Positions 1-64,000 of a stretch of DNA of 64,000 nt are shown piece by piece. Source of the stretch: a virus (taxonomy: Duplodnaviria; Caudoviricetes). Both the position numbers and the translations under genes were made by a program. Each line of letters starts with the position of its first letter. Positions within the stretch are counted from its first letter, which is position 1. The stretch lies in IMG/VR virus record IMGVR_UViG_3300020457_000007, positions 23,786-87,785 of that record, one strand, 5' to 3'. The notes below the pieces were generated by a model. That model saw nothing but the letters and a program-made list of their open reading frames with translations. It was not told the DNA's origin and did no database searches.

Positions 1-688
1 CCGCAGCAATCGAAGCAGTAGTTGTTACTGTAGGTATAGATGGTAGAAATTGCTCTATTGTTGGAACAGGTTCCCATATGGTTTCACATATCTTACCATC
101 AGGTGTCAGTTTATATTCTTTAACTTTCTCTGTACCCTCCTGATTCAGGTCTCCAATGCGTCTTGCATTAATAGGAGGGCATTCTACCTCATCTTCTCCA
201 CCTCCTGTTGGAGGCGGTTCTGGAGTGTCTAGATCAGGAGCTGGTGGTGGATCACCTGTATCTACTCCACCTGCATCTGGTTCATCTTGCGTAATAGTTT
301 GCCAAGTTAGTTCTCTATAATCATAGTCAGGTGGTTCATAATAAGGAGCACCTGCATCACACAATACTGTATTGCCTTTAGGGTCGTCATCGACCAGCAT
401 CTTATTTCTTGATCTCTGCTTTACATTCTCCTTGTGTACCTTTACACAACCAGGCATATTAACTATAGGAGTACCAGCTAGGACAGTTACAGGAACTGTT
501 ACTGGTATAGCTTGTGGTGGTTCTATTATCCACGCACGTGCATCAGCAATACCTCTAACACCTATACGATTAATTCCTGTCTCTTCTGCTTTGAGTGTCC
601 CAATAAAACGAATTCCAGTACCGTTAACTTGAATGTTAGGGATACTGGAATTGCTTGTATTAGGAATAAATGGAATATTATTTTCCAC
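1..688 (-). CDS. Conserved cyanophage hypothetical protein, Pro-rich (partial; runs off window start)
   Basis: Not in ORF track. Read manually from GTG at 688: MENNIPFIPNTSNSSIPNIQVNGTGIRF...PIVNMPGCVKVHKEN...LCDAGAPYYEPPDYDY...ECPP...FLPSIPTVTTTASIAA, open to the window edge. Confidence 0.75.
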   Translation of the reverse strand, partial: MENNIPFIPNTSNSSIPNIQVNGTGIRFIGTLKAEETGINRIGVRGIADARAWIIEPPQAIPVTVPVTVLAGTPIVNMPGCVKVHKENVKQRSRNKMLVDDDPKGNTVLCDAGAPYYEPPDYDYRELTWQTITQDEPDAGGVDTGDPPPAPDLDTPEPPPTGGGEDEVECPPINARRIGDLNQEGTEKVKEYKLTPDGKICETIWEPVPTIEQFLPSIPTVTTTASIAA

Positions 689-944
689 TTTGAGGTATCA
701 CCTGTTTGTAATTTTGAGTTGGTGGTTTTATTCCTTTCACAGGACCACTGGTTGATGGCCAAGCATTCACTAATTGTAGATATACTTCTTCTCTAACTAC
801 CTGTCTGATTGCTTCTATCTTTTCAGATTCTCTCTTCTGAGGACCACCAGTTTGTTGGTCGATGAGATGATTCCCACCGACCGTAGCACCAGTACCTATA
901 ACTGCTGCTGCTGTTACTCCTGTAGTTACTTTTTGGAAGTCCAT
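678..944 (-). CDS. Hypothetical protein with N-terminal hydrophobic segment
   Basis: 88-aa ORF, overlaps or abuts both neighbours in the operon. Confidence 0.7.
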   Translation of the reverse strand: MDFQKVTTGVTAAAVIGTGATVGGNHLIDQQTGGPQKRESEKIEAIRQVVREEVYLQLVNAWPSTSGPVKGIKPPTQNYKQVIPQSGK

Positions 945-1210
945 TACCTTGGACCAAATGCTTGATCTGGTGAGGGGGAAGGAGCGAGATCAGGAGCACC
1001 TAGATTTCCGAAGTCAGGATCCATTGGCATCTTTGGTACTGCACCACCTAGTGCACCACCACCTGCACCACCAAGTACTGAACCAAGTGCCTTCTCTTTA
1101 ATGTCTTCTATGATGGCATCCTTTTGAGAATAAAGATAAAAACCACCACCAACAACGGCACCAGATACAACGAAAGACGTAATAGCAAGTACATTAATAA
1201 TTTTTTGCAT
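944..1210 (-). CDS. Membrane-anchored hypothetical protein
   Basis: N-terminal TM helix (IINVLAITSFVVSGAVVGGGFYLY), Gly/Pro-rich tail; CTAAATA upstream at 1233-1239. Confidence 0.75.
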   Translation of the reverse strand: MQKIINVLAITSFVVSGAVVGGGFYLYSQKDAIIEDIKEKALGSVLGGAGGGALGGAVPKMPMDPDFGNLGAPDLAPSPSPDQAFGPR

Positions 1211-1239
1211 AATAAATTTTAATACTCTGATCTATTTAG

Positions 1240-1860
1240 CTACTCTTCACAAGCGTCTGCAAAATCAGCAGCCATATTGCCACCGAGTTCAGCACCTTGG
1301 TTTCCACCAAACATTGCTACCCAACCAGCAGCCAACCATCCTACGAATGGTATACCTGATACAGCAGGTGCAGCAGCTGCTCCAACGCTAGTGCCTACAA
1401 GTCTTCCTGTTTGTTCTCCACCACCTACTGCCTTTATACAGGCTTCAGTTTTAGCAGTTACATTTCCATCTGCATCTGACTTACCTCCTGTAACAGCTAA
1501 TGCAGCAGGGTCGATCCAAGCACTCCGTGTGGATACAGGTCCACCGTGATGGAACGCACCGTCCATTGTGTACTGTGAAACTACTTTCTTATTCTCATTA
1601 GCGAGTCCAAGGAACCCACCTTTCTCTTTAATTAATTCCTCTCTCCACATCACCTTAGGATCGTTAGCACGATATGCTACCTTATATCCTTCTTCGTTTG
1701 CTTCTATGTGGTAAGAAGAATAAGGTCCACTAGGTAAATTGAAATCAGGTAACTTACTATTATTTTTAGTAGAGAGCATTCCAATCATACCTATATGACT
1801 AATGCCTAGGAGACCGCCAGCTCCCAAAGCAAACCATTTTGTCCAGTTAATTTTTTCCAT
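1240..1860 (-). CDS. Membrane protein with C-terminal glycine-zipper-like segment
   Basis: N-terminal TM; GRLVGTSVGAAAAPAVSGIPFVGWLAAGWVAMFGGNQGAELGG. Confidence 0.75.
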   Translation of the reverse strand: MEKINWTKWFALGAGGLLGISHIGMIGMLSTKNNSKLPDFNLPSGPYSSYHIEANEEGYKVAYRANDPKVMWREELIKEKGGFLGLANENKKVVSQYTMDGAFHHGGPVSTRSAWIDPAALAVTGGKSDADGNVTAKTEACIKAVGGGEQTGRLVGTSVGAAAAPAVSGIPFVGWLAAGWVAMFGGNQGAELGGNMAADFADACEE

Positions 1861-1875
1861 AATAACCTCAAAGTG

Positions 1876-2283
1876 TTATAACGTATATTTTTTGTCTGCG
1901 TCTTTAGGTGACTCAGCAATAATTTTTAATGGTGCTTGTTCTATAACAATAGTTTGTGTAGGACCGCCATTCTTTCCTACTCCATTACCATTGCCATTAC
2001 CATTCATTTTCATTGTACCATCACCTTTCTTACTAGCTGTCTGAATTCCGAAGCTAGCTAGCACCCCAGTAAATACTGAAGCTATGAAAGTTGGGTCAAT
2101 TTTTTGTTGCGGAACTCCAGGAATTGCAACGTAATTTAAAGTCAATATACCCCCAGACCACACTAGTACACCCAATCTCACGAAAGTGGAGATTATGGCA
2201 GCCTGTTCATCTTCATCTGGTAGTATCTTGTCTTTTAGTTTCTGAAGTGGCCCTTTTGTGTCCACTTTTTTATCATCAGCCAT
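1876..2283 (-). CDS. Two-TM membrane protein, conserved in cyanophages
   Basis: VRLGVLVWSGGILTLNY and IDPTFIASVFTGVLASFG hydrophobic segments. Confidence 0.75.
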   Translation of the reverse strand: MADDKKVDTKGPLQKLKDKILPDEDEQAAIISTFVRLGVLVWSGGILTLNYVAIPGVPQQKIDPTFIASVFTGVLASFGIQTASKKGDGTMKMNGNGNGNGVGKNGGPTQTIVIEQAPLKIIAESPKDADKKYTL

Positions 2284-2683
2284 CGGTAGTTTCCTCTACT
2301 TTTTTTAACATTTTTGCTAGTTCAGCAGTGCTACCAACAAACATAGTGTTGTTGACAGTAGACGGACCTTTTGATGGCCCTTCTTCTTTGACTTCTTTAG
2401 TCTCTTTTTGTAACTTCATCAACTTGTCAGTTGTATCCGCTACGTTCTTAATCATCAAGGCTGCTACTTCATATGCTCTCGGATGATCCGATGATGCTGC
2501 AACATCAAGAATACCGTTAAGTGCTTCTTGACCTTTATCGATTAGATTATATAGCTGACCACGTGTGTATTCGTAGTCTTGAGTGACATCTTCTTTCACT
2601 TCACGTTGAGGTTTTGCAATAACGTCTACCGTCTCCTCAGGGAGATTTAAGATGTCTTGCATATTATCATCTAGTTTGCTCAT
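2276..2683 (-). CDS. gp16: Terminase small subunit
   Basis: DYEYTRGQLYNLIDKGQEALNGILDVA..SDHPRAYEV and NNTMFVGSTAEL motifs; directly downstream of gp15. Confidence 0.9.
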   Translation of the reverse strand: MSKLDDNMQDILNLPEETVDVIAKPQREVKEDVTQDYEYTRGQLYNLIDKGQEALNGILDVAASSDHPRAYEVAALMIKNVADTTDKLMKLQKETKEVKEEGPSKGPSTVNNTMFVGSTAELAKMLKKVEETTDG

Positions 2684-3474
2684 AACATTTCAAATCCTTC
2701 GTTGAAACCGAAGTTGTCATCTGGTTGTACAAGAGCATCATCTAATGCATCGATGTTACCATCAGCATTCTTATCCTCCAGTGCCTTAGGAGTATAAGTG
2801 AGTCTTGTATCCTTACGTCTAGATGTATCACCCAACGTACCAATTTCTGCAATAGACTTCTTGATAACACCAATATTGGTAACAGGACCATAGAGGTATG
2901 TCTTGACAGTAAACTGCATACGATACTCTAAGTAACGACGGTTAAGAAAACTACCGTCATAGGTATCAGTATAATCAACACTGTTGAGAACAACTGGACA
3001 ATCCTTTATCTCATCCATATCAGGAATCATCTTGATGGGAAGGTTAAAGGATGGTTGGAAGTAAGGTAAGATCTGTTCTAAGATACCAAGACCATCGTCT
3101 TGTGACTTAGCTAGTATACCTAATTCAAAACCTATATTGTAAGGTACTGGCATATACTGTGAACGTACGCCACCAGTAGCGTCGTCTGTCTTCTTATAGA
3201 CAGAAACAGGACTAGTCTTCCTTTGAGGATCATAGCTATAACTATTCATCTCAAAGTATATTCTTGGCAGAGTGATCTGCACTTGCTTATTGATATCACT
3301 TAGATCTTCTAGTCTTGCGAGAAACTTATCTCTAGGACCATAAGCTAAGGGTACCTTTTCACGCACTTGCTCAACACCATTCTCATCGAAGTCACGTAGT
3401 TCGATATTATTAAAAATAGTACCGAATGCTATGACAGTTCTACGAATAGTACCGTTATAAAAATACTGCAACAT
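2680..3474 (-). CDS. gp15: Tail sheath stabilizer / tail completion protein
   Basis: YFYNGTIRRTVIAFGTIFNNI, KVPLAYGP, LPRI.FE, PVPYN, EQILPYFQP motifs; gp13-14-15-16 synteny. Confidence 0.93.
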   Translation of the reverse strand: MLQYFYNGTIRRTVIAFGTIFNNIELRDFDENGVEQVREKVPLAYGPRDKFLARLEDLSDINKQVQITLPRIYFEMNSYSYDPQRKTSPVSVYKKTDDATGGVRSQYMPVPYNIGFELGILAKSQDDGLGILEQILPYFQPSFNLPIKMIPDMDEIKDCPVVLNSVDYTDTYDGSFLNRRYLEYRMQFTVKTYLYGPVTNIGVIKKSIAEIGTLGDTSRRKDTRLTYTPKALEDKNADGNIDALDDALVQPDDNFGFNEGFEML

Positions 3475-4337
3475 TAGAAGCTACCTGTCTTATTTCCAAT
3501 TTCGCCAAATGGATTTCTTTCAGAGAAGTCAAGGACATCATCTGCTTTGAATTCTATTACGGCGTTATCATCGTATTGAACACTCTCGACCGTGATCGTA
3601 GTGAATGACTGGATCTCTCCAGTTCCATTTGGACCTGTGACTGTTTCTCCTTCTTGGAAACCACCTGTAGGATAAACTACAACGAGTTTACCTGTAGCAG
3701 CATCAAAGGAAACTACAGTACCTGCACCACCGCCACTAGAAGTAAAGTCCTCACCCTCTGCAAATGTACCTGTGACATTAGTCAAGGTAATTGGGAAGGT
3801 ATATGCTTCACGTTCTAACTGATCGACTGCTGCATCACCAGTATCAAAGATCGTGTTACCACGCTCCATAATCTCTGTGGTGATCGTATAGAAATATACT
3901 TTGCCTAGCTGGAAGAAAGGCATTTCTTTTTCTACAAACTTGATCTCATAGTTATCACCTGTTAAGGGATAATGTATGATATCTCCTTCATTAGGTCTGT
4001 CTGGGAGGGATGGATTTGCTGCGTCTACTTCTTCCCACCGATTAACTGAAACAATAAATGTTGCTTCATCAGTGACTCGTAGACCAAACTTGGTTGCAAG
4101 TTCAGCACCAACACCACCGAATCCTTCTACGTTTTGTAGAAGCATTTCCACTGTGTATATAGTTGTAAACTTTGATAAAGTGACATCATTCATCACTTGA
4201 TCTTGAACCATTATACGAGGGATGTACTTGACATCACTACCAAATAGTTTAATCTGTTCGTCAACTAGGTCTTGAATAAGACCTTGTTCACCAGTAGTAC
4301 CACCGTGTAAGGCAGGGAAGTAGGTGCTAGTAGGCAT
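3474..4337 (-). CDS. gp14: Neck protein
   Basis: EQ.LIQDLVDEQIK.FG.DV.YIPR, KFGL.V.DE, RPNEGD.I..P, FFQLGK, DFSE.NPFG. Confidence 0.92.
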   Translation of the reverse strand: MPTSTYFPALHGGTTGEQGLIQDLVDEQIKLFGSDVKYIPRIMVQDQVMNDVTLSKFTTIYTVEMLLQNVEGFGGVGAELATKFGLRVTDEATFIVSVNRWEEVDAANPSLPDRPNEGDIIHYPLTGDNYEIKFVEKEMPFFQLGKVYFYTITTEIMERGNTIFDTGDAAVDQLEREAYTFPITLTNVTGTFAEGEDFTSSGGGAGTVVSFDAATGKLVVVYPTGGFQEGETVTGPNGTGEIQSFTTITVESVQYDDNAVIEFKADDVLDFSERNPFGEIGNKTGSF

Positions 4338-5146
4338 TATCCAATAAGGTCAAGGGGTGGAATAGCATAGGTTGAAAGTATTTGACTCTCAATCTTTTCT
4401 AGTTCCAGAACTGCCTCTGAATATATTTTCTCACCGTTGAGGGTGACTCCACCAGGCAATTGAATGTTCTGATACTTAGTTAAGTTGATACCCCATTGCT
4501 TCTTAATAAGAGCAGTGAGATACTTCTTCATAAAGGGATCATTGTTCATATCAGTATATGTTGTAGGATCTAATGCCCTATAACATTCGATGATAACGAA
4601 CTCGCCTTCTTTCATATCCTCAGCAGCAGTGTCGAGATAAAGTCTGTCTTGTCTCTGGTTGAATCTGAACTGAATAAATGTTCCATTATTCAATACAAAA
4701 TCAAGAGTCTCAAGATAGCTCTTGGTCATATAGTAGTTAAGAATATCAACTGCACCAAAATGATATAAGTCATTAAGGAAGATCTGATACTCAATACCAA
4801 ATAGGTTTCCTCTTATACCACTAGACTTGATACCAAATATACGACTAATACCATATACGTGTTCAGGAACTAGGATATAATTATCTCTTTCTGTCCACTC
4901 GGTTGAACTACCAGCTACCGTAGTAGTCTGGTTCTGAGTTTTAAAGCGTGTAACATCAGCAGCAGTAACCTCGTGCTTAAGAAGCATCTTCTCAGCACCG
5001 TTGTAAGTCCACTCAGAGAACTTCTGGAAAGCGTCATCCGTCAGATCATCTATCTGCTCTTGAGCTACGTTAATTTGCAGTACAGGTTCCCCTAACTGCC
5101 TCTTACAGTATGCTTGTAATTCTGCTCTCGTACTAGGTTTTGCCAT
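4337..5146 (-). CDS. gp13: Neck protein
   Basis: PSTRAEL..YC.R.LG.PVLQINV, KKYLTALIKKQWG.NL.KY..IQLPGGVTLNG. Confidence 0.93.
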   Translation of the reverse strand: MAKPSTRAELQAYCKRQLGEPVLQINVAQEQIDDLTDDAFQKFSEWTYNGAEKMLLKHEVTAADVTRFKTQNQTTTVAGSSTEWTERDNYILVPEHVYGISRIFGIKSSGIRGNLFGIEYQIFLNDLYHFGAVDILNYYMTKSYLETLDFVLNNGTFIQFRFNQRQDRLYLDTAAEDMKEGEFVIIECYRALDPTTYTDMNNDPFMKKYLTALIKKQWGINLTKYQNIQLPGGVTLNGEKIYSEAVLELEKIESQILSTYAIPPLDLIG

Positions 5147-5172
5147 TACACAATATTACCCTTCCTTTCTAT

Positions 5173-5607
5173 TTAGACAGATATGAAATGTCGCTTTAAT
5201 ACACTAAAAGGTATGAAGTAAAATTGACCTTCTGTTAGACCCATAGAAATCATCTTGGCCATACGATGCTTACCATCTAAGAGTCTGTACTTGTCGTTAT
5301 ATGGATTTGATATATCTGATATAATTCCTGGGTACAATTCAGGATCCTTACGTGCCCCAAAGCAACAAGGGCAATTATCAAAGGACTGGTGAGGATATAG
5401 ATGCTTTCCTTTCCAAGCAATGTCCTCAAATTGAACTGTGATTAAATTCTCATCTATTAGATATGGTAAACAAGATTCTATAGGTATGTCAACAGCAGAA
5501 AAAGGGAACTCCTTACGGAATCCCCAATCTCCAAATGATCTTACCTCGTATGCAGTCTTCTTATACCAAGGGTGGTGATACCACTTAGCTTTCGTTGAGG
5601 AGTTCAC
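5173..5607 (-). CDS. ParB/Srx-like domain protein (putative)
   Basis: YPGIIS...KYRLLDGKHRMAK matches the DG.HR signature of the ParB/sulfiredoxin fold. Confidence 0.55.
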   Translation of the reverse strand: MNSSTKAKWYHHPWYKKTAYEVRSFGDWGFRKEFPFSAVDIPIESCLPYLIDENLITVQFEDIAWKGKHLYPHQSFDNCPCCFGARKDPELYPGIISDISNPYNDKYRLLDGKHRMAKMISMGLTEGQFYFIPFSVLKRHFISV

Positions 5608-5809
5608 GCTCTGGTGCCTCTTCCTCAGTTGTAGATACAGGTGCAGATTGATCTTGTAGAATGTTTAGACCCTCTACAGCACCTTGAAGTTTGAGGTATC
5701 GTTCTTTTGCAACGGATAGTTTTTGTTCATACTCAGAGATCTCCTTCATAAGATCTTTCATTTGAGTCGAGAAGTTTAGAATTAATTCTGAAGTTTTGTC
5801 AGTAGTCAT
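5585..5809 (-). CDS. Small coiled-coil hypothetical protein
   Basis: KERYLKLQGAVEGL coiled coil; start placed at MTTDK because the longer ORF start overlaps a terminator. Confidence 0.65.
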   Translation of the reverse strand: MTTDKTSELILNFSTQMKDLMKEISEYEQKLSVAKERYLKLQGAVEGLNILQDQSAPVSTTEEEAPERELLNES

Positions 5810-5821
5810 TTTTATTGGTTG

Positions 5822-5852
5822 AAAATAAAAAGGAGGGTTGTTATAACCCTCC
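5822..5852 (-). terminator. Rho-independent terminator
   Basis: Minus strand GGAGGGTT-ATAAC-AACCCTCC followed by TTTTT, downstream of the 1792-aa gene. Confidence 0.8.
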
Positions 5853-5884
5853 AATTATATGCGATATTTATCGAAGTGTCAAGG

Positions 5885-8800
5885 TTATGCCTGTGACTCA
5901 CTCCAAGAAATACGTCCTGTAACTGTGAATGGGTTGGAGTTATCAACACCCGTCAAGTCAACAGGTTCTGCGGTAACCGTTAGTAGGTCAGGTCCGTTCG
6001 GGAAGATACCGTCACCACCAAGGATGGAGTTACCCATCTCAATGATAGAACTAATATCGTAGGAAGTAGCACCTGTACCACGCTTACCTGTGTTGTCAAT
6101 CTGACCACCTGCTGCACGGAAGGAGAAGATCTCAAGTCCACCAGCGTAGGTGTCGTCATTCGTGTGTTTAATCAACTGTGATAGAGATGGAGGTGCCACG
6201 TCTAAGTAAGAGTCAGTTGATAGAGATGGGTTCAGGATTAGTTTTACTTCGCACTCGTGTGTGTTAACAACGTCGAGAGAGTTGAGCTGCAACTGCATTC
6301 GGTTGATAATCTCACGTTCACCCAAGTTACCAGATAGAGACGAGTCAACAGAAGGTGACAGTCTAATTGATACAAGAGGTATCTGCGAAGGAACGGTGTT
6401 GTCAGTACCAGCTGGTGCACCAACAGCGAACTGTGTGCCGTTTGGAACTGCTGGATTACCAAGAGCATTATTGATAATGCTAACACCTTGGTTGTACTGG
6501 AACGTTGTGTTACCGTTAGTATCGATGTACTGGAAGTCAACCTCTAGGTTACCACCTGAGATTCTTGATCTGTAGATTGCACGACCGTCAACGAACCATC
6601 CGTTAGCTGTACTTGCCTGATACACTGTAGTACCCTGCGTTAGCTTAGATGACTCACCAGTTGGGAAGTAAGTTCTGAGATAGAATCTCATATTACGTGA
6701 CCAACCTTCTCCGATCTGCCACTGCGAGCGAACGATTGATTGAGACTGAGTAGTTGCGTTCTGTGACACTTCGTTGGTGAACTTAAGCAAGTTACCAGAC
6801 GCTGTGAAGAGGTACGCTTTGTCAGAGTCAAATCGACCATCAGTGATGATAGAAGTACCCCAGTGGAACAGACTTGGAATGTATGATGGAATTCCAGTGT
6901 TGTGAATCTCGTAACGAGCAGGGAGGTTACCTGATCTGAAGTATGCTTCAGTCAAGCGGTTGTTGTGCTTGAATTCGTGTACGTACTTGACGTGACCATT
7001 TTGATCTTTGAATCCAAAGCGAATTTTACCTGCTCCATACCAAGAGTAATCCATATATGCCATCTGGATCTTAGTGATGTCCAGAATGAATCCAGACTTA
7101 CCAGAACCATCGCACTTATCGACGTTCCACTCACCTTGAGGGATCTTGGTATCGATTGTCTTGGTTAGAATAATGTTTGCAGCAGTAATACCCTTGTACT
7201 GTGGCTGAATGATCAAGCTATCGTTGTTAACAACTCGGATAACCTTATGTGACTGTCCACGAATAACGATGTACTCACCAGCTACTATCTGTGATAGGAA
7301 TGATGTATCAGAACCTGTTACAACGTTAGAACCCTTACTTACAGATACACGACCTGTTAACTGAGTAGTTGAACTACGACGTACAGCACTCAATACAGCA
7401 CCATTATACTCGAAGAACATACCGTTCTGGAAGTCAAACATACCACAACGTACATTAGAGTTAGTCCAGTTGATTACGTGGTATCCAGTAAATCCACCAG
7501 CAGCAGACGAGGTTGGTGCCTGATCTAGGTTATAACTGAATGTGAATGCGTCATAGATGTATGCGATCGGATAGGATCCATTGTAACTGTTATCAGTAGC
7601 ATCAACGAACTCACAGTTTGTACCAACCTCAAGGTTGTGTGGGAGTTTCGTTTGTACTGCAACACGGTGTACAACAGTACCATCAACATATGGTACATAC
7701 CAAGCACGGATAGAAGGATTCTTCGGTGCGAAGTTGATAGCGAGTGATACCTGTATACCTTTACCTGACTGGTAACGGAAGTATCTACGTGTCTGTCTGA
7801 CGATCTGTCCATCAGGTGACTTACTGGTTCCGATATCCATACCACCGTCAAACGGTCTGTGTAGGAAGTATCCATCTGGACGTACATAGATCGAAGTATC
7901 GATGAAGTACTCAGTGTCACCAGCAGAGTTAACAGCACCCGTTGTGAAGGCAGCTGCATCAGCCATTAGGAGTTCAGTGTCATCCTTAATAGCAGAAATG
8001 GTTGTTGATACAATTGTGAATGTACCAGGAGAGTTGTTATTGACATATCTGAATACATCACCAACTTTGAAGTAACGTGTGAATGTAGTATCAGTACCAA
8101 TTGCGATACGTGAACCAGTATTCAATGCGATAGTACCATTACCGATAACCTGTCCATCCATATTGGTGTGGATCAGTTTCTGTGCAGGTGTCTGTGAACC
8201 GCCAGTTGTTAATGTAACGTTAGTACCAGCAACTGCAAGTGCAGCAGATTCTGCCAACTTGATATGGTCTTGGTCAACAACGATAACGAAGTAGTCTCTG
8301 TTATCTGTCAATCCACCAATGGTTGTACCACCAGCATCTTGATAGATTACACGTTGACCAGTTCTCATAAAGTGATCCTGAATTTGCAGGGTCATATTAG
8401 TCGTGTCAACAATACCACCTGACGCAATTTCTCTTGCATCAAATGTCTTAGTTGTTGGGACGATTTGGAATGGAACGTCAACAACGAGTTGAGTTTCACT
8501 CTTGACGAGAGATACGTTGTAAGCACCGTCAGTCGCACCAAAAGCAGCAGTCTGGTTCTCGAAGACCTGAGTACCAGATCCAGCTGATGTGAGGTCTTGC
8601 TCACTACCTGGGTATGAGAACGAAACGCTGTTGCCAAGTACGAATCTATCATTTGATGCTACACGGATGTAATAAGTTTGGTTAGGTGTTAAGTTACCAA
8701 TTGAAGTACCAGCAGTTGTGTAGAATACACGCTCACCGTTAGACAAGTTATGGTTCTGATAGTAAATAGTGTTCTTTGTTGGGTTAACAAAGAGACCAGT

Positions 8801-11263
8801 CATACCATAGGTACCTCTAGCATCTAGTAGTCTGTAAGGTGATGAACCTGTACTTGGTTTAATTCTAAATCTGTTATCATCTACTCTCTCAGCATATACT
8901 GTAGCTGGTAGAGATAGGTTTGTGATTCCATCGTTGTTGTAATAGTAACGTGGATCGTCACCAGCAGTCTTAGTAATAACGATTTGGTCGTTAGTTACTG
9001 CACCGTGGTTCTCAACGTAGAAAGTATCGTCATCATTTGAACGATCCTGTACTAACATCAAGTAAGCGTTACCATAGTAATCTTGGTTATGTCCATATAC
9101 CCAAGAACCGTGTCCACGATAGTATCCATTCCACCAGTCATATCCATAACGGAAGTGGAATCCATTACCTGAATCTAGTGAGTAGTTATAACGATATCTG
9201 TTTGAACGATAGGTGTCTCTATCGTACATAGGACCCCAGTTACCATTTGTTAGAGTAGTTGGCTCTTCTGGTAGGTAGTCATTGTAGTTCCAACCTGGGT
9301 TGTATCCCCAAACTGAGTTACCACCATTGTACCAAGGGTTGTTGAATCTTCCGTCGTAGTTAGAGTTGTTTAAGTTACCTGAACCATTGTACTGACGACG
9401 GTTCATTGTTAAGAAGAATGCTCTGTTCCACTGGGAGTTAGAGATACCTCTGTTGCTTGAAATCTGGTTAAAGTCATAGCCTGAATGTGTTGAACCGAAG
9501 TTCCAAGCAGACCATCTATATCTCCAGTACCAGTCCCACCAAGGTTTCTCATCAGAAACGTATCTATGTACTAGAGCAAAGTTGTGCTTACCATAGTTGT
9601 AAGTAGCTGCATTACCCTGAAGTGAACTACTATCGTTCGCAAGGTTGATGATACCATTGGAACCTGGGTTACCACCAGAAGAAGCAGAGAAATATGCATT
9701 AGAAAGTTTAACTACAGCTGTACCACCATCAGCAGATGATGTGGATTCTACACGAGTGTTGTAGATACCGTGACGTTGTAAGTTTTCAATACAATAGTCA
9801 CCTGGGTTTGGATAGTAAAGTAAGCAATACCTAGAACGCATATAGTTAGCGTTAGTACCCTTCAAGGTAACTGTATGGTTAGTATAGTCTACATCACCAT
9901 CATTAACTGTCCAAAGAGCAGTTGGTTTATGGTCATATGGTTGGAACTGTGACATATCAGGTGTGATAGTCGCAGTGATTGTATCTTCATAGTCAACTAC
10001 AGGTCTAGAGTCAGCAGCAGTTGCTGTTGTGTTAGCTACCTGTAGGATCTTAGGAGAAATGGTGTTAACGAAGTACAATGCAGTACCGTTAGCAAAACCA
10101 TTCTCGAATGAAGTTGAAAGAACAACTTTAGAAGTTGTTGCAGGTGTGAAGGACATTTCAAATCCAACACCTGTGTTACCAGCCTGTGCATCATATGCAT
10201 ACAGAGTGGCAGGAGTATTATCTGTTACGTATATACGAACATAGGCACCAGTAGTACCTTCTGTTCCATTTGTGTAAACACCATCAGTATATGCAACACC
10301 ACCACCGTGGATACCATCAGCAGTAGTAGATACTCTGAATGGGTGTCCAATGTTGGAAGCATCGTGTACATTGAAGATGTACATACCGTTCTTATTAACG
10401 GTAAAGACTGACGTACCAACAACAACGTCATCAAGAGCAAAGTAGTTCTGTCCACCAACAGCTATGACAGTAACATCATATTCAAATGTGTCGGAAAGAA
10501 TACCCTTATCTGTTTGAAGACTAATGGCAGAACCTTCGTAGAACAGACCTGGAATAATACTTGTATATGAACCTGCAATGTCAGCACTAATTGCCTGAGT
10601 AGCACGTGCCTTATATGTAAAGGTAGTTGCACTAGGTACAGACTGAATTAGGTATGAACCTTCAGCAGTTGTAGATGCAAGACCAGATACAACAATAGGA
10701 ACACCAGATGTAAGACTGTGCTCATATAGAGTAGTAACAGTTACAACGTCAGAGTTAGCTGTAACTTCTACAGTCTGAATATAAGGTATTGTTGTGTCAG
10801 ATGTAGCAGAGTAAGTAGAAGGAATGTTGTTAACCAACTGTAGAGTTTCCCACTTAGTTGCCTGTGGCCCGTACTCAAAGTCGGTGTCAATCATCGTTTC
10901 TGGGTTTGAAACTCTCATTTTTGACACAGGGTCAATTAGAGTTTCAGACGGTTCAAACGCCATATAGTCTGATTCTACAAAGATCTGTAGCTTATCAGTT
11001 CCTGACATTGTACTGGTATCTGCAGCCAGTGTAATAACAGTTTCTTCAAAGTCCTCATTGTAATCACAACCTGTCTGGTTAGCAGCAGTTTGGAATCCTT
11101 TTGTAGGATCTGAGAAGTTGTATAAAATCTCGTTGTCGGTAACATTAGTAATCAGAAGGATTCTTTCTCCTGATATGTTATCCTTAATTGAAACAGTACC
11201 ACCCGTTAACGTAACGTTATCATACGGTACGAAGGTATAGTCACTGATTAGTTTCTTTGCCAT
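5885..11263 (-). CDS. Large virion structural / tail-associated protein (1792 aa)
   Basis: DPVSKMRVSNPETMIDTDFEYGPQATKWE N-domain, RQTRRYFRYQSGKG lectin-like C-domain, repeated H.L..G..V.Y beta modules. Confidence 0.8.
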   Translation of the reverse strand: MAKKLISDYTFVPYDNVTLTGGTVSIKDNISGERILLITNVTDNEILYNFSDPTKGFQTAANQTGCDYNEDFEETVITLAADTSTMSGTDKLQIFVESDYMAFEPSETLIDPVSKMRVSNPETMIDTDFEYGPQATKWETLQLVNNIPSTYSATSDTTIPYIQTVEVTANSDVVTVTTLYEHSLTSGVPIVVSGLASTTAEGSYLIQSVPSATTFTYKARATQAISADIAGSYTSIIPGLFYEGSAISLQTDKGILSDTFEYDVTVIAVGGQNYFALDDVVVGTSVFTVNKNGMYIFNVHDASNIGHPFRVSTTADGIHGGGVAYTDGVYTNGTEGTTGAYVRIYVTDNTPATLYAYDAQAGNTGVGFEMSFTPATTSKVVLSTSFENGFANGTALYFVNTISPKILQVANTTATAADSRPVVDYEDTITATITPDMSQFQPYDHKPTALWTVNDGDVDYTNHTVTLKGTNANYMRSRYCLLYYPNPGDYCIENLQRHGIYNTRVESTSSADGGTAVVKLSNAYFSASSGGNPGSNGIINLANDSSSLQGNAATYNYGKHNFALVHRYVSDEKPWWDWYWRYRWSAWNFGSTHSGYDFNQISSNRGISNSQWNRAFFLTMNRRQYNGSGNLNNSNYDGRFNNPWYNGGNSVWGYNPGWNYNDYLPEEPTTLTNGNWGPMYDRDTYRSNRYRYNYSLDSGNGFHFRYGYDWWNGYYRGHGSWVYGHNQDYYGNAYLMLVQDRSNDDDTFYVENHGAVTNDQIVITKTAGDDPRYYYNNDGITNLSLPATVYAERVDDNRFRIKPSTGSSPYRLLDARGTYGMTGLFVNPTKNTIYYQNHNLSNGERVFYTTAGTSIGNLTPNQTYYIRVASNDRFVLGNSVSFSYPGSEQDLTSAGSGTQVFENQTAAFGATDGAYNVSLVKSETQLVVDVPFQIVPTTKTFDAREIASGGIVDTTNMTLQIQDHFMRTGQRVIYQDAGGTTIGGLTDNRDYFVIVVDQDHIKLAESAALAVAGTNVTLTTGGSQTPAQKLIHTNMDGQVIGNGTIALNTGSRIAIGTDTTFTRYFKVGDVFRYVNNNSPGTFTIVSTTISAIKDDTELLMADAAAFTTGAVNSAGDTEYFIDTSIYVRPDGYFLHRPFDGGMDIGTSKSPDGQIVRQTRRYFRYQSGKGIQVSLAINFAPKNPSIRAWYVPYVDGTVVHRVAVQTKLPHNLEVGTNCEFVDATDNSYNGSYPIAYIYDAFTFSYNLDQAPTSSAAGGFTGYHVINWTNSNVRCGMFDFQNGMFFEYNGAVLSAVRRSSTTQLTGRVSVSKGSNVVTGSDTSFLSQIVAGEYIVIRGQSHKVIRVVNNDSLIIQPQYKGITAANIILTKTIDTKIPQGEWNVDKCDGSGKSGFILDITKIQMAYMDYSWYGAGKIRFGFKDQNGHVKYVHEFKHNNRLTEAYFRSGNLPARYEIHNTGIPSYIPSLFHWGTSIITDGRFDSDKAYLFTASGNLLKFTNEVSQNATTQSQSIVRSQWQIGEGWSRNMRFYLRTYFPTGESSKLTQGTTVYQASTANGWFVDGRAIYRSRISGGNLEVDFQYIDTNGNTTFQYNQGVSIINNALGNPAVPNGTQFAVGAPAGTDNTVPSQIPLVSIRLSPSVDSSLSGNLGEREIINRMQLQLNSLDVVNTHECEVKLILNPSLSTDSYLDVAPPSLSQLIKHTNDDTYAGGLEIFSFRAAGGQIDNTGKRGTGATSYDISSIIEMGNSILGGDGIFPNGPDLLTVTAEPVDLTGVDNSNPFTVTGRISWSESQA

Positions 11264-11310
11264 TGGTAGTCCCTTGTTTTATCTTGTGACAATTAAATAA
11301 TAAAAATCCC

Positions 11311-11538
11311 TCAACCGCCTAGGGCAATTGAGAGTGCAGCAATACTAGATGTGATGCCCACACCACCGATCTTTAGGGTCTTAGCAGTACCTGTCAAATT
11401 GACATCTCCACCGATGTCTAAGTCGCCAACTACGTTTCCTGTAGCGACATTTCTTAAGTTTCTTGATCCATCAAGAACTTCTGTGCCAGCAACGGACAAT
11501 CCGTTCTTAGCATTAAAATTTACGTTTGACGTTGCCAT
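11311..11538 (-). CDS. Short tail-fibre adaptor-like protein
   Basis: 75 aa; N-terminal NFNAKNGL and C-terminal ALSIALGG; TATAAATA upstream. Confidence 0.65.
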   Translation of the reverse strand: MATSNVNFNAKNGLSVAGTEVLDGSRNLRNVATGNVVGDLDIGGDVNLTGTAKTLKIGGVGITSSIAALSIALGG

Positions 11539-11586
11539 CGTGGTTCCCTGTCCCCCCGATTGATCGGAATATAGGTTTTCTTCAGT

Positions 11587-11594
11587 TATTTATA
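11587..11594 (-). promoter_or_regulatory. T4-type late promoter TATAAATA
   Basis: Exact consensus on the minus strand, intergenic. Other copies at 16839-16846, 18416-18423 and 28966-28979 (tandem); CTAAATA variants at 1233, 5170, 14142, 46871; GATAAATA at 5865 and 50870. Confidence 0.8.
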
Positions 11595-11597
11595 CAA

Positions 11598-12764
11598 TTA
11601 CACATTCATTGTGATTCTTGTGAACTGAATAAAGGTTCCTATTGTGGCAGTTGCAGAGAGTTCTAGATTAGCACCATTCATTGCAGCAGTAAATGTAGCT
11701 ACTGCATTTCCTGGATTTGAATGTACATCACCGTACATTGTGACGAATGCATCGGTTCCGTCGTGAGTAAGAATTACTTCACTGGTTGAGACGTGTCCAC
11801 CGTGTGAAGCATATACTGTATATTTTGCACCACGTACATTTGCAGCAACTAAAGTATCAAATGCTTCGGTTGCAGATGTTGTAGTTAATGTACCAGCACT
11901 AATACCTGTCTTATCTGTAATATTAATGTGGTCTGAATTATTTGTAGTACCAATCTTAACCACTGAAGAACAGGATATATCTCCTGTGACAGTAAGAGTT
12001 AGAGGAATATGAGTATCGTAATTATTGTATATTGAAGATCCTCTTATTTCTAATGCTGGACTTGCTTGGTTACTAATATGGAAACTAATATTTTGATTAG
12101 TTGTACTGATCTCACTAAAGTTACCATTCTCTTTTAAAGAAATAGTATTATTGAATAGTGGATGTGTATTGTTTAACTGTATAGATCCCAGAAGAGTTGT
12201 GTCATCTGGTTTTAGTAGCAATGATCCATCACCACCAACTAACCTAGCTTGATTAGCAGTAGTACCAAATTTAAGTTCTTTGTTATTGTCTAACTGTATA
12301 TCACCAGCAGACAAGTGTAGACGTGCAGTCGGGTTTGCAGTTCCGATACCTACACGGTGATTGATATGATCAATTACAAGTGTTGTACTATCTAAGTTAG
12401 TAGCACCAGTAACATCCAGTCCACCCATAGTAAAGGTAGCACCTTGGTTTAATTTGATAGCACTAATAGTACCATCAGAAGGTTCACCAACATCTATAGT
12501 ATCTCCAATAACCAATCCAAAGAAATCAATACCTGGATTAGGAGGATCGGAAAATGTTAATTGATCGTTATTAATCTGGAAAGCAACGTTTGCTTCTTGC
12601 ATTACACCACCAAGTGATATAAGCAACTGTAAAGGAGAGCCAGGATATATTACTTGTCCACCAACACGCAAATTGAAAGTAGTCAACACACCATTAAACT
12701 GTGAAGCTACGTCATCCAATTTACGGATGTTACCTATCTTTGGTGTTATGCCTAAGTATGCCAT
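11598..12764 (-). CDS. Tail fibre-like structural protein
   Basis: MAYLG start; LDD..SQFNG..TTF.L...SLGGVMQ...F..PP domain; RVGIGT.NP...LH; C-terminal AKY.V...E..L.HDGT domain. Confidence 0.75.
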   Translation of the reverse strand: MAYLGITPKIGNIRKLDDVASQFNGVLTTFNLRVGGQVIYPGSPLQLLISLGGVMQEANVAFQINNDQLTFSDPPNPGIDFFGLVIGDTIDVGEPSDGTISAIKLNQGATFTMGGLDVTGATNLDSTTLVIDHINHRVGIGTANPTARLHLSAGDIQLDNNKELKFGTTANQARLVGGDGSLLLKPDDTTLLGSIQLNNTHPLFNNTISLKENGNFSEISTTNQNISFHISNQASPALEIRGSSIYNNYDTHIPLTLTVTGDISCSSVVKIGTTNNSDHINITDKTGISAGTLTTTSATEAFDTLVAANVRGAKYTVYASHGGHVSTSEVILTHDGTDAFVTMYGDVHSNPGNAVATFTAAMNGANLELSATATIGTFIQFTRITMNV

Positions 12765-12767
12765 TTC

Positions 12768-13745
12768 TTAAATGATAAGTAATTTGCCGTTTGTTCCAGA
12801 TGTACCTTGAGCACCACCTTGTCCTGCGGTACCTCTATCTGGATCAGCATTATTGCCAGGAGTTTCGTTTGTCCCTCCTAAAGTCGAACCAGCTTGTATT
12901 CTAGTCTGATCTATATATGAAGATCCTCCACCACCCCCGTGGCCATTGGTATCTCCTGAACCGCCACCACCACCTCCGTAGTAGCCAGCACCGCCCCCAC
13001 CACCAGGATAGATGAGCAACATACCTGCTCTACCACCAATGAGAGAACCACCATCTAAGGAATCTGTGAAACCAGCAAATCCACCTTCGGATTGACTACC
13101 TCCACCTCCTCCTCTTTGATCGAATAGTTGACCTATTTGACCATTAAGAGCACCACCAGCACCGCCTCTCTGATCAGCACCAGCACCACCGCCTCCAGCA
13201 GCAATCAATAATGCATTAGATTGAACAGCAGAATTACGGAAGACTCCTGAGAATCCACCACCACTTCCACCATATCTTGCACCATAGATACCACCGAGAC
13301 CACCACCACATTCTCCAGCAGTAGCAGCATTTGAGGAACGTGGATCACCTGCTCCACCAACACAGATATGATATGTTTCGCCAGGTTCTAATTCCAAACC
13401 ACCAGCTACATATCCACCTGCACCACCAATACTTCCACTGTCAACACCACCACCTCCACCAGCACCCCAAGCAGTAAACTGCACAGTAATGATAGCGTCA
13501 CCAGTGACATTAGATTGCAATGTATACTCACCCAAGTTTAAGGTTAGTTTTCCTTGAGTGTCTAAATCGTGATTAATTACAGGATCACCGTTCTGAGGAG
13601 TAATAATGATATTACGTACTGGCTCGTACTGAGATTTCCTAATTCTTGAAGTATCATAAAAAGGACGCAAATGTCCCTCATCGGTCATATTGTCCAACCG
13701 ACTCTCGTAATTTAAGGTCTTTAGATTACCGATACGAAAAGACAT
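12768..13745 (-). CDS. Glycine-rich tail fibre/adhesin-like protein
   Basis: WGAGGGGG...GGAGGY, LIAAGGGGAG, GGGGAGYYGGGGG, GGGGSSY polyglycine motifs. Confidence 0.75.
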   Translation of the reverse strand: MSFRIGNLKTLNYESRLDNMTDEGHLRPFYDTSRIRKSQYEPVRNIIITPQNGDPVINHDLDTQGKLTLNLGEYTLQSNVTGDAIITVQFTAWGAGGGGGVDSGSIGGAGGYVAGGLELEPGETYHICVGGAGDPRSSNAATAGECGGGLGGIYGARYGGSGGGFSGVFRNSAVQSNALLIAAGGGGAGADQRGGAGGALNGQIGQLFDQRGGGGGSQSEGGFAGFTDSLDGGSLIGGRAGMLLIYPGGGGGAGYYGGGGGGSGDTNGHGGGGGSSYIDQTRIQAGSTLGGTNETPGNNADPDRGTAGQGGAQGTSGTNGKLLII

Positions 13746-14119
13746 TATGATTCCTTATCACCGATTAAAATAACGGTTACTTTGTTTGACGAATCTGTCA
13801 AACCAAATACAGCATCGTTCTCATCTGTTAGGACAATAGGATAATTTAGTTCAACATAAAATGTTTCACCAGATGCTAGCTCCTGTCTAAGAAACTGTTG
13901 TGGTTTAGATGCTACGTCTAGAGTGTCTAGTGCACCTACATTATCCTCAAGATAATACAAGTTGACAGTTTCAGTTGTGGTTGCACCATTAAAAATGACG
14001 AAACCTTTTAGATATGTTTTTGTAGTAGCTGGATTAACGTAAATAGGAGCCGCAGTTGTATTGGGTACAAACTGTATATTCTTGTTGTTGTACGTTAAAT
14101 TTCCCCTTGAAAGTGCCAT
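13745..14119 (-). CDS. Small virion structural protein (beta-sandwich, fibre-associated)
   Basis: IYVNPATTKTY.K...IFN...ETV.L...LASGET...L...IVL...D family pattern. Confidence 0.6.
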   Translation of the reverse strand: MALSRGNLTYNNKNIQFVPNTTAAPIYVNPATTKTYLKGFVIFNGATTTETVNLYYLEDNVGALDTLDVASKPQQFLRQELASGETFYVELNYPIVLTDENDAVFGLTDSSNKVTVILIGDKES

Positions 14120-14144
14120 TGTATACTAGTAGCCTCCGTAGTAT

Positions 14145-15512
14145 TTAGCTGAACAGCCAGATGTCTCGCATTTCATTGCGATCGCTGAAATCCATATTGA
14201 CAGTGCCGTCCCCATTACTACTAGTTACAACTAAGTTGTATCCAATTTCAGCAGTGGATGAAGCAGGGAATATAACGTTCCCCAAACGAATTCTGTTAGG
14301 TGTCGGACCACCAGGATCTGCCTGAATGGTTACACCTTGTATGGTAGCATTATTAAGTGTTGCTGTATTAATAATACCACCAGTAGCATCGGCTTTTAAA
14401 GCAATCGCATTGTTAATGGTGGTACTAAAGTTAGCATCATCTCCTAAAGCAGTACTTAATTCATTCAATGTATTAAGTGCACCAGGAGCAGCACCAATCA
14501 AGTCATTAAGTTCTTGACGAACAAAACTTGTGGTAGCTAATTTTGTAGAGTTGTCATTAAGAGTTTGGAGTACAGCAGTTGAGTCGGCAGCGACGTTAAC
14601 TGTAGTCCTGTCTGCTAATGAACCTAAAGAGTTCTCGGTGGTAATGTAAGTCCCGTCAGAGACTAAAATATCGGTGGCGACACCGCTTACTACTGCAAAT
14701 AAATGGAAGTTATCACCATTTTGAACTAATTCTGTTCTGCCACCTGTGTCATCAGACTCAAGGACAATTTTTGGTAGGGTAGTTGCTTTGACTCGTAGTG
14801 CATTAGAACTTCCAGCACTATCAATATCAACTTTAAATGATGGACTATAGTTTCCTACACCTATAGATCCATAACAATCTACATTCCTGACATTAATATC
14901 ATCAGTTGTTAGTAGTTCAGTAGCACCAGATCTTCCATAGAAAGAAGATACCGCACTGGTAGGTCCAACAAGTGAGGATGAGAAACCAATATGGTTGACT
15001 TCAATTTCACTGTTGATATCTGGAGCATTGTCAAAACGTAGAGTTAAATTTTGTCCAACCAAGGTATAAGCATTCTTATGCTGTACCAAACCATCTATGG
15101 TAACTAGAATGGCATTAAGGTTAGGAGCTGCCTTTGACATTACGTAATCAACGTCAACACCATTAGCAGTAAACGTTTCAGAGAAGATCTCTGAACGATC
15201 CATATTATTAACTACAGAACTTTGAACCTGTCCAAAGAAAGTATCACCTACTGAAGGTGCTTCGGAGAAATAGATTCTCTCTCCTTGTACCCAGAATGAA
15301 CCTGGAGCACTAGAAGAACTACCTGTATTAGGTTGTTGATGTACCCCGTTCAAGGATACTGTCAATTGCATTGTCTGACCAACTGTTACAGGGTCATTGT
15401 TTGTCGTACGTAAAAGAAAGTTATCTGTAGTACCGTCAAATTGAGAGGAAATATTTTGGATCTCCTTGATCTTTGAGACGTACGCTTCTGGATTAAGACC
15501 AAGATATGCCAT
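14145..15512 (-). CDS. Tail fibre-like structural protein
   Basis: MAYLG start; two FDG/ANG..F..AP domains; STKLATTSFV and LIGAAPGALNTLNELSTALGDDANF fibre motifs. Confidence 0.8.
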   Translation of the reverse strand: MAYLGLNPEAYVSKIKEIQNISSQFDGTTDNFLLRTTNNDPVTVGQTMQLTVSLNGVHQQPNTGSSSSAPGSFWVQGERIYFSEAPSVGDTFFGQVQSSVVNNMDRSEIFSETFTANGVDVDYVMSKAAPNLNAILVTIDGLVQHKNAYTLVGQNLTLRFDNAPDINSEIEVNHIGFSSSLVGPTSAVSSFYGRSGATELLTTDDINVRNVDCYGSIGVGNYSPSFKVDIDSAGSSNALRVKATTLPKIVLESDDTGGRTELVQNGDNFHLFAVVSGVATDILVSDGTYITTENSLGSLADRTTVNVAADSTAVLQTLNDNSTKLATTSFVRQELNDLIGAAPGALNTLNELSTALGDDANFSTTINNAIALKADATGGIINTATLNNATIQGVTIQADPGGPTPNRIRLGNVIFPASSTAEIGYNLVVTSSNGDGTVNMDFSDRNEMRDIWLFS

Positions 15513-16156
15513 TAGACTGATACCTCCATAACACTGGCAATACAGTCTAGAGAACTTACCGTGTCACATTTAACTAGAATTTCGTCACCCAGTCCTACAT
15601 CTACTTTAACTAGAGCATCACCAGATGTGTGAGTAGTAGGAGTTGAGTTTGCTTGTGCTCTATCAACGTTGAGAGTAGTATCACCAGCACCAGCTAGTGA
15701 AGTAATCTTCATAATCTCATTGTTGATTTTGATATAATCTAGAGCATTAAGTTTTGGACCTGTGTTGTCACTGATAGTAATCGATACAATACTAGCAGAT
15801 GTTATGTTAGCAGCAAGAGTATCACTAACTGCTGGAGTTGAATCTCTATAACCGTCAGGGTTATATTCTAAAATAATCTTTTGTCCCTGCATAACTTCAA
15901 ACGCTGACCCAGCAGGGATGGGAACGTTCTTTACGATCATCACATCATCCTTTGGATACTGAGGATCGATACTAAATGCTGGGTATCTATTAATTGATAC
16001 TTCAGCAATCACCGCCGTTTGGGTGGTGTTTGATAGGTTACATCCAATAATAACTGTTTGCTTCTCAGTTTGTGTTCCTTGAAGTTCAACAGCATATATG
16101 GAAGTCGTAGATGTTCCTACGTTTTGTTTTGAAGTTGAGATGAATTTATTTGCCAT
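15512..16156 (-). CDS. Virion structural protein with an inserted beta domain
   Basis: MANKF...TVIIGCNLSN...IVKNVPIPAGS...LDCIAS.ME; internal YIKINNEIMKITS...VDRAQ...H..G module. Confidence 0.65.
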   Translation of the reverse strand: MANKFISTSKQNVGTSTTSIYAVELQGTQTEKQTVIIGCNLSNTTQTAVIAEVSINRYPAFSIDPQYPKDDVMIVKNVPIPAGSAFEVMQGQKIILEYNPDGYRDSTPAVSDTLAANITSASIVSITISDNTGPKLNALDYIKINNEIMKITSLAGAGDTTLNVDRAQANSTPTTHTSGDALVKVDVGLGDEILVKCDTVSSLDCIASVMEVSV

Positions 16157-16162
16157 TGTTAA

Positions 16163-16816
16163 TTAACCGAGAGCGATAGCAAGTGCAGTAGCGTCAAGAC
16201 CCGCTTCAACAGATACACCGACCTGTGCAGCAAGGGTATTCACCTCAGCCTGCAATTCATTGATCGCATTAACGAGGTTTGCTTTGTTTTGAGTAGTTAA
16301 GTTAGTAAGATTACCGATAGTGATATCTTTAATCTCATTGATAGCAGCAACTATACTAGATTTAGATACTGTACTTAAGTTAGAAAGAACACCGATAATG
16401 ATATCCTTTGTTTCGTTAAGAGCAGCTACCAGACTGGTGTGGTCAGCAATGTTTGCTGATAAACCTGCAAGGTTACCTACATCTTGATCTAGTTCATTGA
16501 GTGCATTAACAATACTAGTTTTATCAGTAGTAGTCAGGTTAGACAAACTTTTGATAATAGTAGTAGTGATATAGTTGATCGCTTCGACAACATTGTCTTT
16601 ATCGTTAGCTGGAATTTCTCCAGTGATAGAAGCAATCGGACCTAATTCTGTGTCTAATTCAAGAAGACAATCAGTTATAGTCTGAGCAACTAAATTGTTA
16701 GCTACAGACTGGGCAATAATTTTGCCAGAAAAATCACCATTGTCAACACCGATCTCGTTGATCTCGACACGTTGTTGTTCAAAGGTAAAATTTTTGTCTA
16801 CAGTTCTTACTGGCAT
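16163..16816 (-). CDS. Coiled-coil repeat fibre protein (fibritin-like)
   Basis: About 6 repeats of L.NLTT..K.S.V.A.NE.; FTFEQQRVEINEI N-terminus; ALAIALG C-terminus. Confidence 0.7.
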   Translation of the reverse strand: MPVRTVDKNFTFEQQRVEINEIGVDNGDFSGKIIAQSVANNLVAQTITDCLLELDTELGPIASITGEIPANDKDNVVEAINYITTTIIKSLSNLTTTDKTSIVNALNELDQDVGNLAGLSANIADHTSLVAALNETKDIIIGVLSNLSTVSKSSIVAAINEIKDITIGNLTNLTTQNKANLVNAINELQAEVNTLAAQVGVSVEAGLDATALAIALG

Positions 16817-16846
16817 TAGACTTATAGGTTCTCGGTTTTATTTATA

Positions 16847-18391
16847 CTAGGCAGTAATGAGGTCTCTGAAATACTTGATAGTATTCGTAGCGTATACAGG
16901 AGTGAAGATAATTTCAATATTCGCTCCATTGTACTGAGCAGTGATGGTACCTAGACCACCTTGTGCAATACCACCTGAAGTTACAGTTGCATATTCCTCA
17001 ACGTATATGTCAGTTCCATCGTGAAGGATGAGAACTTCTTTTACCTGAGTATATGCACCAGATGTGCACTGGACAACATACTTACCACTACTGTAAGTAG
17101 CAGAAGTAAATGAATCAATAACTGCTGCTGTGATAGAAGCAGTAGTAGCTGTACCAGCATCAGATCCGTGTATGTCCTTAACTGTAATTAAGGATCCACC
17201 AGCAGTATCATCATAACGAACTTTTTCGTTTCCACCTAAGCACATTCCCATTTGGTCAGGGCCTGGACGGTAGAAACCATTGTCCTGATCCTGATAGAAA
17301 CTAATACCTGGAATAGCCTCTGTACCGTCGCCAGCACCAGTGAAACCAGACAGGTTAGTTAATCCATTACCATCTCCAATGAATGCTGTAGCACCTACAG
17401 TACCATTGACTTGCATTATCTGAGCAAGAGCGTTGTTTGGATCTTGTCCAATACCGATCTTGTTGTTGGTAGGATCTAACTTGAACAATGCAACGTTAGA
17501 ACCTGTTGGTTCCATTGTTACGACTGCACCGTCAAACTTGACATATGAGTTAGCACCCGATACATCAACTTCAACTGCATCAATATTAGACTGTAGTGTA
17601 CCTAATGTATAGGTAACATCACCAACAGTACTACCAGTAAAACTACCAGTACCTATTGCAAACTTATCTTCTGACTCGTCAAATCCAATAAAAGCATTAT
17701 CTTCAGAACCACGTTCAATAACTAAACCAGAGTCACCAGTTGGTGCTCCTACAATACCATTTCCAAGTTCAATTAATTTATCACCAATTACAGTGTTAGT
17801 TGTGGTGATTGTTGAAGTACCACCTAGTACAGTCAACTCACCATTGATTATTACATTATTCGCAACTTCTAAATCTTGTGTTGGTGTTCCAACTCCGATA
17901 CCGACTTTACCTTCTCCTGTAACAACTAGTGCATCAGATAGTGTATTAAGTCCACTACCAGTGACTCCTCCAGCAGGTGATGTCTTAATACGTAAATATC
18001 CACCTGAAGCAGAACCAGTAGATGCTCCACCAGCAATGATTAAGTCAGATCCAGAAACGTCTGTACCACTAGCATCATCTCTACCAACCTTACCAGTAAC
18101 AGATAGTGTGGTAGCTACAGATGCTGCATTGAAATTAAAAGTACTTGTTCCATCTATCTTAGATGGTGTGATTGCACCGTCTTGAATAACAGCAGTTCCA
18201 ACAGCTTCCAGTCCACCAGTAGAACTTAGTTTCTGAGTAGTAATGCTGTTGTCAGCTAGTTTTAACGTAGTTATTGCACCATTTCTGATAGTAGAAGTAG
18301 TGACCGCCTGGGTACCAACTCCGCTATCTAGCTTTGAGTCACTAACCAGCCCATCGTTCAAACCAGTTCTTCTGATTCTTGTTAGAGCCAT
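16847..18391 (-). CDS. Tail fibre-like structural protein
   Basis: MALTRI start; GAITTLKLADNSITTQKL repeats; DSGLVIERG..NAFIGFDES.D.F; VGIG; C-terminal SGKYVVQ..EVLILHDGT domain. Confidence 0.8.
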   Translation of the reverse strand: MALTRIRRTGLNDGLVSDSKLDSGVGTQAVTTSTIRNGAITTLKLADNSITTQKLSSTGGLEAVGTAVIQDGAITPSKIDGTSTFNFNAASVATTLSVTGKVGRDDASGTDVSGSDLIIAGGASTGSASGGYLRIKTSPAGGVTGSGLNTLSDALVVTGEGKVGIGVGTPTQDLEVANNVIINGELTVLGGTSTITTTNTVIGDKLIELGNGIVGAPTGDSGLVIERGSEDNAFIGFDESEDKFAIGTGSFTGSTVGDVTYTLGTLQSNIDAVEVDVSGANSYVKFDGAVVTMEPTGSNVALFKLDPTNNKIGIGQDPNNALAQIMQVNGTVGATAFIGDGNGLTNLSGFTGAGDGTEAIPGISFYQDQDNGFYRPGPDQMGMCLGGNEKVRYDDTAGGSLITVKDIHGSDAGTATTASITAAVIDSFTSATYSSGKYVVQCTSGAYTQVKEVLILHDGTDIYVEEYATVTSGGIAQGGLGTITAQYNGANIEIIFTPVYATNTIKYFRDLITA

Positions 18392-18418
18392 TGCTTTAGT
18401 CGATTCCTATGTGAGTAT

Positions 18419-18622
18419 TTATAGTTTTGAAAGCACCTCTTTTAAAAGTGCTTTCATCTCATCTATTTCTTGCTTCAGATGAGTTAAATCCTCAGCATTC
18501 GTTGTAGATTGAAGAGCTAGTGCTCTTTGCCTCTTATACGCTTCAAAAGCATTCTTATCGGTATTGACTACAGCACCAGTCAGAGAATCTTTGTTTAGAT
18601 TTGGGTGACCTGTAACTTTCAT
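18419..18622 (-). CDS. Conserved T4-like phage hypothetical protein
   Basis: KV.GH.NL.KD..TGAVVN.D...Y pattern with C-terminal coiled coil. Confidence 0.75.
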   Translation of the reverse strand: MKVTGHPNLNKDSLTGAVVNTDKNAFEAYKRQRALALQSTTNAEDLTHLKQEIDEMKALLKEVLSKL

Positions 18623-18831
18623 CTATCCGCAAAATACCTTTCAATCACTTGAAGTCTCTCATCCCATTGTGCAATCATATTGATCTCAGTTTCCATAGCA
18701 CCCAAGATATCGGAATGCTCTCCAATACCAGCAGGGTTCTGTAAATATATTTCAACGTTAGCTTTGTGCTTCTCAATTTGACCTTGATAGTAAGCACGTA
18801 AAGCGTTAATAGTGTTTGATCTTGTAGACAT
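18619..18831 (-). CDS. Conserved T4-like phage hypothetical protein
   Basis: G.IEKHKANVEIYL.NP.GIGEHSDI pattern. Confidence 0.75.
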   Translation of the reverse strand: MSTRSNTINALRAYYQGQIEKHKANVEIYLQNPAGIGEHSDILGAMETEINMIAQWDERLQVIERYFADR

Positions 18832-18833
18832 AA

Positions 18834-21800
18834 TTAGAAAGTTGCAATTGCACGGAGATCTCGAATTCGAGGAGGTAGAGCAGGGTTTCTACTCTTCATT
18901 ATTATTTTAATAGCAAATGAACTAAATTCCTTCAATCCTGTTACAGAATAGTTATATTCTCTAAAGTCTGATTGAGACTCAGTAGTTGGAGAGAAATTAG
19001 TACCACTAGAAGGTGTGACCTCAACGTCTGGAACTCCAGTAGCATTGAAGTATTCCCAGTTGATATCCTTGAAGTATATCTGTTGAGATGACCTCTTAGT
19101 CTTGAACATCACAGTAACATCATCAATCTCTTGTAGTGCAGCATTCAATACAAGGTTAATACTATTACCAGGATTGTCGATTGAAATTTCCTTTGTAACA
19201 TATGTAGCTACGTTAGAGGAGTTTTTCAATCTGTCTGGTGTGTAAAGGTAACCATATGATGTGTAGATGTTCTTAATGCTGACGGGAACTTTAAAACTCT
19301 CGTTGATAATAGAAACACCACCTTCATATAGTCCATCAGATACAGCACCTGAACCAATTAGATCACTCTTATCAAAGGATGAATCATTTGATGTGAAGAT
19401 TAATCTATAGTTTTCTTGGTTCCAACGTGTTACAGCACCTGTCTTAAGATCGGCACTATTAGCAAGTTTGGTTCCTGGTACAACATTCAATTGTGCTAAA
19501 GGTAGCGTACCAGTAATCTTAATTGGTTTAACTAAGTTAAGATTACCTGAGGCAGCACCTGTAGTACCAGTGTCACCATTCAGGTCACCATTATAAGTAG
19601 AGGATCCACCAAACTCGATTTCTTCACCAAGAACAAATCCATCACCTTCGGTAACTCTTACATACAATTCACCAGGATTGCTAGAGTTATCCCAATAAGA
19701 TAAGATTGCTCTAGTACCTGAGGTTTTTCCTTTAATAGTCTGACCAATACCATTAGTAACTTCCAATGCAGCAGATGTTCCTAAAGTGCTAGGACTACCA
19801 GCACTATCCATCAAACGAAGAATTACTGTCTTATGTAATTCTACTTCTTGTATCTTTCTACCGTATCTGTCTTCATTACCAGAAGAAGCTTCAACACGGT
19901 TATTTGTTAATATAGCCTTAGGATTCTTTAGACTAATGATGGGTGAAAGATTAGCATTGTGAGTGCTAAGAGTTGCGGTAAGGACAAACGATTTTTGACT
20001 GTTAAGTCTACTACTGAATAATTTTTCATTAAGTTTAGATGCTACAACTCTTTGAGTTGGGAAATAGTACTCCTTGTTAAGAATAACAGGTAGAGGAGAA
20101 TCTGGAGTATAGTCAACAGTAGTTACAGCAGAATCGAGTGGTTTAACTAGAGTAGATGTAACTGTAGTATCCAACATAGTAGTTGGGAAATCTAGAGAAT
20201 CTACTTTAAGTAGTGCTTTTTCAAACTTGGTCTGACCTAATCCTTTAACGTTAAGGCCACCACCAATTACACTACCACCTGCTGTTGTGGACATCCCAAC
20301 AGTATAGAAATCAATACCAGCTGATAAGACTGAGAAGATTTGACGATTTAAAGCAGTAGCAGAGAATCCACCTACAGCTGCTGAATCTTTAAGAGCAACG
20401 AAGGAACCCGCATTTAGACCGTGATTTCTATGTAAGACTTTGATAACTTTATTGTTAGCAGCAAACAAATTACTGGTAGTGATATTAGCACCAAGAGAAT
20501 TTGTTTCAATAGGATTAGCTTGAAGTGGTTCATATCCCTGATCCTTATTGACTAAGTTGATGACACCACTCTGAGTAGTATCAAACTGTGCCATATAAAG
20601 ATCGAACTTCAAGTCCTCATACTGGTTCTCTGTCCAGAGGTTAGAGTTCTGGGACTTAAATAGAGATCCAAGTAAAGGTTGTGTGGTAACAGTAGAGTTA
20701 GAATTAATTTCAGTTTCACCCAATCTAGAGATAAATGTTTGATAGATTGTGCTGTTACTTTCTACAATTACAGCATACTCTCTATCATTCTCTAGGTAGA
20801 TAGGATATTGGAAATGGAACTTAGTAGGAATAAGTGCTTTATCAGATGTAGCAACACCCATTCTTACAGCAGGCTTAGTAATCTTAAGCACTGCCCTACC
20901 TTCTGCAAGTTGAGTTGCAGCAGCAGATACAATCAATACACTAGGTGCAGTAGTATACTCACTACCACCTAAAGTAGGTTGTATTTCATATACCTTCTGA
21001 TCAGTGATCTGTGGAACAGCAGTTGCAGTAATACCGCCAGGTAATTGAGGAGACTCAATTGTGACAGTTGTAGAACCTGCATATCCATCACCCATATCAT
21101 CAACAACAATCTCTGAAATGTATCCAGAGTCAAGAACGATTTGCATCTTAACGATGTCATCACCAGATCTTGAGTTGTTAGCAACAGTTAGAGAAGTGAT
21201 AACTAGTGGTTCACCAGCTATGAAATCTTCTTTGTTGTGATCTCCTAGGATCAAAGTATAAACTTGTGATGTACCTAAGGTATAAGTGTCATTGACTACA
21301 GGTACTGGTTGATTCTGAGAATCAAGTACACCAATCAACGGACCTTGAGCATTAGAAGTATCACCTTCAATAATCTCATCCTTAAGTAATGTATGACTAC
21401 CACTAGTAATGACTCTAATATAAGTATTAGATTCCATTACAGAAATAGAACCAGGAAGAATATTCTTAGTTGGTCTACCTGAGATAGTATCAGATAATTT
21501 AATAGTAACGGGTAGTGAAGGATCTTTTGCTGAGAAGTAAAGATCAACAGATGATACCATCACACCACCATCAAAACTCTCAACACGGAATGTCTGTGCT
21601 AGAGGGTCAGATACACTAACATCTGGATTTAAGATGTTCTCAGTATACTGAGTACCATCTACCTTATCAGCAGTATCAATATCTTCTAAAGCAATAATAT
21701 CATTTGGAAGTGGTTCATATGTACCACTAGCTTTAAAGGTTACAACAGCGTGTGATTCAGGACTTGCAGCATTAGTATTGCTACTAGTGAATTTAATCTT

Positions 21801-24800
21801 CTTATCACCTAATGGGAAACGCAATCCTTGAGCATTAGAATCCCATTGTATTGAATCTAGATCATCTTCATATTGTGTTCCTTTAGTTGGCTTTCTACCT
21901 GAAGGTATTAGAATAACACCAGTAGCTGCACCAGTATCATCAGTAACTAGAGTATCACCCCAGTTTCTAAGAGATGAACCAGGCATTCCTGAATAGTTAC
22001 GATCTGGTACTAGGTAATCGGAAACATCTAATCCATCGATGAAAGGATAAATCCTAGTATTAGGTTTCATCCTACGTAGATGGAATTGAATATATTGTTC
22101 GGCAACGTATAATGTAATAGCGGTACTGATTGTTTGCTCACCAACAGTAGTTGAAGACTGTTGAAGTGGAACCTCAGTATTCTGTGCAGCAATGTTAGAA
22201 CTACTAGATGTTGTAGCCAGTACAACTTCAGATTCTGGTAGATCAGGTGCATCTGAACTTAGAGAATTAACATTACTAAATTCTGTGCTACTACCTGTAA
22301 CTGCTAATTGAGTTACATTGTGTATTTGAGATAATGCACTATTTCCATCCTCATAGATTTCTAATGGATCTAGAGTTTGGTTGTCATTGTTATTGATAGA
22401 TGGTAAAGCATACTCATCAAACCAAGGATCAACGTTTGGAGTGATCTCTACGGTTCCCTTATAGTTGAATATAAGGAATGGGTTAACAACAGTTGTATTT
22501 GTAGCAAAGATGTTCTGACAGAGAATAGATTCTGTAAATGGAAGAGTTACTACACCGTGATTAACAACATAGTTGGAAAGAGTACGTGCTGTAGATGAAG
22601 CATCTTTTTCTACTAGAGATACAGTAGTTTCATTTGATTCTGGACGTAAAGTACCACGTGTTAGATCTAGTGCTGCTTTATAGTCAACAGAATTAATATG
22701 AGATAATGTATAACTTTCAAAATTATCTACGACAAATCCAGACTTGAATCTATCCATTCCAGTCTGACCGTCTTTAATTTGTGTGTTTAGAGCACCTTGC
22801 TCTAGAACAGATAGCATTGTATAACGCTCAAGACGTTCAACTTTCTTTTCGAGTTTATGGATATCACGCATTGTGAATCTCTTATTCTCTACTGGGAAGA
22901 TCTTGATCTTCTTAAGGTTGTTTGTAAATGCAGGTATGTAAATCTTAAAGACTTTAATAGCCTCATCTAGACTTACTGAAGATTGTGGGTTTGTAGAACC
23001 AGCACCTTTCTTAACTGAGAAAGTACCATCTTTCTTTAGATAGACAGTATCGATGCGATCAACATAATAAGAATAAGCACAACTAAAGGTAAAAGGTGTT
23101 CCAATGCTAGTTTTAGTGTCAGCAGGAAGAGCAGCACTAACACCACCTTGCGTATAAATTTCAGAAACATTTGATCCAGGATCCATTACAGAAGCGTTCA
23201 CATAGCCAGGAATACTAGCTGAGGTTCCGACCAAAGGACGGAAATCAATAACATCAGCAAGACTCTTCTTACCGTGTACTAGAGATGTGACTTGTGGAAT
23301 GTCATCATATATTACACCATTTTCGTGTAGATATGAATCAACTGTAAAGAAGTCTCCTTCGGAGTGTTTGAAGTAATCGAAACCAATTACTAATGTACCA
23401 GTTGGGATTCTGACTCCAGGCTTTCTAATAAGTGTTGATGTGTCATATAGGTTATCCCTTTGACCATCATCAAATAAGAAGAAGTCTGTAATATCTGTAC
23501 CAGTGTTACCTAGAATGTTTCCATTTTCATCAACTGTAGGTGCAATTCCAGGAGTACCCTCATACACATATAGTAGCCTAAAAACGTCAGAGTAAGATTT
23601 AACTTGACCAGTTGGGTTATCATAATCATCACCTCTTATTGGAATAATATCATTATCTAAGTCAGCAGTAATAGAAATTCTCTTACCCTTAGCTGCTGTC
23701 TTTAATTTTGGTTTTGCTTTGGTAGTTTCAATAGTAGTATTGATCTTCAATCTCATACCAGTGAGTTGTAGTCCACCAGATTGCCAGAAATAGTTCTCAG
23801 GAAGTGTAACTGACAATGCACCAGCATTGTTAGAAGATGATCCAGAGGTAACTTCAACCATACTTGAATCTAAGTATAGCAAGTCACCATCTCTTACTAG
23901 ATCACCACTACTATTATTATATCTTACAGTATCAGTACCAGCATTGTATACCTCAATGACATAATCACCTTGGCTAAATGGTACGAACTGCTGCTGACCA
24001 TAATCTAGCTGTGCAGCAATACTAACAGTATTATTTGAACCGTCAATAGTTACGTTCTCAATAAATTGTCTTCTAGAGTAGTATGTAATACCACTATCAT
24101 CATCAGAAGCAACAACTGAGGAAATCTTAGAGTTAGCTAGTGGTAATATAAGTGTTGACTTACCAGAGTTTTCGATCTTTGCTCTAACACGAGTGATAGT
24201 ATTAGATGGGAAACCTGCTATAAGACGTTGTTTGAAATATACTCTGCCTGGTCTATCAGTTGATGGGTTACAAGCTCTAGCAACTTCATACTTATAAGTA
24301 ACACCATCTACAGTGATTTGTACAAGATCATCTTCTGATAACTCATCACCAGGACGTGCTGCATAGTTTGTTGCCTCAGCATAATCAGTATCTGCCTTAC
24401 CAGAATAACCTAAACTATTGGTAATAGTTTTTAGTTCTGTAGAATCTGGTTCACTATACTGAATATCACCAGTAAACTTCTTACTGGTCACACCGTGAAG
24501 CATACCAACAGAACGAATATCTTCTATACCAAAGTTCTGAATAGTATCTGTATAGAGAACAGCTCTAACATATGCATTCTCATCACCAGCACTATGTGTT
24601 CCACCAGTGTCTACAACTTCTAGTTGAGGAGGAACATCAAATGTATCAAGTATCTCTCTTCTTCCTAATTCTGTCAATCTAACATTACGGATGTAATCAG
24701 ATTGTCCATTAATACCATTAGAACCAATATTTCTAACACAAACAATGTAGTTACTTAGATATTGTCTGTCACCAACTTTTAATTCTAGGTTAGCATCAGC

Positions 24801-27092
24801 ACCATAGTTCTCTCCACCATAAGGAACTACAAAATGACTAATACGTCCATTGACTGCAATAACAGCAGACTTCTCACTATTATCAGCATCATATATTTCT
24901 TCTCCTTCTACAAATGCACCAACAACATTTGATAGCATAAGACTACTACCAGCAGATAAAGTTGCATTCTCAGGGTCATTCTGTCCAACAGATAAACCAC
25001 CTTCAACTACAGCAGTTGTACCACTGATAGAACCAATGATGTTACCACCAGTTTCAAAAGCGTGATTTCCTGTTAATTTAAGTTTCGTGAATAGGATTGG
25101 GTTTGTATATGACAAATCAAAAGTACAATCCTGTGCACTTGAAGATGCTATAACATTAGCAGTCTTATCAAATCCATTAGGTGCTTTTCTAAACTTAAAG
25201 TCTCTAGCTATAGCACGACCAATAATAGGTGTCATTGGTACTGTATAGTCTAGGATCATTCCATAGTATGTACTACCACTGTTATTACCATATAGTGTAA
25301 TACCATTCTGTGAACCACCACCAGAAGCACCTAGTTTAACTGGTCCTTGTGATTGGTAAGAAGTGTGGATACTATTTAATGTTGAAATAGACGCTCTAAG
25401 AATAAACTCTTGAATAACGTGAGTAGGATTACCACCACTATTCTCATTCATTCCACCAACAGCTACATCACCATTCCAAGCAAGTGATCCATCAGTATCC
25501 ATATTGTACTTGACGTTAGCACGTGCAGCTATAACATCAACTGGAGAATATGTTGAACCATTATAATGATATAGAGTCTTCTTAACACCAGTAGATAATG
25601 CTCCATAAACAATATCAGTTATACTAGCAAGATCAACTGGATCACCATTAGAAGGAGGTGCACCTGGATATACCCAGACAGTCATCAATCCTTCATCGTT
25701 ATTATAGATATTTCCCCTTAGGTCTGATACAGAATATACACCATTAGAACCATTACCGATACCATTAACACCTAAGAAAGAGTCAATAAATTTACGATAT
25801 AGATCTATTTTCTTAAAGGGAGTTGCCTCACCATCAGAAGTAGTGCTTAGAGGAGCAGAACCTGCAACTCCACGAAGAGGAATACGAGATAAACTTGACG
25901 CATACAAACGAGTTGTATCACGATTCTGTGTTGCCTTTGCCTTATCTAATTCTACGTACTTAGGTTCTGTGTTCTCTACTTCATAACCACGAATATATGC
26001 CTTACCTGGTCCTAAGTTTAATACTAGTTTGTTAGCAGCATCAGCAGTAGTATGCCCATTAACTAGACCATCAGCATCTGGTTGATAGAATCCACTACCA
26101 TCTGCTTTGTAATATTCTTTAACATCTGATGTGAATGCCTTAACTACGTAGTCTCCAGACTCATCATATGTTCTTCTAGCTAGTATCTCTTCTATTTGAC
26201 TAGGTGCAGTTTGTTTAATCTGCCTCTGAATCTTACCTTGCTGTAGATATACTAACTGTACAAAATTCTTATTTGAAGGTTCTTCAATTTGAAACTTCTC
26301 TAGAGTTAAAGTGATCTTTAATCTATGTGCACCTGGTGCAGAGAAATTAGAATAACCCTGTGCATTATCCTTGAGGGATATATCATCCTCAGGAGTAATG
26401 ATACTTTCTGTAATAGACCAACCAACTTTAAATGAGGTGTTAGTTGAATACTTCGATAGAACTAGCGTCTGAGCGTCGTTCTGAACGAAATGACCATTGA
26501 TAAAGTAAATACCTCTTTGGACGTTTACAGCAGATCCATAACCCATTGCAGCACTGTCTGAGGGTTTGATGCCATCAGAACCTACTACCAACGTAGGATC
26601 ATCATCTGTAGTTGGATTCTCTAGCTTAAGAGATTCACCTTGACGGAATTTAACATCAATATTATCAGAACCTGAACTGATATACTTAACAAATATAGTA
26701 TCTGCATCTAGTGTAGTTTCAAAAGCATAGTTATCAACAAATGCCTTAACACCAGAAGTCTGACCGACAAGTACCTTGCCGACCAGTTGGGATATATTAT
26801 ACTTAACAAAATTAATTTGCCCATCTACACTTTGAGCAACTTGAGAGACGCTACTTAACTTGACATATTCATAAGTGTCTGTGTATGACACTTCACCAGG
26901 GATCACCATCTGACCCTGTTTGAACATACTGTTACCAACCGACTCCAATTGGTTCTGCAACATAGATTGCAGTTGAGTCAGTTCTCTTGCTTGGATAGAA
27001 TATCCTGGACGGAAAAGTATCCTGTAGAAATTCTTCCCCGCATCAAAGTCGTCGAAATACGGGGTTCTATTCAGGTTAGTATTTTGTGGCAT
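18834..27092 (-). CDS. Large virion/baseplate structural protein, VrlC/DUF4815-like (2752 aa)
   Basis: MPQNTNLN.TPYFDDFD..KNFYRILFRPG..IQARELTQLQS.LQNQ, APGAHRLKI, LARRT.DESGDY, RFKSGF.VDNF, DPLAQTF, GSLFKSQN..W. Confidence 0.88.
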   Translation of the reverse strand: MPQNTNLNRTPYFDDFDAGKNFYRILFRPGYSIQARELTQLQSMLQNQLESVGNSMFKQGQMVIPGEVSYTDTYEYVKLSSVSQVAQSVDGQINFVKYNISQLVGKVLVGQTSGVKAFVDNYAFETTLDADTIFVKYISSGSDNIDVKFRQGESLKLENPTTDDDPTLVVGSDGIKPSDSAAMGYGSAVNVQRGIYFINGHFVQNDAQTLVLSKYSTNTSFKVGWSITESIITPEDDISLKDNAQGYSNFSAPGAHRLKITLTLEKFQIEEPSNKNFVQLVYLQQGKIQRQIKQTAPSQIEEILARRTYDESGDYVVKAFTSDVKEYYKADGSGFYQPDADGLVNGHTTADAANKLVLNLGPGKAYIRGYEVENTEPKYVELDKAKATQNRDTTRLYASSLSRIPLRGVAGSAPLSTTSDGEATPFKKIDLYRKFIDSFLGVNGIGNGSNGVYSVSDLRGNIYNNDEGLMTVWVYPGAPPSNGDPVDLASITDIVYGALSTGVKKTLYHYNGSTYSPVDVIAARANVKYNMDTDGSLAWNGDVAVGGMNENSGGNPTHVIQEFILRASISTLNSIHTSYQSQGPVKLGASGGGSQNGITLYGNNSGSTYYGMILDYTVPMTPIIGRAIARDFKFRKAPNGFDKTANVIASSSAQDCTFDLSYTNPILFTKLKLTGNHAFETGGNIIGSISGTTAVVEGGLSVGQNDPENATLSAGSSLMLSNVVGAFVEGEEIYDADNSEKSAVIAVNGRISHFVVPYGGENYGADANLELKVGDRQYLSNYIVCVRNIGSNGINGQSDYIRNVRLTELGRREILDTFDVPPQLEVVDTGGTHSAGDENAYVRAVLYTDTIQNFGIEDIRSVGMLHGVTSKKFTGDIQYSEPDSTELKTITNSLGYSGKADTDYAEATNYAARPGDELSEDDLVQITVDGVTYKYEVARACNPSTDRPGRVYFKQRLIAGFPSNTITRVRAKIENSGKSTLILPLANSKISSVVASDDDSGITYYSRRQFIENVTIDGSNNTVSIAAQLDYGQQQFVPFSQGDYVIEVYNAGTDTVRYNNSSGDLVRDGDLLYLDSSMVEVTSGSSSNNAGALSVTLPENYFWQSGGLQLTGMRLKINTTIETTKAKPKLKTAAKGKRISITADLDNDIIPIRGDDYDNPTGQVKSYSDVFRLLYVYEGTPGIAPTVDENGNILGNTGTDITDFFLFDDGQRDNLYDTSTLIRKPGVRIPTGTLVIGFDYFKHSEGDFFTVDSYLHENGVIYDDIPQVTSLVHGKKSLADVIDFRPLVGTSASIPGYVNASVMDPGSNVSEIYTQGGVSAALPADTKTSIGTPFTFSCAYSYYVDRIDTVYLKKDGTFSVKKGAGSTNPQSSVSLDEAIKVFKIYIPAFTNNLKKIKIFPVENKRFTMRDIHKLEKKVERLERYTMLSVLEQGALNTQIKDGQTGMDRFKSGFVVDNFESYTLSHINSVDYKAALDLTRGTLRPESNETTVSLVEKDASSTARTLSNYVVNHGVVTLPFTESILCQNIFATNTTVVNPFLIFNYKGTVEITPNVDPWFDEYALPSINNNDNQTLDPLEIYEDGNSALSQIHNVTQLAVTGSSTEFSNVNSLSSDAPDLPESEVVLATTSSSSNIAAQNTEVPLQQSSTTVGEQTISTAITLYVAEQYIQFHLRRMKPNTRIYPFIDGLDVSDYLVPDRNYSGMPGSSLRNWGDTLVTDDTGAATGVILIPSGRKPTKGTQYEDDLDSIQWDSNAQGLRFPLGDKKIKFTSSNTNAASPESHAVVTFKASGTYEPLPNDIIALEDIDTADKVDGTQYTENILNPDVSVSDPLAQTFRVESFDGGVMVSSVDLYFSAKDPSLPVTIKLSDTISGRPTKNILPGSISVMESNTYIRVITSGSHTLLKDEIIEGDTSNAQGPLIGVLDSQNQPVPVVNDTYTLGTSQVYTLILGDHNKEDFIAGEPLVITSLTVANNSRSGDDIVKMQIVLDSGYISEIVVDDMGDGYAGSTTVTIESPQLPGGITATAVPQITDQKVYEIQPTLGGSEYTTAPSVLIVSAAATQLAEGRAVLKITKPAVRMGVATSDKALIPTKFHFQYPIYLENDREYAVIVESNSTIYQTFISRLGETEINSNSTVTTQPLLGSLFKSQNSNLWTENQYEDLKFDLYMAQFDTTQSGVINLVNKDQGYEPLQANPIETNSLGANITTSNLFAANNKVIKVLHRNHGLNAGSFVALKDSAAVGGFSATALNRQIFSVLSAGIDFYTVGMSTTAGGSVIGGGLNVKGLGQTKFEKALLKVDSLDFPTTMLDTTVTSTLVKPLDSAVTTVDYTPDSPLPVILNKEYYFPTQRVVASKLNEKLFSSRLNSQKSFVLTATLSTHNANLSPIISLKNPKAILTNNRVEASSGNEDRYGRKIQEVELHKTVILRLMDSAGSPSTLGTSAALEVTNGIGQTIKGKTSGTRAILSYWDNSSNPGELYVRVTEGDGFVLGEEIEFGGSSTYNGDLNGDTGTTGAASGNLNLVKPIKITGTLPLAQLNVVPGTKLANSADLKTGAVTRWNQENYRLIFTSNDSSFDKSDLIGSGAVSDGLYEGGVSIINESFKVPVSIKNIYTSYGYLYTPDRLKNSSNVATYVTKEISIDNPGNSINLVLNAALQEIDDVTVMFKTKRSSQQIYFKDINWEYFNATGVPDVEVTPSSGTNFSPTTESQSDFREYNYSVTGLKEFSSFAIKIIMKSRNPALPPRIRDLRAIATF

Positions 27093-27109
27093 CTCTTAAG
27101 ACTCTTTAA

Positions 27110-28927
27110 TTAGAACTCGACTACGAGCTTGATATCTTCAATCTGGTCAGAAGCACGAGAGATAGCACGACGGTTCTCAATGTAAATGATATCGCCTGAG
27201 TTTTTCGCAATTTCAGCGTTAGCTACGCCACTTGAGAAAACTACACCGCCATCTGTCTGTCCACCAGGAGTGTTATATGTACTATTTACCGTAGCAGTAG
27301 AAAGTGATCCTGCACCACTAATAGCGTCAGATCCGTTATCAAATGGGTAAACAACACCGTTATGAGTGTGACGATCAGGAGACTGGAAGTACTTAACGAT
27401 GTTGTATGTTACACCATCTACAGTTCCTTTCCAAGAAACAACTGTTCCTTTAGCAGTTACGGATGAACCACCAGAGGTATATGTCTGTGAAATTTCCTCG
27501 TCAACAAAGAAATCTCCAGAAGGACTTTGTACTTTTAATGCACCAGTTGCACTTAGGTTATCAGCAGTAGCGAAGTCTGTAGTACCGTAGTTGTATGGGT
27601 CACGGAGTAATCCAATACGACGGAAGTCATTATCTGTTGGGAAGTCACCTTCTCCTTCATCATATGTCAAACGAGTGTTAATCATAACTCGCTTACCACC
27701 CAACTCTTCAACTGGGTCAGCACCGTGTCCACCCTGAGGAGGAATGATAACTTCGAGAGCACCACCAGTTGCGTCACTGTTAGCGTCAATGTTTGAAGGA
27801 GTTGTTAAACCAGTGTCACTGTATACATCACCTAGGTTAAGAGATGCATATGTGTATCCAGTACCAGCTGCCTGTACACTTGCTTCCGCAATAGCACCAG
27901 AATCAACTACAAGTTTAGCGATTCCAGCAGAACCATCACCCTTAATTGGAGTGTAGTAAGTACCAGCATCATAGTTAGTACCAGAGTCTGTAATAAGAAT
28001 AGTGTCAATCGCACCGTTAACAGCAGCAGAAGTAACAGCAGCTTCTTCAATAATTGGAAGGAAGTCAGTTGATAAGAACTTCAATACACTGTCAGTTGGG
28101 ATGGTGTACATATACTTCCAAATATATGGACGCTTACCATCAGTTCTGAATCCTGGATTACCAGCATCTTCTGGTTCAATGAAGATACCAGAGATAGACT
28201 GAACCTTAGTAGGTTCTGTAACTGATACTACACCGTTAGGATCTGTAGGAGTTTGACCGTTATATACACACTTAAAAACCTCATAGCTGCTATTCATCAC
28301 ATAGAATGTGGAAGCAAATAATGAGGTAGCACCAGTCGCAGTAGTCTTAGCACTAGAATAGTCGGGCTTGTACATATCGTACACTGTGTTAGCACCGAAA
28401 TTAAAACGCTTAACCACGAATGTTAAATCGTCTTTCTTAACCCTTTTAAGTGAGATCATATCATCGTAGATCTCGAACTTCTCTTCTTGAGAGTCAAATG
28501 GTTGTGTAGGAACGTTTTCGGATCCAGTCCTCCACACACCAGCCTTAGCGGTTGCACCACCAGTGTTACCAGTTACAGTAGTACCAGGAACGAAGTTAGA
28601 GTTCTGACCCTGTGTACCATTGACACCAGAGAGTAGAACAGAATTAGGGAATACTTTTTCGACTGTACCATATACAGAAGCACCACCAGGATATGACGTA
28701 CCTTGATATACAACCTCACCTACTTGGAAAGTATTATTGATTGCGTATAATTCTAGGTATGCACGCCACTCTTGCGGTCTTCCGATAAAGAAGTAGAGTC
28801 TTGTACGTTGGGTACCTGCCTCAGCCGCTGATTCCTCAGCTGGTGTGGAGGTTGTTGGTTCAGATAATGCCTCGACGAACTGTTGGGCATTATGTATCCT
28901 GAACAGATCAGTGATAATAGCAGACAT
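27110..28927 (-). CDS. gp8: Baseplate wedge subunit
   Basis: MSAIITD.FRI.NA.QF, YFFIGRPQ.W, FYVMNS.Y.VFKC, YIWKYMYTI, PQGGHG.D...ELG, SGDIIYIENR..I.R..DQ.EDIK.V.EF. Confidence 0.9.
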   Translation of the reverse strand: MSAIITDLFRIHNAQQFVEALSEPTTSTPAEESAAEAGTQRTRLYFFIGRPQEWRAYLELYAINNTFQVGEVVYQGTSYPGGASVYGTVEKVFPNSVLLSGVNGTQGQNSNFVPGTTVTGNTGGATAKAGVWRTGSENVPTQPFDSQEEKFEIYDDMISLKRVKKDDLTFVVKRFNFGANTVYDMYKPDYSSAKTTATGATSLFASTFYVMNSSYEVFKCVYNGQTPTDPNGVVSVTEPTKVQSISGIFIEPEDAGNPGFRTDGKRPYIWKYMYTIPTDSVLKFLSTDFLPIIEEAAVTSAAVNGAIDTILITDSGTNYDAGTYYTPIKGDGSAGIAKLVVDSGAIAEASVQAAGTGYTYASLNLGDVYSDTGLTTPSNIDANSDATGGALEVIIPPQGGHGADPVEELGGKRVMINTRLTYDEGEGDFPTDNDFRRIGLLRDPYNYGTTDFATADNLSATGALKVQSPSGDFFVDEEISQTYTSGGSSVTAKGTVVSWKGTVDGVTYNIVKYFQSPDRHTHNGVVYPFDNGSDAISGAGSLSTATVNSTYNTPGGQTDGGVVFSSGVANAEIAKNSGDIIYIENRRAISRASDQIEDIKLVVEF

Positions 28928-28974
28928 TGTTTTCTAAAAGTGTTTCTGAGACTGGATCCGAAAGTTATTTATAT

Positions 28975-31900
28975 TTATAGATCTAAATCTGCGGTGATTA
29001 TATAGTCACCTGCGACATAGGAGTCAGTGTTGGCATCATTGAACCACATTAATCTGACACCATATTGATCTGATGTCATATTTGTCGAGTCAGCCATATA
29101 GATACGGATTATCGTCGTGGCGGTTTGTGCATTAGCTGGAATATTTTGTGTTATTGTATTCCAACTGGTGTAATTCGCTTGACTGTAGGTCACTACTGAC
29201 CCAATATCAATGAATGTAGTTCCACCATCAATACTGTAACTTAGCATCAAATCGTTAACTGCGGATCCTGGTGCATTACCACCATTACTCCCGTCACCAC
29301 GAATCGCACTAAATGTTACCGTATTGTATGTAGTCAAGTCAGTAGGAGCAAATGTTGCGGATCTAGCTCCACTTACACCTGAGAATAAGAGATAATTTAT
29401 GTTGGAATCAAAAACTGTTCCACCAGATACGACAGATGCACCTACGTTAGTAGTGTTAAAGTCATATGCACTGAATCCTTTTTCAACCACACCTAATGGG
29501 TTGACACGTGTACATCCAACAAAACGATCGGGGAATGCTTGTGTATACGTGATTTTTTCAACCTTAGATTGATCTGCTGCACTTCCGATTATGAAAGCAC
29601 CCCCTGAAGCAGGGAATCCAGCAGTAGAATCAACTAAGATAGTATCAGATCCGTTTGGATTATCCAAAGCGGAATATGTAAGTTTGGTACCGAAATGTAC
29701 CTCAGATCCTTGCATATACACAAAGTTATTTGTGTCACCAGGATCATTAACTTGAGAATTATAAACTTCGGGATTCTCGAAATCTTCAATCGTCAAGTTA
29801 GGATACTTCTCAGACCACCATCCTATATTCATATCTCCCATAATGTATTGTATTGTCCTACCCATACCATCAGTGTAGTAGCCATTGTTATTGGTTGTAC
29901 TCTGTGGTTGAATTTCAAACTTGAAGCTCTGTAGGTAATTCAAATGAGGACCAAGGTTACCAGGACTGAATGTCTCCTTAACACCCTTCATTTGAGGGTT
30001 GGTACCTGCTTGTTTCTCAATAGCACCTGACTGAGCAGTTAGTTTTGTCTCTGTAAACTTGTACTTAGTGACAGCAACTGAGACACCCTGAACACCACCT
30101 GAACATTGTGTATTGGTGACATTAGTCTTAAGATATTGAACTCTTGTTTGTTCAGGTTTAAGTTCAACCAATATTTGTGGTTGACCCTTAGTAGCTAGAT
30201 CTTGTAGATCAATAATCTTCCTGATATGAATTACAGGATCATATGTTCTGTTAAGAAGATATGCACTGCCACCAGCATTACCAAATACTAGAGTGACACC
30301 ATAAGGTACAACTGCTGCCCACTGTGCCCAAGTTGTCTGAGCACCACCCTTCTTGATAACAGAAAGATATGAATGTAATTTTGCAGCTGCATCAATACCA
30401 ACTGGTTCAATACCAAATGTAGTAAGATTCTTGATGTCAAGAGGGTTCTTACGGATAACGAAATAACCTCTAGTAAACAGAATCTGAGGAGGAACCTTAT
30501 AACCAGAACCACCAGAGATAATTTCTGTATCTGCTATTTCACCTCTAACAGCAATAGCATTAGCACGTGCACCACCGCCAGCAGGTGCTCCCACTGGATC
30601 ACCGTTTGAATCAACCTCAGGTTGACTACGGAAAATCATTACGGGTGGTTCACGATAGTTCTTAGATATCTGATCTTGTAGATCTCCAGAGTATATGGAA
30701 GAACTGAAATCATATTCTTGTGAGATGTTATTAGCACTAGCATTTTGTGGAACAAATCCACCTCCCATAAGATCCTTACCCTTATTCAATACGTTGTCCT
30801 GTCTCCAGTTAGCAACATTATCGAAGTAAGTAGAGTTGTCTCTCTTAGAAAGTACGATACTATTAACACCACCTGGTTTGAGGTATTGAAGACCAGTACA
30901 CTCTGTACCAGCTACGTTATTAATATAAACTTTTTCACCAGGACGGAAGTTGGCAGCTACTGGATCAGTATATCCAGAACCATCAAGGTATAGACTGTAT
31001 AATTCTAAAGTCTTTCTAGCTGGGATGTAGTTCTTAACTGTACCTTGCCATACTATGCCAGAGTTAATATCATTCTGATCATTGTACTGACATACGACAT
31101 CGTTAGGTAGGAATTCTACACCAGCTTGTCTACTAGATGTAAGTGAGTGATATCTCAACTCAGCATCAATACGTGCAACTGCCTGTGCACCGTCTCCTTC
31201 AATCTGACCAGAGTAAGCACCAACGTTGATAACAACTTCATACTCATAAGATCTAAAGAATGATCCAACGGTAGTATCACTGTCATAACCAGAGGTTACA
31301 AGTGCTTCTCTAGCAGCACGAATGATAGAACGTGAATCTGCCTCACCATCAATCTGAATAAAGTCACCAGTCTTAAGTGTAGAAGGTATTCTATCTTGTC
31401 TATTAAATAATTTCTCTCTTAAATCAGAGTTAGTAGATTCTTCAACTGCATTAACTGTAACATCAAGTAGAGATGCACTAGCTCCTCTGTCTCTAGTGAG
31501 ACTTAGAGTACCATTTAACCAGTTAACTTTCTGTCCTGTAACACCCTCAACGAATAGAAGGTTTCTAGCACCAGGTGCCCAGTTCTGCTTATAGATTCTA
31601 CCTCTTGCATATGAGTACTCATAGGTATGAGTTCCACCATTAGGATCAGTAGAGATCCAGCAATCTGCACCCTCTAGAGGAAGAACGATTTGCTGATCAA
31701 CAGTTAATCGGAAGAACTTCTTAAATGTACCTTCAGGTTCAATATTAAATCCTAAGAGAACACGCTCTGGATCCAAACCATAGAAGTATAAGATAAAGCA
31801 TTCGGATCCTTCTGAAGGAGCCTCTTGGAATACAATGATATTGTCTTCAATTCTGTATGCTATTCTGTTCTGCTGAATAACACCGTTAAGTATAACCACA

Positions 31901-34900
31901 ACGTTTTGACTTCTCTCTGCATAGAAAGGAACACCACCACGCTCCAATTCAAATATAGTCTGAGCATCATTGAACTGTGCTTCAATGGAGTCCATCTTAT
32001 AGTACTTACCGTGCTTGAATCCAAAGAATTTCTGTTGAACACCAGGAGAGATAATAGCAGTAGCACCAACATTAGCAATAGCTAGTGATGCTTCACTCTG
32101 TATATCTTCACCATTCAAGAATTCCTTCTTAGTCATCTCAACCTGTATACGGTTAGGATTAGGGAAGTCCTGAGTTATCGTCATTAGATAATTCTTCTGA
32201 TTAAACGCAGTCTCTTTAATTGTATTAAGAACAATACTGAATAGTGAGTTAATAGCAGATTCAACCTGTGCACACTGAGGCATTGAATCAACAGTGATTG
32301 TCAAATCTCTATTAGCAGTTAGAGAACTATAAACAATAGGCCATCTCTCTGGAATAGTTCTAGTTACACCAGATTCAAATGTAGTTGGGTTCTGTACAGC
32401 ATTCTCAATTAGACCCACAAATGTATCAACAGCAGATTCAACCTGTGCACATTCGTTAGACTCCTTGGTAATACTAGGATCTTTAATCTGTATTAAACCG
32501 TGTGTTCCAACTGCATTAACTGTGTTGTTACGTATAATGTTAGCAAGAATAGTCTTAAGATGTCCCATTACATTCAACACCTCAGGTACTGAGTGCTGAA
32601 TATGCTCTAGGTATCCATCTCTGTCGATGAATAGATCAGCAGCATCCCAAACCTTGTTGTTACCACCATACTTGAGGTTCCATACAATTGCTTCTAGAAT
32701 ATCCTTAACGTCATCAACACAATCACCAAGTGCATCGTGTGATGATGCTCTAGGATAGGTATGAGTTGTAGCGTGATCATCCATACCACAAGTTAATGTG
32801 ATAGTGTCAGGGAAGAACTTAATTCCTGTATGTCTACCTAATCTATGTGTACCAACGTCCATCATCATATCACCTGTTGCAGGATCATATGTAAGAATAG
32901 ATGGTTCGTAAGGTAATGGTTCAGATTTACCAACGTGTACTGTAATAGTAGTAGCATCTACAGATTTAACTGTAATAGATCTACCATATACAGGATCACC
33001 AACTCTAGGATATGAATGAGGAGTTTCATTCGCATCCATAGCACATCTCATTATAATGCTATTGGCCAGAATAGTAATAGTGTTGGATGTAGTAATAGAG
33101 TGACCACTACCAAGAGTAAGCACCATATCACCAGTGGATGCATCGTACGCAACATCTGTTGGCTTGAATTTCGCACCCGTGTTAACAGTAATAGCATCAT
33201 CTAATGCCCTATCGAAAGTATGAGTGTAACTACCACCTGTAATCAATGATGCCTTCTTAACACTATTAGGAAGAGCACTTTGGAATACGTGGTTAGTAGT
33301 ATTGCTTGATGGTACAGTTGTATTAACTGTTATTTCAAATTGATTTAAAGAAGTATTGCTTATCTGGAACCAACCATCAGATGCCCAGTCTTTCTTATGC
33401 TTAATCGCATTTGAGACTCCTGAGACAAAGGAATGATCAGTAACATTAGTAGAAGGAAGGATGTCTAATACTGTAACATCAAAAGCATTACCAGTAGCAT
33501 TAGAAATCTCTAGCCATCTGTTACTTGGATAGTCTGTATACCTAGGATAAGGATGCTGTGATGAATTAGTATCTTCAAGACAAGTAAATGTCAACGCACC
33601 ATCGTCAAACTTGATCCAATCACCATTGGATAAGTTGTGTGCAACAGTTGTACGTACTGATAGTACACCTGTACTAGGATCATAGGTAGTACCTGTATCA
33701 GCAGTAAACATATCCGTTATTGCTCTAGGATATGCGTGATCATCAGCCTGTCCATTTTCATCACAACGGAATGTGACAGCACCAATATCTAATTTAACCC
33801 AGTCGCCATTACTATATCCGTGATCTGCAATGGTAAGTACCATCTTACCATCATTAGGAGTATAGACAGCATTAGTAGGTGTCTTACCTACCTGTTGTAC
33901 AAACTGATGAGTGCTATCATTAGAAGACTTACCGATATTAGTTACGATAACACCGTCTTGCCTGATAATACCATTAGTGTAAGCAGAAACAAATGTATGA
34001 TCAGTTTCATTACTGGATGGTATAGTTGTTAAGCACTGTATCTCAAATGTATTAGGTGTAACATTTGATACCTCTATCCACTTATCACTAATTGGGTCAG
34101 TAGATCTTGGATATGCGTGATTAGTCTGGTTACCATCTTCATCACAAGTAAATGTGAGTGAATGATCCATCAACTTGATGTAATCACCATCTGTTAGACC
34201 GTGACCATATGTTGTAACACCACTAGAACCAGCACCTTGGAATGTATGAGGGAAGTTATGGCTAATAGTACCTTGACCACCATTTACATTAACTGTAATA
34301 GTTGTAGCATCCTTCTTAAGGACAGGTAACCAAGTGTCATAGGCATAATCAGCACCACTTGTAGTATTAGCACCTACTGCTCTAGGATATGTCTTAGTTT
34401 GTACAACTCCATTATATTCACAACTGAATGATAGTGAATCAGCAGTAAGTTTGATCTTATCGTAGCAAGTTAAACTGTGTGCACCGATAGTCAACTGCAT
34501 ATCACCAGATGCAGGACTATAAGCAGCATCAGTTACAGTAAATTGTTGTGTAGGTACTGTTATTTCTACTACTCCAGTCTCAGGGTTATATCCAGCATTA
34601 GTAGCAGTAAGAGGTGTACCTTCATACTTGATATAAGCAGCATCATCATAATATGGATCAGCAATTATGCCCACTCCAACCTTGATTGGTGTAGCAGAAC
34701 TAACGAATGTATGTGTATAATTACCTCCACTAACAACTGCTCCACCAGTAGCACTAATGAAGGTGTGAGGGTAGTTATGACTGATAGCACCTTGACCACC
34801 ATTAACGTTAATGGTAATTGTAGTTGCATCTGCTGATATAATGTCTAATGCAGTGTCGTATGCATAGTCTTCACCATTAGATGTGTTAGCACCAGAAGCA

Positions 34901-37900
34901 CGAGGGTATGTTCTCTGTGCTACACCACCATTATCACACTCAAACAGCAATGAATCGGTAGTTAACTTGATAGCGGTACCGACTGCTAGACTATGTGAAC
35001 CAATTGTCAATACCATCTCACCTGTAACAGGATCATATGTAGCATTTGATACATTATGATTGACTAGAGGTGTAGTACCAACATTAACAGTAATGGTATT
35101 AGAAGTAGTTGCTGTGATAGAAAGATTCTTACCACTAACAGGATCTGTTGCTCTTGGATATTGCTTAGGTGAACCATTACCATCCATTGCACAGTTGAAA
35201 GTCAAGGCCCCATCAGGGATCTGGACTAACTCACCTGTAGTGAATGAATGAGGTCCAATATTCATTTCTAATAGACCGTCAGCTGGTGTGTAAGTTGCAT
35301 CAGTTACACTACGCAAGTTACCAGTAGCCATTCTTGCTACTGATTCCTCAGCAACGAAAGTCTTATTATCTTTTATTAGTTTTGCAGCATCAATGAATGT
35401 ATTTGCTACAGGGTTGTCAATATTGTAAGGATCTGCATATACACCTATAGAATTAGCTAATGCACTCTTGAATGTATGAGCATAGTTACCACCAGAGATG
35501 ATAGAATCAGCAGCAGCAGTTACAAACTTATGAGTATATGCACCACCACTAATAACTGCACCAGGAAGTGCATCAACAAATGTATGAGGTGTAACGTTAG
35601 TAGAAGGTGCTACATTAAGGATATTAATAGTAATGGATGTATTAGTTACTGACTTAATATTGATTGCTGTATCATAGAATGGATCCACCTTCTGTTTGAT
35701 ACCATCAGCTGTAGCAGAAACAAATACGTGTGTATCAGTATTGGTAGAAGGAATTGCATCAAGAACAGTTACTACGAATGTATCAGTTGTAACATTTGAT
35801 ACCTTTAACCATCTATCGTTAGGATAATCTCCTGTTCTAGGATATGTTTTTGCTTGACCATTACTTCCAACACCAACATTAACTGTAATTGTTGTAGCAT
35901 CAACAGAATCAATAGCTATCGCTGTGTTGTATACAGGGTCAGTTGTACGTGGGTATGTGTGGACAGTTGCGTGACTGTCTGCATCACAAGTGAATGAAAG
36001 TGAATTAGCAGCAATAGTAATAGTGTCGCTAGTTGTTAGAGAATGATTTCCTATTGTAAGAATCATTACTCCTGTACCGAAGTTATAGTCTGCTCCAATA
36101 ACATTGAAGTTGCTTCCACCAGAGGAAACAGCATCGATAGCAGTACCACCAACGTAGGTATGAGTACCAGCACCATATGTGCAAGTTAATGTAAGTGAAT
36201 TATCTTCAAACTTAATCCAATCACCATCTGCCATATTATGTGCAGATGTTGTTGTAACAAGCATCTCACCATTTACAGGATTATATGAAGTTCCAGTAGT
36301 AGCAGTATGACTATAGGTATCTGGTCTAGGATATGACTTATTACCAGAACCGTGAGTACAACTAAAGATTAAAGAGCTGTCTCGTAACTTAATACTTGTA
36401 TTTGCTGCTAGTGTATGATTACCAATAGTCAACTCCATATCACCTGTAACAGGATCATAGGCAGCATCCGACACATCGTGAGTAACTAAAGGTGTTTGTC
36501 CAACCTGTAGTGTAATCTTACCTTTCTCAAGTTCAATACCATCAGTAAGAGCACTTACAAATGTATGAGTATCAAGGTTAGAAGAAGGAAGAGTGTCTAA
36601 GCACTGTATATCAAATGTATTTGTAGTTACATTAGAGATAGGAATAAACTTACCACTGATAGGATCAGAAGAACGTGGATATGCAGAACCAGGAGAACTT
36701 ACGCCAACATTAACTGTAATAGTACCACTACCTTGATCTACTGCTTTAATAGCAATTGGTAGATTGTATGCTGGATCTGTTGCTCTAGGATAAGAATGGT
36801 CAGTTGCAAAGTTGTCTTCGTCACATCTGAATACTAATGAACCACCAGCTATAGTAACTGTATCTACAATAGTAAGAGTATGAGTACCAATAGTTAATGA
36901 TAAGTCACCGTTAGATGGATTATAAGAAGCATTAGTAACATTAAATGATGCACCACCTGTGACAGTTACAGCATTGGTTGCAGTACCACCAACATAATTG
37001 TGAACTCCACCACCATAGGTACAACTAAAGGTTAAAGCACCGTCAGCAAGTTTAACATTGTCACCAGCTTCAAATCCGTGGTCTGTAACCTGAATTGTAA
37101 CAATACCTGTTGTAGGATTATAGCTAGCGGTCTCTGCTGTATGGAATGTGGATCCAGTACTTACAATATTAAATGCTTTGTCGTAGAAAGGATCAGTTGT
37201 TCTTGGATAAGTCTTAACTGAGTCTCTATGATCCATCTCACACTTGAATGAGAGGGAGTTAGGAGCAATCTTAACAGCAGTATTAGGAGAAAGATTATGA
37301 GAACCAATATCAAGTGTCATAAGACCCGTTGTTGGATCATATGAACCGTCTGTTGGTGTATGTGTGATATTAGATGTTGTACCTACGTTAACAGTGACTG
37401 TATCATCTGTTACTTGAGTAATATCAAGGGTTGATCTGTATGCAGGATCTCCTTGTCTTGGATATGTCTTATCGGATGTCTGTCCATCCATATCACAACT
37501 CCAAGTCATCGAGTTATCAGCAATCGCTATGAAGTCTGCTGTAGTAAGCTCGTGATTTGGTATTGTTAGTACTAGTGTACCACTAGTAGCAGAGTAAGTA
37601 GCATCTGTAGGTTGCAATCTGAAGTCAGATGCAGCTGCTCTCTGGAAATCATATAGATTGTCTATACCAAACTTATTACGTACTGCAAGGATAACCATAT
37701 CCTTCAAATACTTCATAGACCATAGAGTTGCCTCTACTTCACCTTCAATATGCTTAATACCACTATTAGGATCTGAAGGATCTAAAAGATACTCTTTAGC
37801 AGCATCAAATGTATTACTGTTACCACCTTGAATAAGGTCATCTGCCATTGCTCTCAAGACAGACTTAAGGTCAACAATACACTGATTTCTTCCTAGACCT

Positions 37901-40900
37901 GGATATTGGAAATACTCAGGTGCAAATTTACTTGTATTGTCTAATATGAATACTGCTTCCTCTGCTAGTACAGCAGCGTTGTTATCGATGATATTTGCAG
38001 CATCTAGGAATCTATTATCTGAGAAATACCTCTTAGCTACGATTTCACCTCTAGCACCAGAAGTTTGTCCAACAACATAGTCATTTACTAGCCAGTTGGT
38101 TGCATCACCAATTTCAAGTTCTACAATCTTACCAACCTGTCTAGGTGGTTCTGTAAAGGTTATTTTACCATTTCCAGGATTAGTTGTTAAAGTAAAGGCA
38201 ACATCGGGTTCCTGGATAACACCATCTAAAGAAACGTATAAATGGTCTCCATCTACAATAGGAATGCCTAAATCGAATTCTGTAGTAGTACCATCGAATA
38301 GAGAAGTGATATTGTTCGCTTCTCGCATATATTCGGCATTATTCGCATCATCTTGGAATTTCATCGACTTTCCGTAGAAAGTCACGCCTGGTACAAATAT
38401 ACCAGTACTAGGATCAGTATATGGTCCTAATGGTGCAGAAGCGAATGTAATGGTAGATCCAGCAACTGTATACGCAGTATCAGGATCCTGAAGAACACCG
38501 TCCAATGTAACGACTAATTGAGTTGCTCTGAACGGAACAAGCACCTCATTGATATCTTTCTTGAATAATGTAAATTGAGTCGTACCAGTGATTGTACCAT
38601 CTGCTTGAACAGCACCATCGAAGGCTGGTGAGATTGCTAGGTCAAATACTTCAATTTCAACGTTATTCTGTTCACTATAGTTAATAGTTCCTGTACCACG
38701 TTGTTTCGACATAGAATCGACTCTAACGTGAGATTGAGTGATTCTTCTCGACTTATGAGCACAAGTAACACCTAAAACGCCAGGTTCGATGATACTCATC
38801 ACCGCACCGTATCCATTGTCCTTTGTGCCACTTTGAGGAGTGTCTATGGTCTCTGGTTGTGTTCCATCACCTTGAGACTCAATTAAGACTTCTCCAAAGA
38901 GGTTAAATCCAGCTGGATGGGTAAAACGCTTAACAAAGTCTCTCCAGTCGTTAATAGAGACTGTAGACTTAACTACGTAAGAATAATCTTGATAATAGAC
39001 TCCATCTTGGACTTTCTGTGAAACAGCACTTAATTTACTTCTATCACTCGAATATGAACCAACTGAAGTACTTGTAGGTCCAATTTGCGGAGTTATGTTA
39101 GCTACGTAGATAACTTGGATACTTGCAGTAGCACGAAGTGTCTCACCGTAGATTTGATACCTAGAATCGAATTTTCCGTAGATACCCTTCAAACGAAGAA
39201 TATTCATTCCATCAACCCAGTAATCAACTCTACCAGAAGCAATCATATCTCCAGCTAAGTTTCTTTGCGTTATTAGCTCTCCATTCAAGAATGCCTTGTC
39301 GGGCATATCTCTTAGAGTCATAACAATGGGTGGATTGACTTGAGGTGCTAAAGTTGGGTCATTATTGAAGTCTTTACCCGAAGATATGATTTCTAGGGTT
39401 GCCAACTTACCAATATCAGTTCCTTGAGCAAATAACTTAGTATCTGACTCATAAAGTCGTAAAGTAGTCGTATCTGCGTAATTAACTCCTTCATCAATCG
39501 GAATAATACGAGAAACCGATCCGTCTGCCCTTAATTCGATTGTAAACTTAGCATTTGCTCCATCACCCCTATTTTCAAGCAATACAATGGGTTTAGAGTA
39601 ATTTAATCCAGTATCTGTAACTGTAACTGATGTAATACGTCCTTCAGTAAGATTAACAGTAAATGCACCTCTAAAACGCTTGTTTAAGAAGACACCAGGC
39701 ACTTGAGGTGGCATCGTATAGTTTTTACCACCACTGATGACTTTAACCCTCTTAATCGCTCCTACAGCGTATAGAGAGTCGGTATAATATTGAACATTCG
39801 TAAATCCTTCATTTTGAGGAGTCTGCTTTAACCTATAAGCAAATTCGTACTCATAGCCATAGAATACAGCGTGCTTACCTGCAAATGGGTCTTCTACAAG
39901 AGTAAAGAACTGATCTTCAGCATCTATCTTCGCAGATACCTCTCCATAGTAAATTTTGGTAGGAATGTCTAGTACAGGTGTACTCTTCCAAGTAGTACCG
40001 TCTACTGGTATACCATATCCAAGTTGGAACGTACTAAATGACCCAGTATTACCAGGTTTTACAGTTGACTGGTACGCTTGTACTAGTTCAGTAGTTCTAT
40101 AGACGTTTTCGTAGAATTTAAGATTTCTATTGACTAATGATGGATCAGAAGTATCAAAAAGATAACGATAAGTCTTTTGACACTCAATACTGATATTTCT
40201 ATTCCATTCTGTCTGTCCATCCTTCCTAAATCTAAATCTTAAGGAAGTAGGTTCGACACTTGCTATAGAAACCTGTTTATTAGGTGTACTACCATCTAAG
40301 AAGGTGGAATTAGTGTCAATTGTTGTGTCTCCTTCATTTAAGTAATAAACAATTAACTTATGAGTCTCAGAATCATATGAATCAATCCAAGCATTGTTTC
40401 CACTGAATGATACATTGGAATCCTTAGTGAATCTGTAAATATTTGTTATAAGTGTGACATCAACACCTTCAATATGATCTTCTGCTTCAGTTCCATTAAC
40501 ACCACGTATAACAGTTAGGAAATTACCTGTAACATTAGTGATCTGACACTCTTCATCAGTGATTCTAATAATATCATCTCTAGAGTAGCCAGAACCACTG
40601 GTTACTGTTATGATGGTATCAGTTTTGGCACAACCAGCAGCATCTACAAAGAATGTAGCCTCTTGACTATTGACATTACCACCTAGAAGACTAGATTGTA
40701 TAGTTACTATATTACCATACTCGTATCCATCTCCTTTAGTAATGATCTGAGCACTAACAACGTGTCCACCAGCATCAGTAGTAACAGTAAGGGTTCCAGC
40801 AGATCCTGTACCAGATTGATTGGTAACATTAAGTCCATTAAAGGTTGTACTAGGAGTAAATCCACTACCAGCATTGATAATGCTAACTCTAGCTATCCCA

Positions 40901-43900
40901 GATCCATTGATCTGACTGACTTTTGAAGGTTCGTTTAATTGTACAGTATGATACTTCTTAGTCTCAACATAATACTTCTGAGTAGAGATAGTAGAATCAG
41001 GTTGAACTGTAACAATGACATCATCACCGACTGCTAAACCGTGTCTGACGTTATCTGTCTTTAAAACTGCAATATTGTCTTCAACTTCTAGAAGTTTAAA
41101 TCCTTTAGATAGAGATCTAACGTTAACGATGGTTGCAGCACTAGTATTGACTTGACAACCATTACCAACTGCAAAGAATCCCAATTCAGCGTATGATGTG
41201 CTTGGTATAGTAACTGTATTACCATCATCGTCTACTGTAGTGAGTTTATTGGGGTTAGCAACCTGTAATTCGACAATAACAGTATTCTTGTCTACAACAT
41301 TACGTAAAACCTTACCAATAGCTACTTCGTGTGCTACACCACCAGATTGTTCAGTGAATACGACATTATCACCAACTGCTGCTAATACAGTGTTATCAAA
41401 GGTGATATTGTAAATCTCAGTTGTAGAATCAACTGTATCAGTAAGATTGAATGTACCTGTAACATTTTTTACAACAAACTGTGATGTCTCTTCAATTAGA
41501 CCAATTACGGTAGCTATAGCACCAGTATTGTTCTGAGTTAGTGAAGAATTGTGATTTAAGTAAACATTCCTGTCACAAGTGAAATAATTGTTCTTTGGAG
41601 TGTTACAAGACAAAGATGCAACTTGCTGACCTTGAATTTGGTCTACAGCAGCAAATAATCCATCTCCATTGTCATTAATGGAATTATCAACATATAGAAC
41701 GTCTTCATTCGTGAAATTGAAGGAAGACTGATGAACTTCGATATCTGTGATCGGTCCATACTCAATTCCGCTAACTCTAGACGTTAAGAGCTCTCCAGTG
41801 TCTGCTGTAGCGTTTACAGTTCTTCTACGGACTCCATCTGGCAAATATTTTTGTTTAGACTTAGTTTTCCAGTTTTCTTCAACAGGAACATTGTAAAATG
41901 CCTCTCCGATCGAATATGGGAACGTAGGAGACTCACTATCGTCTGTAGTTAAGAAATAAGCGTATACACCGTTTGGAAATTCGGGTGTAGTGCAAAAACG
42001 ACCATTATTAGCATCTAGTGTTCCTAATCTTTCGATAAACTCGAAATCATTAGTAAAACGACCTAATGAGTAAGTATTTGTGTCTGGAGCATTAGATCCT
42101 CTTGATGCTTTAAGTCTCCAGCTGGATTCCATCCTTTTAATAGTAGGATTCGCAGCAGTAACATCTTGATATGGATCTTCATAGCCAAAACTACCATATA
42201 TCGGATTTCCGTCATACGCCCAACCTAATATTGGAGAATGACTGTTATTAGAGAGTGGGTTACCCTGACCATCAACATTATCCTGTCTTAAAATCTTTAA
42301 AGAGGTAGGAGCAATGATATGACCATATGAATAACCATAATTAGGGTCATTTGCAATTTCTACGATACCACCAGCATTACCATTGTCAACAGACATCTCT
42401 AAGTACCTGTTATACTGCCATCTAGTCAAAACAGCAGTTGCTGAAGCAGTTCTAGACTTAGGTACTAGTGTAATAGTTGTAGAACCTTCCTCATAGTCAA
42501 ATCCACCAGATTGTTGAGTGAATCCAGTGATCTTACCTGTTACAGTGTCTATTTGGCAAGTATAGAACGCACCTTTACCTTTTCCACTCGCATCGTAGAT
42601 AAAAACATCAGGTGGTTCCGTGTAATCGGTTCCAGCGTCTATAACTTCAGCATTTTGGTTTACAGAGAGATAAATGTTCGCAATTTGACCTTGCTGAATC
42701 AAAACAGTAAATTCTCCACCAGTTCCAGAGGTAAATTCAACTGTAGGAGCAGTTGTGTATCCAGAACCTTGATTTGTGACGTTTACAGCTATGACTTCTC
42801 CAATTCCATTAATCTGTGCTTCTGCTGTGGCATTTCCTTCAACAATAACCTTTGGAGGTACGCTATAATTCCTTCCTCTGTCTGTAATCTCGATTTTTTC
42901 GAGTAAACCGAAATCTAGACCTCTTGATGACTTGTAATTGTATAATGGAACTCCATTAACCATTACACCAACCTCTTCTGAGGTTGTTAATTCTTTTGTG
43001 CTTGCATTTACTGGTTCTCTAGGAAGAATCTTTAAATGCTCTTGATCTTCAGGTACTTTTATGTTGTCAAATGGTCCTATAGCATAAGATGGGAATCCAG
43101 AAGACGCAATATAGTAATTATCAGTATCTCTATAGATTGCAGAGACATCTGAAAGAATTTTATCCTTAATATTGTTAGTTCCTACGTTACTAGGGTCAGA
43201 ACCTGATAACTTACTAAAGTTTTGATTGACAATCCACTCATTTGACAATGGAAGGTCATCTTGGAATCCAGATGCCTTAAATTCAACCATATTGTTGAAT
43301 GAGACATAAGGAATACCACCACTAGCTACATCAAAGTAGTTGTCTGCGGTTTCATCGTACTCTAGACCAGAACTTGCCTCTGGTTCGATACCTTCAGAGG
43401 TTAATCCTGATACAAGACCATAGATACGAAGTTCTATTTCATTACGGACTCCATTTTCAGTATAAAAACCTGAAAGGTTGTTTTTTGTAAATGCTCTTAC
43501 ACCTTTCTCGTGGTTATAGAGTTGTTTGTTGTCAGAATTGACTGCATCCCTCTCTTTGATGATAAATTGAGTCGCAGTCTTACTACTATATGTAATTTCT
43601 TCAGTACCAATGACTACACGACCATCTTTCTCTGGAAATCCAATAGTAGAGAACACATCGATGCGATCTCCAAGACCTGCATTGGTAGAAATGTCATTCA
43701 TTAAGAATGTACGACGTGCAATAGCAAATACACCCTCTTTACTACCAGGTGAGATAGTTAAAGTGTACTGTAGACTACCTTGATAAGGTTCACCGACTAT
43801 ATTGTCGATAATAGCAGTCGCAGCAGTCAGTTCGGGGTTATATGGATCAGGAGATTGAATAACCTCATTACCAACGATCTTTCTAATGTCTCCAGATATA

Positions 43901-44628
43901 ACTTCACATACTAATAGCTCTTTATTGTTCCATCCAGACTCAGATGCCTTATAAACATTCTCTTTTGGATAGATGATGTCAGGTTTGACACTAAACAGCA
44001 TCTGGAAGATGAACTCCAGTGACTGTGGTGTACCTTTGACGTTATAGAAGTCCTTTATCCTCTTAACTAAGAGGTTCTTGTTTGTTGTGTCTCTAAGATA
44101 AGGATATGGGAAACCGCTAGTATACTGTTCTTCGTAATTCTTGATTAAAGCAGCCAGTAGAAGGTTGCTTAGGTTGTTGACAACTGCAAACTGCTTATGA
44201 ACAGCAGCAACTGACTCTACAAAGTTGATTGGTTCGTATAAGTCACCAACTTTGGTCTTTGCACTATAGCCACGGACACAATTAGTGAATTGTGTGTCTG
44301 TTTTAGATTCATACAGGAAGATTTCCTGATCAATCATTATCATCCCGTTACTATCAGGGAATCCATCAGTCGAATCGACTGTAATATGAATATTATCAGT
44401 ACCTAGAGGTATTTCTATATCTAAACTTGCTGTCTTAACAAGAATCTCAGGTGAGAATGTATCTACATCAAGATATCTCTCGAAATTGTTAAGAATATCC
44501 TGTGGTCCTTCACTTATTGATAATGCTTCATAATATTTGGACAGGAAATTCGTAACGAGGGGATAATCCTCGACAACAAAATCAGGTAACTGACTTTCAA
44601 TCAGTGCTGCTAGACTTGGACCTGCCAT
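28975..44628 (-). CDS. gp7: Giant baseplate wedge initiator (5217 aa) with large repeat insertions
   Basis: IESQLPDFV.EDYP...FL..YYE, IKDFY..KGT..S..F.F..LF, HSPILGWAYDGNPIYG, QD..YYQDYSYVVKS...W...V....HPAGF; lies between gp6 and gp8. Confidence 0.88.
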   Translation of the reverse strand: MAGPSLAALIESQLPDFVVEDYPLVTNFLSKYYEALSISEGPQDILNNFERYLDVDTFSPEILVKTASLDIEIPLGTDNIHITVDSTDGFPDSNGMIMIDQEIFLYESKTDTQFTNCVRGYSAKTKVGDLYEPINFVESVAAVHKQFAVVNNLSNLLLAALIKNYEEQYTSGFPYPYLRDTTNKNLLVKRIKDFYNVKGTPQSLEFIFQMLFSVKPDIIYPKENVYKASESGWNNKELLVCEVISGDIRKIVGNEVIQSPDPYNPELTAATAIIDNIVGEPYQGSLQYTLTISPGSKEGVFAIARRTFLMNDISTNAGLGDRIDVFSTIGFPEKDGRVVIGTEEITYSSKTATQFIIKERDAVNSDNKQLYNHEKGVRAFTKNNLSGFYTENGVRNEIELRIYGLVSGLTSEGIEPEASSGLEYDETADNYFDVASGGIPYVSFNNMVEFKASGFQDDLPLSNEWIVNQNFSKLSGSDPSNVGTNNIKDKILSDVSAIYRDTDNYYIASSGFPSYAIGPFDNIKVPEDQEHLKILPREPVNASTKELTTSEEVGVMVNGVPLYNYKSSRGLDFGLLEKIEITDRGRNYSVPPKVIVEGNATAEAQINGIGEVIAVNVTNQGSGYTTAPTVEFTSGTGGEFTVLIQQGQIANIYLSVNQNAEVIDAGTDYTEPPDVFIYDASGKGKGAFYTCQIDTVTGKITGFTQQSGGFDYEEGSTTITLVPKSRTASATAVLTRWQYNRYLEMSVDNGNAGGIVEIANDPNYGYSYGHIIAPTSLKILRQDNVDGQGNPLSNNSHSPILGWAYDGNPIYGSFGYEDPYQDVTAANPTIKRMESSWRLKASRGSNAPDTNTYSLGRFTNDFEFIERLGTLDANNGRFCTTPEFPNGVYAYFLTTDDSESPTFPYSIGEAFYNVPVEENWKTKSKQKYLPDGVRRRTVNATADTGELLTSRVSGIEYGPITDIEVHQSSFNFTNEDVLYVDNSINDNGDGLFAAVDQIQGQQVASLSCNTPKNNYFTCDRNVYLNHNSSLTQNNTGAIATVIGLIEETSQFVVKNVTGTFNLTDTVDSTTEIYNITFDNTVLAAVGDNVVFTEQSGGVAHEVAIGKVLRNVVDKNTVIVELQVANPNKLTTVDDDGNTVTIPSTSYAELGFFAVGNGCQVNTSAATIVNVRSLSKGFKLLEVEDNIAVLKTDNVRHGLAVGDDVIVTVQPDSTISTQKYYVETKKYHTVQLNEPSKVSQINGSGIARVSIINAGSGFTPSTTFNGLNVTNQSGTGSAGTLTVTTDAGGHVVSAQIITKGDGYEYGNIVTIQSSLLGGNVNSQEATFFVDAAGCAKTDTIITVTSGSGYSRDDIIRITDEECQITNVTGNFLTVIRGVNGTEAEDHIEGVDVTLITNIYRFTKDSNVSFSGNNAWIDSYDSETHKLIVYYLNEGDTTIDTNSTFLDGSTPNKQVSIASVEPTSLRFRFRKDGQTEWNRNISIECQKTYRYLFDTSDPSLVNRNLKFYENVYRTTELVQAYQSTVKPGNTGSFSTFQLGYGIPVDGTTWKSTPVLDIPTKIYYGEVSAKIDAEDQFFTLVEDPFAGKHAVFYGYEYEFAYRLKQTPQNEGFTNVQYYTDSLYAVGAIKRVKVISGGKNYTMPPQVPGVFLNKRFRGAFTVNLTEGRITSVTVTDTGLNYSKPIVLLENRGDGANAKFTIELRADGSVSRIIPIDEGVNYADTTTLRLYESDTKLFAQGTDIGKLATLEIISSGKDFNNDPTLAPQVNPPIVMTLRDMPDKAFLNGELITQRNLAGDMIASGRVDYWVDGMNILRLKGIYGKFDSRYQIYGETLRATASIQVIYVANITPQIGPTSTSVGSYSSDRSKLSAVSQKVQDGVYYQDYSYVVKSTVSINDWRDFVKRFTHPAGFNLFGEVLIESQGDGTQPETIDTPQSGTKDNGYGAVMSIIEPGVLGVTCAHKSRRITQSHVRVDSMSKQRGTGTINYSEQNNVEIEVFDLAISPAFDGAVQADGTITGTTQFTLFKKDINEVLVPFRATQLVVTLDGVLQDPDTAYTVAGSTITFASAPLGPYTDPSTGIFVPGVTFYGKSMKFQDDANNAEYMREANNITSLFDGTTTEFDLGIPIVDGDHLYVSLDGVIQEPDVAFTLTTNPGNGKITFTEPPRQVGKIVELEIGDATNWLVNDYVVGQTSGARGEIVAKRYFSDNRFLDAANIIDNNAAVLAEEAVFILDNTSKFAPEYFQYPGLGRNQCIVDLKSVLRAMADDLIQGGNSNTFDAAKEYLLDPSDPNSGIKHIEGEVEATLWSMKYLKDMVILAVRNKFGIDNLYDFQRAAASDFRLQPTDATYSATSGTLVLTIPNHELTTADFIAIADNSMTWSCDMDGQTSDKTYPRQGDPAYRSTLDITQVTDDTVTVNVGTTSNITHTPTDGSYDPTTGLMTLDIGSHNLSPNTAVKIAPNSLSFKCEMDHRDSVKTYPRTTDPFYDKAFNIVSTGSTFHTAETASYNPTTGIVTIQVTDHGFEAGDNVKLADGALTFSCTYGGGVHNYVGGTATNAVTVTGGASFNVTNASYNPSNGDLSLTIGTHTLTIVDTVTIAGGSLVFRCDEDNFATDHSYPRATDPAYNLPIAIKAVDQGSGTITVNVGVSSPGSAYPRSSDPISGKFIPISNVTTNTFDIQCLDTLPSSNLDTHTFVSALTDGIELEKGKITLQVGQTPLVTHDVSDAAYDPVTGDMELTIGNHTLAANTSIKLRDSSLIFSCTHGSGNKSYPRPDTYSHTATTGTSYNPVNGEMLVTTTSAHNMADGDWIKFEDNSLTLTCTYGAGTHTYVGGTAIDAVSSGGSNFNVIGADYNFGTGVMILTIGNHSLTTSDTITIAANSLSFTCDADSHATVHTYPRTTDPVYNTAIAIDSVDATTITVNVGVGSNGQAKTYPRTGDYPNDRWLKVSNVTTDTFVVTVLDAIPSTNTDTHVFVSATADGIKQKVDPFYDTAINIKSVTNTSITINILNVAPSTNVTPHTFVDALPGAVISGGAYTHKFVTAAADSIISGGNYAHTFKSALANSIGVYADPYNIDNPVANTFIDAAKLIKDNKTFVAEESVARMATGNLRSVTDATYTPADGLLEMNIGPHSFTTGELVQIPDGALTFNCAMDGNGSPKQYPRATDPVSGKNLSITATTSNTITVNVGTTPLVNHNVSNATYDPVTGEMVLTIGSHSLAVGTAIKLTTDSLLFECDNGGVAQRTYPRASGANTSNGEDYAYDTALDIISADATTITINVNGGQGAISHNYPHTFISATGGAVVSGGNYTHTFVSSATPIKVGVGIIADPYYDDAAYIKYEGTPLTATNAGYNPETGVVEITVPTQQFTVTDAAYSPASGDMQLTIGAHSLTCYDKIKLTADSLSFSCEYNGVVQTKTYPRAVGANTTSGADYAYDTWLPVLKKDATTITVNVNGGQGTISHNFPHTFQGAGSSGVTTYGHGLTDGDYIKLMDHSLTFTCDEDGNQTNHAYPRSTDPISDKWIEVSNVTPNTFEIQCLTTIPSSNETDHTFVSAYTNGIIRQDGVIVTNIGKSSNDSTHQFVQQVGKTPTNAVYTPNDGKMVLTIADHGYSNGDWVKLDIGAVTFRCDENGQADDHAYPRAITDMFTADTGTTYDPSTGVLSVRTTVAHNLSNGDWIKFDDGALTFTCLEDTNSSQHPYPRYTDYPSNRWLEISNATGNAFDVTVLDILPSTNVTDHSFVSGVSNAIKHKKDWASDGWFQISNTSLNQFEITVNTTVPSSNTTNHVFQSALPNSVKKASLITGGSYTHTFDRALDDAITVNTGAKFKPTDVAYDASTGDMVLTLGSGHSITTSNTITILANSIIMRCAMDANETPHSYPRVGDPVYGRSITVKSVDATTITVHVGKSEPLPYEPSILTYDPATGDMMMDVGTHRLGRHTGIKFFPDTITLTCGMDDHATTHTYPRASSHDALGDCVDDVKDILEAIVWNLKYGGNNKVWDAADLFIDRDGYLEHIQHSVPEVLNVMGHLKTILANIIRNNTVNAVGTHGLIQIKDPSITKESNECAQVESAVDTFVGLIENAVQNPTTFESGVTRTIPERWPIVYSSLTANRDLTITVDSMPQCAQVESAINSLFSIVLNTIKETAFNQKNYLMTITQDFPNPNRIQVEMTKKEFLNGEDIQSEASLAIANVGATAIISPGVQQKFFGFKHGKYYKMDSIEAQFNDAQTIFELERGGVPFYAERSQNVVVILNGVIQQNRIAYRIEDNIIVFQEAPSEGSECFILYFYGLDPERVLLGFNIEPEGTFKKFFRLTVDQQIVLPLEGADCWISTDPNGGTHTYEYSYARGRIYKQNWAPGARNLLFVEGVTGQKVNWLNGTLSLTRDRGASASLLDVTVNAVEESTNSDLREKLFNRQDRIPSTLKTGDFIQIDGEADSRSIIRAAREALVTSGYDSDTTVGSFFRSYEYEVVINVGAYSGQIEGDGAQAVARIDAELRYHSLTSSRQAGVEFLPNDVVCQYNDQNDINSGIVWQGTVKNYIPARKTLELYSLYLDGSGYTDPVAANFRPGEKVYINNVAGTECTGLQYLKPGGVNSIVLSKRDNSTYFDNVANWRQDNVLNKGKDLMGGGFVPQNASANNISQEYDFSSSIYSGDLQDQISKNYREPPVMIFRSQPEVDSNGDPVGAPAGGGARANAIAVRGEIADTEIISGGSGYKVPPQILFTRGYFVIRKNPLDIKNLTTFGIEPVGIDAAAKLHSYLSVIKKGGAQTTWAQWAAVVPYGVTLVFGNAGGSAYLLNRTYDPVIHIRKIIDLQDLATKGQPQILVELKPEQTRVQYLKTNVTNTQCSGGVQGVSVAVTKYKFTETKLTAQSGAIEKQAGTNPQMKGVKETFSPGNLGPHLNYLQSFKFEIQPQSTTNNNGYYTDGMGRTIQYIMGDMNIGWWSEKYPNLTIEDFENPEVYNSQVNDPGDTNNFVYMQGSEVHFGTKLTYSALDNPNGSDTILVDSTAGFPASGGAFIIGSAADQSKVEKITYTQAFPDRFVGCTRVNPLGVVEKGFSAYDFNTTNVGASVVSGGTVFDSNINYLLFSGVSGARSATFAPTDLTTYNTVTFSAIRGDGSNGGNAPGSAVNDLMLSYSIDGGTTFIDIGSVVTYSQANYTSWNTITQNIPANAQTATTIIRIYMADSTNMTSDQYGVRLMWFNDANTDSYVAGDYIITADLDL
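32735..37620 (-). repeat. 15 degenerate ~100-aa beta repeats within gp7
   Basis: 15 YPR motifs counted; consensus TDA.Y.P.TG.M.LTIG.H.L....IK....SL.F.C..D.....YPR..DP....I..V...TITVNVG...HTFVSA. Confidence 0.9.
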
Positions 44629-44631
44629 TTA

Positions 44632-46446
44632 TCAGATAAGTGCTTCTTGGGTGATCAGGAATACGCTAGATTGCAAATCAAGACTTAGATATGCTTCCCG
44701 ATATGCGTATATATCTTTGTTTGTTGGACTGACACGAAGTTCAATCCTTCCATCATCATAAGTTCCTTTGATTATATTTAACCGATTCAACATTACCTCT
44801 CCTTTACTATAATCGATGGTTCCTTGCTGTGCATTGAGGACAAATCGACTTTGTGTTGTAGGATCGATCTTGTATAGGTAAACATTACCTTTTTGATCGT
44901 CTGCTAAGTAGACGATATCACTTGGATACCCAGCTACTACAAAGCCACTGCTCTGTACAGAAGGATTTGAGCATCCACTCTTAACTACGTTCTGATAACA
45001 AATCTCATATTGAGTAACAGTGTTCAATACAGGAATGAAATCCTTCCTTAGTTTGATTTCTGTTTCATTAGATGTAATCGATTCATCGGTAGCATCAATA
45101 ATACCAACGATACGACTATATTTAAACCTACCATTGAATTTCTCAAGATCTGAGGTACCTCTGTAGGTAGTTAACGAATTAATTACTGCTGCTTTCAACT
45201 CAGACTCATTCAAAGTCGTTTTAGACTTGTTATAGAAGATGTTTGAGTTTAATTCAACGTATGTAATAGAAGGATCAACGATTTCAGGGGTAACTGATAC
45301 CACAGCATACTTTTTAAGGTCTGTAGCAATCAAATTCTTAGTGTACGCACTTAATTTAGTAGCGTAGCTAGGCTTTACGACGATTTTAACCTTTCCGTAT
45401 TCTGGAGGGCTAGCATCTTCTCCACCATAACAAACGATGTCAGCAATCGCAGGGAAAATACGACGGATAATGGATTCGTAGTCATCTGCGGTAACTGCTC
45501 TATTTTGTGTGTTGAAAAATTTCGGAGCATTACGCTTAATTGAGTCAACCGTTTCAAGGGATTCACCTCCAGACGCTGCTGTAGTAGTTGTTAAAGTAAT
45601 CGTAGGTGCATAATCATTCCCACCTACCTGATCCTCCAATACAGCACCGTAAGAGAAGACTCTAGCAGCGTTTGCAGCAGCACCATTAGTGGTGATATAT
45701 GAAACTTCGATATAATTGTTAGTATCTAGTTTCTTACCTAGGGTACCATCTCCAAAGATGATCTCATAACGCTCATCTTCACCTTCCTGTAAGAAGAAGA
45801 TCTGTGATGTACCATCAAAACCAATAATGTTATCAGCTAGACGATACTCAACCACACTAGTACTATTAAATGTTGGTCTAACAGTAACCTTGAGAGTGCT
45901 GGTGTCGATTCCTGCGTTTTGTAGGATAAACCTTTGAGGAATGGCAGCATTAAATGTAAATGTTTCAATAACATAGTTTCCCTCCTTAATTTCAACACCT
46001 TCAAATTTTGCTATGGACTGACTATTCAATCCAACCACATAATCTTTGGCTGTAATGAATGAATATGTAGTTCCATTGATCCTAGTAAGGTATTGTGACC
46101 CTCTAGGCATCTTAACGATTGCTGGAATATTATTCTGCGTACTAAAATCAGCATCGATGTTTAAAACTGCTGTGGGAGATACTGAAGACTTGGGAAGATA
46201 ACCTATTTGCTTAGCCAGAGACACCACATTGTCCCTGAGGGTCGCTGATTCAAGGAATGCCTCATTTACTACCATATTGGCGTTAAACGCCGTGTAGTAC
46301 GTATTATAAGCGAGTACGTCTAACAGGGTACTAAGAGTTGAACCCTCAAAGTCGTAATCAGTGAAATCACTATTAGATCGAAGATACTCTTTCAGAGATG
46401 ATTTAATCTCTGTAAAGTCTAAATTGGCAACTTGAACGTAAGACAT
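44632..46446 (-). CDS. gp6: Baseplate wedge subunit
   Basis: LDF.EIK.SLK.YLR..SDFTDYDFEGS.LS.LLDVLAYNTYY, NE.FLESATLRDNVVSLAK.IGY.P, QNRAVT.DDY. Confidence 0.95.
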   Translation of the reverse strand: MSYVQVANLDFTEIKSSLKEYLRSNSDFTDYDFEGSTLSTLLDVLAYNTYYTAFNANMVVNEAFLESATLRDNVVSLAKQIGYLPKSSVSPTAVLNIDADFSTQNNIPAIVKMPRGSQYLTRINGTTYSFITAKDYVVGLNSQSIAKFEGVEIKEGNYVIETFTFNAAIPQRFILQNAGIDTSTLKVTVRPTFNSTSVVEYRLADNIIGFDGTSQIFFLQEGEDERYEIIFGDGTLGKKLDTNNYIEVSYITTNGAAANAARVFSYGAVLEDQVGGNDYAPTITLTTTTAASGGESLETVDSIKRNAPKFFNTQNRAVTADDYESIIRRIFPAIADIVCYGGEDASPPEYGKVKIVVKPSYATKLSAYTKNLIATDLKKYAVVSVTPEIVDPSITYVELNSNIFYNKSKTTLNESELKAAVINSLTTYRGTSDLEKFNGRFKYSRIVGIIDATDESITSNETEIKLRKDFIPVLNTVTQYEICYQNVVKSGCSNPSVQSSGFVVAGYPSDIVYLADDQKGNVYLYKIDPTTQSRFVLNAQQGTIDYSKGEVMLNRLNIIKGTYDDGRIELRVSPTNKDIYAYREAYLSLDLQSSVFLITQEALI

Positions 46447-46845
46447 TTATCTGGTTCTTTCTAGGAAGAATTCTACATCCTGTACTTGGACATCGGATTG
46501 AATTCCGATGATCTCAAATGATATTGCACAGTCAAAGCCATTACTATCGTAATTGGCAGATATGTCGCAACGAAGAAGATTAATACGAGGCTCGTACTTT
46601 GTGATCACATACTCGATCTCCTCCTTTAGAAGAGACGCAGTAGCAGAGTCAAGAGGTTCAAATAACAAATCAGCAACATTACTACCGAGATCTGGCTTAA
46701 AGAACCTCTCCCCCTTTCTTGTCATCACAATATTATATAACGCTCTTTTTACCGCAATTTCGTCTGTGGTAGTAAGAACGTCTTCAGTGACAGGGTTGAT
46801 ACCTAAAGAAATAGATACGTCTTTAAAGTCAATAGCCTTCGGCAT
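46447..46845 (-). CDS. gp25: Baseplate wedge subunit (gp25/GPW family)
   Basis: FKD.S.S...NPVT.D, AVKR...N.V.T..GERFF.P..GS....LFE, YEPRI. Confidence 0.93.
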   Translation of the reverse strand: MPKAIDFKDVSISLGINPVTEDVLTTTDEIAVKRALYNIVMTRKGERFFKPDLGSNVADLLFEPLDSATASLLKEEIEYVITKYEPRINLLRCDISANYDSNGFDCAISFEIIGIQSDVQVQDVEFFLERTR

Positions 46846-46883
46846 ACACTAATACACGAGGTCGTGACTTTATTTAGCGACTT

Positions 46884-47183
46884 TTAACTTACCTTATAGA
46901 ATGTATACTTTAAAAACAACTCTTCACCCTTCTTAATAGGTCTAAGAGTTCTCATATGATATATTTGTCCCCACTCTTCCATCTCTAGATCCTTTGTGCA
47001 GTTAGGTTCCTCATTATGGTTCACAAACCCACCTAAAGGGGTTCTCATAATGGTGCTGTCTACAACTACGTGTGATATACCCAGATAAACATCATCAGGT
47101 ATATCCTCAGTGGCAAATAAACCCTGTCCAGCGACAGGGCTATCTTTTACGTGCAAACACTTAGGTAATGCTTGATAAGTCAC
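46884..47183 (-). CDS. Minimal SET-domain protein (putative lysine methyltransferase)
   Basis: S.V.GQGLFATEDI, GGFVNH..EPNC and RPIKKGEELFLKY SET motifs. Confidence 0.85.
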   Translation of the reverse strand: MTYQALPKCLHVKDSPVAGQGLFATEDIPDDVYLGISHVVVDSTIMRTPLGGFVNHNEEPNCTKDLEMEEWGQIYHMRTLRPIKKGEELFLKYTFYKVS

Positions 47184-47317
47184 TTTCTTCCTTGTCCACG
47201 GTATCTTTTCTTAGCACCATTCCTAGAAGTAGCAGAGTACTTAGAATGTGCACCCATACCTTGACGAGTTTTTTTGGGAGTTGCTTCTTTTTTAGTCGAG
47301 TTGTTGTAAAGTGCCAT
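47180..47317 (-). CDS. Small basic protein (45 aa)
   Basis: Not in ORF track: MALYNNSTKKEATPKKTRQGMGAHSKYSATSRNGAKKRYRGQGRK; TAATG overlap with the PAAR gene and GTGA overlap with the SET gene. Confidence 0.8.
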   Translation of the reverse strand: MALYNNSTKKEATPKKTRQGMGAHSKYSATSRNGAKKRYRGQGRK

Positions 47318-47865
47318 TAGTTAGAGCAATCGGTTACAGAGTTATCACCTGGAGATTGTGACCCTGAACCACCACCTCCTCCAATAGAAGGAATTGATAG
47401 TATAGGGAACGAACCCAGAGCTGCCATTGCAGCAGCGAGAGCAGCAAGTTTAGAGATTGAACTGCCTCCCGTACATAATAGCACATTAGGGGCACCTACC
47501 GCAACCTTTGACCCGCAACTGATACTTGTTCCAATTTTTGCAGGAGGGAATCCTGTAGGACATATTTTAGGTCCAATCTTCGCTAATACCGCATCTGTCT
47601 CTGCATTACCTGTCTTAGCGACAGGAAGTGGTACAGAAGGAGCACCTACTCCGCAATCAACTGTAGCACAACCCACTGAAACAGTGCCTGGATGGCACGC
47701 AGGGTTCTTTCCACACGGTTTGCAGTGCACATTTCTTATTTGTGTGCTTACAAGAGGTGCAATCTTAGTTACTTTGACCGTTGTAACGGGTGAAGGAGCG
47801 TATCCTTGGGGTGGCCAGCACCCGTGACCCGTACAAACGCCTGTTGTTAGTCCAAAAGCTGACAT
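47317..47865 (-). CDS. PAAR-like baseplate spike tip (gp5.4-like) with extensions
   Basis: CTGHGCWPP, H..C...CH.G.V..G..TV, P.AKIG.SISCGS.VA.G.PNV; position next to gp25. Confidence 0.75.
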   Translation of the reverse strand: MSAFGLTTGVCTGHGCWPPQGYAPSPVTTVKVTKIAPLVSTQIRNVHCKPCGKNPACHPGTVSVGCATVDCGVGAPSVPLPVAKTGNAETDAVLAKIGPKICPTGFPPAKIGTSISCGSKVAVGAPNVLLCTGGSSISKLAALAAAMAALGSFPILSIPSIGGGGGSGSQSPGDNSVTDCSN

Positions 47866-50387
47866 TATACGTAAATATGCAAGAAAGTATGGTCATTTCG
47901 GAGGTGTTGCTTGCCTTCCGTCTGCTTTCTTGTCCTCAATAGGTTATTTAGAGTGACACTTCCGTCTTCATTTTGCGTTTTTCCGTCAAAATGAGCAATT
48001 TCACGTGAATTTTCGTATGTAAAGGAGCTACCAGTCTCCGATTGGAGGAATAAGCGGGTATATGCGGTCGCATTTGACACTTGAGGGGCGGTAAAAGTGA
48101 AATCTACACCAGTAAGTGTCGTATTTGAGGAAGCATCCATCTGAATTGCGGTCTTTGTGTTCACTCGATACACACCAGCAGCTATATTTTGACTTACTTG
48201 GATGAGTGCACCCGCTAAAGTAACCTGTTGTACGTAAATTGTAGGGTCATCAAACCCTTCAATGATCATACCAGCTTGTATATCGTCTATATCAATGTCA
48301 TTTGCTTCCTGATTCGACTCAATATACACCGTATTTACTACTAGTACGTTCGTACCATCCGCAGTACACTGGAATTCTACACCAGGTATACTCCTTTTCA
48401 CACCCCTTATGTCCATTTGACCTAGATCATCTTGCACTCTTACTCCCATAAAGAGTAATGGGTACGCTTCCATATCGATATTGATCATATAACTGCTCCC
48501 TGTAACCACATCAGCTACCGCACTGAGGTCAGGATTGGGTGCAGAGATACTAATCGTTGGGCTTTGTATGTAACCACTACCTCCATTAAGGAGCTTATAA
48601 CCGTATATACGTCCTCCTGTCACCACTGCCTCTGCTGTAGCTACTGTACCACCAGGTAAATCAGGGTCACTAAAGGTAACAGTAGGTGTATTCATATACC
48701 CTAAACCAGGATCTAGTGCTGTAATGGCACTTATTCCTTGTCCAGCATACTCATAGTTGTTCAATTCTAGGTATCCATACTCAGGGAAGTTCGCAATATC
48801 GTAATCGAACAGTGTAATAGTACTATGAGAGGGGTCAACAAACGCTTTTATCTGTGCAATAAGGACATCATCATAAGGATTACCTTGTCTTTCCACTGCT
48901 TCTGCTAGTAAATCCCTATAAGTAGACCAATTTGAGTTGATTTCTAAGTTAATATTGTATGTAAAGGTATCTGTAGTACCTACATTAGTACCTAATAGGT
49001 CAGAACAGTACCATCCACCCACTATAGTGTAAGGAAATTCCTGTCTTCCCATCTGATGAGGGATATATTCAAAGATATTCCACTTAATTCTAGGTCCAGC
49101 AGAGGGTACACCCCTAAAAGAAGAGGTAGACCACTCTTGCATCTTCTCTGTATACCAGTTTTGAGGTACTATCGTCTGTTGATTCGCCTCTATTGCCATA
49201 GCGTGCTCCTCTGCTGCTATAGCCCCATCAACTAGATCATTAAATTCGCAGTTATATGTCCTTACCTCCCTCCAGAACTCAGCACTATTACCTGAAGTAT
49301 TGTTCAGGTTAGCATCCATCTGGTTAACATAGGTTTGTTGGGCACCATCGATGATATAATCTGCTTGGAACTCTAGGTTTACTGGATCTGTAAGTGATTG
49401 TTCTAGTTGTACCCACTGCTGCATATCTGTGACACCCCCACTATCACACATACTCAACATTTGCTTATTATAATTGTCTAGACTCTTCTGCATAGTCTCC
49501 TGTAAACCAGGATGAATATACTCTTGCATTCCTAAGGGTTTACCATTCTCATCTTCTCCTAGTAATGGTACTGCAACGTATATACCTGTATCAGCATTAA
49601 TCGGCCACGTGCTCTCTCTACTACAAGCAGTAGTGGTTTTTCCCCATTCATCCTGTAGTAGTTCTCTATTCTGTTTATTAATTTGTTTGAAGTCACAGGT
49701 ATCAGGACCATCTTCAAACATCTCCATCCATCCCTTTGTCTCGTCGTGCGTCTCGGCAATCGGTCCGCACACGTCCACAAGGGTATCACACTTCGGACTT
49801 AGGTATTTCGTATAGGAAACCTTCTTCGGGTAGGCATAGAACCCAGATAACGTAGCTACAACAGGTTCTGTAGTTACCGTTACCCCTCCGACTAAAGTAC
49901 TACCAGGACTATCGAACCATCCTGCAACACAGTCGGCGGTCACGCCCGATTCAGACCCTGTTACAGTCTCACCTGGAAAGTTACCAGAGGGATTGTCTAA
50001 CTCTATAATATCTAAACCATTAACCTCTCGGAAGTTGTGCCATTCCTTTACAGTGCCAGTAGCACCATTAGGTGCTGTGATCGTCTCACCTACCTTAAAC
50101 TGCCCACTGCTGTTTCGCACTGATATACGACTAGTCGTGCTATCGCATATCCATAACGTAAAATATTGCTCGGTACCAGTAACCCTTATACTAGATGGTG
50201 TCATCGTATCACAACTACCATCATCACCACAAGTGACAGTGTTTAACGTAAAGATATATTCAAAATAATTCTCATCATCATTACCTCCCAACAAATTGTC
50301 ATCAGGATCCTGTCCAGTCGCATCATAGGTAAAGTTACTACCATATGGACTAGTAATGGATAAACCTGCTTGAAAATTACACGTCAA
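47865..50387 (-). CDS. Virion structural protein (840 aa)
   Basis: FKVGETIT...GATGTV module and PGLGY..TPTVTF...ATA.A...GG.I.....NGGSGY...PT repeats shared with gp7/gp8. Confidence 0.7.
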   Translation of the reverse strand: MTCNFQAGLSITSPYGSNFTYDATGQDPDDNLLGGNDDENYFEYIFTLNTVTCGDDGSCDTMTPSSIRVTGTEQYFTLWICDSTTSRISVRNSSGQFKVGETITAPNGATGTVKEWHNFREVNGLDIIELDNPSGNFPGETVTGSESGVTADCVAGWFDSPGSTLVGGVTVTTEPVVATLSGFYAYPKKVSYTKYLSPKCDTLVDVCGPIAETHDETKGWMEMFEDGPDTCDFKQINKQNRELLQDEWGKTTTACSRESTWPINADTGIYVAVPLLGEDENGKPLGMQEYIHPGLQETMQKSLDNYNKQMLSMCDSGGVTDMQQWVQLEQSLTDPVNLEFQADYIIDGAQQTYVNQMDANLNNTSGNSAEFWREVRTYNCEFNDLVDGAIAAEEHAMAIEANQQTIVPQNWYTEKMQEWSTSSFRGVPSAGPRIKWNIFEYIPHQMGRQEFPYTIVGGWYCSDLLGTNVGTTDTFTYNINLEINSNWSTYRDLLAEAVERQGNPYDDVLIAQIKAFVDPSHSTITLFDYDIANFPEYGYLELNNYEYAGQGISAITALDPGLGYMNTPTVTFSDPDLPGGTVATAEAVVTGGRIYGYKLLNGGSGYIQSPTISISAPNPDLSAVADVVTGSSYMINIDMEAYPLLFMGVRVQDDLGQMDIRGVKRSIPGVEFQCTADGTNVLVVNTVYIESNQEANDIDIDDIQAGMIIEGFDDPTIYVQQVTLAGALIQVSQNIAAGVYRVNTKTAIQMDASSNTTLTGVDFTFTAPQVSNATAYTRLFLQSETGSSFTYENSREIAHFDGKTQNEDGSVTLNNLLRTRKQTEGKQHLRNDHTFLHIYV

Positions 50388-50646
50388 GTTCTATTCTTAG
50401 CTCTATTGTATTTAACCTATTTTCAAGGTCATCTAAGTACTCAGCAAGTTGTAAGTGCTTCGTATGTCCTGGTGGGCGGTACATAATCTTTGCAATAGGT
50501 CTTGCTTTGAGTGCATCCACTTCCTTCTGTAACTTATCGATCTTATCTTCGAGGATCTTATTGTCTGAGCGAATTACAGTTTCATTGACTACACTCTCCA
50601 TCCATTTGGTATTATCCTCTTGGGGTGATTTTTTCGACTCTGGCAT
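50377..50646 (-). CDS. Hypothetical protein
   Basis: 89-aa ORF; MYRPPG..H....EYLD pattern, coiled coil. Confidence 0.65.
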   Translation of the reverse strand: MPESKKSPQEDNTKWMESVVNETVIRSDNKILEDKIDKLQKEVDALKARPIAKIMYRPPGHTKHLQLAEYLDDLENRLNTIELRIELDV

Positions 50647-50827
50647 CAGGGTTACTTAGTTTAAGGTTATCGAGTTCTTTCTCAGCAGTAGACGTGGAAC
50701 GGAACTTATGAGCGTCCTCGACGGTGCTTGTCCAGATACTGTCTTTTCTCCAGTATATCACACCCGAAGATAATTTGCTACCCTCGTGTACACGGGATAC
50801 AGTCCAAAAAGGTTTCTTGTTAGCCAT
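50612..50827 (-). CDS. Hypothetical protein
   Basis: 71-aa ORF downstream of a late-promoter-like GATAAATA. Confidence 0.6.
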   Translation of the reverse strand: MANKKPFWTVSRVHEGSKLSSGVIYWRKDSIWTSTVEDAHKFRSTSTAEKELDNLKLSNPDARVEKITPRG

Positions 50828-50923
50828 AATAGAAAATTTTCTAAGAAGAGAAATTTTTTCTCAAAAAAATATTTATCTCGCTAGATCGGTTCGTTATAGA
50901 TTAGCATTGCCGAATTCTCATAT

Positions 50924-50957
50924 AAAAATCCCCCCTAGGTTAACTGTCCTAGAGGGG
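50924..50957 (-). terminator. Terminator at the end of the early cluster
   Basis: Minus strand CCCCTCTAGG-loop-CCTAGGGGGG followed by ATTTTT. Confidence 0.7.
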
Positions 50958-50965
50958 TGCTGTCC

Positions 50966-51103
50966 TTAGTAGAGTTTGATCTCTGCCTTGACTCCGATCT
51001 TGATAAACTCCTCAATCATTTGGACGGCGAGTGCATAGGTTGAGAAACTCATATACCTGCACTTCTGGTCTTGGGGTGTCCAGAATCTAATTGAAGTGTT
51101 CAT
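50966..51103 (-). CDS. Small early hypothetical protein (45 aa)
   Basis: Manual: MNTSIRFWTPQDQKCRYMSFSTYALAVQMIEEFIKIGVKAEIKLY. Confidence 0.6.
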   Translation of the reverse strand: MNTSIRFWTPQDQKCRYMSFSTYALAVQMIEEFIKIGVKAEIKLY

Positions 51104-51248
51104 AAGCAATGATTGGTAGTTTGGATAGTAGGACTGGTTCGGGTTTGGGTCTGAATATCATCAGACCTCTGGCGATCTTATCAAAATAGATGTAAGAGTG
51201 GTCCTCCCACTTCTTATAAGATCCCCAACGCTTGTCTTTAAAAGTCAT
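51087..51248 (-). CDS. Small early hypothetical protein (53 aa)
   Basis: Manual: MTFKDKRWGSYKKWEDHSYIYFDKIARGLMIFRPKPEPVLLSKLPIIAYEHFN; ATGA coupling to the upstream ORF. Confidence 0.5.
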   Translation of the reverse strand: MTFKDKRWGSYKKWEDHSYIYFDKIARGLMIFRPKPEPVLLSKLPIIAYEHFN

Positions 51249-51379
51249 TGGCAATAGCTAGGGTCGATTTGACAAATCTGATCCATCTTGTCTTGTTGGA
51301 TCTGATCAACTGAATTGATTAGGTTGGTGCCAATGACGGCACCAAATGCTAATACTCCGAGGACTAATACGATTCTCAT
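51245..51379 (-). CDS. Small membrane protein (44 aa)
   Basis: Manual: MRIVLVLGVLAFGAVIGTNLINSVDQIQQDKMDQICQIDPSYCQ; ATGA coupling at both ends. Confidence 0.6.
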   Translation of the reverse strand: MRIVLVLGVLAFGAVIGTNLINSVDQIQQDKMDQICQIDPSYCQ

Positions 51380-51636
51380 TGCCAAACTCCGTTGTGAGAA
51401 TCTGCCCAACCGTTAGCGTAATACTCATCACGCTCACGATTTCTTAGAACTGGATCTCCGAGGTCGTCCATCACATCTTGTAAGAAATTGACGGGTGAGA
51501 CTTCACGGGTGTGGGGTTGCACAGTTGCATCCCTCATTGTTTCGATTTCCATCTGACGTAGGATGGATTTCATAGCAGCAACGACAACGGGGTCTTTGCG
51601 TGCTGCTTCGTTTGTGATGAAGATGTTTTTGTTCAT
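51376..51636 (-). CDS. Early hypothetical protein (probably leaderless)
   Basis: ATG (MNKNIF) 6 nt downstream of TATAAT; the longer ORF start lies inside the promoter. Confidence 0.65.
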   Translation of the reverse strand: MNKNIFITNEAARKDPVVVAAMKSILRQMEIETMRDATVQPHTREVSPVNFLQDVMDDLGDPVLRNRERDEYYANGWADSHNGVWQ

Positions 51637-51642
51637 ACTTAA

Positions 51643-51698
51643 ATTATAAACCCCCACTCATAAGAATGGGGGTGTATAGTGACAGTTCTTAAACTGTC
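51643..51698 (-). promoter_or_regulatory. Early promoter: palindrome + hairpin + TATAAT
   Basis: Minus strand GACAGTT-TAAG-AACTGTCAC, CCCCCA..TGGGGG hairpin, TATAAT. Confidence 0.8.
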
Positions 51699-51849
51699 TT
51701 AGCTGTTGTGTGATTGGTCTCTACTGTGAAATAATACTTGATGTAAGGATCATTGCAAAGTAGGTCGTAAGTCTCTTGAGTCATTTGTGATGAAATAGAA
51801 CGAGTTTGCGATTGAATGGTTTTAGAAAGAGGTTTGCGATTCGGATCAT

Positions 51850-51987
51850 TCACAGAACCTCTTTCATAAGTTGAGCAATTACCTTTTCATCTTCTGGCAC
51901 GTCGGCAAGATAGATTTCAAGATTCTCATCTGATCCGAGAGAGTCTCGGATCAAATCATCAACTGCGTTTGTGTCGAATTCGTTCAC
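51850..51987 (-). CDS. Small acidic protein (45 aa)
   Basis: Manual, GTG start: MNEFDTNAVDDLIRDSLGSDENLEIYLADVPEDEKVIAQLMKEVL. Confidence 0.5.
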   Translation of the reverse strand: MNEFDTNAVDDLIRDSLGSDENLEIYLADVPEDEKVIAQLMKEVL

Positions 51988-52295
51988 TTAATTAACTCCA
52001 TAGGAACATTGGGTGTGCAAACTAAACCAACCGAGTCTTGACGGAATGCCTTAGCATATGCCTTGCCGATTGATCTAAGAACTGATTCAAGATTTGATTG
52101 GTCAGACTCTGCTGCCATTATAACGAGGATTTTGCAATCTTCACGGGTGCCTTTCCAAAGACCAACACCGTCAATAATGGTTGCATAGTCAAGATGTGGT
52201 GCAATCTCGGTGCGGATAAAATCATCAAACATTGCGTCAGTGACTGTACCAGCATCGGGGATGTCCAGTCCCATCATCAGTTCAAGTCGGATCAT
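51984..52295 (-). CDS. DUF3574-like protein; possible SAM lyase
   Basis: G.D.P..G.VTD..F..F...I.P....TI.DG.G.WKG..E..K.L...I..AY...F.QDSV pattern. Confidence 0.6.
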   Translation of the reverse strand: MIRLELMMGLDIPDAGTVTDAMFDDFIRTEIAPHLDYATIIDGVGLWKGTREDCKILVIMAAESDQSNLESVLRSIGKAYAKAFRQDSVGLVCTPNVPMELIK

Positions 52296-52321
52296 AAAAG
52301 AGTTGTTTGCTTTACTCTTTT

Positions 52322-52379
52322 ATTATAACCACTCAATAGCGTGATGGGATGCGTGAGTAGTCAGTTTGTGGACTGGCAC
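52322..52379 (-). promoter_or_regulatory. Early promoter (palindrome + TATAAT)
   Basis: Minus strand GTGCCAGTC-CACA-AACTGAC at the conserved distance from TATAAT. Confidence 0.7.
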
Positions 52380-52650
52380 TAGCTGTCACTTTGGGTACGT
52401 CATCCCGTCCTACAATGAAACAGTCGGGTGGATTCGTACCATAACAAGACCCTATAATATCATCTGCGGTTTCTGGGTCTTCCATTTCATTTATATGTTC
52501 TATGAGTTCGTGCTCAGTCATTTTCTCATAGTAGTCTGTTAGACTATCCCAGACATATTGTTCTAGATCTTTGTTGTCCATCCGATCAAGAACGATGTCT
52601 GTATAGTTCTCGACTAGTGCATCAAATGTGCAGTCGTTCGCTTCGGGCAT
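52333..52650 (-). CDS. Acidic early hypothetical protein
   Basis: Start placed at MPEAND; strongly D/E-rich. Confidence 0.65.
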   Translation of the reverse strand: MPEANDCTFDALVENYTDIVLDRMDNKDLEQYVWDSLTDYYEKMTEHELIEHINEMEDPETADDIIGSCYGTNPPDCFIVGRDDVPKVTASASPQTDYSRIPSRY

Positions 52651-52688
52651 AATAACAGTAAAGAAGTGAATAAAAAAGAGGATAGTGC

Positions 52689-52829
52689 TCACTGGCACTT
52701 ATCCTCGAATCTTTGATAGACCATTTTGTCTATCTGTTCTTGAGACATAAAGAGTAGATCAGTTCTAAACTCTTCGAGGATCTCACAGTAGCAATCCTCT
52801 AAAATGTCTTCGTGGTGTAATACGCTCAT
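52689..52829 (-). CDS. Small acidic protein (46 aa)
   Basis: Manual: MSVLHHEDILEDCYCEILEEFRTDLLFMSQEQIDKMVYQRFEDKCQ. Confidence 0.6.
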   Translation of the reverse strand: MSVLHHEDILEDCYCEILEEFRTDLLFMSQEQIDKMVYQRFEDKCQ

Positions 52830-53014
52830 AGTCCGTTTAAATACTCGTGAAGTTCGTTGATGTAATCATCATAACTCGAATCAGGGTGTCTTTTCAAGTA
52901 CCATTGTGGCACTTCCTTAACTGGTTCGGGTTTGGGTTTATCTGTCTTGAGATCGTACCCGTTCGCTCTGATGAATGAAGCATAGAAATGCTGAGGATAG
53001 AGATCGCCGTACAT
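52826..53014 (-). CDS. Early hypothetical protein
   Basis: 62-aa ORF coupled to both neighbours. Confidence 0.6.
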   Translation of the reverse strand: MYGDLYPQHFYASFIRANGYDLKTDKPKPEPVKEVPQWYLKRHPDSSYDDYINELHEYLNGL

Positions 53015-53175
53015 CAGTTGTAATCAAAGGGTGATGGTTCAAAAACTCTGTCACAGAGTTCGTCGAATGCCTCTTCATCAATGTGATCAGGGCAACCGAG
53101 GTCACGGAGCATTACGAGTGCGTCAACCAATGCGGTTTCAGTTGCCTCGGTGAGTGGTAGATTTCTGTGTGTCAT
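53014..53175 (-). CDS. Small acidic protein (probably leaderless)
   Basis: ATG (MTHRNL) 6 nt downstream of TATAAT. Confidence 0.6.
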   Translation of the reverse strand: MTHRNLPLTEATETALVDALVMLRDLGCPDHIDEEAFDELCDRVFEPSPFDYN

Positions 53176-53181
53176 ATACAA

Positions 53182-53238
53182 ATTATAAGACCCCATCCGT
53201 CAGAATGGGGTCAGTGTGTGCCAGTTCTTGAACTGGTT
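53182..53238 (-). promoter_or_regulatory. Early promoter (palindrome + hairpin + TATAAT)
   Basis: Minus strand CCAGTT-CAAG-AACTGGCAC, GACCCCAT..ATGGGGTC, TATAAT. Confidence 0.8.
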
Positions 53239-53250
53239 GGCAGCCTGAAT

Positions 53251-53430
53251 TTATGCGAACAGTGGACGCATATACTCTTTGAACTGCTCACGCTTGTAAT
53301 CTGCTAGGACTCTGAGTTCATCCTCTGGTAGGATGTACCCGTCACGCTTCATCTCATCGTAGCACGCTTGACTGATTCCCTTGTCGGTGATATCGTACTC
53401 GTGAAGTTGAACGTGCTTGAAAAATGACAT
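53251..53430 (-). CDS. Early hypothetical protein (59 aa)
   Basis: Manual: MSFFKHVQLHEYDITDKGISQACYDEMKRDGYILPEDELRVLADYKREQFKEYMRPLFA; AAGGT RBS. Confidence 0.65.
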   Translation of the reverse strand: MSFFKHVQLHEYDITDKGISQACYDEMKRDGYILPEDELRVLADYKREQFKEYMRPLFA

Positions 53431-53454
53431 AGATTACCTTGAAAGAATATTGGT

Positions 53455-53590
53455 GTGGAGTCTTCAAAACTGTCTTTTCAGATGAAGTGCTCATCAGCAG
53501 TACAAGAGGTCTCCAAACATAAAGAGCAGTTGTCCACAGCGTGATCAAAGATCATCTGAATTGTTGCTCACCCCTGCCTTGCGTCTCCAC
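53455..53590 (-). ncRNA. Candidate structured RNA or 5' leader
   Basis: Nested stems GUGGAG/CUCCAC, CAAGGC/GUUUUG, UUCAGAUGA/UCAUCUGAA, UGCUC/GAGCA starting at the predicted TSS; no credible ORF. Confidence 0.5.
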
Positions 53591-53596
53591 ATATTC

Positions 53597-53654
53597 ATTA
53601 TAACAATAAAAAACCCCCTGAGTAGGGGGTGGGTGACAGTTTAGCCAATGGCAC
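53597..53654 (-). promoter_or_regulatory. Early promoter fused with a terminator-like hairpin
   Basis: Minus strand GTGCCATTG-GCTA-AACTGTCAC, ACCCCCT-ACTC-AGGGGGT-TTTTT-ATTGT-TATAAT. Confidence 0.75.
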
Positions 53655-53832
53655 ATCCACCAGCATCTAACTCTCGGATCGTGTTAACATCCCACTCGGA
53701 GACGTACTCGTCTATGACATCAAATGAATTAATGTCTGCACGTGCCTTCTCGATTGCCTGATCCTCGGACTCAGCATCTACTTCTATTGTGAAGTAGTTA
53801 ATCTCGGCACACTCGATTAGAAATGATTTCAT
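53641..53832 (-). CDS. DpnD/PcfM-like small protein
   Basis: MKSF.I...E.....IEV.AESE..A..KA pattern. Confidence 0.5.
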   Translation of the reverse strand: MKSFLIECAEINYFTIEVDAESEDQAIEKARADINSFDVIDEYVSEWDVNTIRELDAGGCAIG

Positions 53833-54287
53833 TGTCCTAGGTATCCAGCAACCATCATTCCAGGTTCGTCATAGAACCACGTGACATCAACATCAGGAAA
53901 TAGTTGACGCAATGCGTAGAATATTCCTTCGGGTGGTGACCACGCAGTTTCAAACTCACATTCAAATGAGTTGCCGTCCCAATGATCACATTCTACTGCA
54001 CCCACTTCCCACTTAGTACCCCAGTTCTGGATATTCCAATCGTACCAACGATCATCATTCGTACCATCTGGAAAGTCATAAGTGCGATAAAATACTTCGC
54101 CAGTCTTAGGAGATTTCATCTCTCTTAATACTGGGAGTTCACCTTTGTCATTTGGTGTAGTCTTCCAATCGGGTGACGGAACTATTGAGTTGAATGGTTC
54201 GTCAGATTGAAATATATTGAGTAGTTTCTCTAATGCTGATGTATCCTCAGAATAGAAAGAAACTCTGTTTTGACACCAATTTGGCAT
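53829..54287 (-). CDS. DUF1281/YubB-like ferredoxin-fold protein
   Basis: MPNWC.N, WYDW...NWGTKW, F.TAWSPP, FP......YDEPG motifs; AAGGAG RBS. Confidence 0.8.
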   Translation of the reverse strand: MPNWCQNRVSFYSEDTSALEKLLNIFQSDEPFNSIVPSPDWKTTPNDKGELPVLREMKSPKTGEVFYRTYDFPDGTNDDRWYDWNIQNWGTKWEVGAVECDHWDGNSFECEFETAWSPPEGIFYALRQLFPDVDVTWFYDEPGMMVAGYLGQ

Positions 54288-54311
54288 AGATTCTCCTTTG
54301 TGGACATATCC

Positions 54312-54368
54312 ATTATAGCAAATCCAATACCAATGTCAGATCAAATCAGACACTTGTTCAACTGTCAC
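54312..54368 (-). promoter_or_regulatory. Early promoter (palindrome + TATAAT)
   Basis: Minus strand GTGACAGTT-GAAC-AAGTGTC ... TGCTATAAT. Confidence 0.75.
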
Positions 54369-54554
54369 CTTCTCACTCCCCGATGGGGCTGTGGTGTTGT
54401 AGTATAATACTATATCCTCTACTGTCTTACTTCCAAACTCATTGTATAGATTATCTAATACCTTTTGATAGTCTATTCCAGGTGTACTCTCTACTAGTTT
54501 AGCCATCCTGGTAGCTACCAATTTCTTAACTAAGTCTTTTTTAGTGTGAGTCAT
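54336..54554 (-). CDS. Hypothetical protein
   Basis: 72-aa ORF. Confidence 0.55.
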   Translation of the reverse strand: MTHTKKDLVKKLVATRMAKLVESTPGIDYQKVLDNLYNEFGSKTVEDIVLYYNTTAPSGSEKVTVEQVSDLI

Positions 54555-54627
54555 TGAATGTTTGAGAACTCTACAGCAAACCCTATTAAATAAAAGTATT
54601 TAATTGAAAGACTTATTAGAAAATGAT

Positions 54628-54813
54628 TTAACTTAAATCCTCAAAAAAGACAGAATTTACCTTTTCAGGATTTTCAATTTCTAGTAAGTCTTCCCAATCC
54701 CACAGGGTTGGGTCGTCTTCCAATGTCAGGTCTAAGGTAATTCTAAAACGTTTAGATTCAGTAGGTGCCACCTCGATGTGTGGTATACTGATGAAATTCC
54801 TTAGACCTGACAT
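54628..54813 (-). CDS. Acidic hypothetical protein
   Basis: RFRITLDL...DDP..WDWEDLLEI pattern. Confidence 0.6.
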   Translation of the reverse strand: MSGLRNFISIPHIEVAPTESKRFRITLDLTLEDDPTLWDWEDLLEIENPEKVNSVFFEDLS

Positions 54814-54839
54814 ATAAAAGAAACCAATGCTGATAATAT

Positions 54840-55157
54840 TTAGGCGAACTCTTGCCAGTTGCCTAAGTACTCAACATCTCCCTGGGGTGTGCTCACGAAC
54901 CAATCAAACTGCCTTTGGAATAAACCGTAGCCAAGCACATCACGTAAGATCTCATTTAAGATTTGCTTAGTGGTGTTGGTCCAGTACCCACAGTTGTTGA
55001 TTGAAACGTTGGACCTGCCACTTGCAATTGTTGCGATGTGGTGCCCGTGGAATCTTACCTCTACTCCGTCGTCAGTGTGTGTTACTGATCTGTTACCCTT
55101 GGCAAATGATGTGCCGTACTGGATTGCAGATAGGAGTTGAGCATCAATCTTTCTCAT
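54840..55157 (-). CDS. Conserved cyanophage early protein
   Basis: MRKID.Q...AI, V..HG..IA.I, G..T.TTK..LN, G.FQ..F.WF pattern. Confidence 0.7.
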   Translation of the reverse strand: MRKIDAQLLSAIQYGTSFAKGNRSVTHTDDGVEVRFHGHHIATIASGRSNVSINNCGYWTNTTKQILNEILRDVLGYGLFQRQFDWFVSTPQGDVEYLGNWQEFA

Positions 55158-55689
55158 ATGGAATTGGTAGGTCTGGTGGTGTTGACTCTTCTATTATAGT
55201 CCCTCCAGCATCGATGTCGAACGTGTTTGTGCCACTTTGTGAACTGGTTTCCACTGGCTGTGAAAAATTGATATCATCCTCACCCAGGACCACGGCACCT
55301 TCGGGCATTGTGCTACCTTGGAAAGCGTCCCAACCCCTATTGAGCATATGCTCGTTTTGCTCTAGTCTAGATTCAACCTTCAGATTACCAGACTGGATAC
55401 GTTCGTTAATAAACTTACCAATAGATGCATCTTCCCTCTCTATAGTGGTACTTACATCTTCTACCAGCTCCTCCTCTTCATTTCTGTCTTGCTCAGCCTC
55501 TAATCTACCACTGAGTTCCATAAATGATGATTGAAATTCCTCTAAATCTTCACATTTGTAAGAATATTGGACATTTAGGTTAGATTTGTATGTAATTTTA
55601 ACATAATTATGGTCAAAATCTAACTCCAAATACTCAATTGCAGAGGATGGAACTTCTGAGTAACCTACTAAACTGGTTAATTCGGGCAT
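55144..55689 (-). CDS. Acidic protein with a KTSC-like N-terminal domain
   Basis: SSAI..L..D......ITY.S....Y.Y...S.GKFIN pattern. Confidence 0.55.
   Translation of the reverse strand: MPELTSLVGYSEVPSSAIEYLELDFDHNYVKITYKSNLNVQYSYKCEDLEEFQSSFMELSGRLEAEQDRNEEEELVEDVSTTIEREDASIGKFINERIQSGNLKVESRLEQNEHMLNRGWDAFQGSTMPEGAVVLGEDDINFSQPVETSSQSGTNTFDIDAGGTIIEESTPPDLPIPYEKD
55193..55248 (-). promoter_or_regulatory. Early promoter (palindrome + TATAAT) inside the 3' end of the upstream CDS
   Basis: Minus strand CCAGTT-CACA-AAGTGGCAC at the conserved distance from TATAAT. Confidence 0.7.
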
Positions 55690-55709
55690 TTTAGTAATTA
55701 TTTAATTCT

Positions 55710-55738
55710 ATTATAACTTATTATTCTTAAAAAGTCAA
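55710..55738 (-). promoter_or_regulatory. Sigma70-type promoter
   Basis: TTGACT-N17-TATAAT. Confidence 0.75.
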
Positions 55739-55909
55739 CTTTTTAACTTTTTGAGTTTCGTAATTTCCGAATTATTACACTTTTTGAAGTTTCTGAGGTT
55801 TTTGGTTGACAAATGCTAGACTGCGGGCTAAGACCCCCAAATCCCTCAACCTTAACCAAGGTATAGAACACCCTACTATGGTTTATTTAACATTTATTAA
55901 ATCACGTAG

Positions 55910-55953
55910 TTTTCCACAGTTTATCCACAAGTTTTCCACAACCCTGTGGAAAA
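55910..55953. promoter_or_regulatory. Cluster of four DnaA boxes
   Basis: TTTTCCACA 55910-18, TTATCCACA 55921-29, TTTTCCACA 55932-40, inverted TGTGGAAAA 55945-53. Confidence 0.75.
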
Positions 55954-55975
55954 GTATTAGTGATACCAGTTAGAG

Positions 55976-56142
55976 CTACGTGCGGATGCCCTTCCTATCT
56001 TCTACCAATTTGGTCTGTCTCTCTACCTCATACCTGATTGAAGCAAGATGTCCCTCTAAGTACTGTTGGTACTCATTACCCTCGAACAAATCACCTAGGT
56101 GAAGTATATGTTCCATTGCAAAGTACAGTTTAGTTTGTTCAT
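55976..56142 (-). CDS. Hypothetical protein
   Basis: Part of the 65-aa track ORF, probably starting near MNEQTK (start coordinate approximate). Confidence 0.55.
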
Positions 56143-56264
56143 TCATCATCATCCTTCTCTTTAAATGATACAATGTTTTTGGTTGGTAGTATACCTAGCA
56201 GTGTCCATAACCACAACAATGCTAGGATGAGTGTTACTAATTCAAATACTGGTATGGGTAACAT
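56139..56264 (-). CDS. Small membrane protein (41 aa)
   Basis: Manual: MLPIPVFELVTLILALLWLWTLLGILPTKNIVSFKEKDDDE. Confidence 0.5.
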   Translation of the reverse strand: MLPIPVFELVTLILALLWLWTLLGILPTKNIVSFKEKDDDE

Positions 56265-56524
56265 CAGTCTAGTGATCCAAGATCATTTAACTGTTGGGGT
56301 TTTGGTTTATGGTTCTTAAATCCATCGTGGTTACCATCACCAGGCATTTTACCAAAGGCAAGATACTCAACTGCTTGTATACTCCCTTCAAGGCGATCAA
56401 GTTCTCTGTCTAGTTTCACATACTCAAGATGTGCATCTTCCAGTTCAACTTGTCTCATTTCCAGTTGTGTCACTCTCTTCGTGAAACGTTGTAGCAACTG
56501 TTCGTATGATTCAGTTTCTTTCAT
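56264..56524 (-). CDS. Coiled-coil hypothetical protein
   Basis: 86-aa ORF; LDRLEGSIQAVEYL. Confidence 0.7.
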   Translation of the reverse strand: MKETESYEQLLQRFTKRVTQLEMRQVELEDAHLEYVKLDRELDRLEGSIQAVEYLAFGKMPGDGNHDGFKNHKPKPQQLNDLGSLD

Positions 56525-56551
56525 TGTTTTATACCAAAGGTGTGTAATGAT

Positions 56552-56743
56552 TTATGGGCGTTGTACTGGCATTAGTTTAGGACCAGTGCGTTGGCAAGAT
56601 GTTTGGAATGTGTTCATTAGTTCTTGTGCCATATGACGGTAGCCACTACCAACATAGACCTGACCGCCGACGACCGCAACCGCACACACAGCCCAAAACC
56701 AATAATACCACTGAGTCTTTATCTGGTGGTCATTAGATGTCAT
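56552..56743 (-). CDS. Small membrane protein
   Basis: WYYWFWAVCAVAVVGGQVYVG TM; TTTACA-N17-TATAAT promoter at 56764-56792. Confidence 0.7.
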   Translation of the reverse strand: MTSNDHQIKTQWYYWFWAVCAVAVVGGQVYVGSGYRHMAQELMNTFQTSCQRTGPKLMPVQRP

Positions 56744-56883
56744 AATATTTGAGACGATAAGTTATTATACCATACGGGTGGTGATGTGTAAACCTCGGTA
56801 TAAATACTCGTTTACAGATGGTTAAGAATATTGTCTGTAACAGGGATCCAGGACATAAATAGTAGTAGAATGAGCGAGGTCAA

Positions 56884-56943
56884 ATGAACCCAAACTTCCT
56901 TGTTATGAGGATCATTCCATTAGAGGTTAAACATTTATGTTAA
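56884..56943 (+). CDS. Putative 19-aa upstream ORF
   Basis: GAGGT RBS; MNPNFLVMRIIPLEVKHLC; its end overlaps the next start codon. Confidence 0.35.
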   Translation: MNPNFLVMRIIPLEVKHLC

Positions 56944-57101
56944 ATCACAACGTCATCAGCAGTAATCAATTAGCAGATTGGAAAGAATCAACTGAGTCTG
57001 TCTACGAAGTGGACAATTACCTCAACAACTACTACGAGTGTATAATTGATGCTGGTGATGATAAGTATACTGCAAGACGTTGCAGTCGGTTACTACAATA
57101 A
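56937..57101 (+). CDS. Small protein (54 aa), cyanobacterial/cyanophage type
   Basis: Manual: MLNHNVISSNQLADWKESTESVYEVDNYLNNYYECIIDAGDDKYTARRCSRLLQ; GAGGT RBS; TATAAATA (56799-56806) upstream and a terminator downstream. Confidence 0.7.
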   Translation: MLNHNVISSNQLADWKESTESVYEVDNYLNNYYECIIDAGDDKYTARRCSRLLQ

Positions 57102-57130
57102 GCATAGTCCAGTTAACATACCGCCCACAG

Positions 57131-57165
57131 AACCCCTCGACAGAGGGGTTTTTTAATGCTATACT
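57131..57165 (+). terminator. Terminator overlapping a sigma70 promoter
   Basis: AACCCCTC-GACA-GAGGGGTT-TTTT; TCGACA-N17-TATACT overlaps it. Confidence 0.75.
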
Positions 57166-57172
57166 GTATTCT

Positions 57173-57685
57173 ATGTCAGTATCACATTTATTTTCAATAC
57201 CCATACTAGAGACTGAGGTGGATCTGAATCAGGTCTCTCTTGGTGATGGTGATGAGTATTATAATGGTGAAGTGAACTGGACTTATGGCAAACAACAGTG
57301 TCACGAGTCCACCTACAATTATTTGTATAGTATTATCTCTCCATTTCTATTGGAGTATGATCCTTACATCAATTTTCAATTCACTGACATCTGGCGTAAT
57401 AGATACGTAGCTACTGATTATCAGGGCTATCATATCCACGCACAGTCACAATGGTCATTCATAATATATGAGACAGTTGATAGTAAAACTGTGTTATATA
57501 ATCCAGCGTGGCTATTAATACAGAATCATATGGGTGTAAGTAAATCTATGCCCTGCATCCACAACATACAGTTGAGTGCTGGTTCTATGGTCGTGTTCCC
57601 TTCATTCATTGCACATCACGTGAACAATGGCAATGAAGGTACAACAATATCAGGTAATATTAAACTACAGTACAATGGGATGTAA
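57173..57685 (+). CDS. Putative 2OG-Fe(II) oxygenase (TIGR02466-like), leaderless
   Basis: W.N.Y...DYQ.YHIH...WS.I.Y, G...VFPSF..H.V, T.SGN; ATG 7 nt after the -10 box. Confidence 0.75.
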   Translation: MSVSHLFSIPILETEVDLNQVSLGDGDEYYNGEVNWTYGKQQCHESTYNYLYSIISPFLLEYDPYINFQFTDIWRNRYVATDYQGYHIHAQSQWSFIIYETVDSKTVLYNPAWLLIQNHMGVSKSMPCIHNIQLSAGSMVVFPSFIAHHVNNGNEGTTISGNIKLQYNGM

Positions 57686-57860
57686 AAACTGTGACAATGT
57701 GTCACTAGAGGACTACGAGAATGCTATGTTTGCTCATTTAATAACAGAGCGACGTGGTAAGTGGTATGTTCGTACAGATAGTGGTATAATAAAGGAGTTC
57801 AAATCACACACTGCAGCCAAGGAGTTTATTTTTATGGGAGGAGTACAAGATGGACATTGA
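57676..57860 (+). CDS. Hypothetical protein
   Basis: Part of the 77-aa track ORF; start near MGCKNC is approximate. Confidence 0.5.
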
Positions 57861-58641
57861 CAAGCAATTAGATCCCAATGTAATGAAGAACCGTGCTAAC
57901 AAGCAGGAGATTCGTGAGTTCTGTGATCCTAATGAACGAGGTCAACGACGTGAGGTGATTAAACATTTCACTGAAGGTGGAATTGAAACATTCATTCGTG
58001 AGTATCCTAATCACGCACCTGATAACTTCTGTGATATGTTAATGGGTTATGCTAATAATCTCAAGGAGCGTAAGGATGCAAATGAAAAGACACCTGAGAT
58101 GGCTGCTCAAGGTGGTGGTCCTGGTGAATTTAATCGTAAAGACTTCTTCTTCTTTCTTACTGAGGGTACATCACCCAACCTACGCAATACTATGTTGACT
58201 GGTTGGTCTAAACTTGCATCACAGTATTATATTGAAGAGTTTAGTCAGTTAGGTGCAAATGATTTCTGGATGAGTGCTGCTAAGGTACAGATGACAAATC
58301 CAGCCGAGGGATTTCACGGATGGCACTATGATAATAGTGGTTTCTTTGTTGGTCTACGTGAGTTTGTATTCATTACATACTTAAATGATGTACCTGCTGG
58401 TGGTGAAACTGAGTTCTTGTATCAAGGTATTAGAATTGCACCAAAGAAGGGCACTACAATTATATTTCCAGCATCCTACACACATATGCACCGTGGTAAT
58501 CCACCACTAGGATGTAAGAAGTATATTGCTACAACGTGGGCTAGTAGACTACCACGTATTGATGCAGAGACACAAGGACGTGATGAAGTAGAATGTATTG
58601 CACCTAGTGAACAGATTGTGCAATTCTTTAAGAGGGAATAA
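57850..58641 (+). CDS. 2OG-Fe(II) oxygenase (prolyl-4-hydroxylase-like)
   Basis: FHGWHYD, YLNDV..GGETEF, P..G...IFPA..TH.HRGNPP..K. Confidence 0.85.
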   Translation: MDIDKQLDPNVMKNRANKQEIREFCDPNERGQRREVIKHFTEGGIETFIREYPNHAPDNFCDMLMGYANNLKERKDANEKTPEMAAQGGGPGEFNRKDFFFFLTEGTSPNLRNTMLTGWSKLASQYYIEEFSQLGANDFWMSAAKVQMTNPAEGFHGWHYDNSGFFVGLREFVFITYLNDVPAGGETEFLYQGIRIAPKKGTTIIFPASYTHMHRGNPPLGCKKYIATTWASRLPRIDAETQGRDEVECIAPSEQIVQFFKRE

Positions 58642-58662
58642 CCATTAAAAAGAGGACTATTT

Positions 58663-58878
58663 CTAGTCCTCTATAAACTTCCTTGGATTAATCATTCGAC
58701 TGACTAACTCTATTACTTGCTCTCGTATTTGCAGCACATCATCATAACATTGTTGATTATGTGCACAAGAGCGTAATGCAGGGTCAGGTTTGTGTAATGA
58801 TTCAAGTACTATTGATTTAGCACGATCCCACTTCTCATATGATGTGGGTGAATCGTCTAGGGTTCGCTGATCTTTCAT
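58663..58878 (-). CDS. Conserved cyanophage hypothetical protein
   Basis: KW.R...ES..KPD..LR.CAHNQ.CY pattern. Confidence 0.7.
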   Translation of the reverse strand: MKDQRTLDDSPTSYEKWDRAKSIVLESLHKPDPALRSCAHNQQCYDDVLQIREQVIELVSRMINPRKFIED

Positions 58879-59063
58879 CCTGTAAATGGTTCAGTTGATA
58901 GGTTAATTAAAATGGTTGTTAAGTCTGGATACTTTGAGTATGCTGATTTAACTGCGGTAGCAGGATCCACACAACTATGTTCAAACTTACTCCATTGTAA
59001 TTTATGGTCAATCTTAGCTAGTACATTGACTTCCCATTTCTTCTTCTTTGATGCCATTAGCAC
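58875..59063 (-). CDS. Hypothetical protein
   Basis: 62-aa ORF in the operon. Confidence 0.55.
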   Translation of the reverse strand: MLMASKKKKWEVNVLAKIDHKLQWSKFEHSCVDPATAVKSAYSKYPDLTTILINLSTEPFTG

Positions 59064-59350
59064 CCCTCACTAGTATGTTCAAGCGGTTCAACTTCTGGAT
59101 AATCATTTACCCAGAAATCCTCCCAATCTTCTTGACTACTGCCTACATCACGAACAGGATACTCGTAAGTATGTTGTTGTTGATGCAAACGTCCAATTAG
59201 ATCATCGACACGATGTAATTGTGTCTTGTGAAAATCCTGAAGTTCATAAAGTGCGTGCTTAACATCCGATTCAACATCAGATGATCCACCACTGAGATAT
59301 TCTTCAACTACTTGACGTAGATGTTCATATCTCTGAGTCGCACCATCCAT
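59057..59350 (-). CDS. Hypothetical protein
   Basis: Start placed at MDGATQR to minimise overlap with the upstream ORF. Confidence 0.6.
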   Translation of the reverse strand: MDGATQRYEHLRQVVEEYLSGGSSDVESDVKHALYELQDFHKTQLHRVDDLIGRLHQQQHTYEYPVRDVGSSQEDWEDFWVNDYPEVEPLEHTSEGC

Positions 59351-59513
59351 CGTTAAGACGGTGGGCAGCTCTCTCAAGTTTGGAGTAGAGATCACCACAT
59401 TTGACTCCACTGTGTTTTTCTGAGGTGAATTGTTGGCTTGAGCTGAGGTGTTGTAAGGCATCGGTAAGAACAGCGATTTCGGATTGATTAAGCAGCACTT
59501 TAAGAAGTTTCAC
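59325..59513 (-). CDS. Hypothetical protein
   Basis: 62-aa ORF; LN.SEI.VL..ALQ.LS...LY.KL. Confidence 0.55.
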   Translation of the reverse strand: MKLLKVLLNQSEIAVLTDALQHLSSSQQFTSEKHSGVKCGDLYSKLERAAHRLNDGWCDSEI

Positions 59514-59556
59514 TGAATTTTGTACAACTACTGTAAGTATATACAGTATTTTGGGG

Positions 59557-59799
59557 CTATGCAGCCCCTAGAACAGGATTTCCTAACTGAGGAATAGTGT
59601 TGAAATCAGTCACGTCCCAACCGTAGTTGACTCGCTCTTGAACTTCACTGTCCAACTCGTTAGTGTTGATGAACCTTTTGTTCACCGTCCGTCCATTAAG
59701 AGATAGAACCTCTAGCAAGTAACGGTATGATACCTCACCAAAAGGTAAGCGTACAGGATAATAATCTGCTTGCTGACCAGAAGAGTTACGAATTTGCAT
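59557..59799 (-). CDS. Early hypothetical protein
   Basis: 80-aa ORF directly downstream of an early promoter. Confidence 0.7.
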   Translation of the reverse strand: MQIRNSSGQQADYYPVRLPFGEVSYRYLLEVLSLNGRTVNKRFINTNELDSEVQERVNYGWDVTDFNTIPQLGNPVLGAA

Positions 59800-59827
59800 T
59801 GGGTTGAATTCCCTTGACTACTCTAGT

Positions 59828-59886
59828 AGTATAGCATTAAAAAACCCCCTGTAAAGGGGGGCTTGTGACAGTTTGTAATGTGGTTC
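59828..59886 (-). promoter_or_regulatory. Early promoter fused with a terminator-like hairpin
   Basis: Minus strand CCACAT-TACA-AACTGTCAC; CCCCC-TTTACA-GGGGG-TTTTTT-AATGC-TATACT. Confidence 0.75.
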
Positions 59887-60415
59887 ACTTGATCGCTTTT
59901 CCGCACTTTCTGATGTATGATGCACATATATTATCACCTAAGCGGGGATCTGCGGGTTGCTTAGCTCTCTTCTTGAGTCTATCATACTTCTGTTCCAGTC
60001 TAGGACGTAGATAATCGTATACTTGTTGACCTTTAAGGTGCCACAACTCTACTATATCTCCGTGTTCATAGCGTGCATAGTAATGATCATCATATTTCAA
60101 GAGCTTTTCTTCTCTTAAATACTGATCTTGCTCCTCCCACGTATCCTTAACACTGATACCATTGTACGTAGCGTTGATGTCTTTACCTATTGTTGACTTG
60201 TATTCTACTGGTTCACCCTTATCATATGCATCTGCACCACTATATGTGTCTGCCACATCGTGATCTAGTGCAATAGCCATATGTATTTCACGTGACCTAG
60301 CATAAGAGAATGGGTCACCCCACCCCTGATCTATACACACATCATACAATCCTTTGAAGCATTCCTCATACTTCTTGCGTGCTTCTTGTGGTGTGTACTT
60401 AGTCATCTGTCTCAA
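59885..60415 (-). CDS. PvuII-like PD-(D/E)xK endonuclease (putative)
   Basis: GWGDPF...GADAYDKGEPVEYKS...YYARYEHGDIVELWHL...YIRKCGKAI, colinear with R.PvuII as recalled. Confidence 0.6.
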   Translation of the reverse strand: MRQMTKYTPQEARKKYEECFKGLYDVCIDQGWGDPFSYARSREIHMAIALDHDVADTYSGADAYDKGEPVEYKSTIGKDINATYNGISVKDTWEEQDQYLREEKLLKYDDHYYARYEHGDIVELWHLKGQQVYDYLRPRLEQKYDRLKKRAKQPADPRLGDNICASYIRKCGKAIK

Positions 60416-60611
60416 TCCCTTCTAGGTCTTCTATCAGTCTAGCAGGTACAGTGTGTAGTCCTCCTATGAGATAGTAATGGTCTTTGATACCTTCAACTGT
60501 TTCTTCTCCAAGGTAAAACAGTTCATTAGCAGGGAAACTATGCTCCCTCAACATCGCTTGTAGTTGGAGGTGTATCAACTCTCCTCGTGATGGTACATTT
60601 AGGCCAGTCAT
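60399..60611 (-). CDS. Conserved cyanophage hypothetical protein
   Basis: HLQLQA.LR.H....L.YLG....H.Y.I.G.H.VP...IE. Confidence 0.65.
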   Translation of the reverse strand: MTGLNVPSRGELIHLQLQAMLREHSFPANELFYLGEETVEGIKDHYYLIGGLHTVPARLIEDLEGIETDD

Positions 60612-60765
60612 TACGATAGATTAGTACATTACATTGTGAATATCCGTGCATTTTGCCAGGGTCATCCCACTGACGTACACAGAGAGTAAAATAGGGGTCA
60701 CCCACAAATGTGATGAATCCTTCATCATCACCACACTTCACGTGATCCCCTATGCGAAACTTCAT
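60538..60765 (-). CDS. Hypothetical protein (SH3-like beta barrel)
   Basis: F.IGDHV....EG.I.FV...Y.T.C...C.VLIY..DW. Confidence 0.6.
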   Translation of the reverse strand: MKFRIGDHVKCGDDEGFITFVGDPYFTLCVRQWDDPGKMHGYSQCNVLIYRNDWPKCTITRRVDTPPTTSDVEGA

Positions 60766-61055
60766 TCAACTTCCTCGAAGTAAATGCCGTGGTATGCGTT
60801 GAACGCATCGAGTTCTAAGTAGTCATCATCGTGTACAGCACCTTGATCATTACTTATCGACAAACACATAAACTCCTCTGCAAAATACTCTGGAGTTGTC
60901 TGATACTTGTCACATATGGAGAAGAACTCTTCCATATGCTCGTCTTTCATACCAAGTGTATCTATACTGTATGAAAGGTCGGAAATTAACTGATTTAATG
61001 AGGATTCCATTTGTAGAGAGTGTAGATTAGGACGATCGTGCAAATTAAAATGCAC
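60762..61055 (-). CDS. Acidic hypothetical protein
   Basis: 97-aa ORF, true start possibly MESSLN; D/E-rich. Confidence 0.6.
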   Translation of the reverse strand: MHFNLHDRPNLHSLQMESSLNQLISDLSYSIDTLGMKDEHMEEFFSICDKYQTTPEYFAEEFMCLSISNDQGAVHDDDYLELDAFNAYHGIYFEEVE

Positions 61056-61087
61056 GAAAAAAGGACAATTAGAGCGTGCATAGGTGG

Positions 61088-61474
61088 TTACCTCATATAA
61101 AGATAGCCACCTGCCCAGTCAGCACGTGCATAACACTCCATACGTGAGTTAATGATGCGTAGATCATATCTAACGTGCTGTGCTGCTTTGTTCCAAGATG
61201 CTGGTTTGTATACCTCACCAGTCTTCTTGTCAATAAATGCGTGAACAGACTCTTGATTGTTAATCATCACGATCTTAAGGAACTTACGTCCTCTACGGAT
61301 CTCAAACTTAGTAGTTAAGGATGATGATTGACCATCATAATTTGCTTGTAAGCACTCAACGAGTTTCTGAGTCCATTCGTACACTCTGTCTTCCATACTC
61401 AATGGAGTAACCTTACCAGAGACGAACTCATCAACTGTGATCTCGTGAGATGCAGATACAGATTCAAGACTCAT
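61088..61474 (-). CDS. Conserved T4-like cyanophage early protein
   Basis: GRK..KI...SVHAFIDKKTGEVYKPASW..A.HVRYDL...ADWAGGYLY; AGGAG RBS. Confidence 0.8.
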   Translation of the reverse strand: MSLESVSASHEITVDEFVSGKVTPLSMEDRVYEWTQKLVECLQANYDGQSSSLTTKFEIRRGRKFLKIVMINNQESVHAFIDKKTGEVYKPASWNKAAQHVRYDLRIINSRMECYARADWAGGYLYMR

Positions 61475-61501
61475 TTAAACTCCTGTGTGTGTTATGTACC
61501 T

Positions 61502-61558
61502 ATTATAGTCCTTATCGGTACCGACTCAACCATCTGTGTGACAGTTTTTAAACTGGAC
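61502..61558 (-). promoter_or_regulatory. Early promoter (palindrome + TATAAT)
   Basis: Minus strand GTCCAGTT-TAAA-AACTGTCAC at the conserved distance from TATAAT. Confidence 0.8.
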
Positions 61559-62152
61559 AGTGTGTCCATCATCCACCTTGTCAGGCATAGCATTAAATGC
61601 TAGAGTATAACGAATTGTTTCATTCTGATTCTCAGTCACAAAGTGCTTGAGAGTCGAGGGAAACACGACCATTTTACCACCTTGTGACTGAAATGGTACA
61701 GTATCGTGCACATTACTGATCTTTAAGACCTCTTCATTGTATGGGTTAGGTTTTATGAATACCATATTACCTGAGTTCCCTGTCAGGAACACAACACCAC
61801 TGTACAATGACCACGGATGGTTGTGTGCTCTATTATAGTCACCCTTCTTATATCTGTTAATCCAAGCAGCATTTATCTTAACATTACTGCTGTAATTACC
61901 TGGTATACCATTACTAATGTCTTCTAGCCTGTCCTCTGCCCACTTACGAAATGGTGTGAAGTCAGAGTATGATAGTATACCATCTTGTTGTGGAAAGTTT
62001 AGTACATTGCAACTAGAAGAACCACCTGCATATGTCTCAGCAGTATCCCAGTCTACAACATTGCAGAGGGATAACAACTGAGCATATAAGTCAGATGGCA
62101 CATCTAATTCAAATACTGGTGTTGGAAAGATGTCGTAGCGTTCAAAGTTCAT
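61526..62152 (-). CDS. Putative 2OG-Fe(II) oxygenase (TIGR02466-like)
   Basis: IFPTPV, WIN.Y.KG.YN..HNH..S.YSGV.FL, G....FPS.L.H.V..N....R.TLAFN. Confidence 0.85.
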   Translation of the reverse strand: MNFERYDIFPTPVFELDVPSDLYAQLLSLCNVVDWDTAETYAGGSSSCNVLNFPQQDGILSYSDFTPFRKWAEDRLEDISNGIPGNYSSNVKINAAWINRYKKGDYNRAHNHPWSLYSGVVFLTGNSGNMVFIKPNPYNEEVLKISNVHDTVPFQSQGGKMVVFPSTLKHFVTENQNETIRYTLAFNAMPDKVDDGHTVQFKNCHTDG

Positions 62153-62226
62153 TCAGTTACTTTAAGGTAGATAGCTACAGACGCTGCAAATGCAACGTAC
62201 GACCAGAATAATATTGGTACAATCAT
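62149..62226 (-). CDS. Tiny membrane peptide (25 aa)
   Basis: Manual: MIVPILFWSYVAFAASVAIYLKVTE; ATGA overlaps at both ends. Confidence 0.45.
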   Translation of the reverse strand: MIVPILFWSYVAFAASVAIYLKVTE

Positions 62227-62402
62227 TGTAACACAGGGGCACAAGTTAAATCATACTTATTAACCATCCTGTTACAGTACATACAACCTAGTGCAGAGAA
62301 TGAGAAGTTGAATACTCTCATAGCACCCTCACAATGAGGACAAATGACATACTTGCCTTCTCTTGGTGCTCTTGTGTATCTTGTGACCTTAGGAAATTCC
62401 AT
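62223..62402 (-). CDS. Zinc-ribbon small protein (59 aa)
   Basis: Manual: MEFPKVTRYTRAPREGKYVICPHCEGAMRVFNFSFSALGCMYCNRMVNKYDLTCAPVLQ; two CxxC pairs; GAGGT RBS. Confidence 0.7.
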   Translation of the reverse strand: MEFPKVTRYTRAPREGKYVICPHCEGAMRVFNFSFSALGCMYCNRMVNKYDLTCAPVLQ

Positions 62403-62423
62403 TGATACCTCATTAATAGATTC

Positions 62424-62482
62424 ATTATAGCAATAAAAAACCCCCTGTGAAGGGGGTGTTGTGACACTTATTGAACTGCTAC
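62424..62482 (-). promoter_or_regulatory. Early promoter fused with a terminator-like hairpin
   Basis: Minus strand GCAGTT-CAAT-AAGTGTCAC; ACCCCC-TTCACA-GGGGGT-TTTTT-ATTGC-TATAAT. Confidence 0.75.
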
Positions 62483-62734
62483 TCGGTCTGGAACTTTGAA
62501 TCCAGCATTCTGTACAATGTTCACTATAAATGCCTCAAGGAATATCAGAGGTAATACCACGAAGTCAAACCCACGTAATTTTGTGATGTCTGCTGGTGGT
62601 TTTACTTTAGGTGTCTCGGTCACTTTAGGTGCCTCTACTACTGGTGTAGTATTTAACACTGCTTTAGATGCTGCTGGTGCTGCCTTCTTAGCAGGTGCCT
62701 TGCGTGTACGACGACGAGTTGAGGATGTGGTCAA
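62468..62734 (-). CDS. Protein with a basic Ala/Lys/Pro-rich N-terminus and a C-terminal TM helix
   Basis: TRRRTRKAPAKKAAPAASK...FVVLPLIFLEAFIVNIV. Confidence 0.6.
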   Translation of the reverse strand: MTTSSTRRRTRKAPAKKAAPAASKAVLNTTPVVEAPKVTETPKVKPPADITKLRGFDFVVLPLIFLEAFIVNIVQNAGFKVPDRVAVQ

Positions 62735-62759
62735 GTGCGAAACTTGCGAACGTGATACT

Positions 62760-62816
62760 ATTATAAGGGTAGTTTGTTGGGAATGGTGGAAATACGTGCA
62801 CTTTGTAAACTGGCAT
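62760..62816 (-). promoter_or_regulatory. Early promoter inside the 3' end of the methyltransferase gene
   Basis: Minus strand TGCCAGTT-TACA-AAGTGCAC ... TATAAT. Confidence 0.7.
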
Positions 62817-63705
62817 AGTCCTCGTTCAACTCACACCCTATGTACGAACGACCTAGATCCTTGGCTACCATCGCTGTTGTGCCACTTCCTAGAAATGGAT
62901 CAAGTACAATGTCACCACGCTCTGAACCTGCTAGAATACAAGGACGGATCAACTCAGGTGGATACGTAGCGAAGTGAGCACCCTTGTATGGTTTCTTTGT
63001 TACAGACCAAACAGATCGCTTATTCTTCTTCTCATATGATTTCTCTAACCCAGAGTGAGGGGATAAACCAGTGCCAGGATTATGATACTTACCTTTAGAC
63101 CTATCTCTAGTACCCCAATCTTTCGCTGGTTCTTTAATTGCTTCATTGTCATAATAATACTTTTGACTCTTACTCAAGAGAAATATGTACTCGTGTGACT
63201 TGGTACACCTATCCTTGACTGACTCAGGCATTGGATTTGGTTTATGCCATATAATATCCTGCCTTAGATACCATCCATCAGCACGTAATGCAAATGCAAG
63301 CATCCAAGGTATACCAATTAGATCTTTACTCTTATATCCTTTGAGTTTATTACCTCTTACTGGTGTGCTCTGTGGTAAATCCTGTCTAGTCTTAGATACT
63401 GATTGCTGTGGGTAATTACCATCACTACGATAGTTATAGTAGCTATCACCTATGTTTAACCATAGTGTACCATCATCAGTCAGTACATCACGTACCTTAC
63501 TGAATACAGATACTAATTCTTGTACGAATTCTTCAGGTGACTGCTCCATACCAATTTGATTCTCTTCACCACCATAGTCTCTTAGGCCATAGTAAGGTGG
63601 AGAAGTGACACACATACGTGGTCTCTCAGCAATACCAGTTGTTATTTGTGCTTTGAGTGTGCTGAGTGTATCTCTACAATCACCAAATAATACTGTGTCT
63701 CTCAA
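62761..63705 (-). CDS. Beta-class DNA amino-methyltransferase (probably N4-cytosine, SmaI/XmaI/Cfr9I-like)
   Basis: Motif IV VTSPPYYGLRDY before motif I VLDPFLGSGTT; DGTLWLNIGDSY, GIPW..AFAL..DGWYLR.DIIW.KPN..PESV.DR, AHFAT.P. Confidence 0.92.
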   Translation of the reverse strand: MRDTVLFGDCRDTLSTLKAQITTGIAERPRMCVTSPPYYGLRDYGGEENQIGMEQSPEEFVQELVSVFSKVRDVLTDDGTLWLNIGDSYYNYRSDGNYPQQSVSKTRQDLPQSTPVRGNKLKGYKSKDLIGIPWMLAFALRADGWYLRQDIIWHKPNPMPESVKDRCTKSHEYIFLLSKSQKYYYDNEAIKEPAKDWGTRDRSKGKYHNPGTGLSPHSGLEKSYEKKNKRSVWSVTKKPYKGAHFATYPPELIRPCILAGSERGDIVLDPFLGSGTTAMVAKDLGRSYIGCELNEDYASLQSARISTIPNKLPL

Positions 63706-63974
63706 CGTTCAACATTACGGATCTTCTCAAGTATACCACTACCTAGATTCTTTTGCAACTCGTGGAACTGCTGTCTCTTAACCATATCAGAGCAAGTATT
63801 GAATTTCTGTGCTGTCATCACCTCTGCAAACATATGTCTGTAGGTGTGTAACATTTCTTTAAGGTATCCTCTCTCATCCCTACTGAGCACCAAATCACGG
63901 TGGTCTGTTAGGTCAACAGTACTATTCTGAGTGTGTAATGATGGATTTGAATGTGCTCCCATTGGTTCCTGCAT
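63702..63974 (-). CDS. Hypothetical protein
   Basis: 90-aa ORF whose stop overlaps the methyltransferase start. Confidence 0.55.
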   Translation of the reverse strand: MQEPMGAHSNPSLHTQNSTVDLTDHRDLVLSRDERGYLKEMLHTYRHMFAEVMTAQKFNTCSDMVKRQQFHELQKNLGSGILEKIRNVER

Positions 63975-64000
63975 AGTTGTGTTGATCCTAACACATATTT

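Follow-up and report, generated by a model that had tools for sequence, protein, structure and literature searches.

Gene content and setting of the giant gp7-like protein

The window analyzed here, by which we mean the whole stretch of 64,000 nucleotides, comes from an 87.8-kb metagenomic virus fragment and contains a gene for a giant gp7-like baseplate wedge protein of 5,217 amino acids (positions 28975 to 44628; minus strand, as are all features described below), with a reading frame that is open across 15.6 kb. The N-terminus of the protein (residues 11 to 225) gave a marginal match to the Pfam family Baseplate_wedge (PF23786; 27.7 bits, the cut-off being 27), and the ORF matched phrog_2885 (E = 1.6e-210) and phrog_4406. 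The upstream ORF matched the gp6-like baseplate wedge family phrog_219 (E = 4e-200), and the ORF downstream matched the gp8-like family phrog_438 (E = 2e-167). The N-terminal domain and these 2 neighbors are what the protein shares with the gp7 of T4-type phages, and the gp6-gp7-gp8 order is also the annotated order in Prochlorococcus phage P-SSM2, in which gp7 is 5,195 amino acids long. The gp7 protein of T4 is about five times shorter than these cyanophage proteins. A first-pass annotation, made from the sequence alone, had reported a nested block that spans residues 2167 to 4197, and all of the motifs that it quoted were located where it had placed them in the gp7-like ORF.

A β unit present in 15 copies

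An all-β unit of about 95 amino acids, with a signature of a YxPxxG hairpin, HxL, LxFxC, YPR-xx-DP, TITVNVG, and an HxF strand, was identified in 15 copies, here called U1 to U15. This is the number of β repeats counted in the first-pass annotation, and 4 signature elements were each found 15 times, namely YPR and, after dropping named false positives, the LxFxC cysteines, the YxPxxG hairpins, and the closing HxF strands. The pattern H.[FY] occurred 27 times within residues 2341 to 3963, compared with 3 times in the remainder of the protein. The paralogous units are 25% to 63% identical in protein and 61% to 71% in DNA, and a search of residues 2001 to 4500 against Pfam found no family, leaving the β unit uncatalogued.

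An HMM of the unit gave 20 matches in the protein, of which 9 were near full-length (F), 6 were partial matches to the N-terminal part (N or n), and 5 were partial matches to the C-terminal part (C or c). With unit and half-unit matches, the nested order could be read as the string F F N F C N N F C C for the first block (U1 to U7), followed by F F n F c N F C F N for the second (U8 to U15). The earlier description of the repeats as not simply tandem agrees with this string, since the partial matches stand in bracket order and their HMM coordinates complement one another. In the substrings N F C, n F c, and N N F C C, a whole β unit interrupts another copy, which then resumes. Three units are uninterrupted and canonical, 3 are contiguous but circularly permuted with the His strand leading (U4, U7, and U14), and 9 are interrupted by other whole units. 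The interruptions fall at 5 loops, and 2 of the sites, one following the first hairpin (in U10) and one within the D1/D2 hairpin (in U2), had not been listed in the first-pass annotation.

Organization of units U1 to U7

The first block starts with the core of U1, without its closing His strand (37357 to 37608, residues 2341 to 2424; HMM positions 1 to 77, E = 1.6e-32; AlphaFold2 pLDDT 76 to 93), and continues with the N-terminal part of U2 including strand D1 (37135 to 37356, residues 2425 to 2498; HMM 1 to 71), modeled as a long strand at model residues 145 to 156. The N-terminal part of U3, which ends with LTFSCTYGG (37009 to 37134, residues 2499 to 2540; HMM 3 to 54; pLDDT 65 to 88), is separated from its C-terminal part, which runs from AYPR to HTFVSA (36550 to 36708, residues 2641 to 2693; HMM 48 to 76; pLDDT 69 to 90), by the complete and permuted unit U4 (36709 to 37008, residues 2541 to 2640; HMM 1 to 77, E = 2.5e-31; pLDDT 60 to 90). 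This was the case that had been singled out to illustrate the nesting, and LTFSCTYGG, TITVNVGVSS, and HTFVSA were found in place at residues 2532, 2636, and 2688. U2 is then resumed with strands D2 and E1 (36472 to 36549, residues 2694 to 2719), where KITLQVG matches the TITVNVG element and a long strand was modeled at model residues 358 to 368 (pLDDT 79 to 87).

In the nest that follows, U5[U6[U7]], the inserted unit is itself a host. The N-terminal part of U5 stops after YPR (36295 to 36471, residues 2720 to 2778; HMM 1 to 53) and that of U6 stops after the Cys (36163 to 36294, residues 2779 to 2822; HMM 1 to 54), and they are followed by the complete, permuted U7 (35869 to 36162, residues 2823 to 2920; HMM 2 to 77, E = 4e-33; core pLDDT 62 to 89). 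Of the 2 C-terminal pieces, the first (35710 to 35868, residues 2921 to 2973; HMM 41 to 77) has a YPR of its own and fits the part that stops after the Cys, in U6, while the second (35566 to 35709, residues 2974 to 3021; HMM 42 to 77) runs from DP to HTFVDA and fits the part that ends in YPR, in U5. The complementarity of these break points excludes a crossed order.

Three stacked His strands, as previously noted, are present at the end of the block, HTFVDA at residue 3015 (position 35586), HKFVTA at residue 3033 (35532), and HTFKSA at residue 3051 (35478). By elimination, the second of these (35512 to 35565, residues 3022 to 3039; no strand in the model) would close U2. The third, which together with SIGVYADPY forms the putative tail of U1 (35425 to 35511, residues 3040 to 3068; pLDDT about 30), would close U1, as suggested by paralogy with U8: the sequence is 48% to 52% identical to the tail of U8, and in the relatives L003 and L007 the U8 core continues directly into that tail.

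Organization of units U8 to U15 and exceptions to the bracket order

In the second block, the core of U8 (35050 to 35304, residues 3109 to 3193; HMM 1 to 77; pLDDT 74 to 90) is separated from its tail with the closing strand HTFVSS (34660 to 34749, residues 3294 to 3323; modeled as a strand, pLDDT 56 to 60) by the complete unit U9 (34750 to 35049, residues 3194 to 3293), which was absent from 4 of 7 related contigs. The first hairpin of U10 (34534 to 34593, residues 3346 to 3365; HMM 1 to 25; pLDDT 84 to 85) and its remainder (33982 to 34230, residues 3467 to 3549; HMM 10 to 76; pLDDT 69 to 88) flank the complete U11 (34231 to 34533, residues 3366 to 3466; HMM 1 to 77, E = 7.6e-34). Likewise, the complete U13 (33418 to 33696, residues 3645 to 3737; HMM 1 to 77) lies within U12, between an N-terminal part that stops after YPR (33697 to 33867, residues 3588 to 3644; HMM 1 to 57) and a C-terminal part with a weak match (33259 to 33417, residues 3738 to 3790; HMM 43 to 77, E = 0.015; pLDDT 58 to 86). 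These are followed by U14 with the His strand first (32914 to 33246, residues 3795 to 3905; HMM 1 to 77; pLDDT 67 to 92).

Two C-like pieces have no N-terminal half before them. One is DPYYDDAAYIKYEG (34594 to 34659, residues 3324 to 3345; pLDDT below 50), which resembles strand D1 of U2, and the other resembles D2 and the His strand (33868 to 33981, residues 3550 to 3587; pLDDT below 50). Conversely, only the N-terminal half of U15 was identified (32740 to 32913, residues 3906 to 3963; HMM 4 to 60; pLDDT 50 to 67); it directly adjoins helix b of the helical domain H2 described below, and no C-terminal half follows it in the protein. Because of this lone half and the N-less pieces, the bracket grammar is not strict. 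The best paralog of the U15 half is the N-terminal part of U2, and the orphan pieces mimic the C-terminal part of U2, with an insert at the same hairpin, which would be compatible with one circularly permuted unit in cis.

Helical domains and the outer FDG-type domain

A helical HMM matched the protein at residues 2205 to 2321 (HMM 1 to 108), 3076 to 3101 (1 to 26), and 3953 to 4063 (24 to 120, E = 3e-31), which we refer to as domains H1 and H2. Helices a to d of H1 (37639 to 38016, residues 2205 to 2330) are separated from its closing helix e, which starts with CAQVESAINSLF (32209 to 32310, residues 4107 to 4140; 38% identical to helix e of H2). H2 is located within this split and is in turn interrupted behind its first helix, such that helix a stands alone (35314 to 35403, residues 3076 to 3105; 50% identical to helix a of H1) and helices b to e come later (32374 to 32772, residues 3953 to 4085). 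This corresponds to the 2 openings (RFLDAANII at residue 2206 and TFIDAAKLI at residue 3077) and the 2 closings (CAQVESA at residues 4060 and 4119) reported previously, and the exact 21-bp DNA repeat was recovered within a 24-nt repeat (23 of 24 identical) at 32251 to 32274 and 32428 to 32451. Helices a to e are contiguous in the homologs L016 and P0065, while the homolog P0108 contains 3 tandem copies of the helical domain covering helices b to e.

At the profile level, the helical domains are phycobiliprotein-like. H1 matched PF00502, the family of phycocyanin and phycoerythrin chains, with 14.8 bits (E = 0.029), under the Pfam gathering cut-off of 22.2, which the relative P0174 cleared with 31 bits. 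When a profile built from 10 of the phage domains was searched against the PDB, all of the best 60 sequences were phycobiliproteins, the top match being residues 38 to 102 of phycocyanin alpha (E = 6.8e-6; about half of the domain covered). A Cys and the Asp at +3 were invariant in all 10 sequences of the profile and aligned with KCARD, so that the Cys occupies the place that corresponds to the bilin attachment position of phycobiliproteins (Cys84). The motif C..D..GGN was present in 62 of the 78 helical domains that cover the helix. Unlike phycobiliproteins, the phage domain is part of a virion protein, serves as host for inserted domains, and has a second conserved Cys that opens the last helix, and only its first half aligns with the solved phycobiliprotein chains.

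The outermost layer is an FDG-type β domain, the second of its kind, with an N-terminal part that ends with ITFTEPPRQVG (38113 to 38304, residues 2109 to 2172) and a last strand, QKFFGFKHGK (32008 to 32037, residues 4198 to 4207), located 2,025 residues further on. The claim that this strand (KFFGFKHG, residue 4200) comes after the block is borne out by the homologs P0073, P0047, P0090, and L019, in which F[FYV]G[FY]xxGK follows directly after TEAPxxG and aligns with it. Judging from their sequences, 2 small β segments, ahead of H1 (38017 to 38112, residues 2173 to 2204) and past H1 (32038 to 32151, residues 4160 to 4197), are possibly the N- and C-terminal halves of one split small domain.

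Structure prediction of the nests

AlphaFold2 gave confident models for the nests U2[U3[U4]], U10[U11], and U12[U13]. In U1, U2, and U3[U4], the pLDDT values were mostly 65 to 93 and the whole units displayed an 8-strand pattern, which was split 4+4 in U3, 2+6 in U10, and 5+3 in U12 (block means 65 to 90 for both U3 pieces, 69 to 88 for U10, and 58 to 86 for U12). The stacked His strands (residues 682 to 728 of model 1) had values of 29 to 37 and no strand, the N-terminal part of U6 was below 50, and the C-terminal parts of U5 and U6 were at 30 to 56. Pieces without their partner in the construct ranged from below 50 to 67, and the helical parts were below 50, as were both H2 pieces in model 2. 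The fragment predictions called for in the first-pass annotation were mixed in outcome, with confident models of several split units, but no strands at the stacked positions and low confidence for the helices.

Variation among related proteins

The string of the first block was retained in all 7 related IMG/VR contigs (80% to 94% identical), whereas the U8 loop was found in 3 states. There was no insert in 4 of the 7 contigs, where NVG and HTFVSA are contiguous except for 8 residues, 1 inserted unit in the window and 1 related contig, and, in the other 2 contigs, that same unit bearing a further permuted unit between the Cys and YPR.

Break points were compared for 132 stack-matched open/close pairs in 128 homologous proteins or ORFs. 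The correlation between the HMM coordinates of the open ends and the close starts was 0.77, compared with a maximum of 0.29 in 2,000 shuffles, none of which reached the observed value; 55 closes and 82 opens in this set, in which many of the proteins are fragments, were left unmatched. For the 35 proteins of at least 2,000 amino acids, 21 matched pairs gave a correlation of 0.88, and 36 of 57 opens were unmatched. Sixteen of the latter belong to P0252, which indicates that a whole unit whose C-terminal half has diverged can give an N match too. Type-II N-halves were paired with type-II C-halves in 7 of 7 cases (Fisher P = 0.011, a weak test as the sequences are related). Furthermore, 12 of the 35 long relatives contain purely tandem arrays, such as P0201 with 24 F matches, and nesting is therefore not needed by the unit.

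Nests analogous to those in the window are present in the isolate genomes P-SSM2 and Syn30. The P-SSM2 gp7 protein carries the same β unit, arranged as C N F n F F c n N F c c n F c, with at most 38.5% identity to the window in the nested block. Unlike in the window, it gave no match to the helical HMM, and the block is placed inside another host domain.

Alternative explanations

Could the block be a plain tandem array, in which the partial matches represent repeats that have decayed or been truncated, the extra His strands serve as spare linkers, and distant pieces never pair? The tandem relatives, the 16 N-only matches in P0252, and the stacked strands and some halves left unfolded by AlphaFold2 would all be accommodated, but decay does not account for break points that complement each other in bracket-matched pieces, for 4 signature elements at exactly 15, for units that are split in the window and contiguous in relatives, or for the confident models of the split pieces of U3, U10, and U12, each of only 20 to 60 residues. 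We consider this explanation very unlikely. An assembler that scrambled a repeat array would be conceivable for a repetitive region of a metagenomic fragment; however, the same order recurs in 7 independent contigs, analogous nests occur in isolate genomes, the frame is open throughout, and the paralogous units are too divergent to confuse an assembler, making such an artefact hardly credible.

Somewhat less improbable, though still unlikely, is domain swapping in trans between gp7 copies in the baseplate, at least for the U15 half, the orphan C-like pieces, and the stacked strands. T4 baseplate wedges hold several gp7 copies, the U15 half and the orphan pieces misfit the cis brackets and have low confidence in the monomer model, and the stacked strands have no structure in it. 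Against this, the nested order and the short linkers of the well-modeled nests suit pairing in cis, and the similarity of the U15 half and of the orphans to the 2 parts of U2 fits a single permuted unit.

Probable origin by repeated domain-in-domain insertion

In our view, residues 2109 to 4207 or thereabouts of this cyanomyovirus gp7-like protein probably constitute one domain tree, formed by repeated insertion of domains into domains. The sequences and their comparison support domains that break off, make room for an entire other domain, and then resume, and close relatives vary in the presence of whole units at a predicted insertion loop; each of the split domains has contiguous forms in relatives. 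The recursive insertion proposed in the first-pass annotation stands with regard to the interrupted domains, the unit polymorphism, and the outer FDG strand, but less so for closure by the stacked strands and for strict brackets, given U15 and the orphans. The 15 β units would hang from H1 and H2, H1 in turn being placed ahead of the last strand of the FDG-type domain, and distant pieces would pack into one fold in cis. The deepest path would lead from the FDG domain, through the small β module if counted, to H1, U1, U2, U5, U6, and U7, apparently 7 or 8 levels if the closing strands have been correctly assigned. Based on the gp6/gp7/gp8 synteny, we infer a branched appendage on the baseplate, which may serve as an outward decoration of the wedge for host contact, with a number of branches that would change fast through gain and loss of whole units.

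The closest precedent is the Si3 nest in the RNA polymerase β' subunit (RpoC2) of cyanobacteria. Si3 is described as 8 domains in a six-level recursive insertion, the deepest among 48,551 surveyed insertion events (PMC13114784), and its SBHM-2 to SBHM-5 as assembled from segments that lie far apart in the chain (PMC10895346). In both nests, copies of a small β domain are located in loops of other copies, and several domains are discontinuous. The possibility that the β unit is itself a sandwich-barrel hybrid motif was rejected, as no Pfam family was found and the Foldseek match to Si3 in the PDB (8emb_A) was at chance level (E = 0.09, probability 0.02, TM 0.05), with a whole-chain query that limits the test. 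The gp7 nest would be an extreme case of a rare mode of building proteins, and it differs from Si3 in several respects. Its host is a virion baseplate protein rather than an enzyme, it mixes β units with an FDG-type domain and with helical domains of phycobiliprotein type, its depth would be 7 or 8 levels given correctly assigned closing strands, and its insertion states vary between close relatives.

The gp7-like baseplate protein and its setting

The nested block was contained in a single gp7-like ORF of 5,217 amino acids, located on the minus strand of the window at positions 28975 to 44628. The N-terminus of the protein matched the Pfam family Baseplate_wedge with 27.7 bits (cut-off 27) as well as phrog_2885, and the adjoining ORFs matched the gp6-like phrog_219 and the gp8-like phrog_438. 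A tblastn search identified the gp7 region in 319 phage records, with identities of at most 38.5%. Each is a Synechococcus, Prochlorococcus or marine cyanophage record, and the annotated gp7 protein of 5,195 amino acids in P-SSM2 is among the hits. Megablast of the gp7 region against phage records gave no match. A YHYH domain (PF14240, E 1.4e-29) was identified in the N-terminal third of gp7 (aa 792-896, window 41941-42255, minus strand) and a Reelin subrepeat-B-like domain (PF21471, E 2.2e-11) at the C-terminus (aa 5077-5190, window 29059-29400, minus strand). No Pfam family was assigned to aa 2001-4500 when gp7 was searched in three pieces, and the β unit in this region is here defined as a domain that is absent from the catalogues. 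It was also noted that two more giant ORFs, of 2,752 and 1,792 amino acids, were located downstream of gp8 on the minus strand (window 18834-27092 and 5885-11263), and these presumably encode further virion proteins.

Fifteen β units in bracket order

The sequence strings quoted in the first-pass annotation were all located in the gp7 translation at the positions given there, and the DNA repeat that it reported was confirmed as a repeat of 24 nt, identical at 23 of the 24 sites and containing an exact 21-mer. The YxPxxG hairpin, the LxFxC and YPR motifs and the closing HxF strand were present exactly 15 times each between aa 2331 and 3970, after removal of named false positives, corresponding to the units U1 to U15 of about 95 amino acids each. 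To locate the pieces of the units, we used an HMM of 77 positions, from TDATYDP to TITVNV, inferred from the copies in gp7 itself. The 20 matches comprised 9 that were near-full (F), 6 that covered only the N-terminal part (N or n) and 5 that covered only the C-terminal part (C or c), in the order F F N F C N N F C C followed by F F n F c N F C F N.

This order supports the proposal that the units are broken by whole other units and then resumed, in that the pieces had complementary break points. Unit U3 was broken after LTFSC and picked up again at AYPR, U6 was broken after the cysteine and had its own YPR supplied by the first C-terminal piece that follows it, and the N-terminal part of U5 terminated in YPR, with the second C-terminal piece beginning at DP. 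The order of the pieces in U3, U5 and U6 is therefore nested rather than crossed. The canonical order was uninterrupted in only three units (U9, U11 and U13), the histidine strand came first in U4, U7 and U14, and the remaining nine units were interrupted. The module in which U4 is inserted in U3 (window 36544-37134) was 54% identical over its whole length to the module in which U7 is inserted in U6 (35704-36303, both minus strand), indicating that nests have been duplicated as nests. Units U9 and U11 were 63% identical in protein and 71% identical in DNA sequence. An alignment of all units revealed an invariant histidine (HxL), the cysteine of LxFxC, YPR and an aspartate, in addition to the closing histidine strand, and in each unit these residues could form a putative site that binds metal or has a structural role.

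Closing strands and the outermost domain

The first half of the unit string (block 1) includes the three stacked strands HTFVDA, HKFVTA and HTFKSA, at aa 3015, 3033 and 3051. HTFVDA was contiguous with the C-terminal piece of U5. The last stacked strand with its tail (aa 3040-3075) was 48% to 52% identical to the tail of U8, the U1 and U8 units were 43% identical to each other, and the core and tail of U8 were contiguous in the related contigs L003 and L007. HTFKSA was assigned to U1 on the basis of this paralogy and contiguity, which by elimination leaves HKFVTA to U2.

Some pieces fell outside the bracket order. Unit U15 consisted of an N-terminal half that passed directly into the helical domain H2, and two C-like pieces flanked U10 with its insert U11 without any N-terminal half ahead of them. 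The U15 half had the N-terminal part of U2 as its best paralogue, and the orphan pieces resembled the C-terminal part of U2, carrying an insert in the same hairpin. This paralogy, together with the 15-fold count of parts, suggests that the U15 half and the orphan pieces may represent one U2-like unit that is circularly permuted and opened at the YPR/DP loop. A histidine strand at aa 3803 was considered as the closing strand of the orphan unit and rejected; its sequence is similar to the beginnings of U4 and U7, it was modelled confidently beside U14, and it was kept with that unit.

It had further been proposed that the whole block lies inside one FDG-type β domain, the last strand of which (KFFGFKHG) follows after the block, and homologues that are contiguous at this point argued in its favor. 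Homologues that carry FDG-type domains in tandem have F[FYV]G[FY]xxGK directly after TEAPxxG, with the next domain coming after it. In the window, aa 2165-2172 read TEPPRQVG and aa 4198-4207 read QKFFGFKHGK, the latter immediately ahead of the next FDG domain. The segment KIVELEIG (aa 2173-2180) is a contiguous but weaker alternative for the last strand, and the homologue alignment favored KFFGFKHG. Two small β segments, at aa 2173-2204 and aa 4160-4197, are candidate halves of another split domain.

Split helical domains with similarity to phycobiliproteins

The helical parts of gp7 were located on the minus strand at window positions 37639-38016, 35314-35403, 32374-32772 and 32209-32310. A helical profile matched aa 2205-2321 (profile positions 1-108), 3076-3101 (1-26) and 3953-4063 (24-120). 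Since the match to the first domain, H1, ended at profile position 108, H1 is without its last helix there; that helix was located at aa 4107-4140 and was 38% identical to the last helix of H2, which itself was split directly after the first helix. The complete domain (helices a to e) was contiguous in L016 and in the metagenome relative P0065, and P0108 contained three tandem copies covering helices b to e.

All of the 60 best sequences obtained with the helical profile against the PDB were phycobiliproteins (top E 6.8e-6). The Pfam family PF00502 was matched above the cut-off by the relative P0174 (31 bits) and below it by H1 of the window (14.8 bits). The invariant C..D of the profile aligned to KCARD of phycocyanin alpha, which we take to contain the bilin-attachment cysteine, and a second conserved cysteine starts the last helix (CAQVESA). 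By its sequence profile, the helical domain of gp7 is phycobiliprotein-like, and cyanophage baseplates would use such a domain as a scaffold. The two conserved cysteines have two candidate readings, pigment binding and a disulfide.

Insertion states among relatives

The string of block 1 was retained in all seven IMG/VR contigs with 80% to 94% identity to the window. The loop ahead of the histidine strand of U8 was without insert in four of these (L003, L004, L006 and L007), and the sequence of L003 ran through as an uninterrupted ITVNVGVATSGQYDHTFVSAATPIKVGVG. The same loop contained the whole unit U9 in L002 and the window, and in L001 and L005 the U9 unit at this loop was itself host to another His-first unit between its cysteine and YPR. 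At this single loop, natural relatives display zero, one and two levels of nesting. The comparison gives direct evidence for the gain and loss of whole units at the predicted loops, and for the ability of an inserted unit to turn host.

Nesting is also indicated by the unit strings of more distant lineages, namely C N F n F F c n N F c c n F c in P-SSM2 gp7, F n F n F c F N F C F c c in Syn30, F F F n F F F F F c in AG-345-P14 and N F n F F c n F c in L015. A further domain insertion in the gp7 family is seen in the sequence of L016 (aa 1480-1700 of a frame-1 ORF), where a contiguous helical domain of 150 amino acids appears to be placed within a β domain, between LVNLDVG and YGFKKGD; the hosting domain was uninterrupted in L015 (aa 2170-2240) and in P-SSM2 gp7.

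The unit profile matched 702 cluster representatives (E ≤ 0.001) among 1.84 billion proteins, and a locus search with the A1 alignment added only two distant loci. A stack parse of 128 proteins and ORFs (120 metagenome proteins, gp7 and the loci) gave 132 pairs of opening and closing pieces, in which the HMM coordinates of the opening end and the closing start were correlated with r = 0.77, as compared to no value above 0.29 in 2,000 shuffles. Unmatched pieces amounted to 55 closes and 82 opens, and many of the source proteins were fragments. Among 35 relatives of at least 2,000 amino acids, matched pairs were present in 10 (21 pairs in all, r = 0.88), 12 were purely tandem and 13 contained unmatched partial matches only. 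The protein P0201 (4,764 aa) contained 24 units in plain tandem without nesting, while P0252 (4,057 aa) contained 16 N-terminal-only matches, which suggests that it is a member of a subfamily with a divergent C-terminal half. These relatives imply that a partial match may also represent a divergent half, and that only some members of the family nest their units, which the fold does not require.

Structure predictions

Two AlphaFold2 models were inferred from alignments of orthologues and metagenome relatives (36 and 38 rows) and read as pLDDT and secondary structure. The mean pLDDT was 66.2 (pTM 0.33) for model 1 (aa 2341-3068) and 68.6 (pTM 0.32) for model 2 (aa 3070-4090). In model 1, values were mostly 65 to 93 for U1, U2, U4 and the two pieces of U3, and U3, with its strands divided 4+4, reproduced the 8-strand pattern of a complete unit. 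The insert of U3 with U4 was flanked by two unusually long U2 strands (residues 145-156 and 358-368), which we read as a two-stranded stalk in the predicted structure. The core of U7 was well modelled, the N-terminal part of U6 was below 50, and U5 and the C-terminal pieces were at 30 to 62. In model 2, block means were 74 to 92 for nearly all β units, with few blocks lower. Whole-unit strand patterns were obtained for U10, split 2+6 (first hairpin 84-85, remainder 69-88), and U12, split 5+3 (block means 58-86, mostly 74-86), and the closing strand of U8 past U9 was predicted as a strand (56-60). Among the pieces that had no obvious partner, values were below 50 for the orphan C-terminal pieces and 50 to 67 for the U15 half. 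Both parts of H2 were below 50.

The split patterns of U3, U10 and U12 thus agree with the nests where the models are confident. The three stacked histidine strands had pLDDT values of 29 to 37 and no predicted strand, and for the stacked closures and the helical nest the models weigh neither for nor against. A complex prediction of the U1 core with the U1 tail scored 0.28 (mark 0.32), which likewise weighs on neither side. Foldseek searches of the PDB with both models gave no credible relative (TM ≤ 0.11), a whole-chain query being a weak test for one small domain. In an ESM Atlas search, the clusters that U9 matched at 0.91 were all unnamed; of those with a name, E1_FCCH came nearest (0.87), which is a lead only.

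Possible role and depth of the nest

The tree of domains probably decorates the baseplate wedge as a branched structure that points outward and serves host contact, the number of branches changing fast by gain or loss of whole units. The helical domains retain the cysteine and aspartate of bilin attachment, and many cyanomyoviruses encode bilin-synthesis and lyase genes. The PebS and CpeT families were not found in the record that holds the window, which is uninformative given that this 87.8-kb virus fragment is 46% complete. We consider it improbable that the helical hubs are phycobiliprotein-fold domains captured from the host, maybe bearing on the virion a bilin that such phage genes supply, that the tree is a pigmented and possibly light-responsive organ of host recognition with branches gained and lost by whole-domain insertion, and that, regardless of pigment, this is the deepest nest described for any protein.

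The nest would be 7 to 8 levels deep if the partly inferred closures are right, and 5 to 6 levels deep when U1 and U2 are left out of the count of hosts. According to a 2026 survey, six-level recursive insertion is the extreme among 48,551 events (PMC13114784). The partly inferred depth of 7 to 8 levels would mean that a virus particle protein can enlarge beyond this extreme by recursive insertion of domains in domains. Such discontinuous domains defeat linear domain annotation and matter for modelling host recognition by cyanophages. Searches of openly available full texts gave no paper on phage particles with nested domains or with domains resembling phycobiliproteins. As a precedent, the Si3 insertion in RpoC2 of cyanobacteria comes closest, for which discontinuous SBHM domains are described in PMC10895346, whereas gp7 uses another domain, sits in a virion protein and mixes three kinds of domains.
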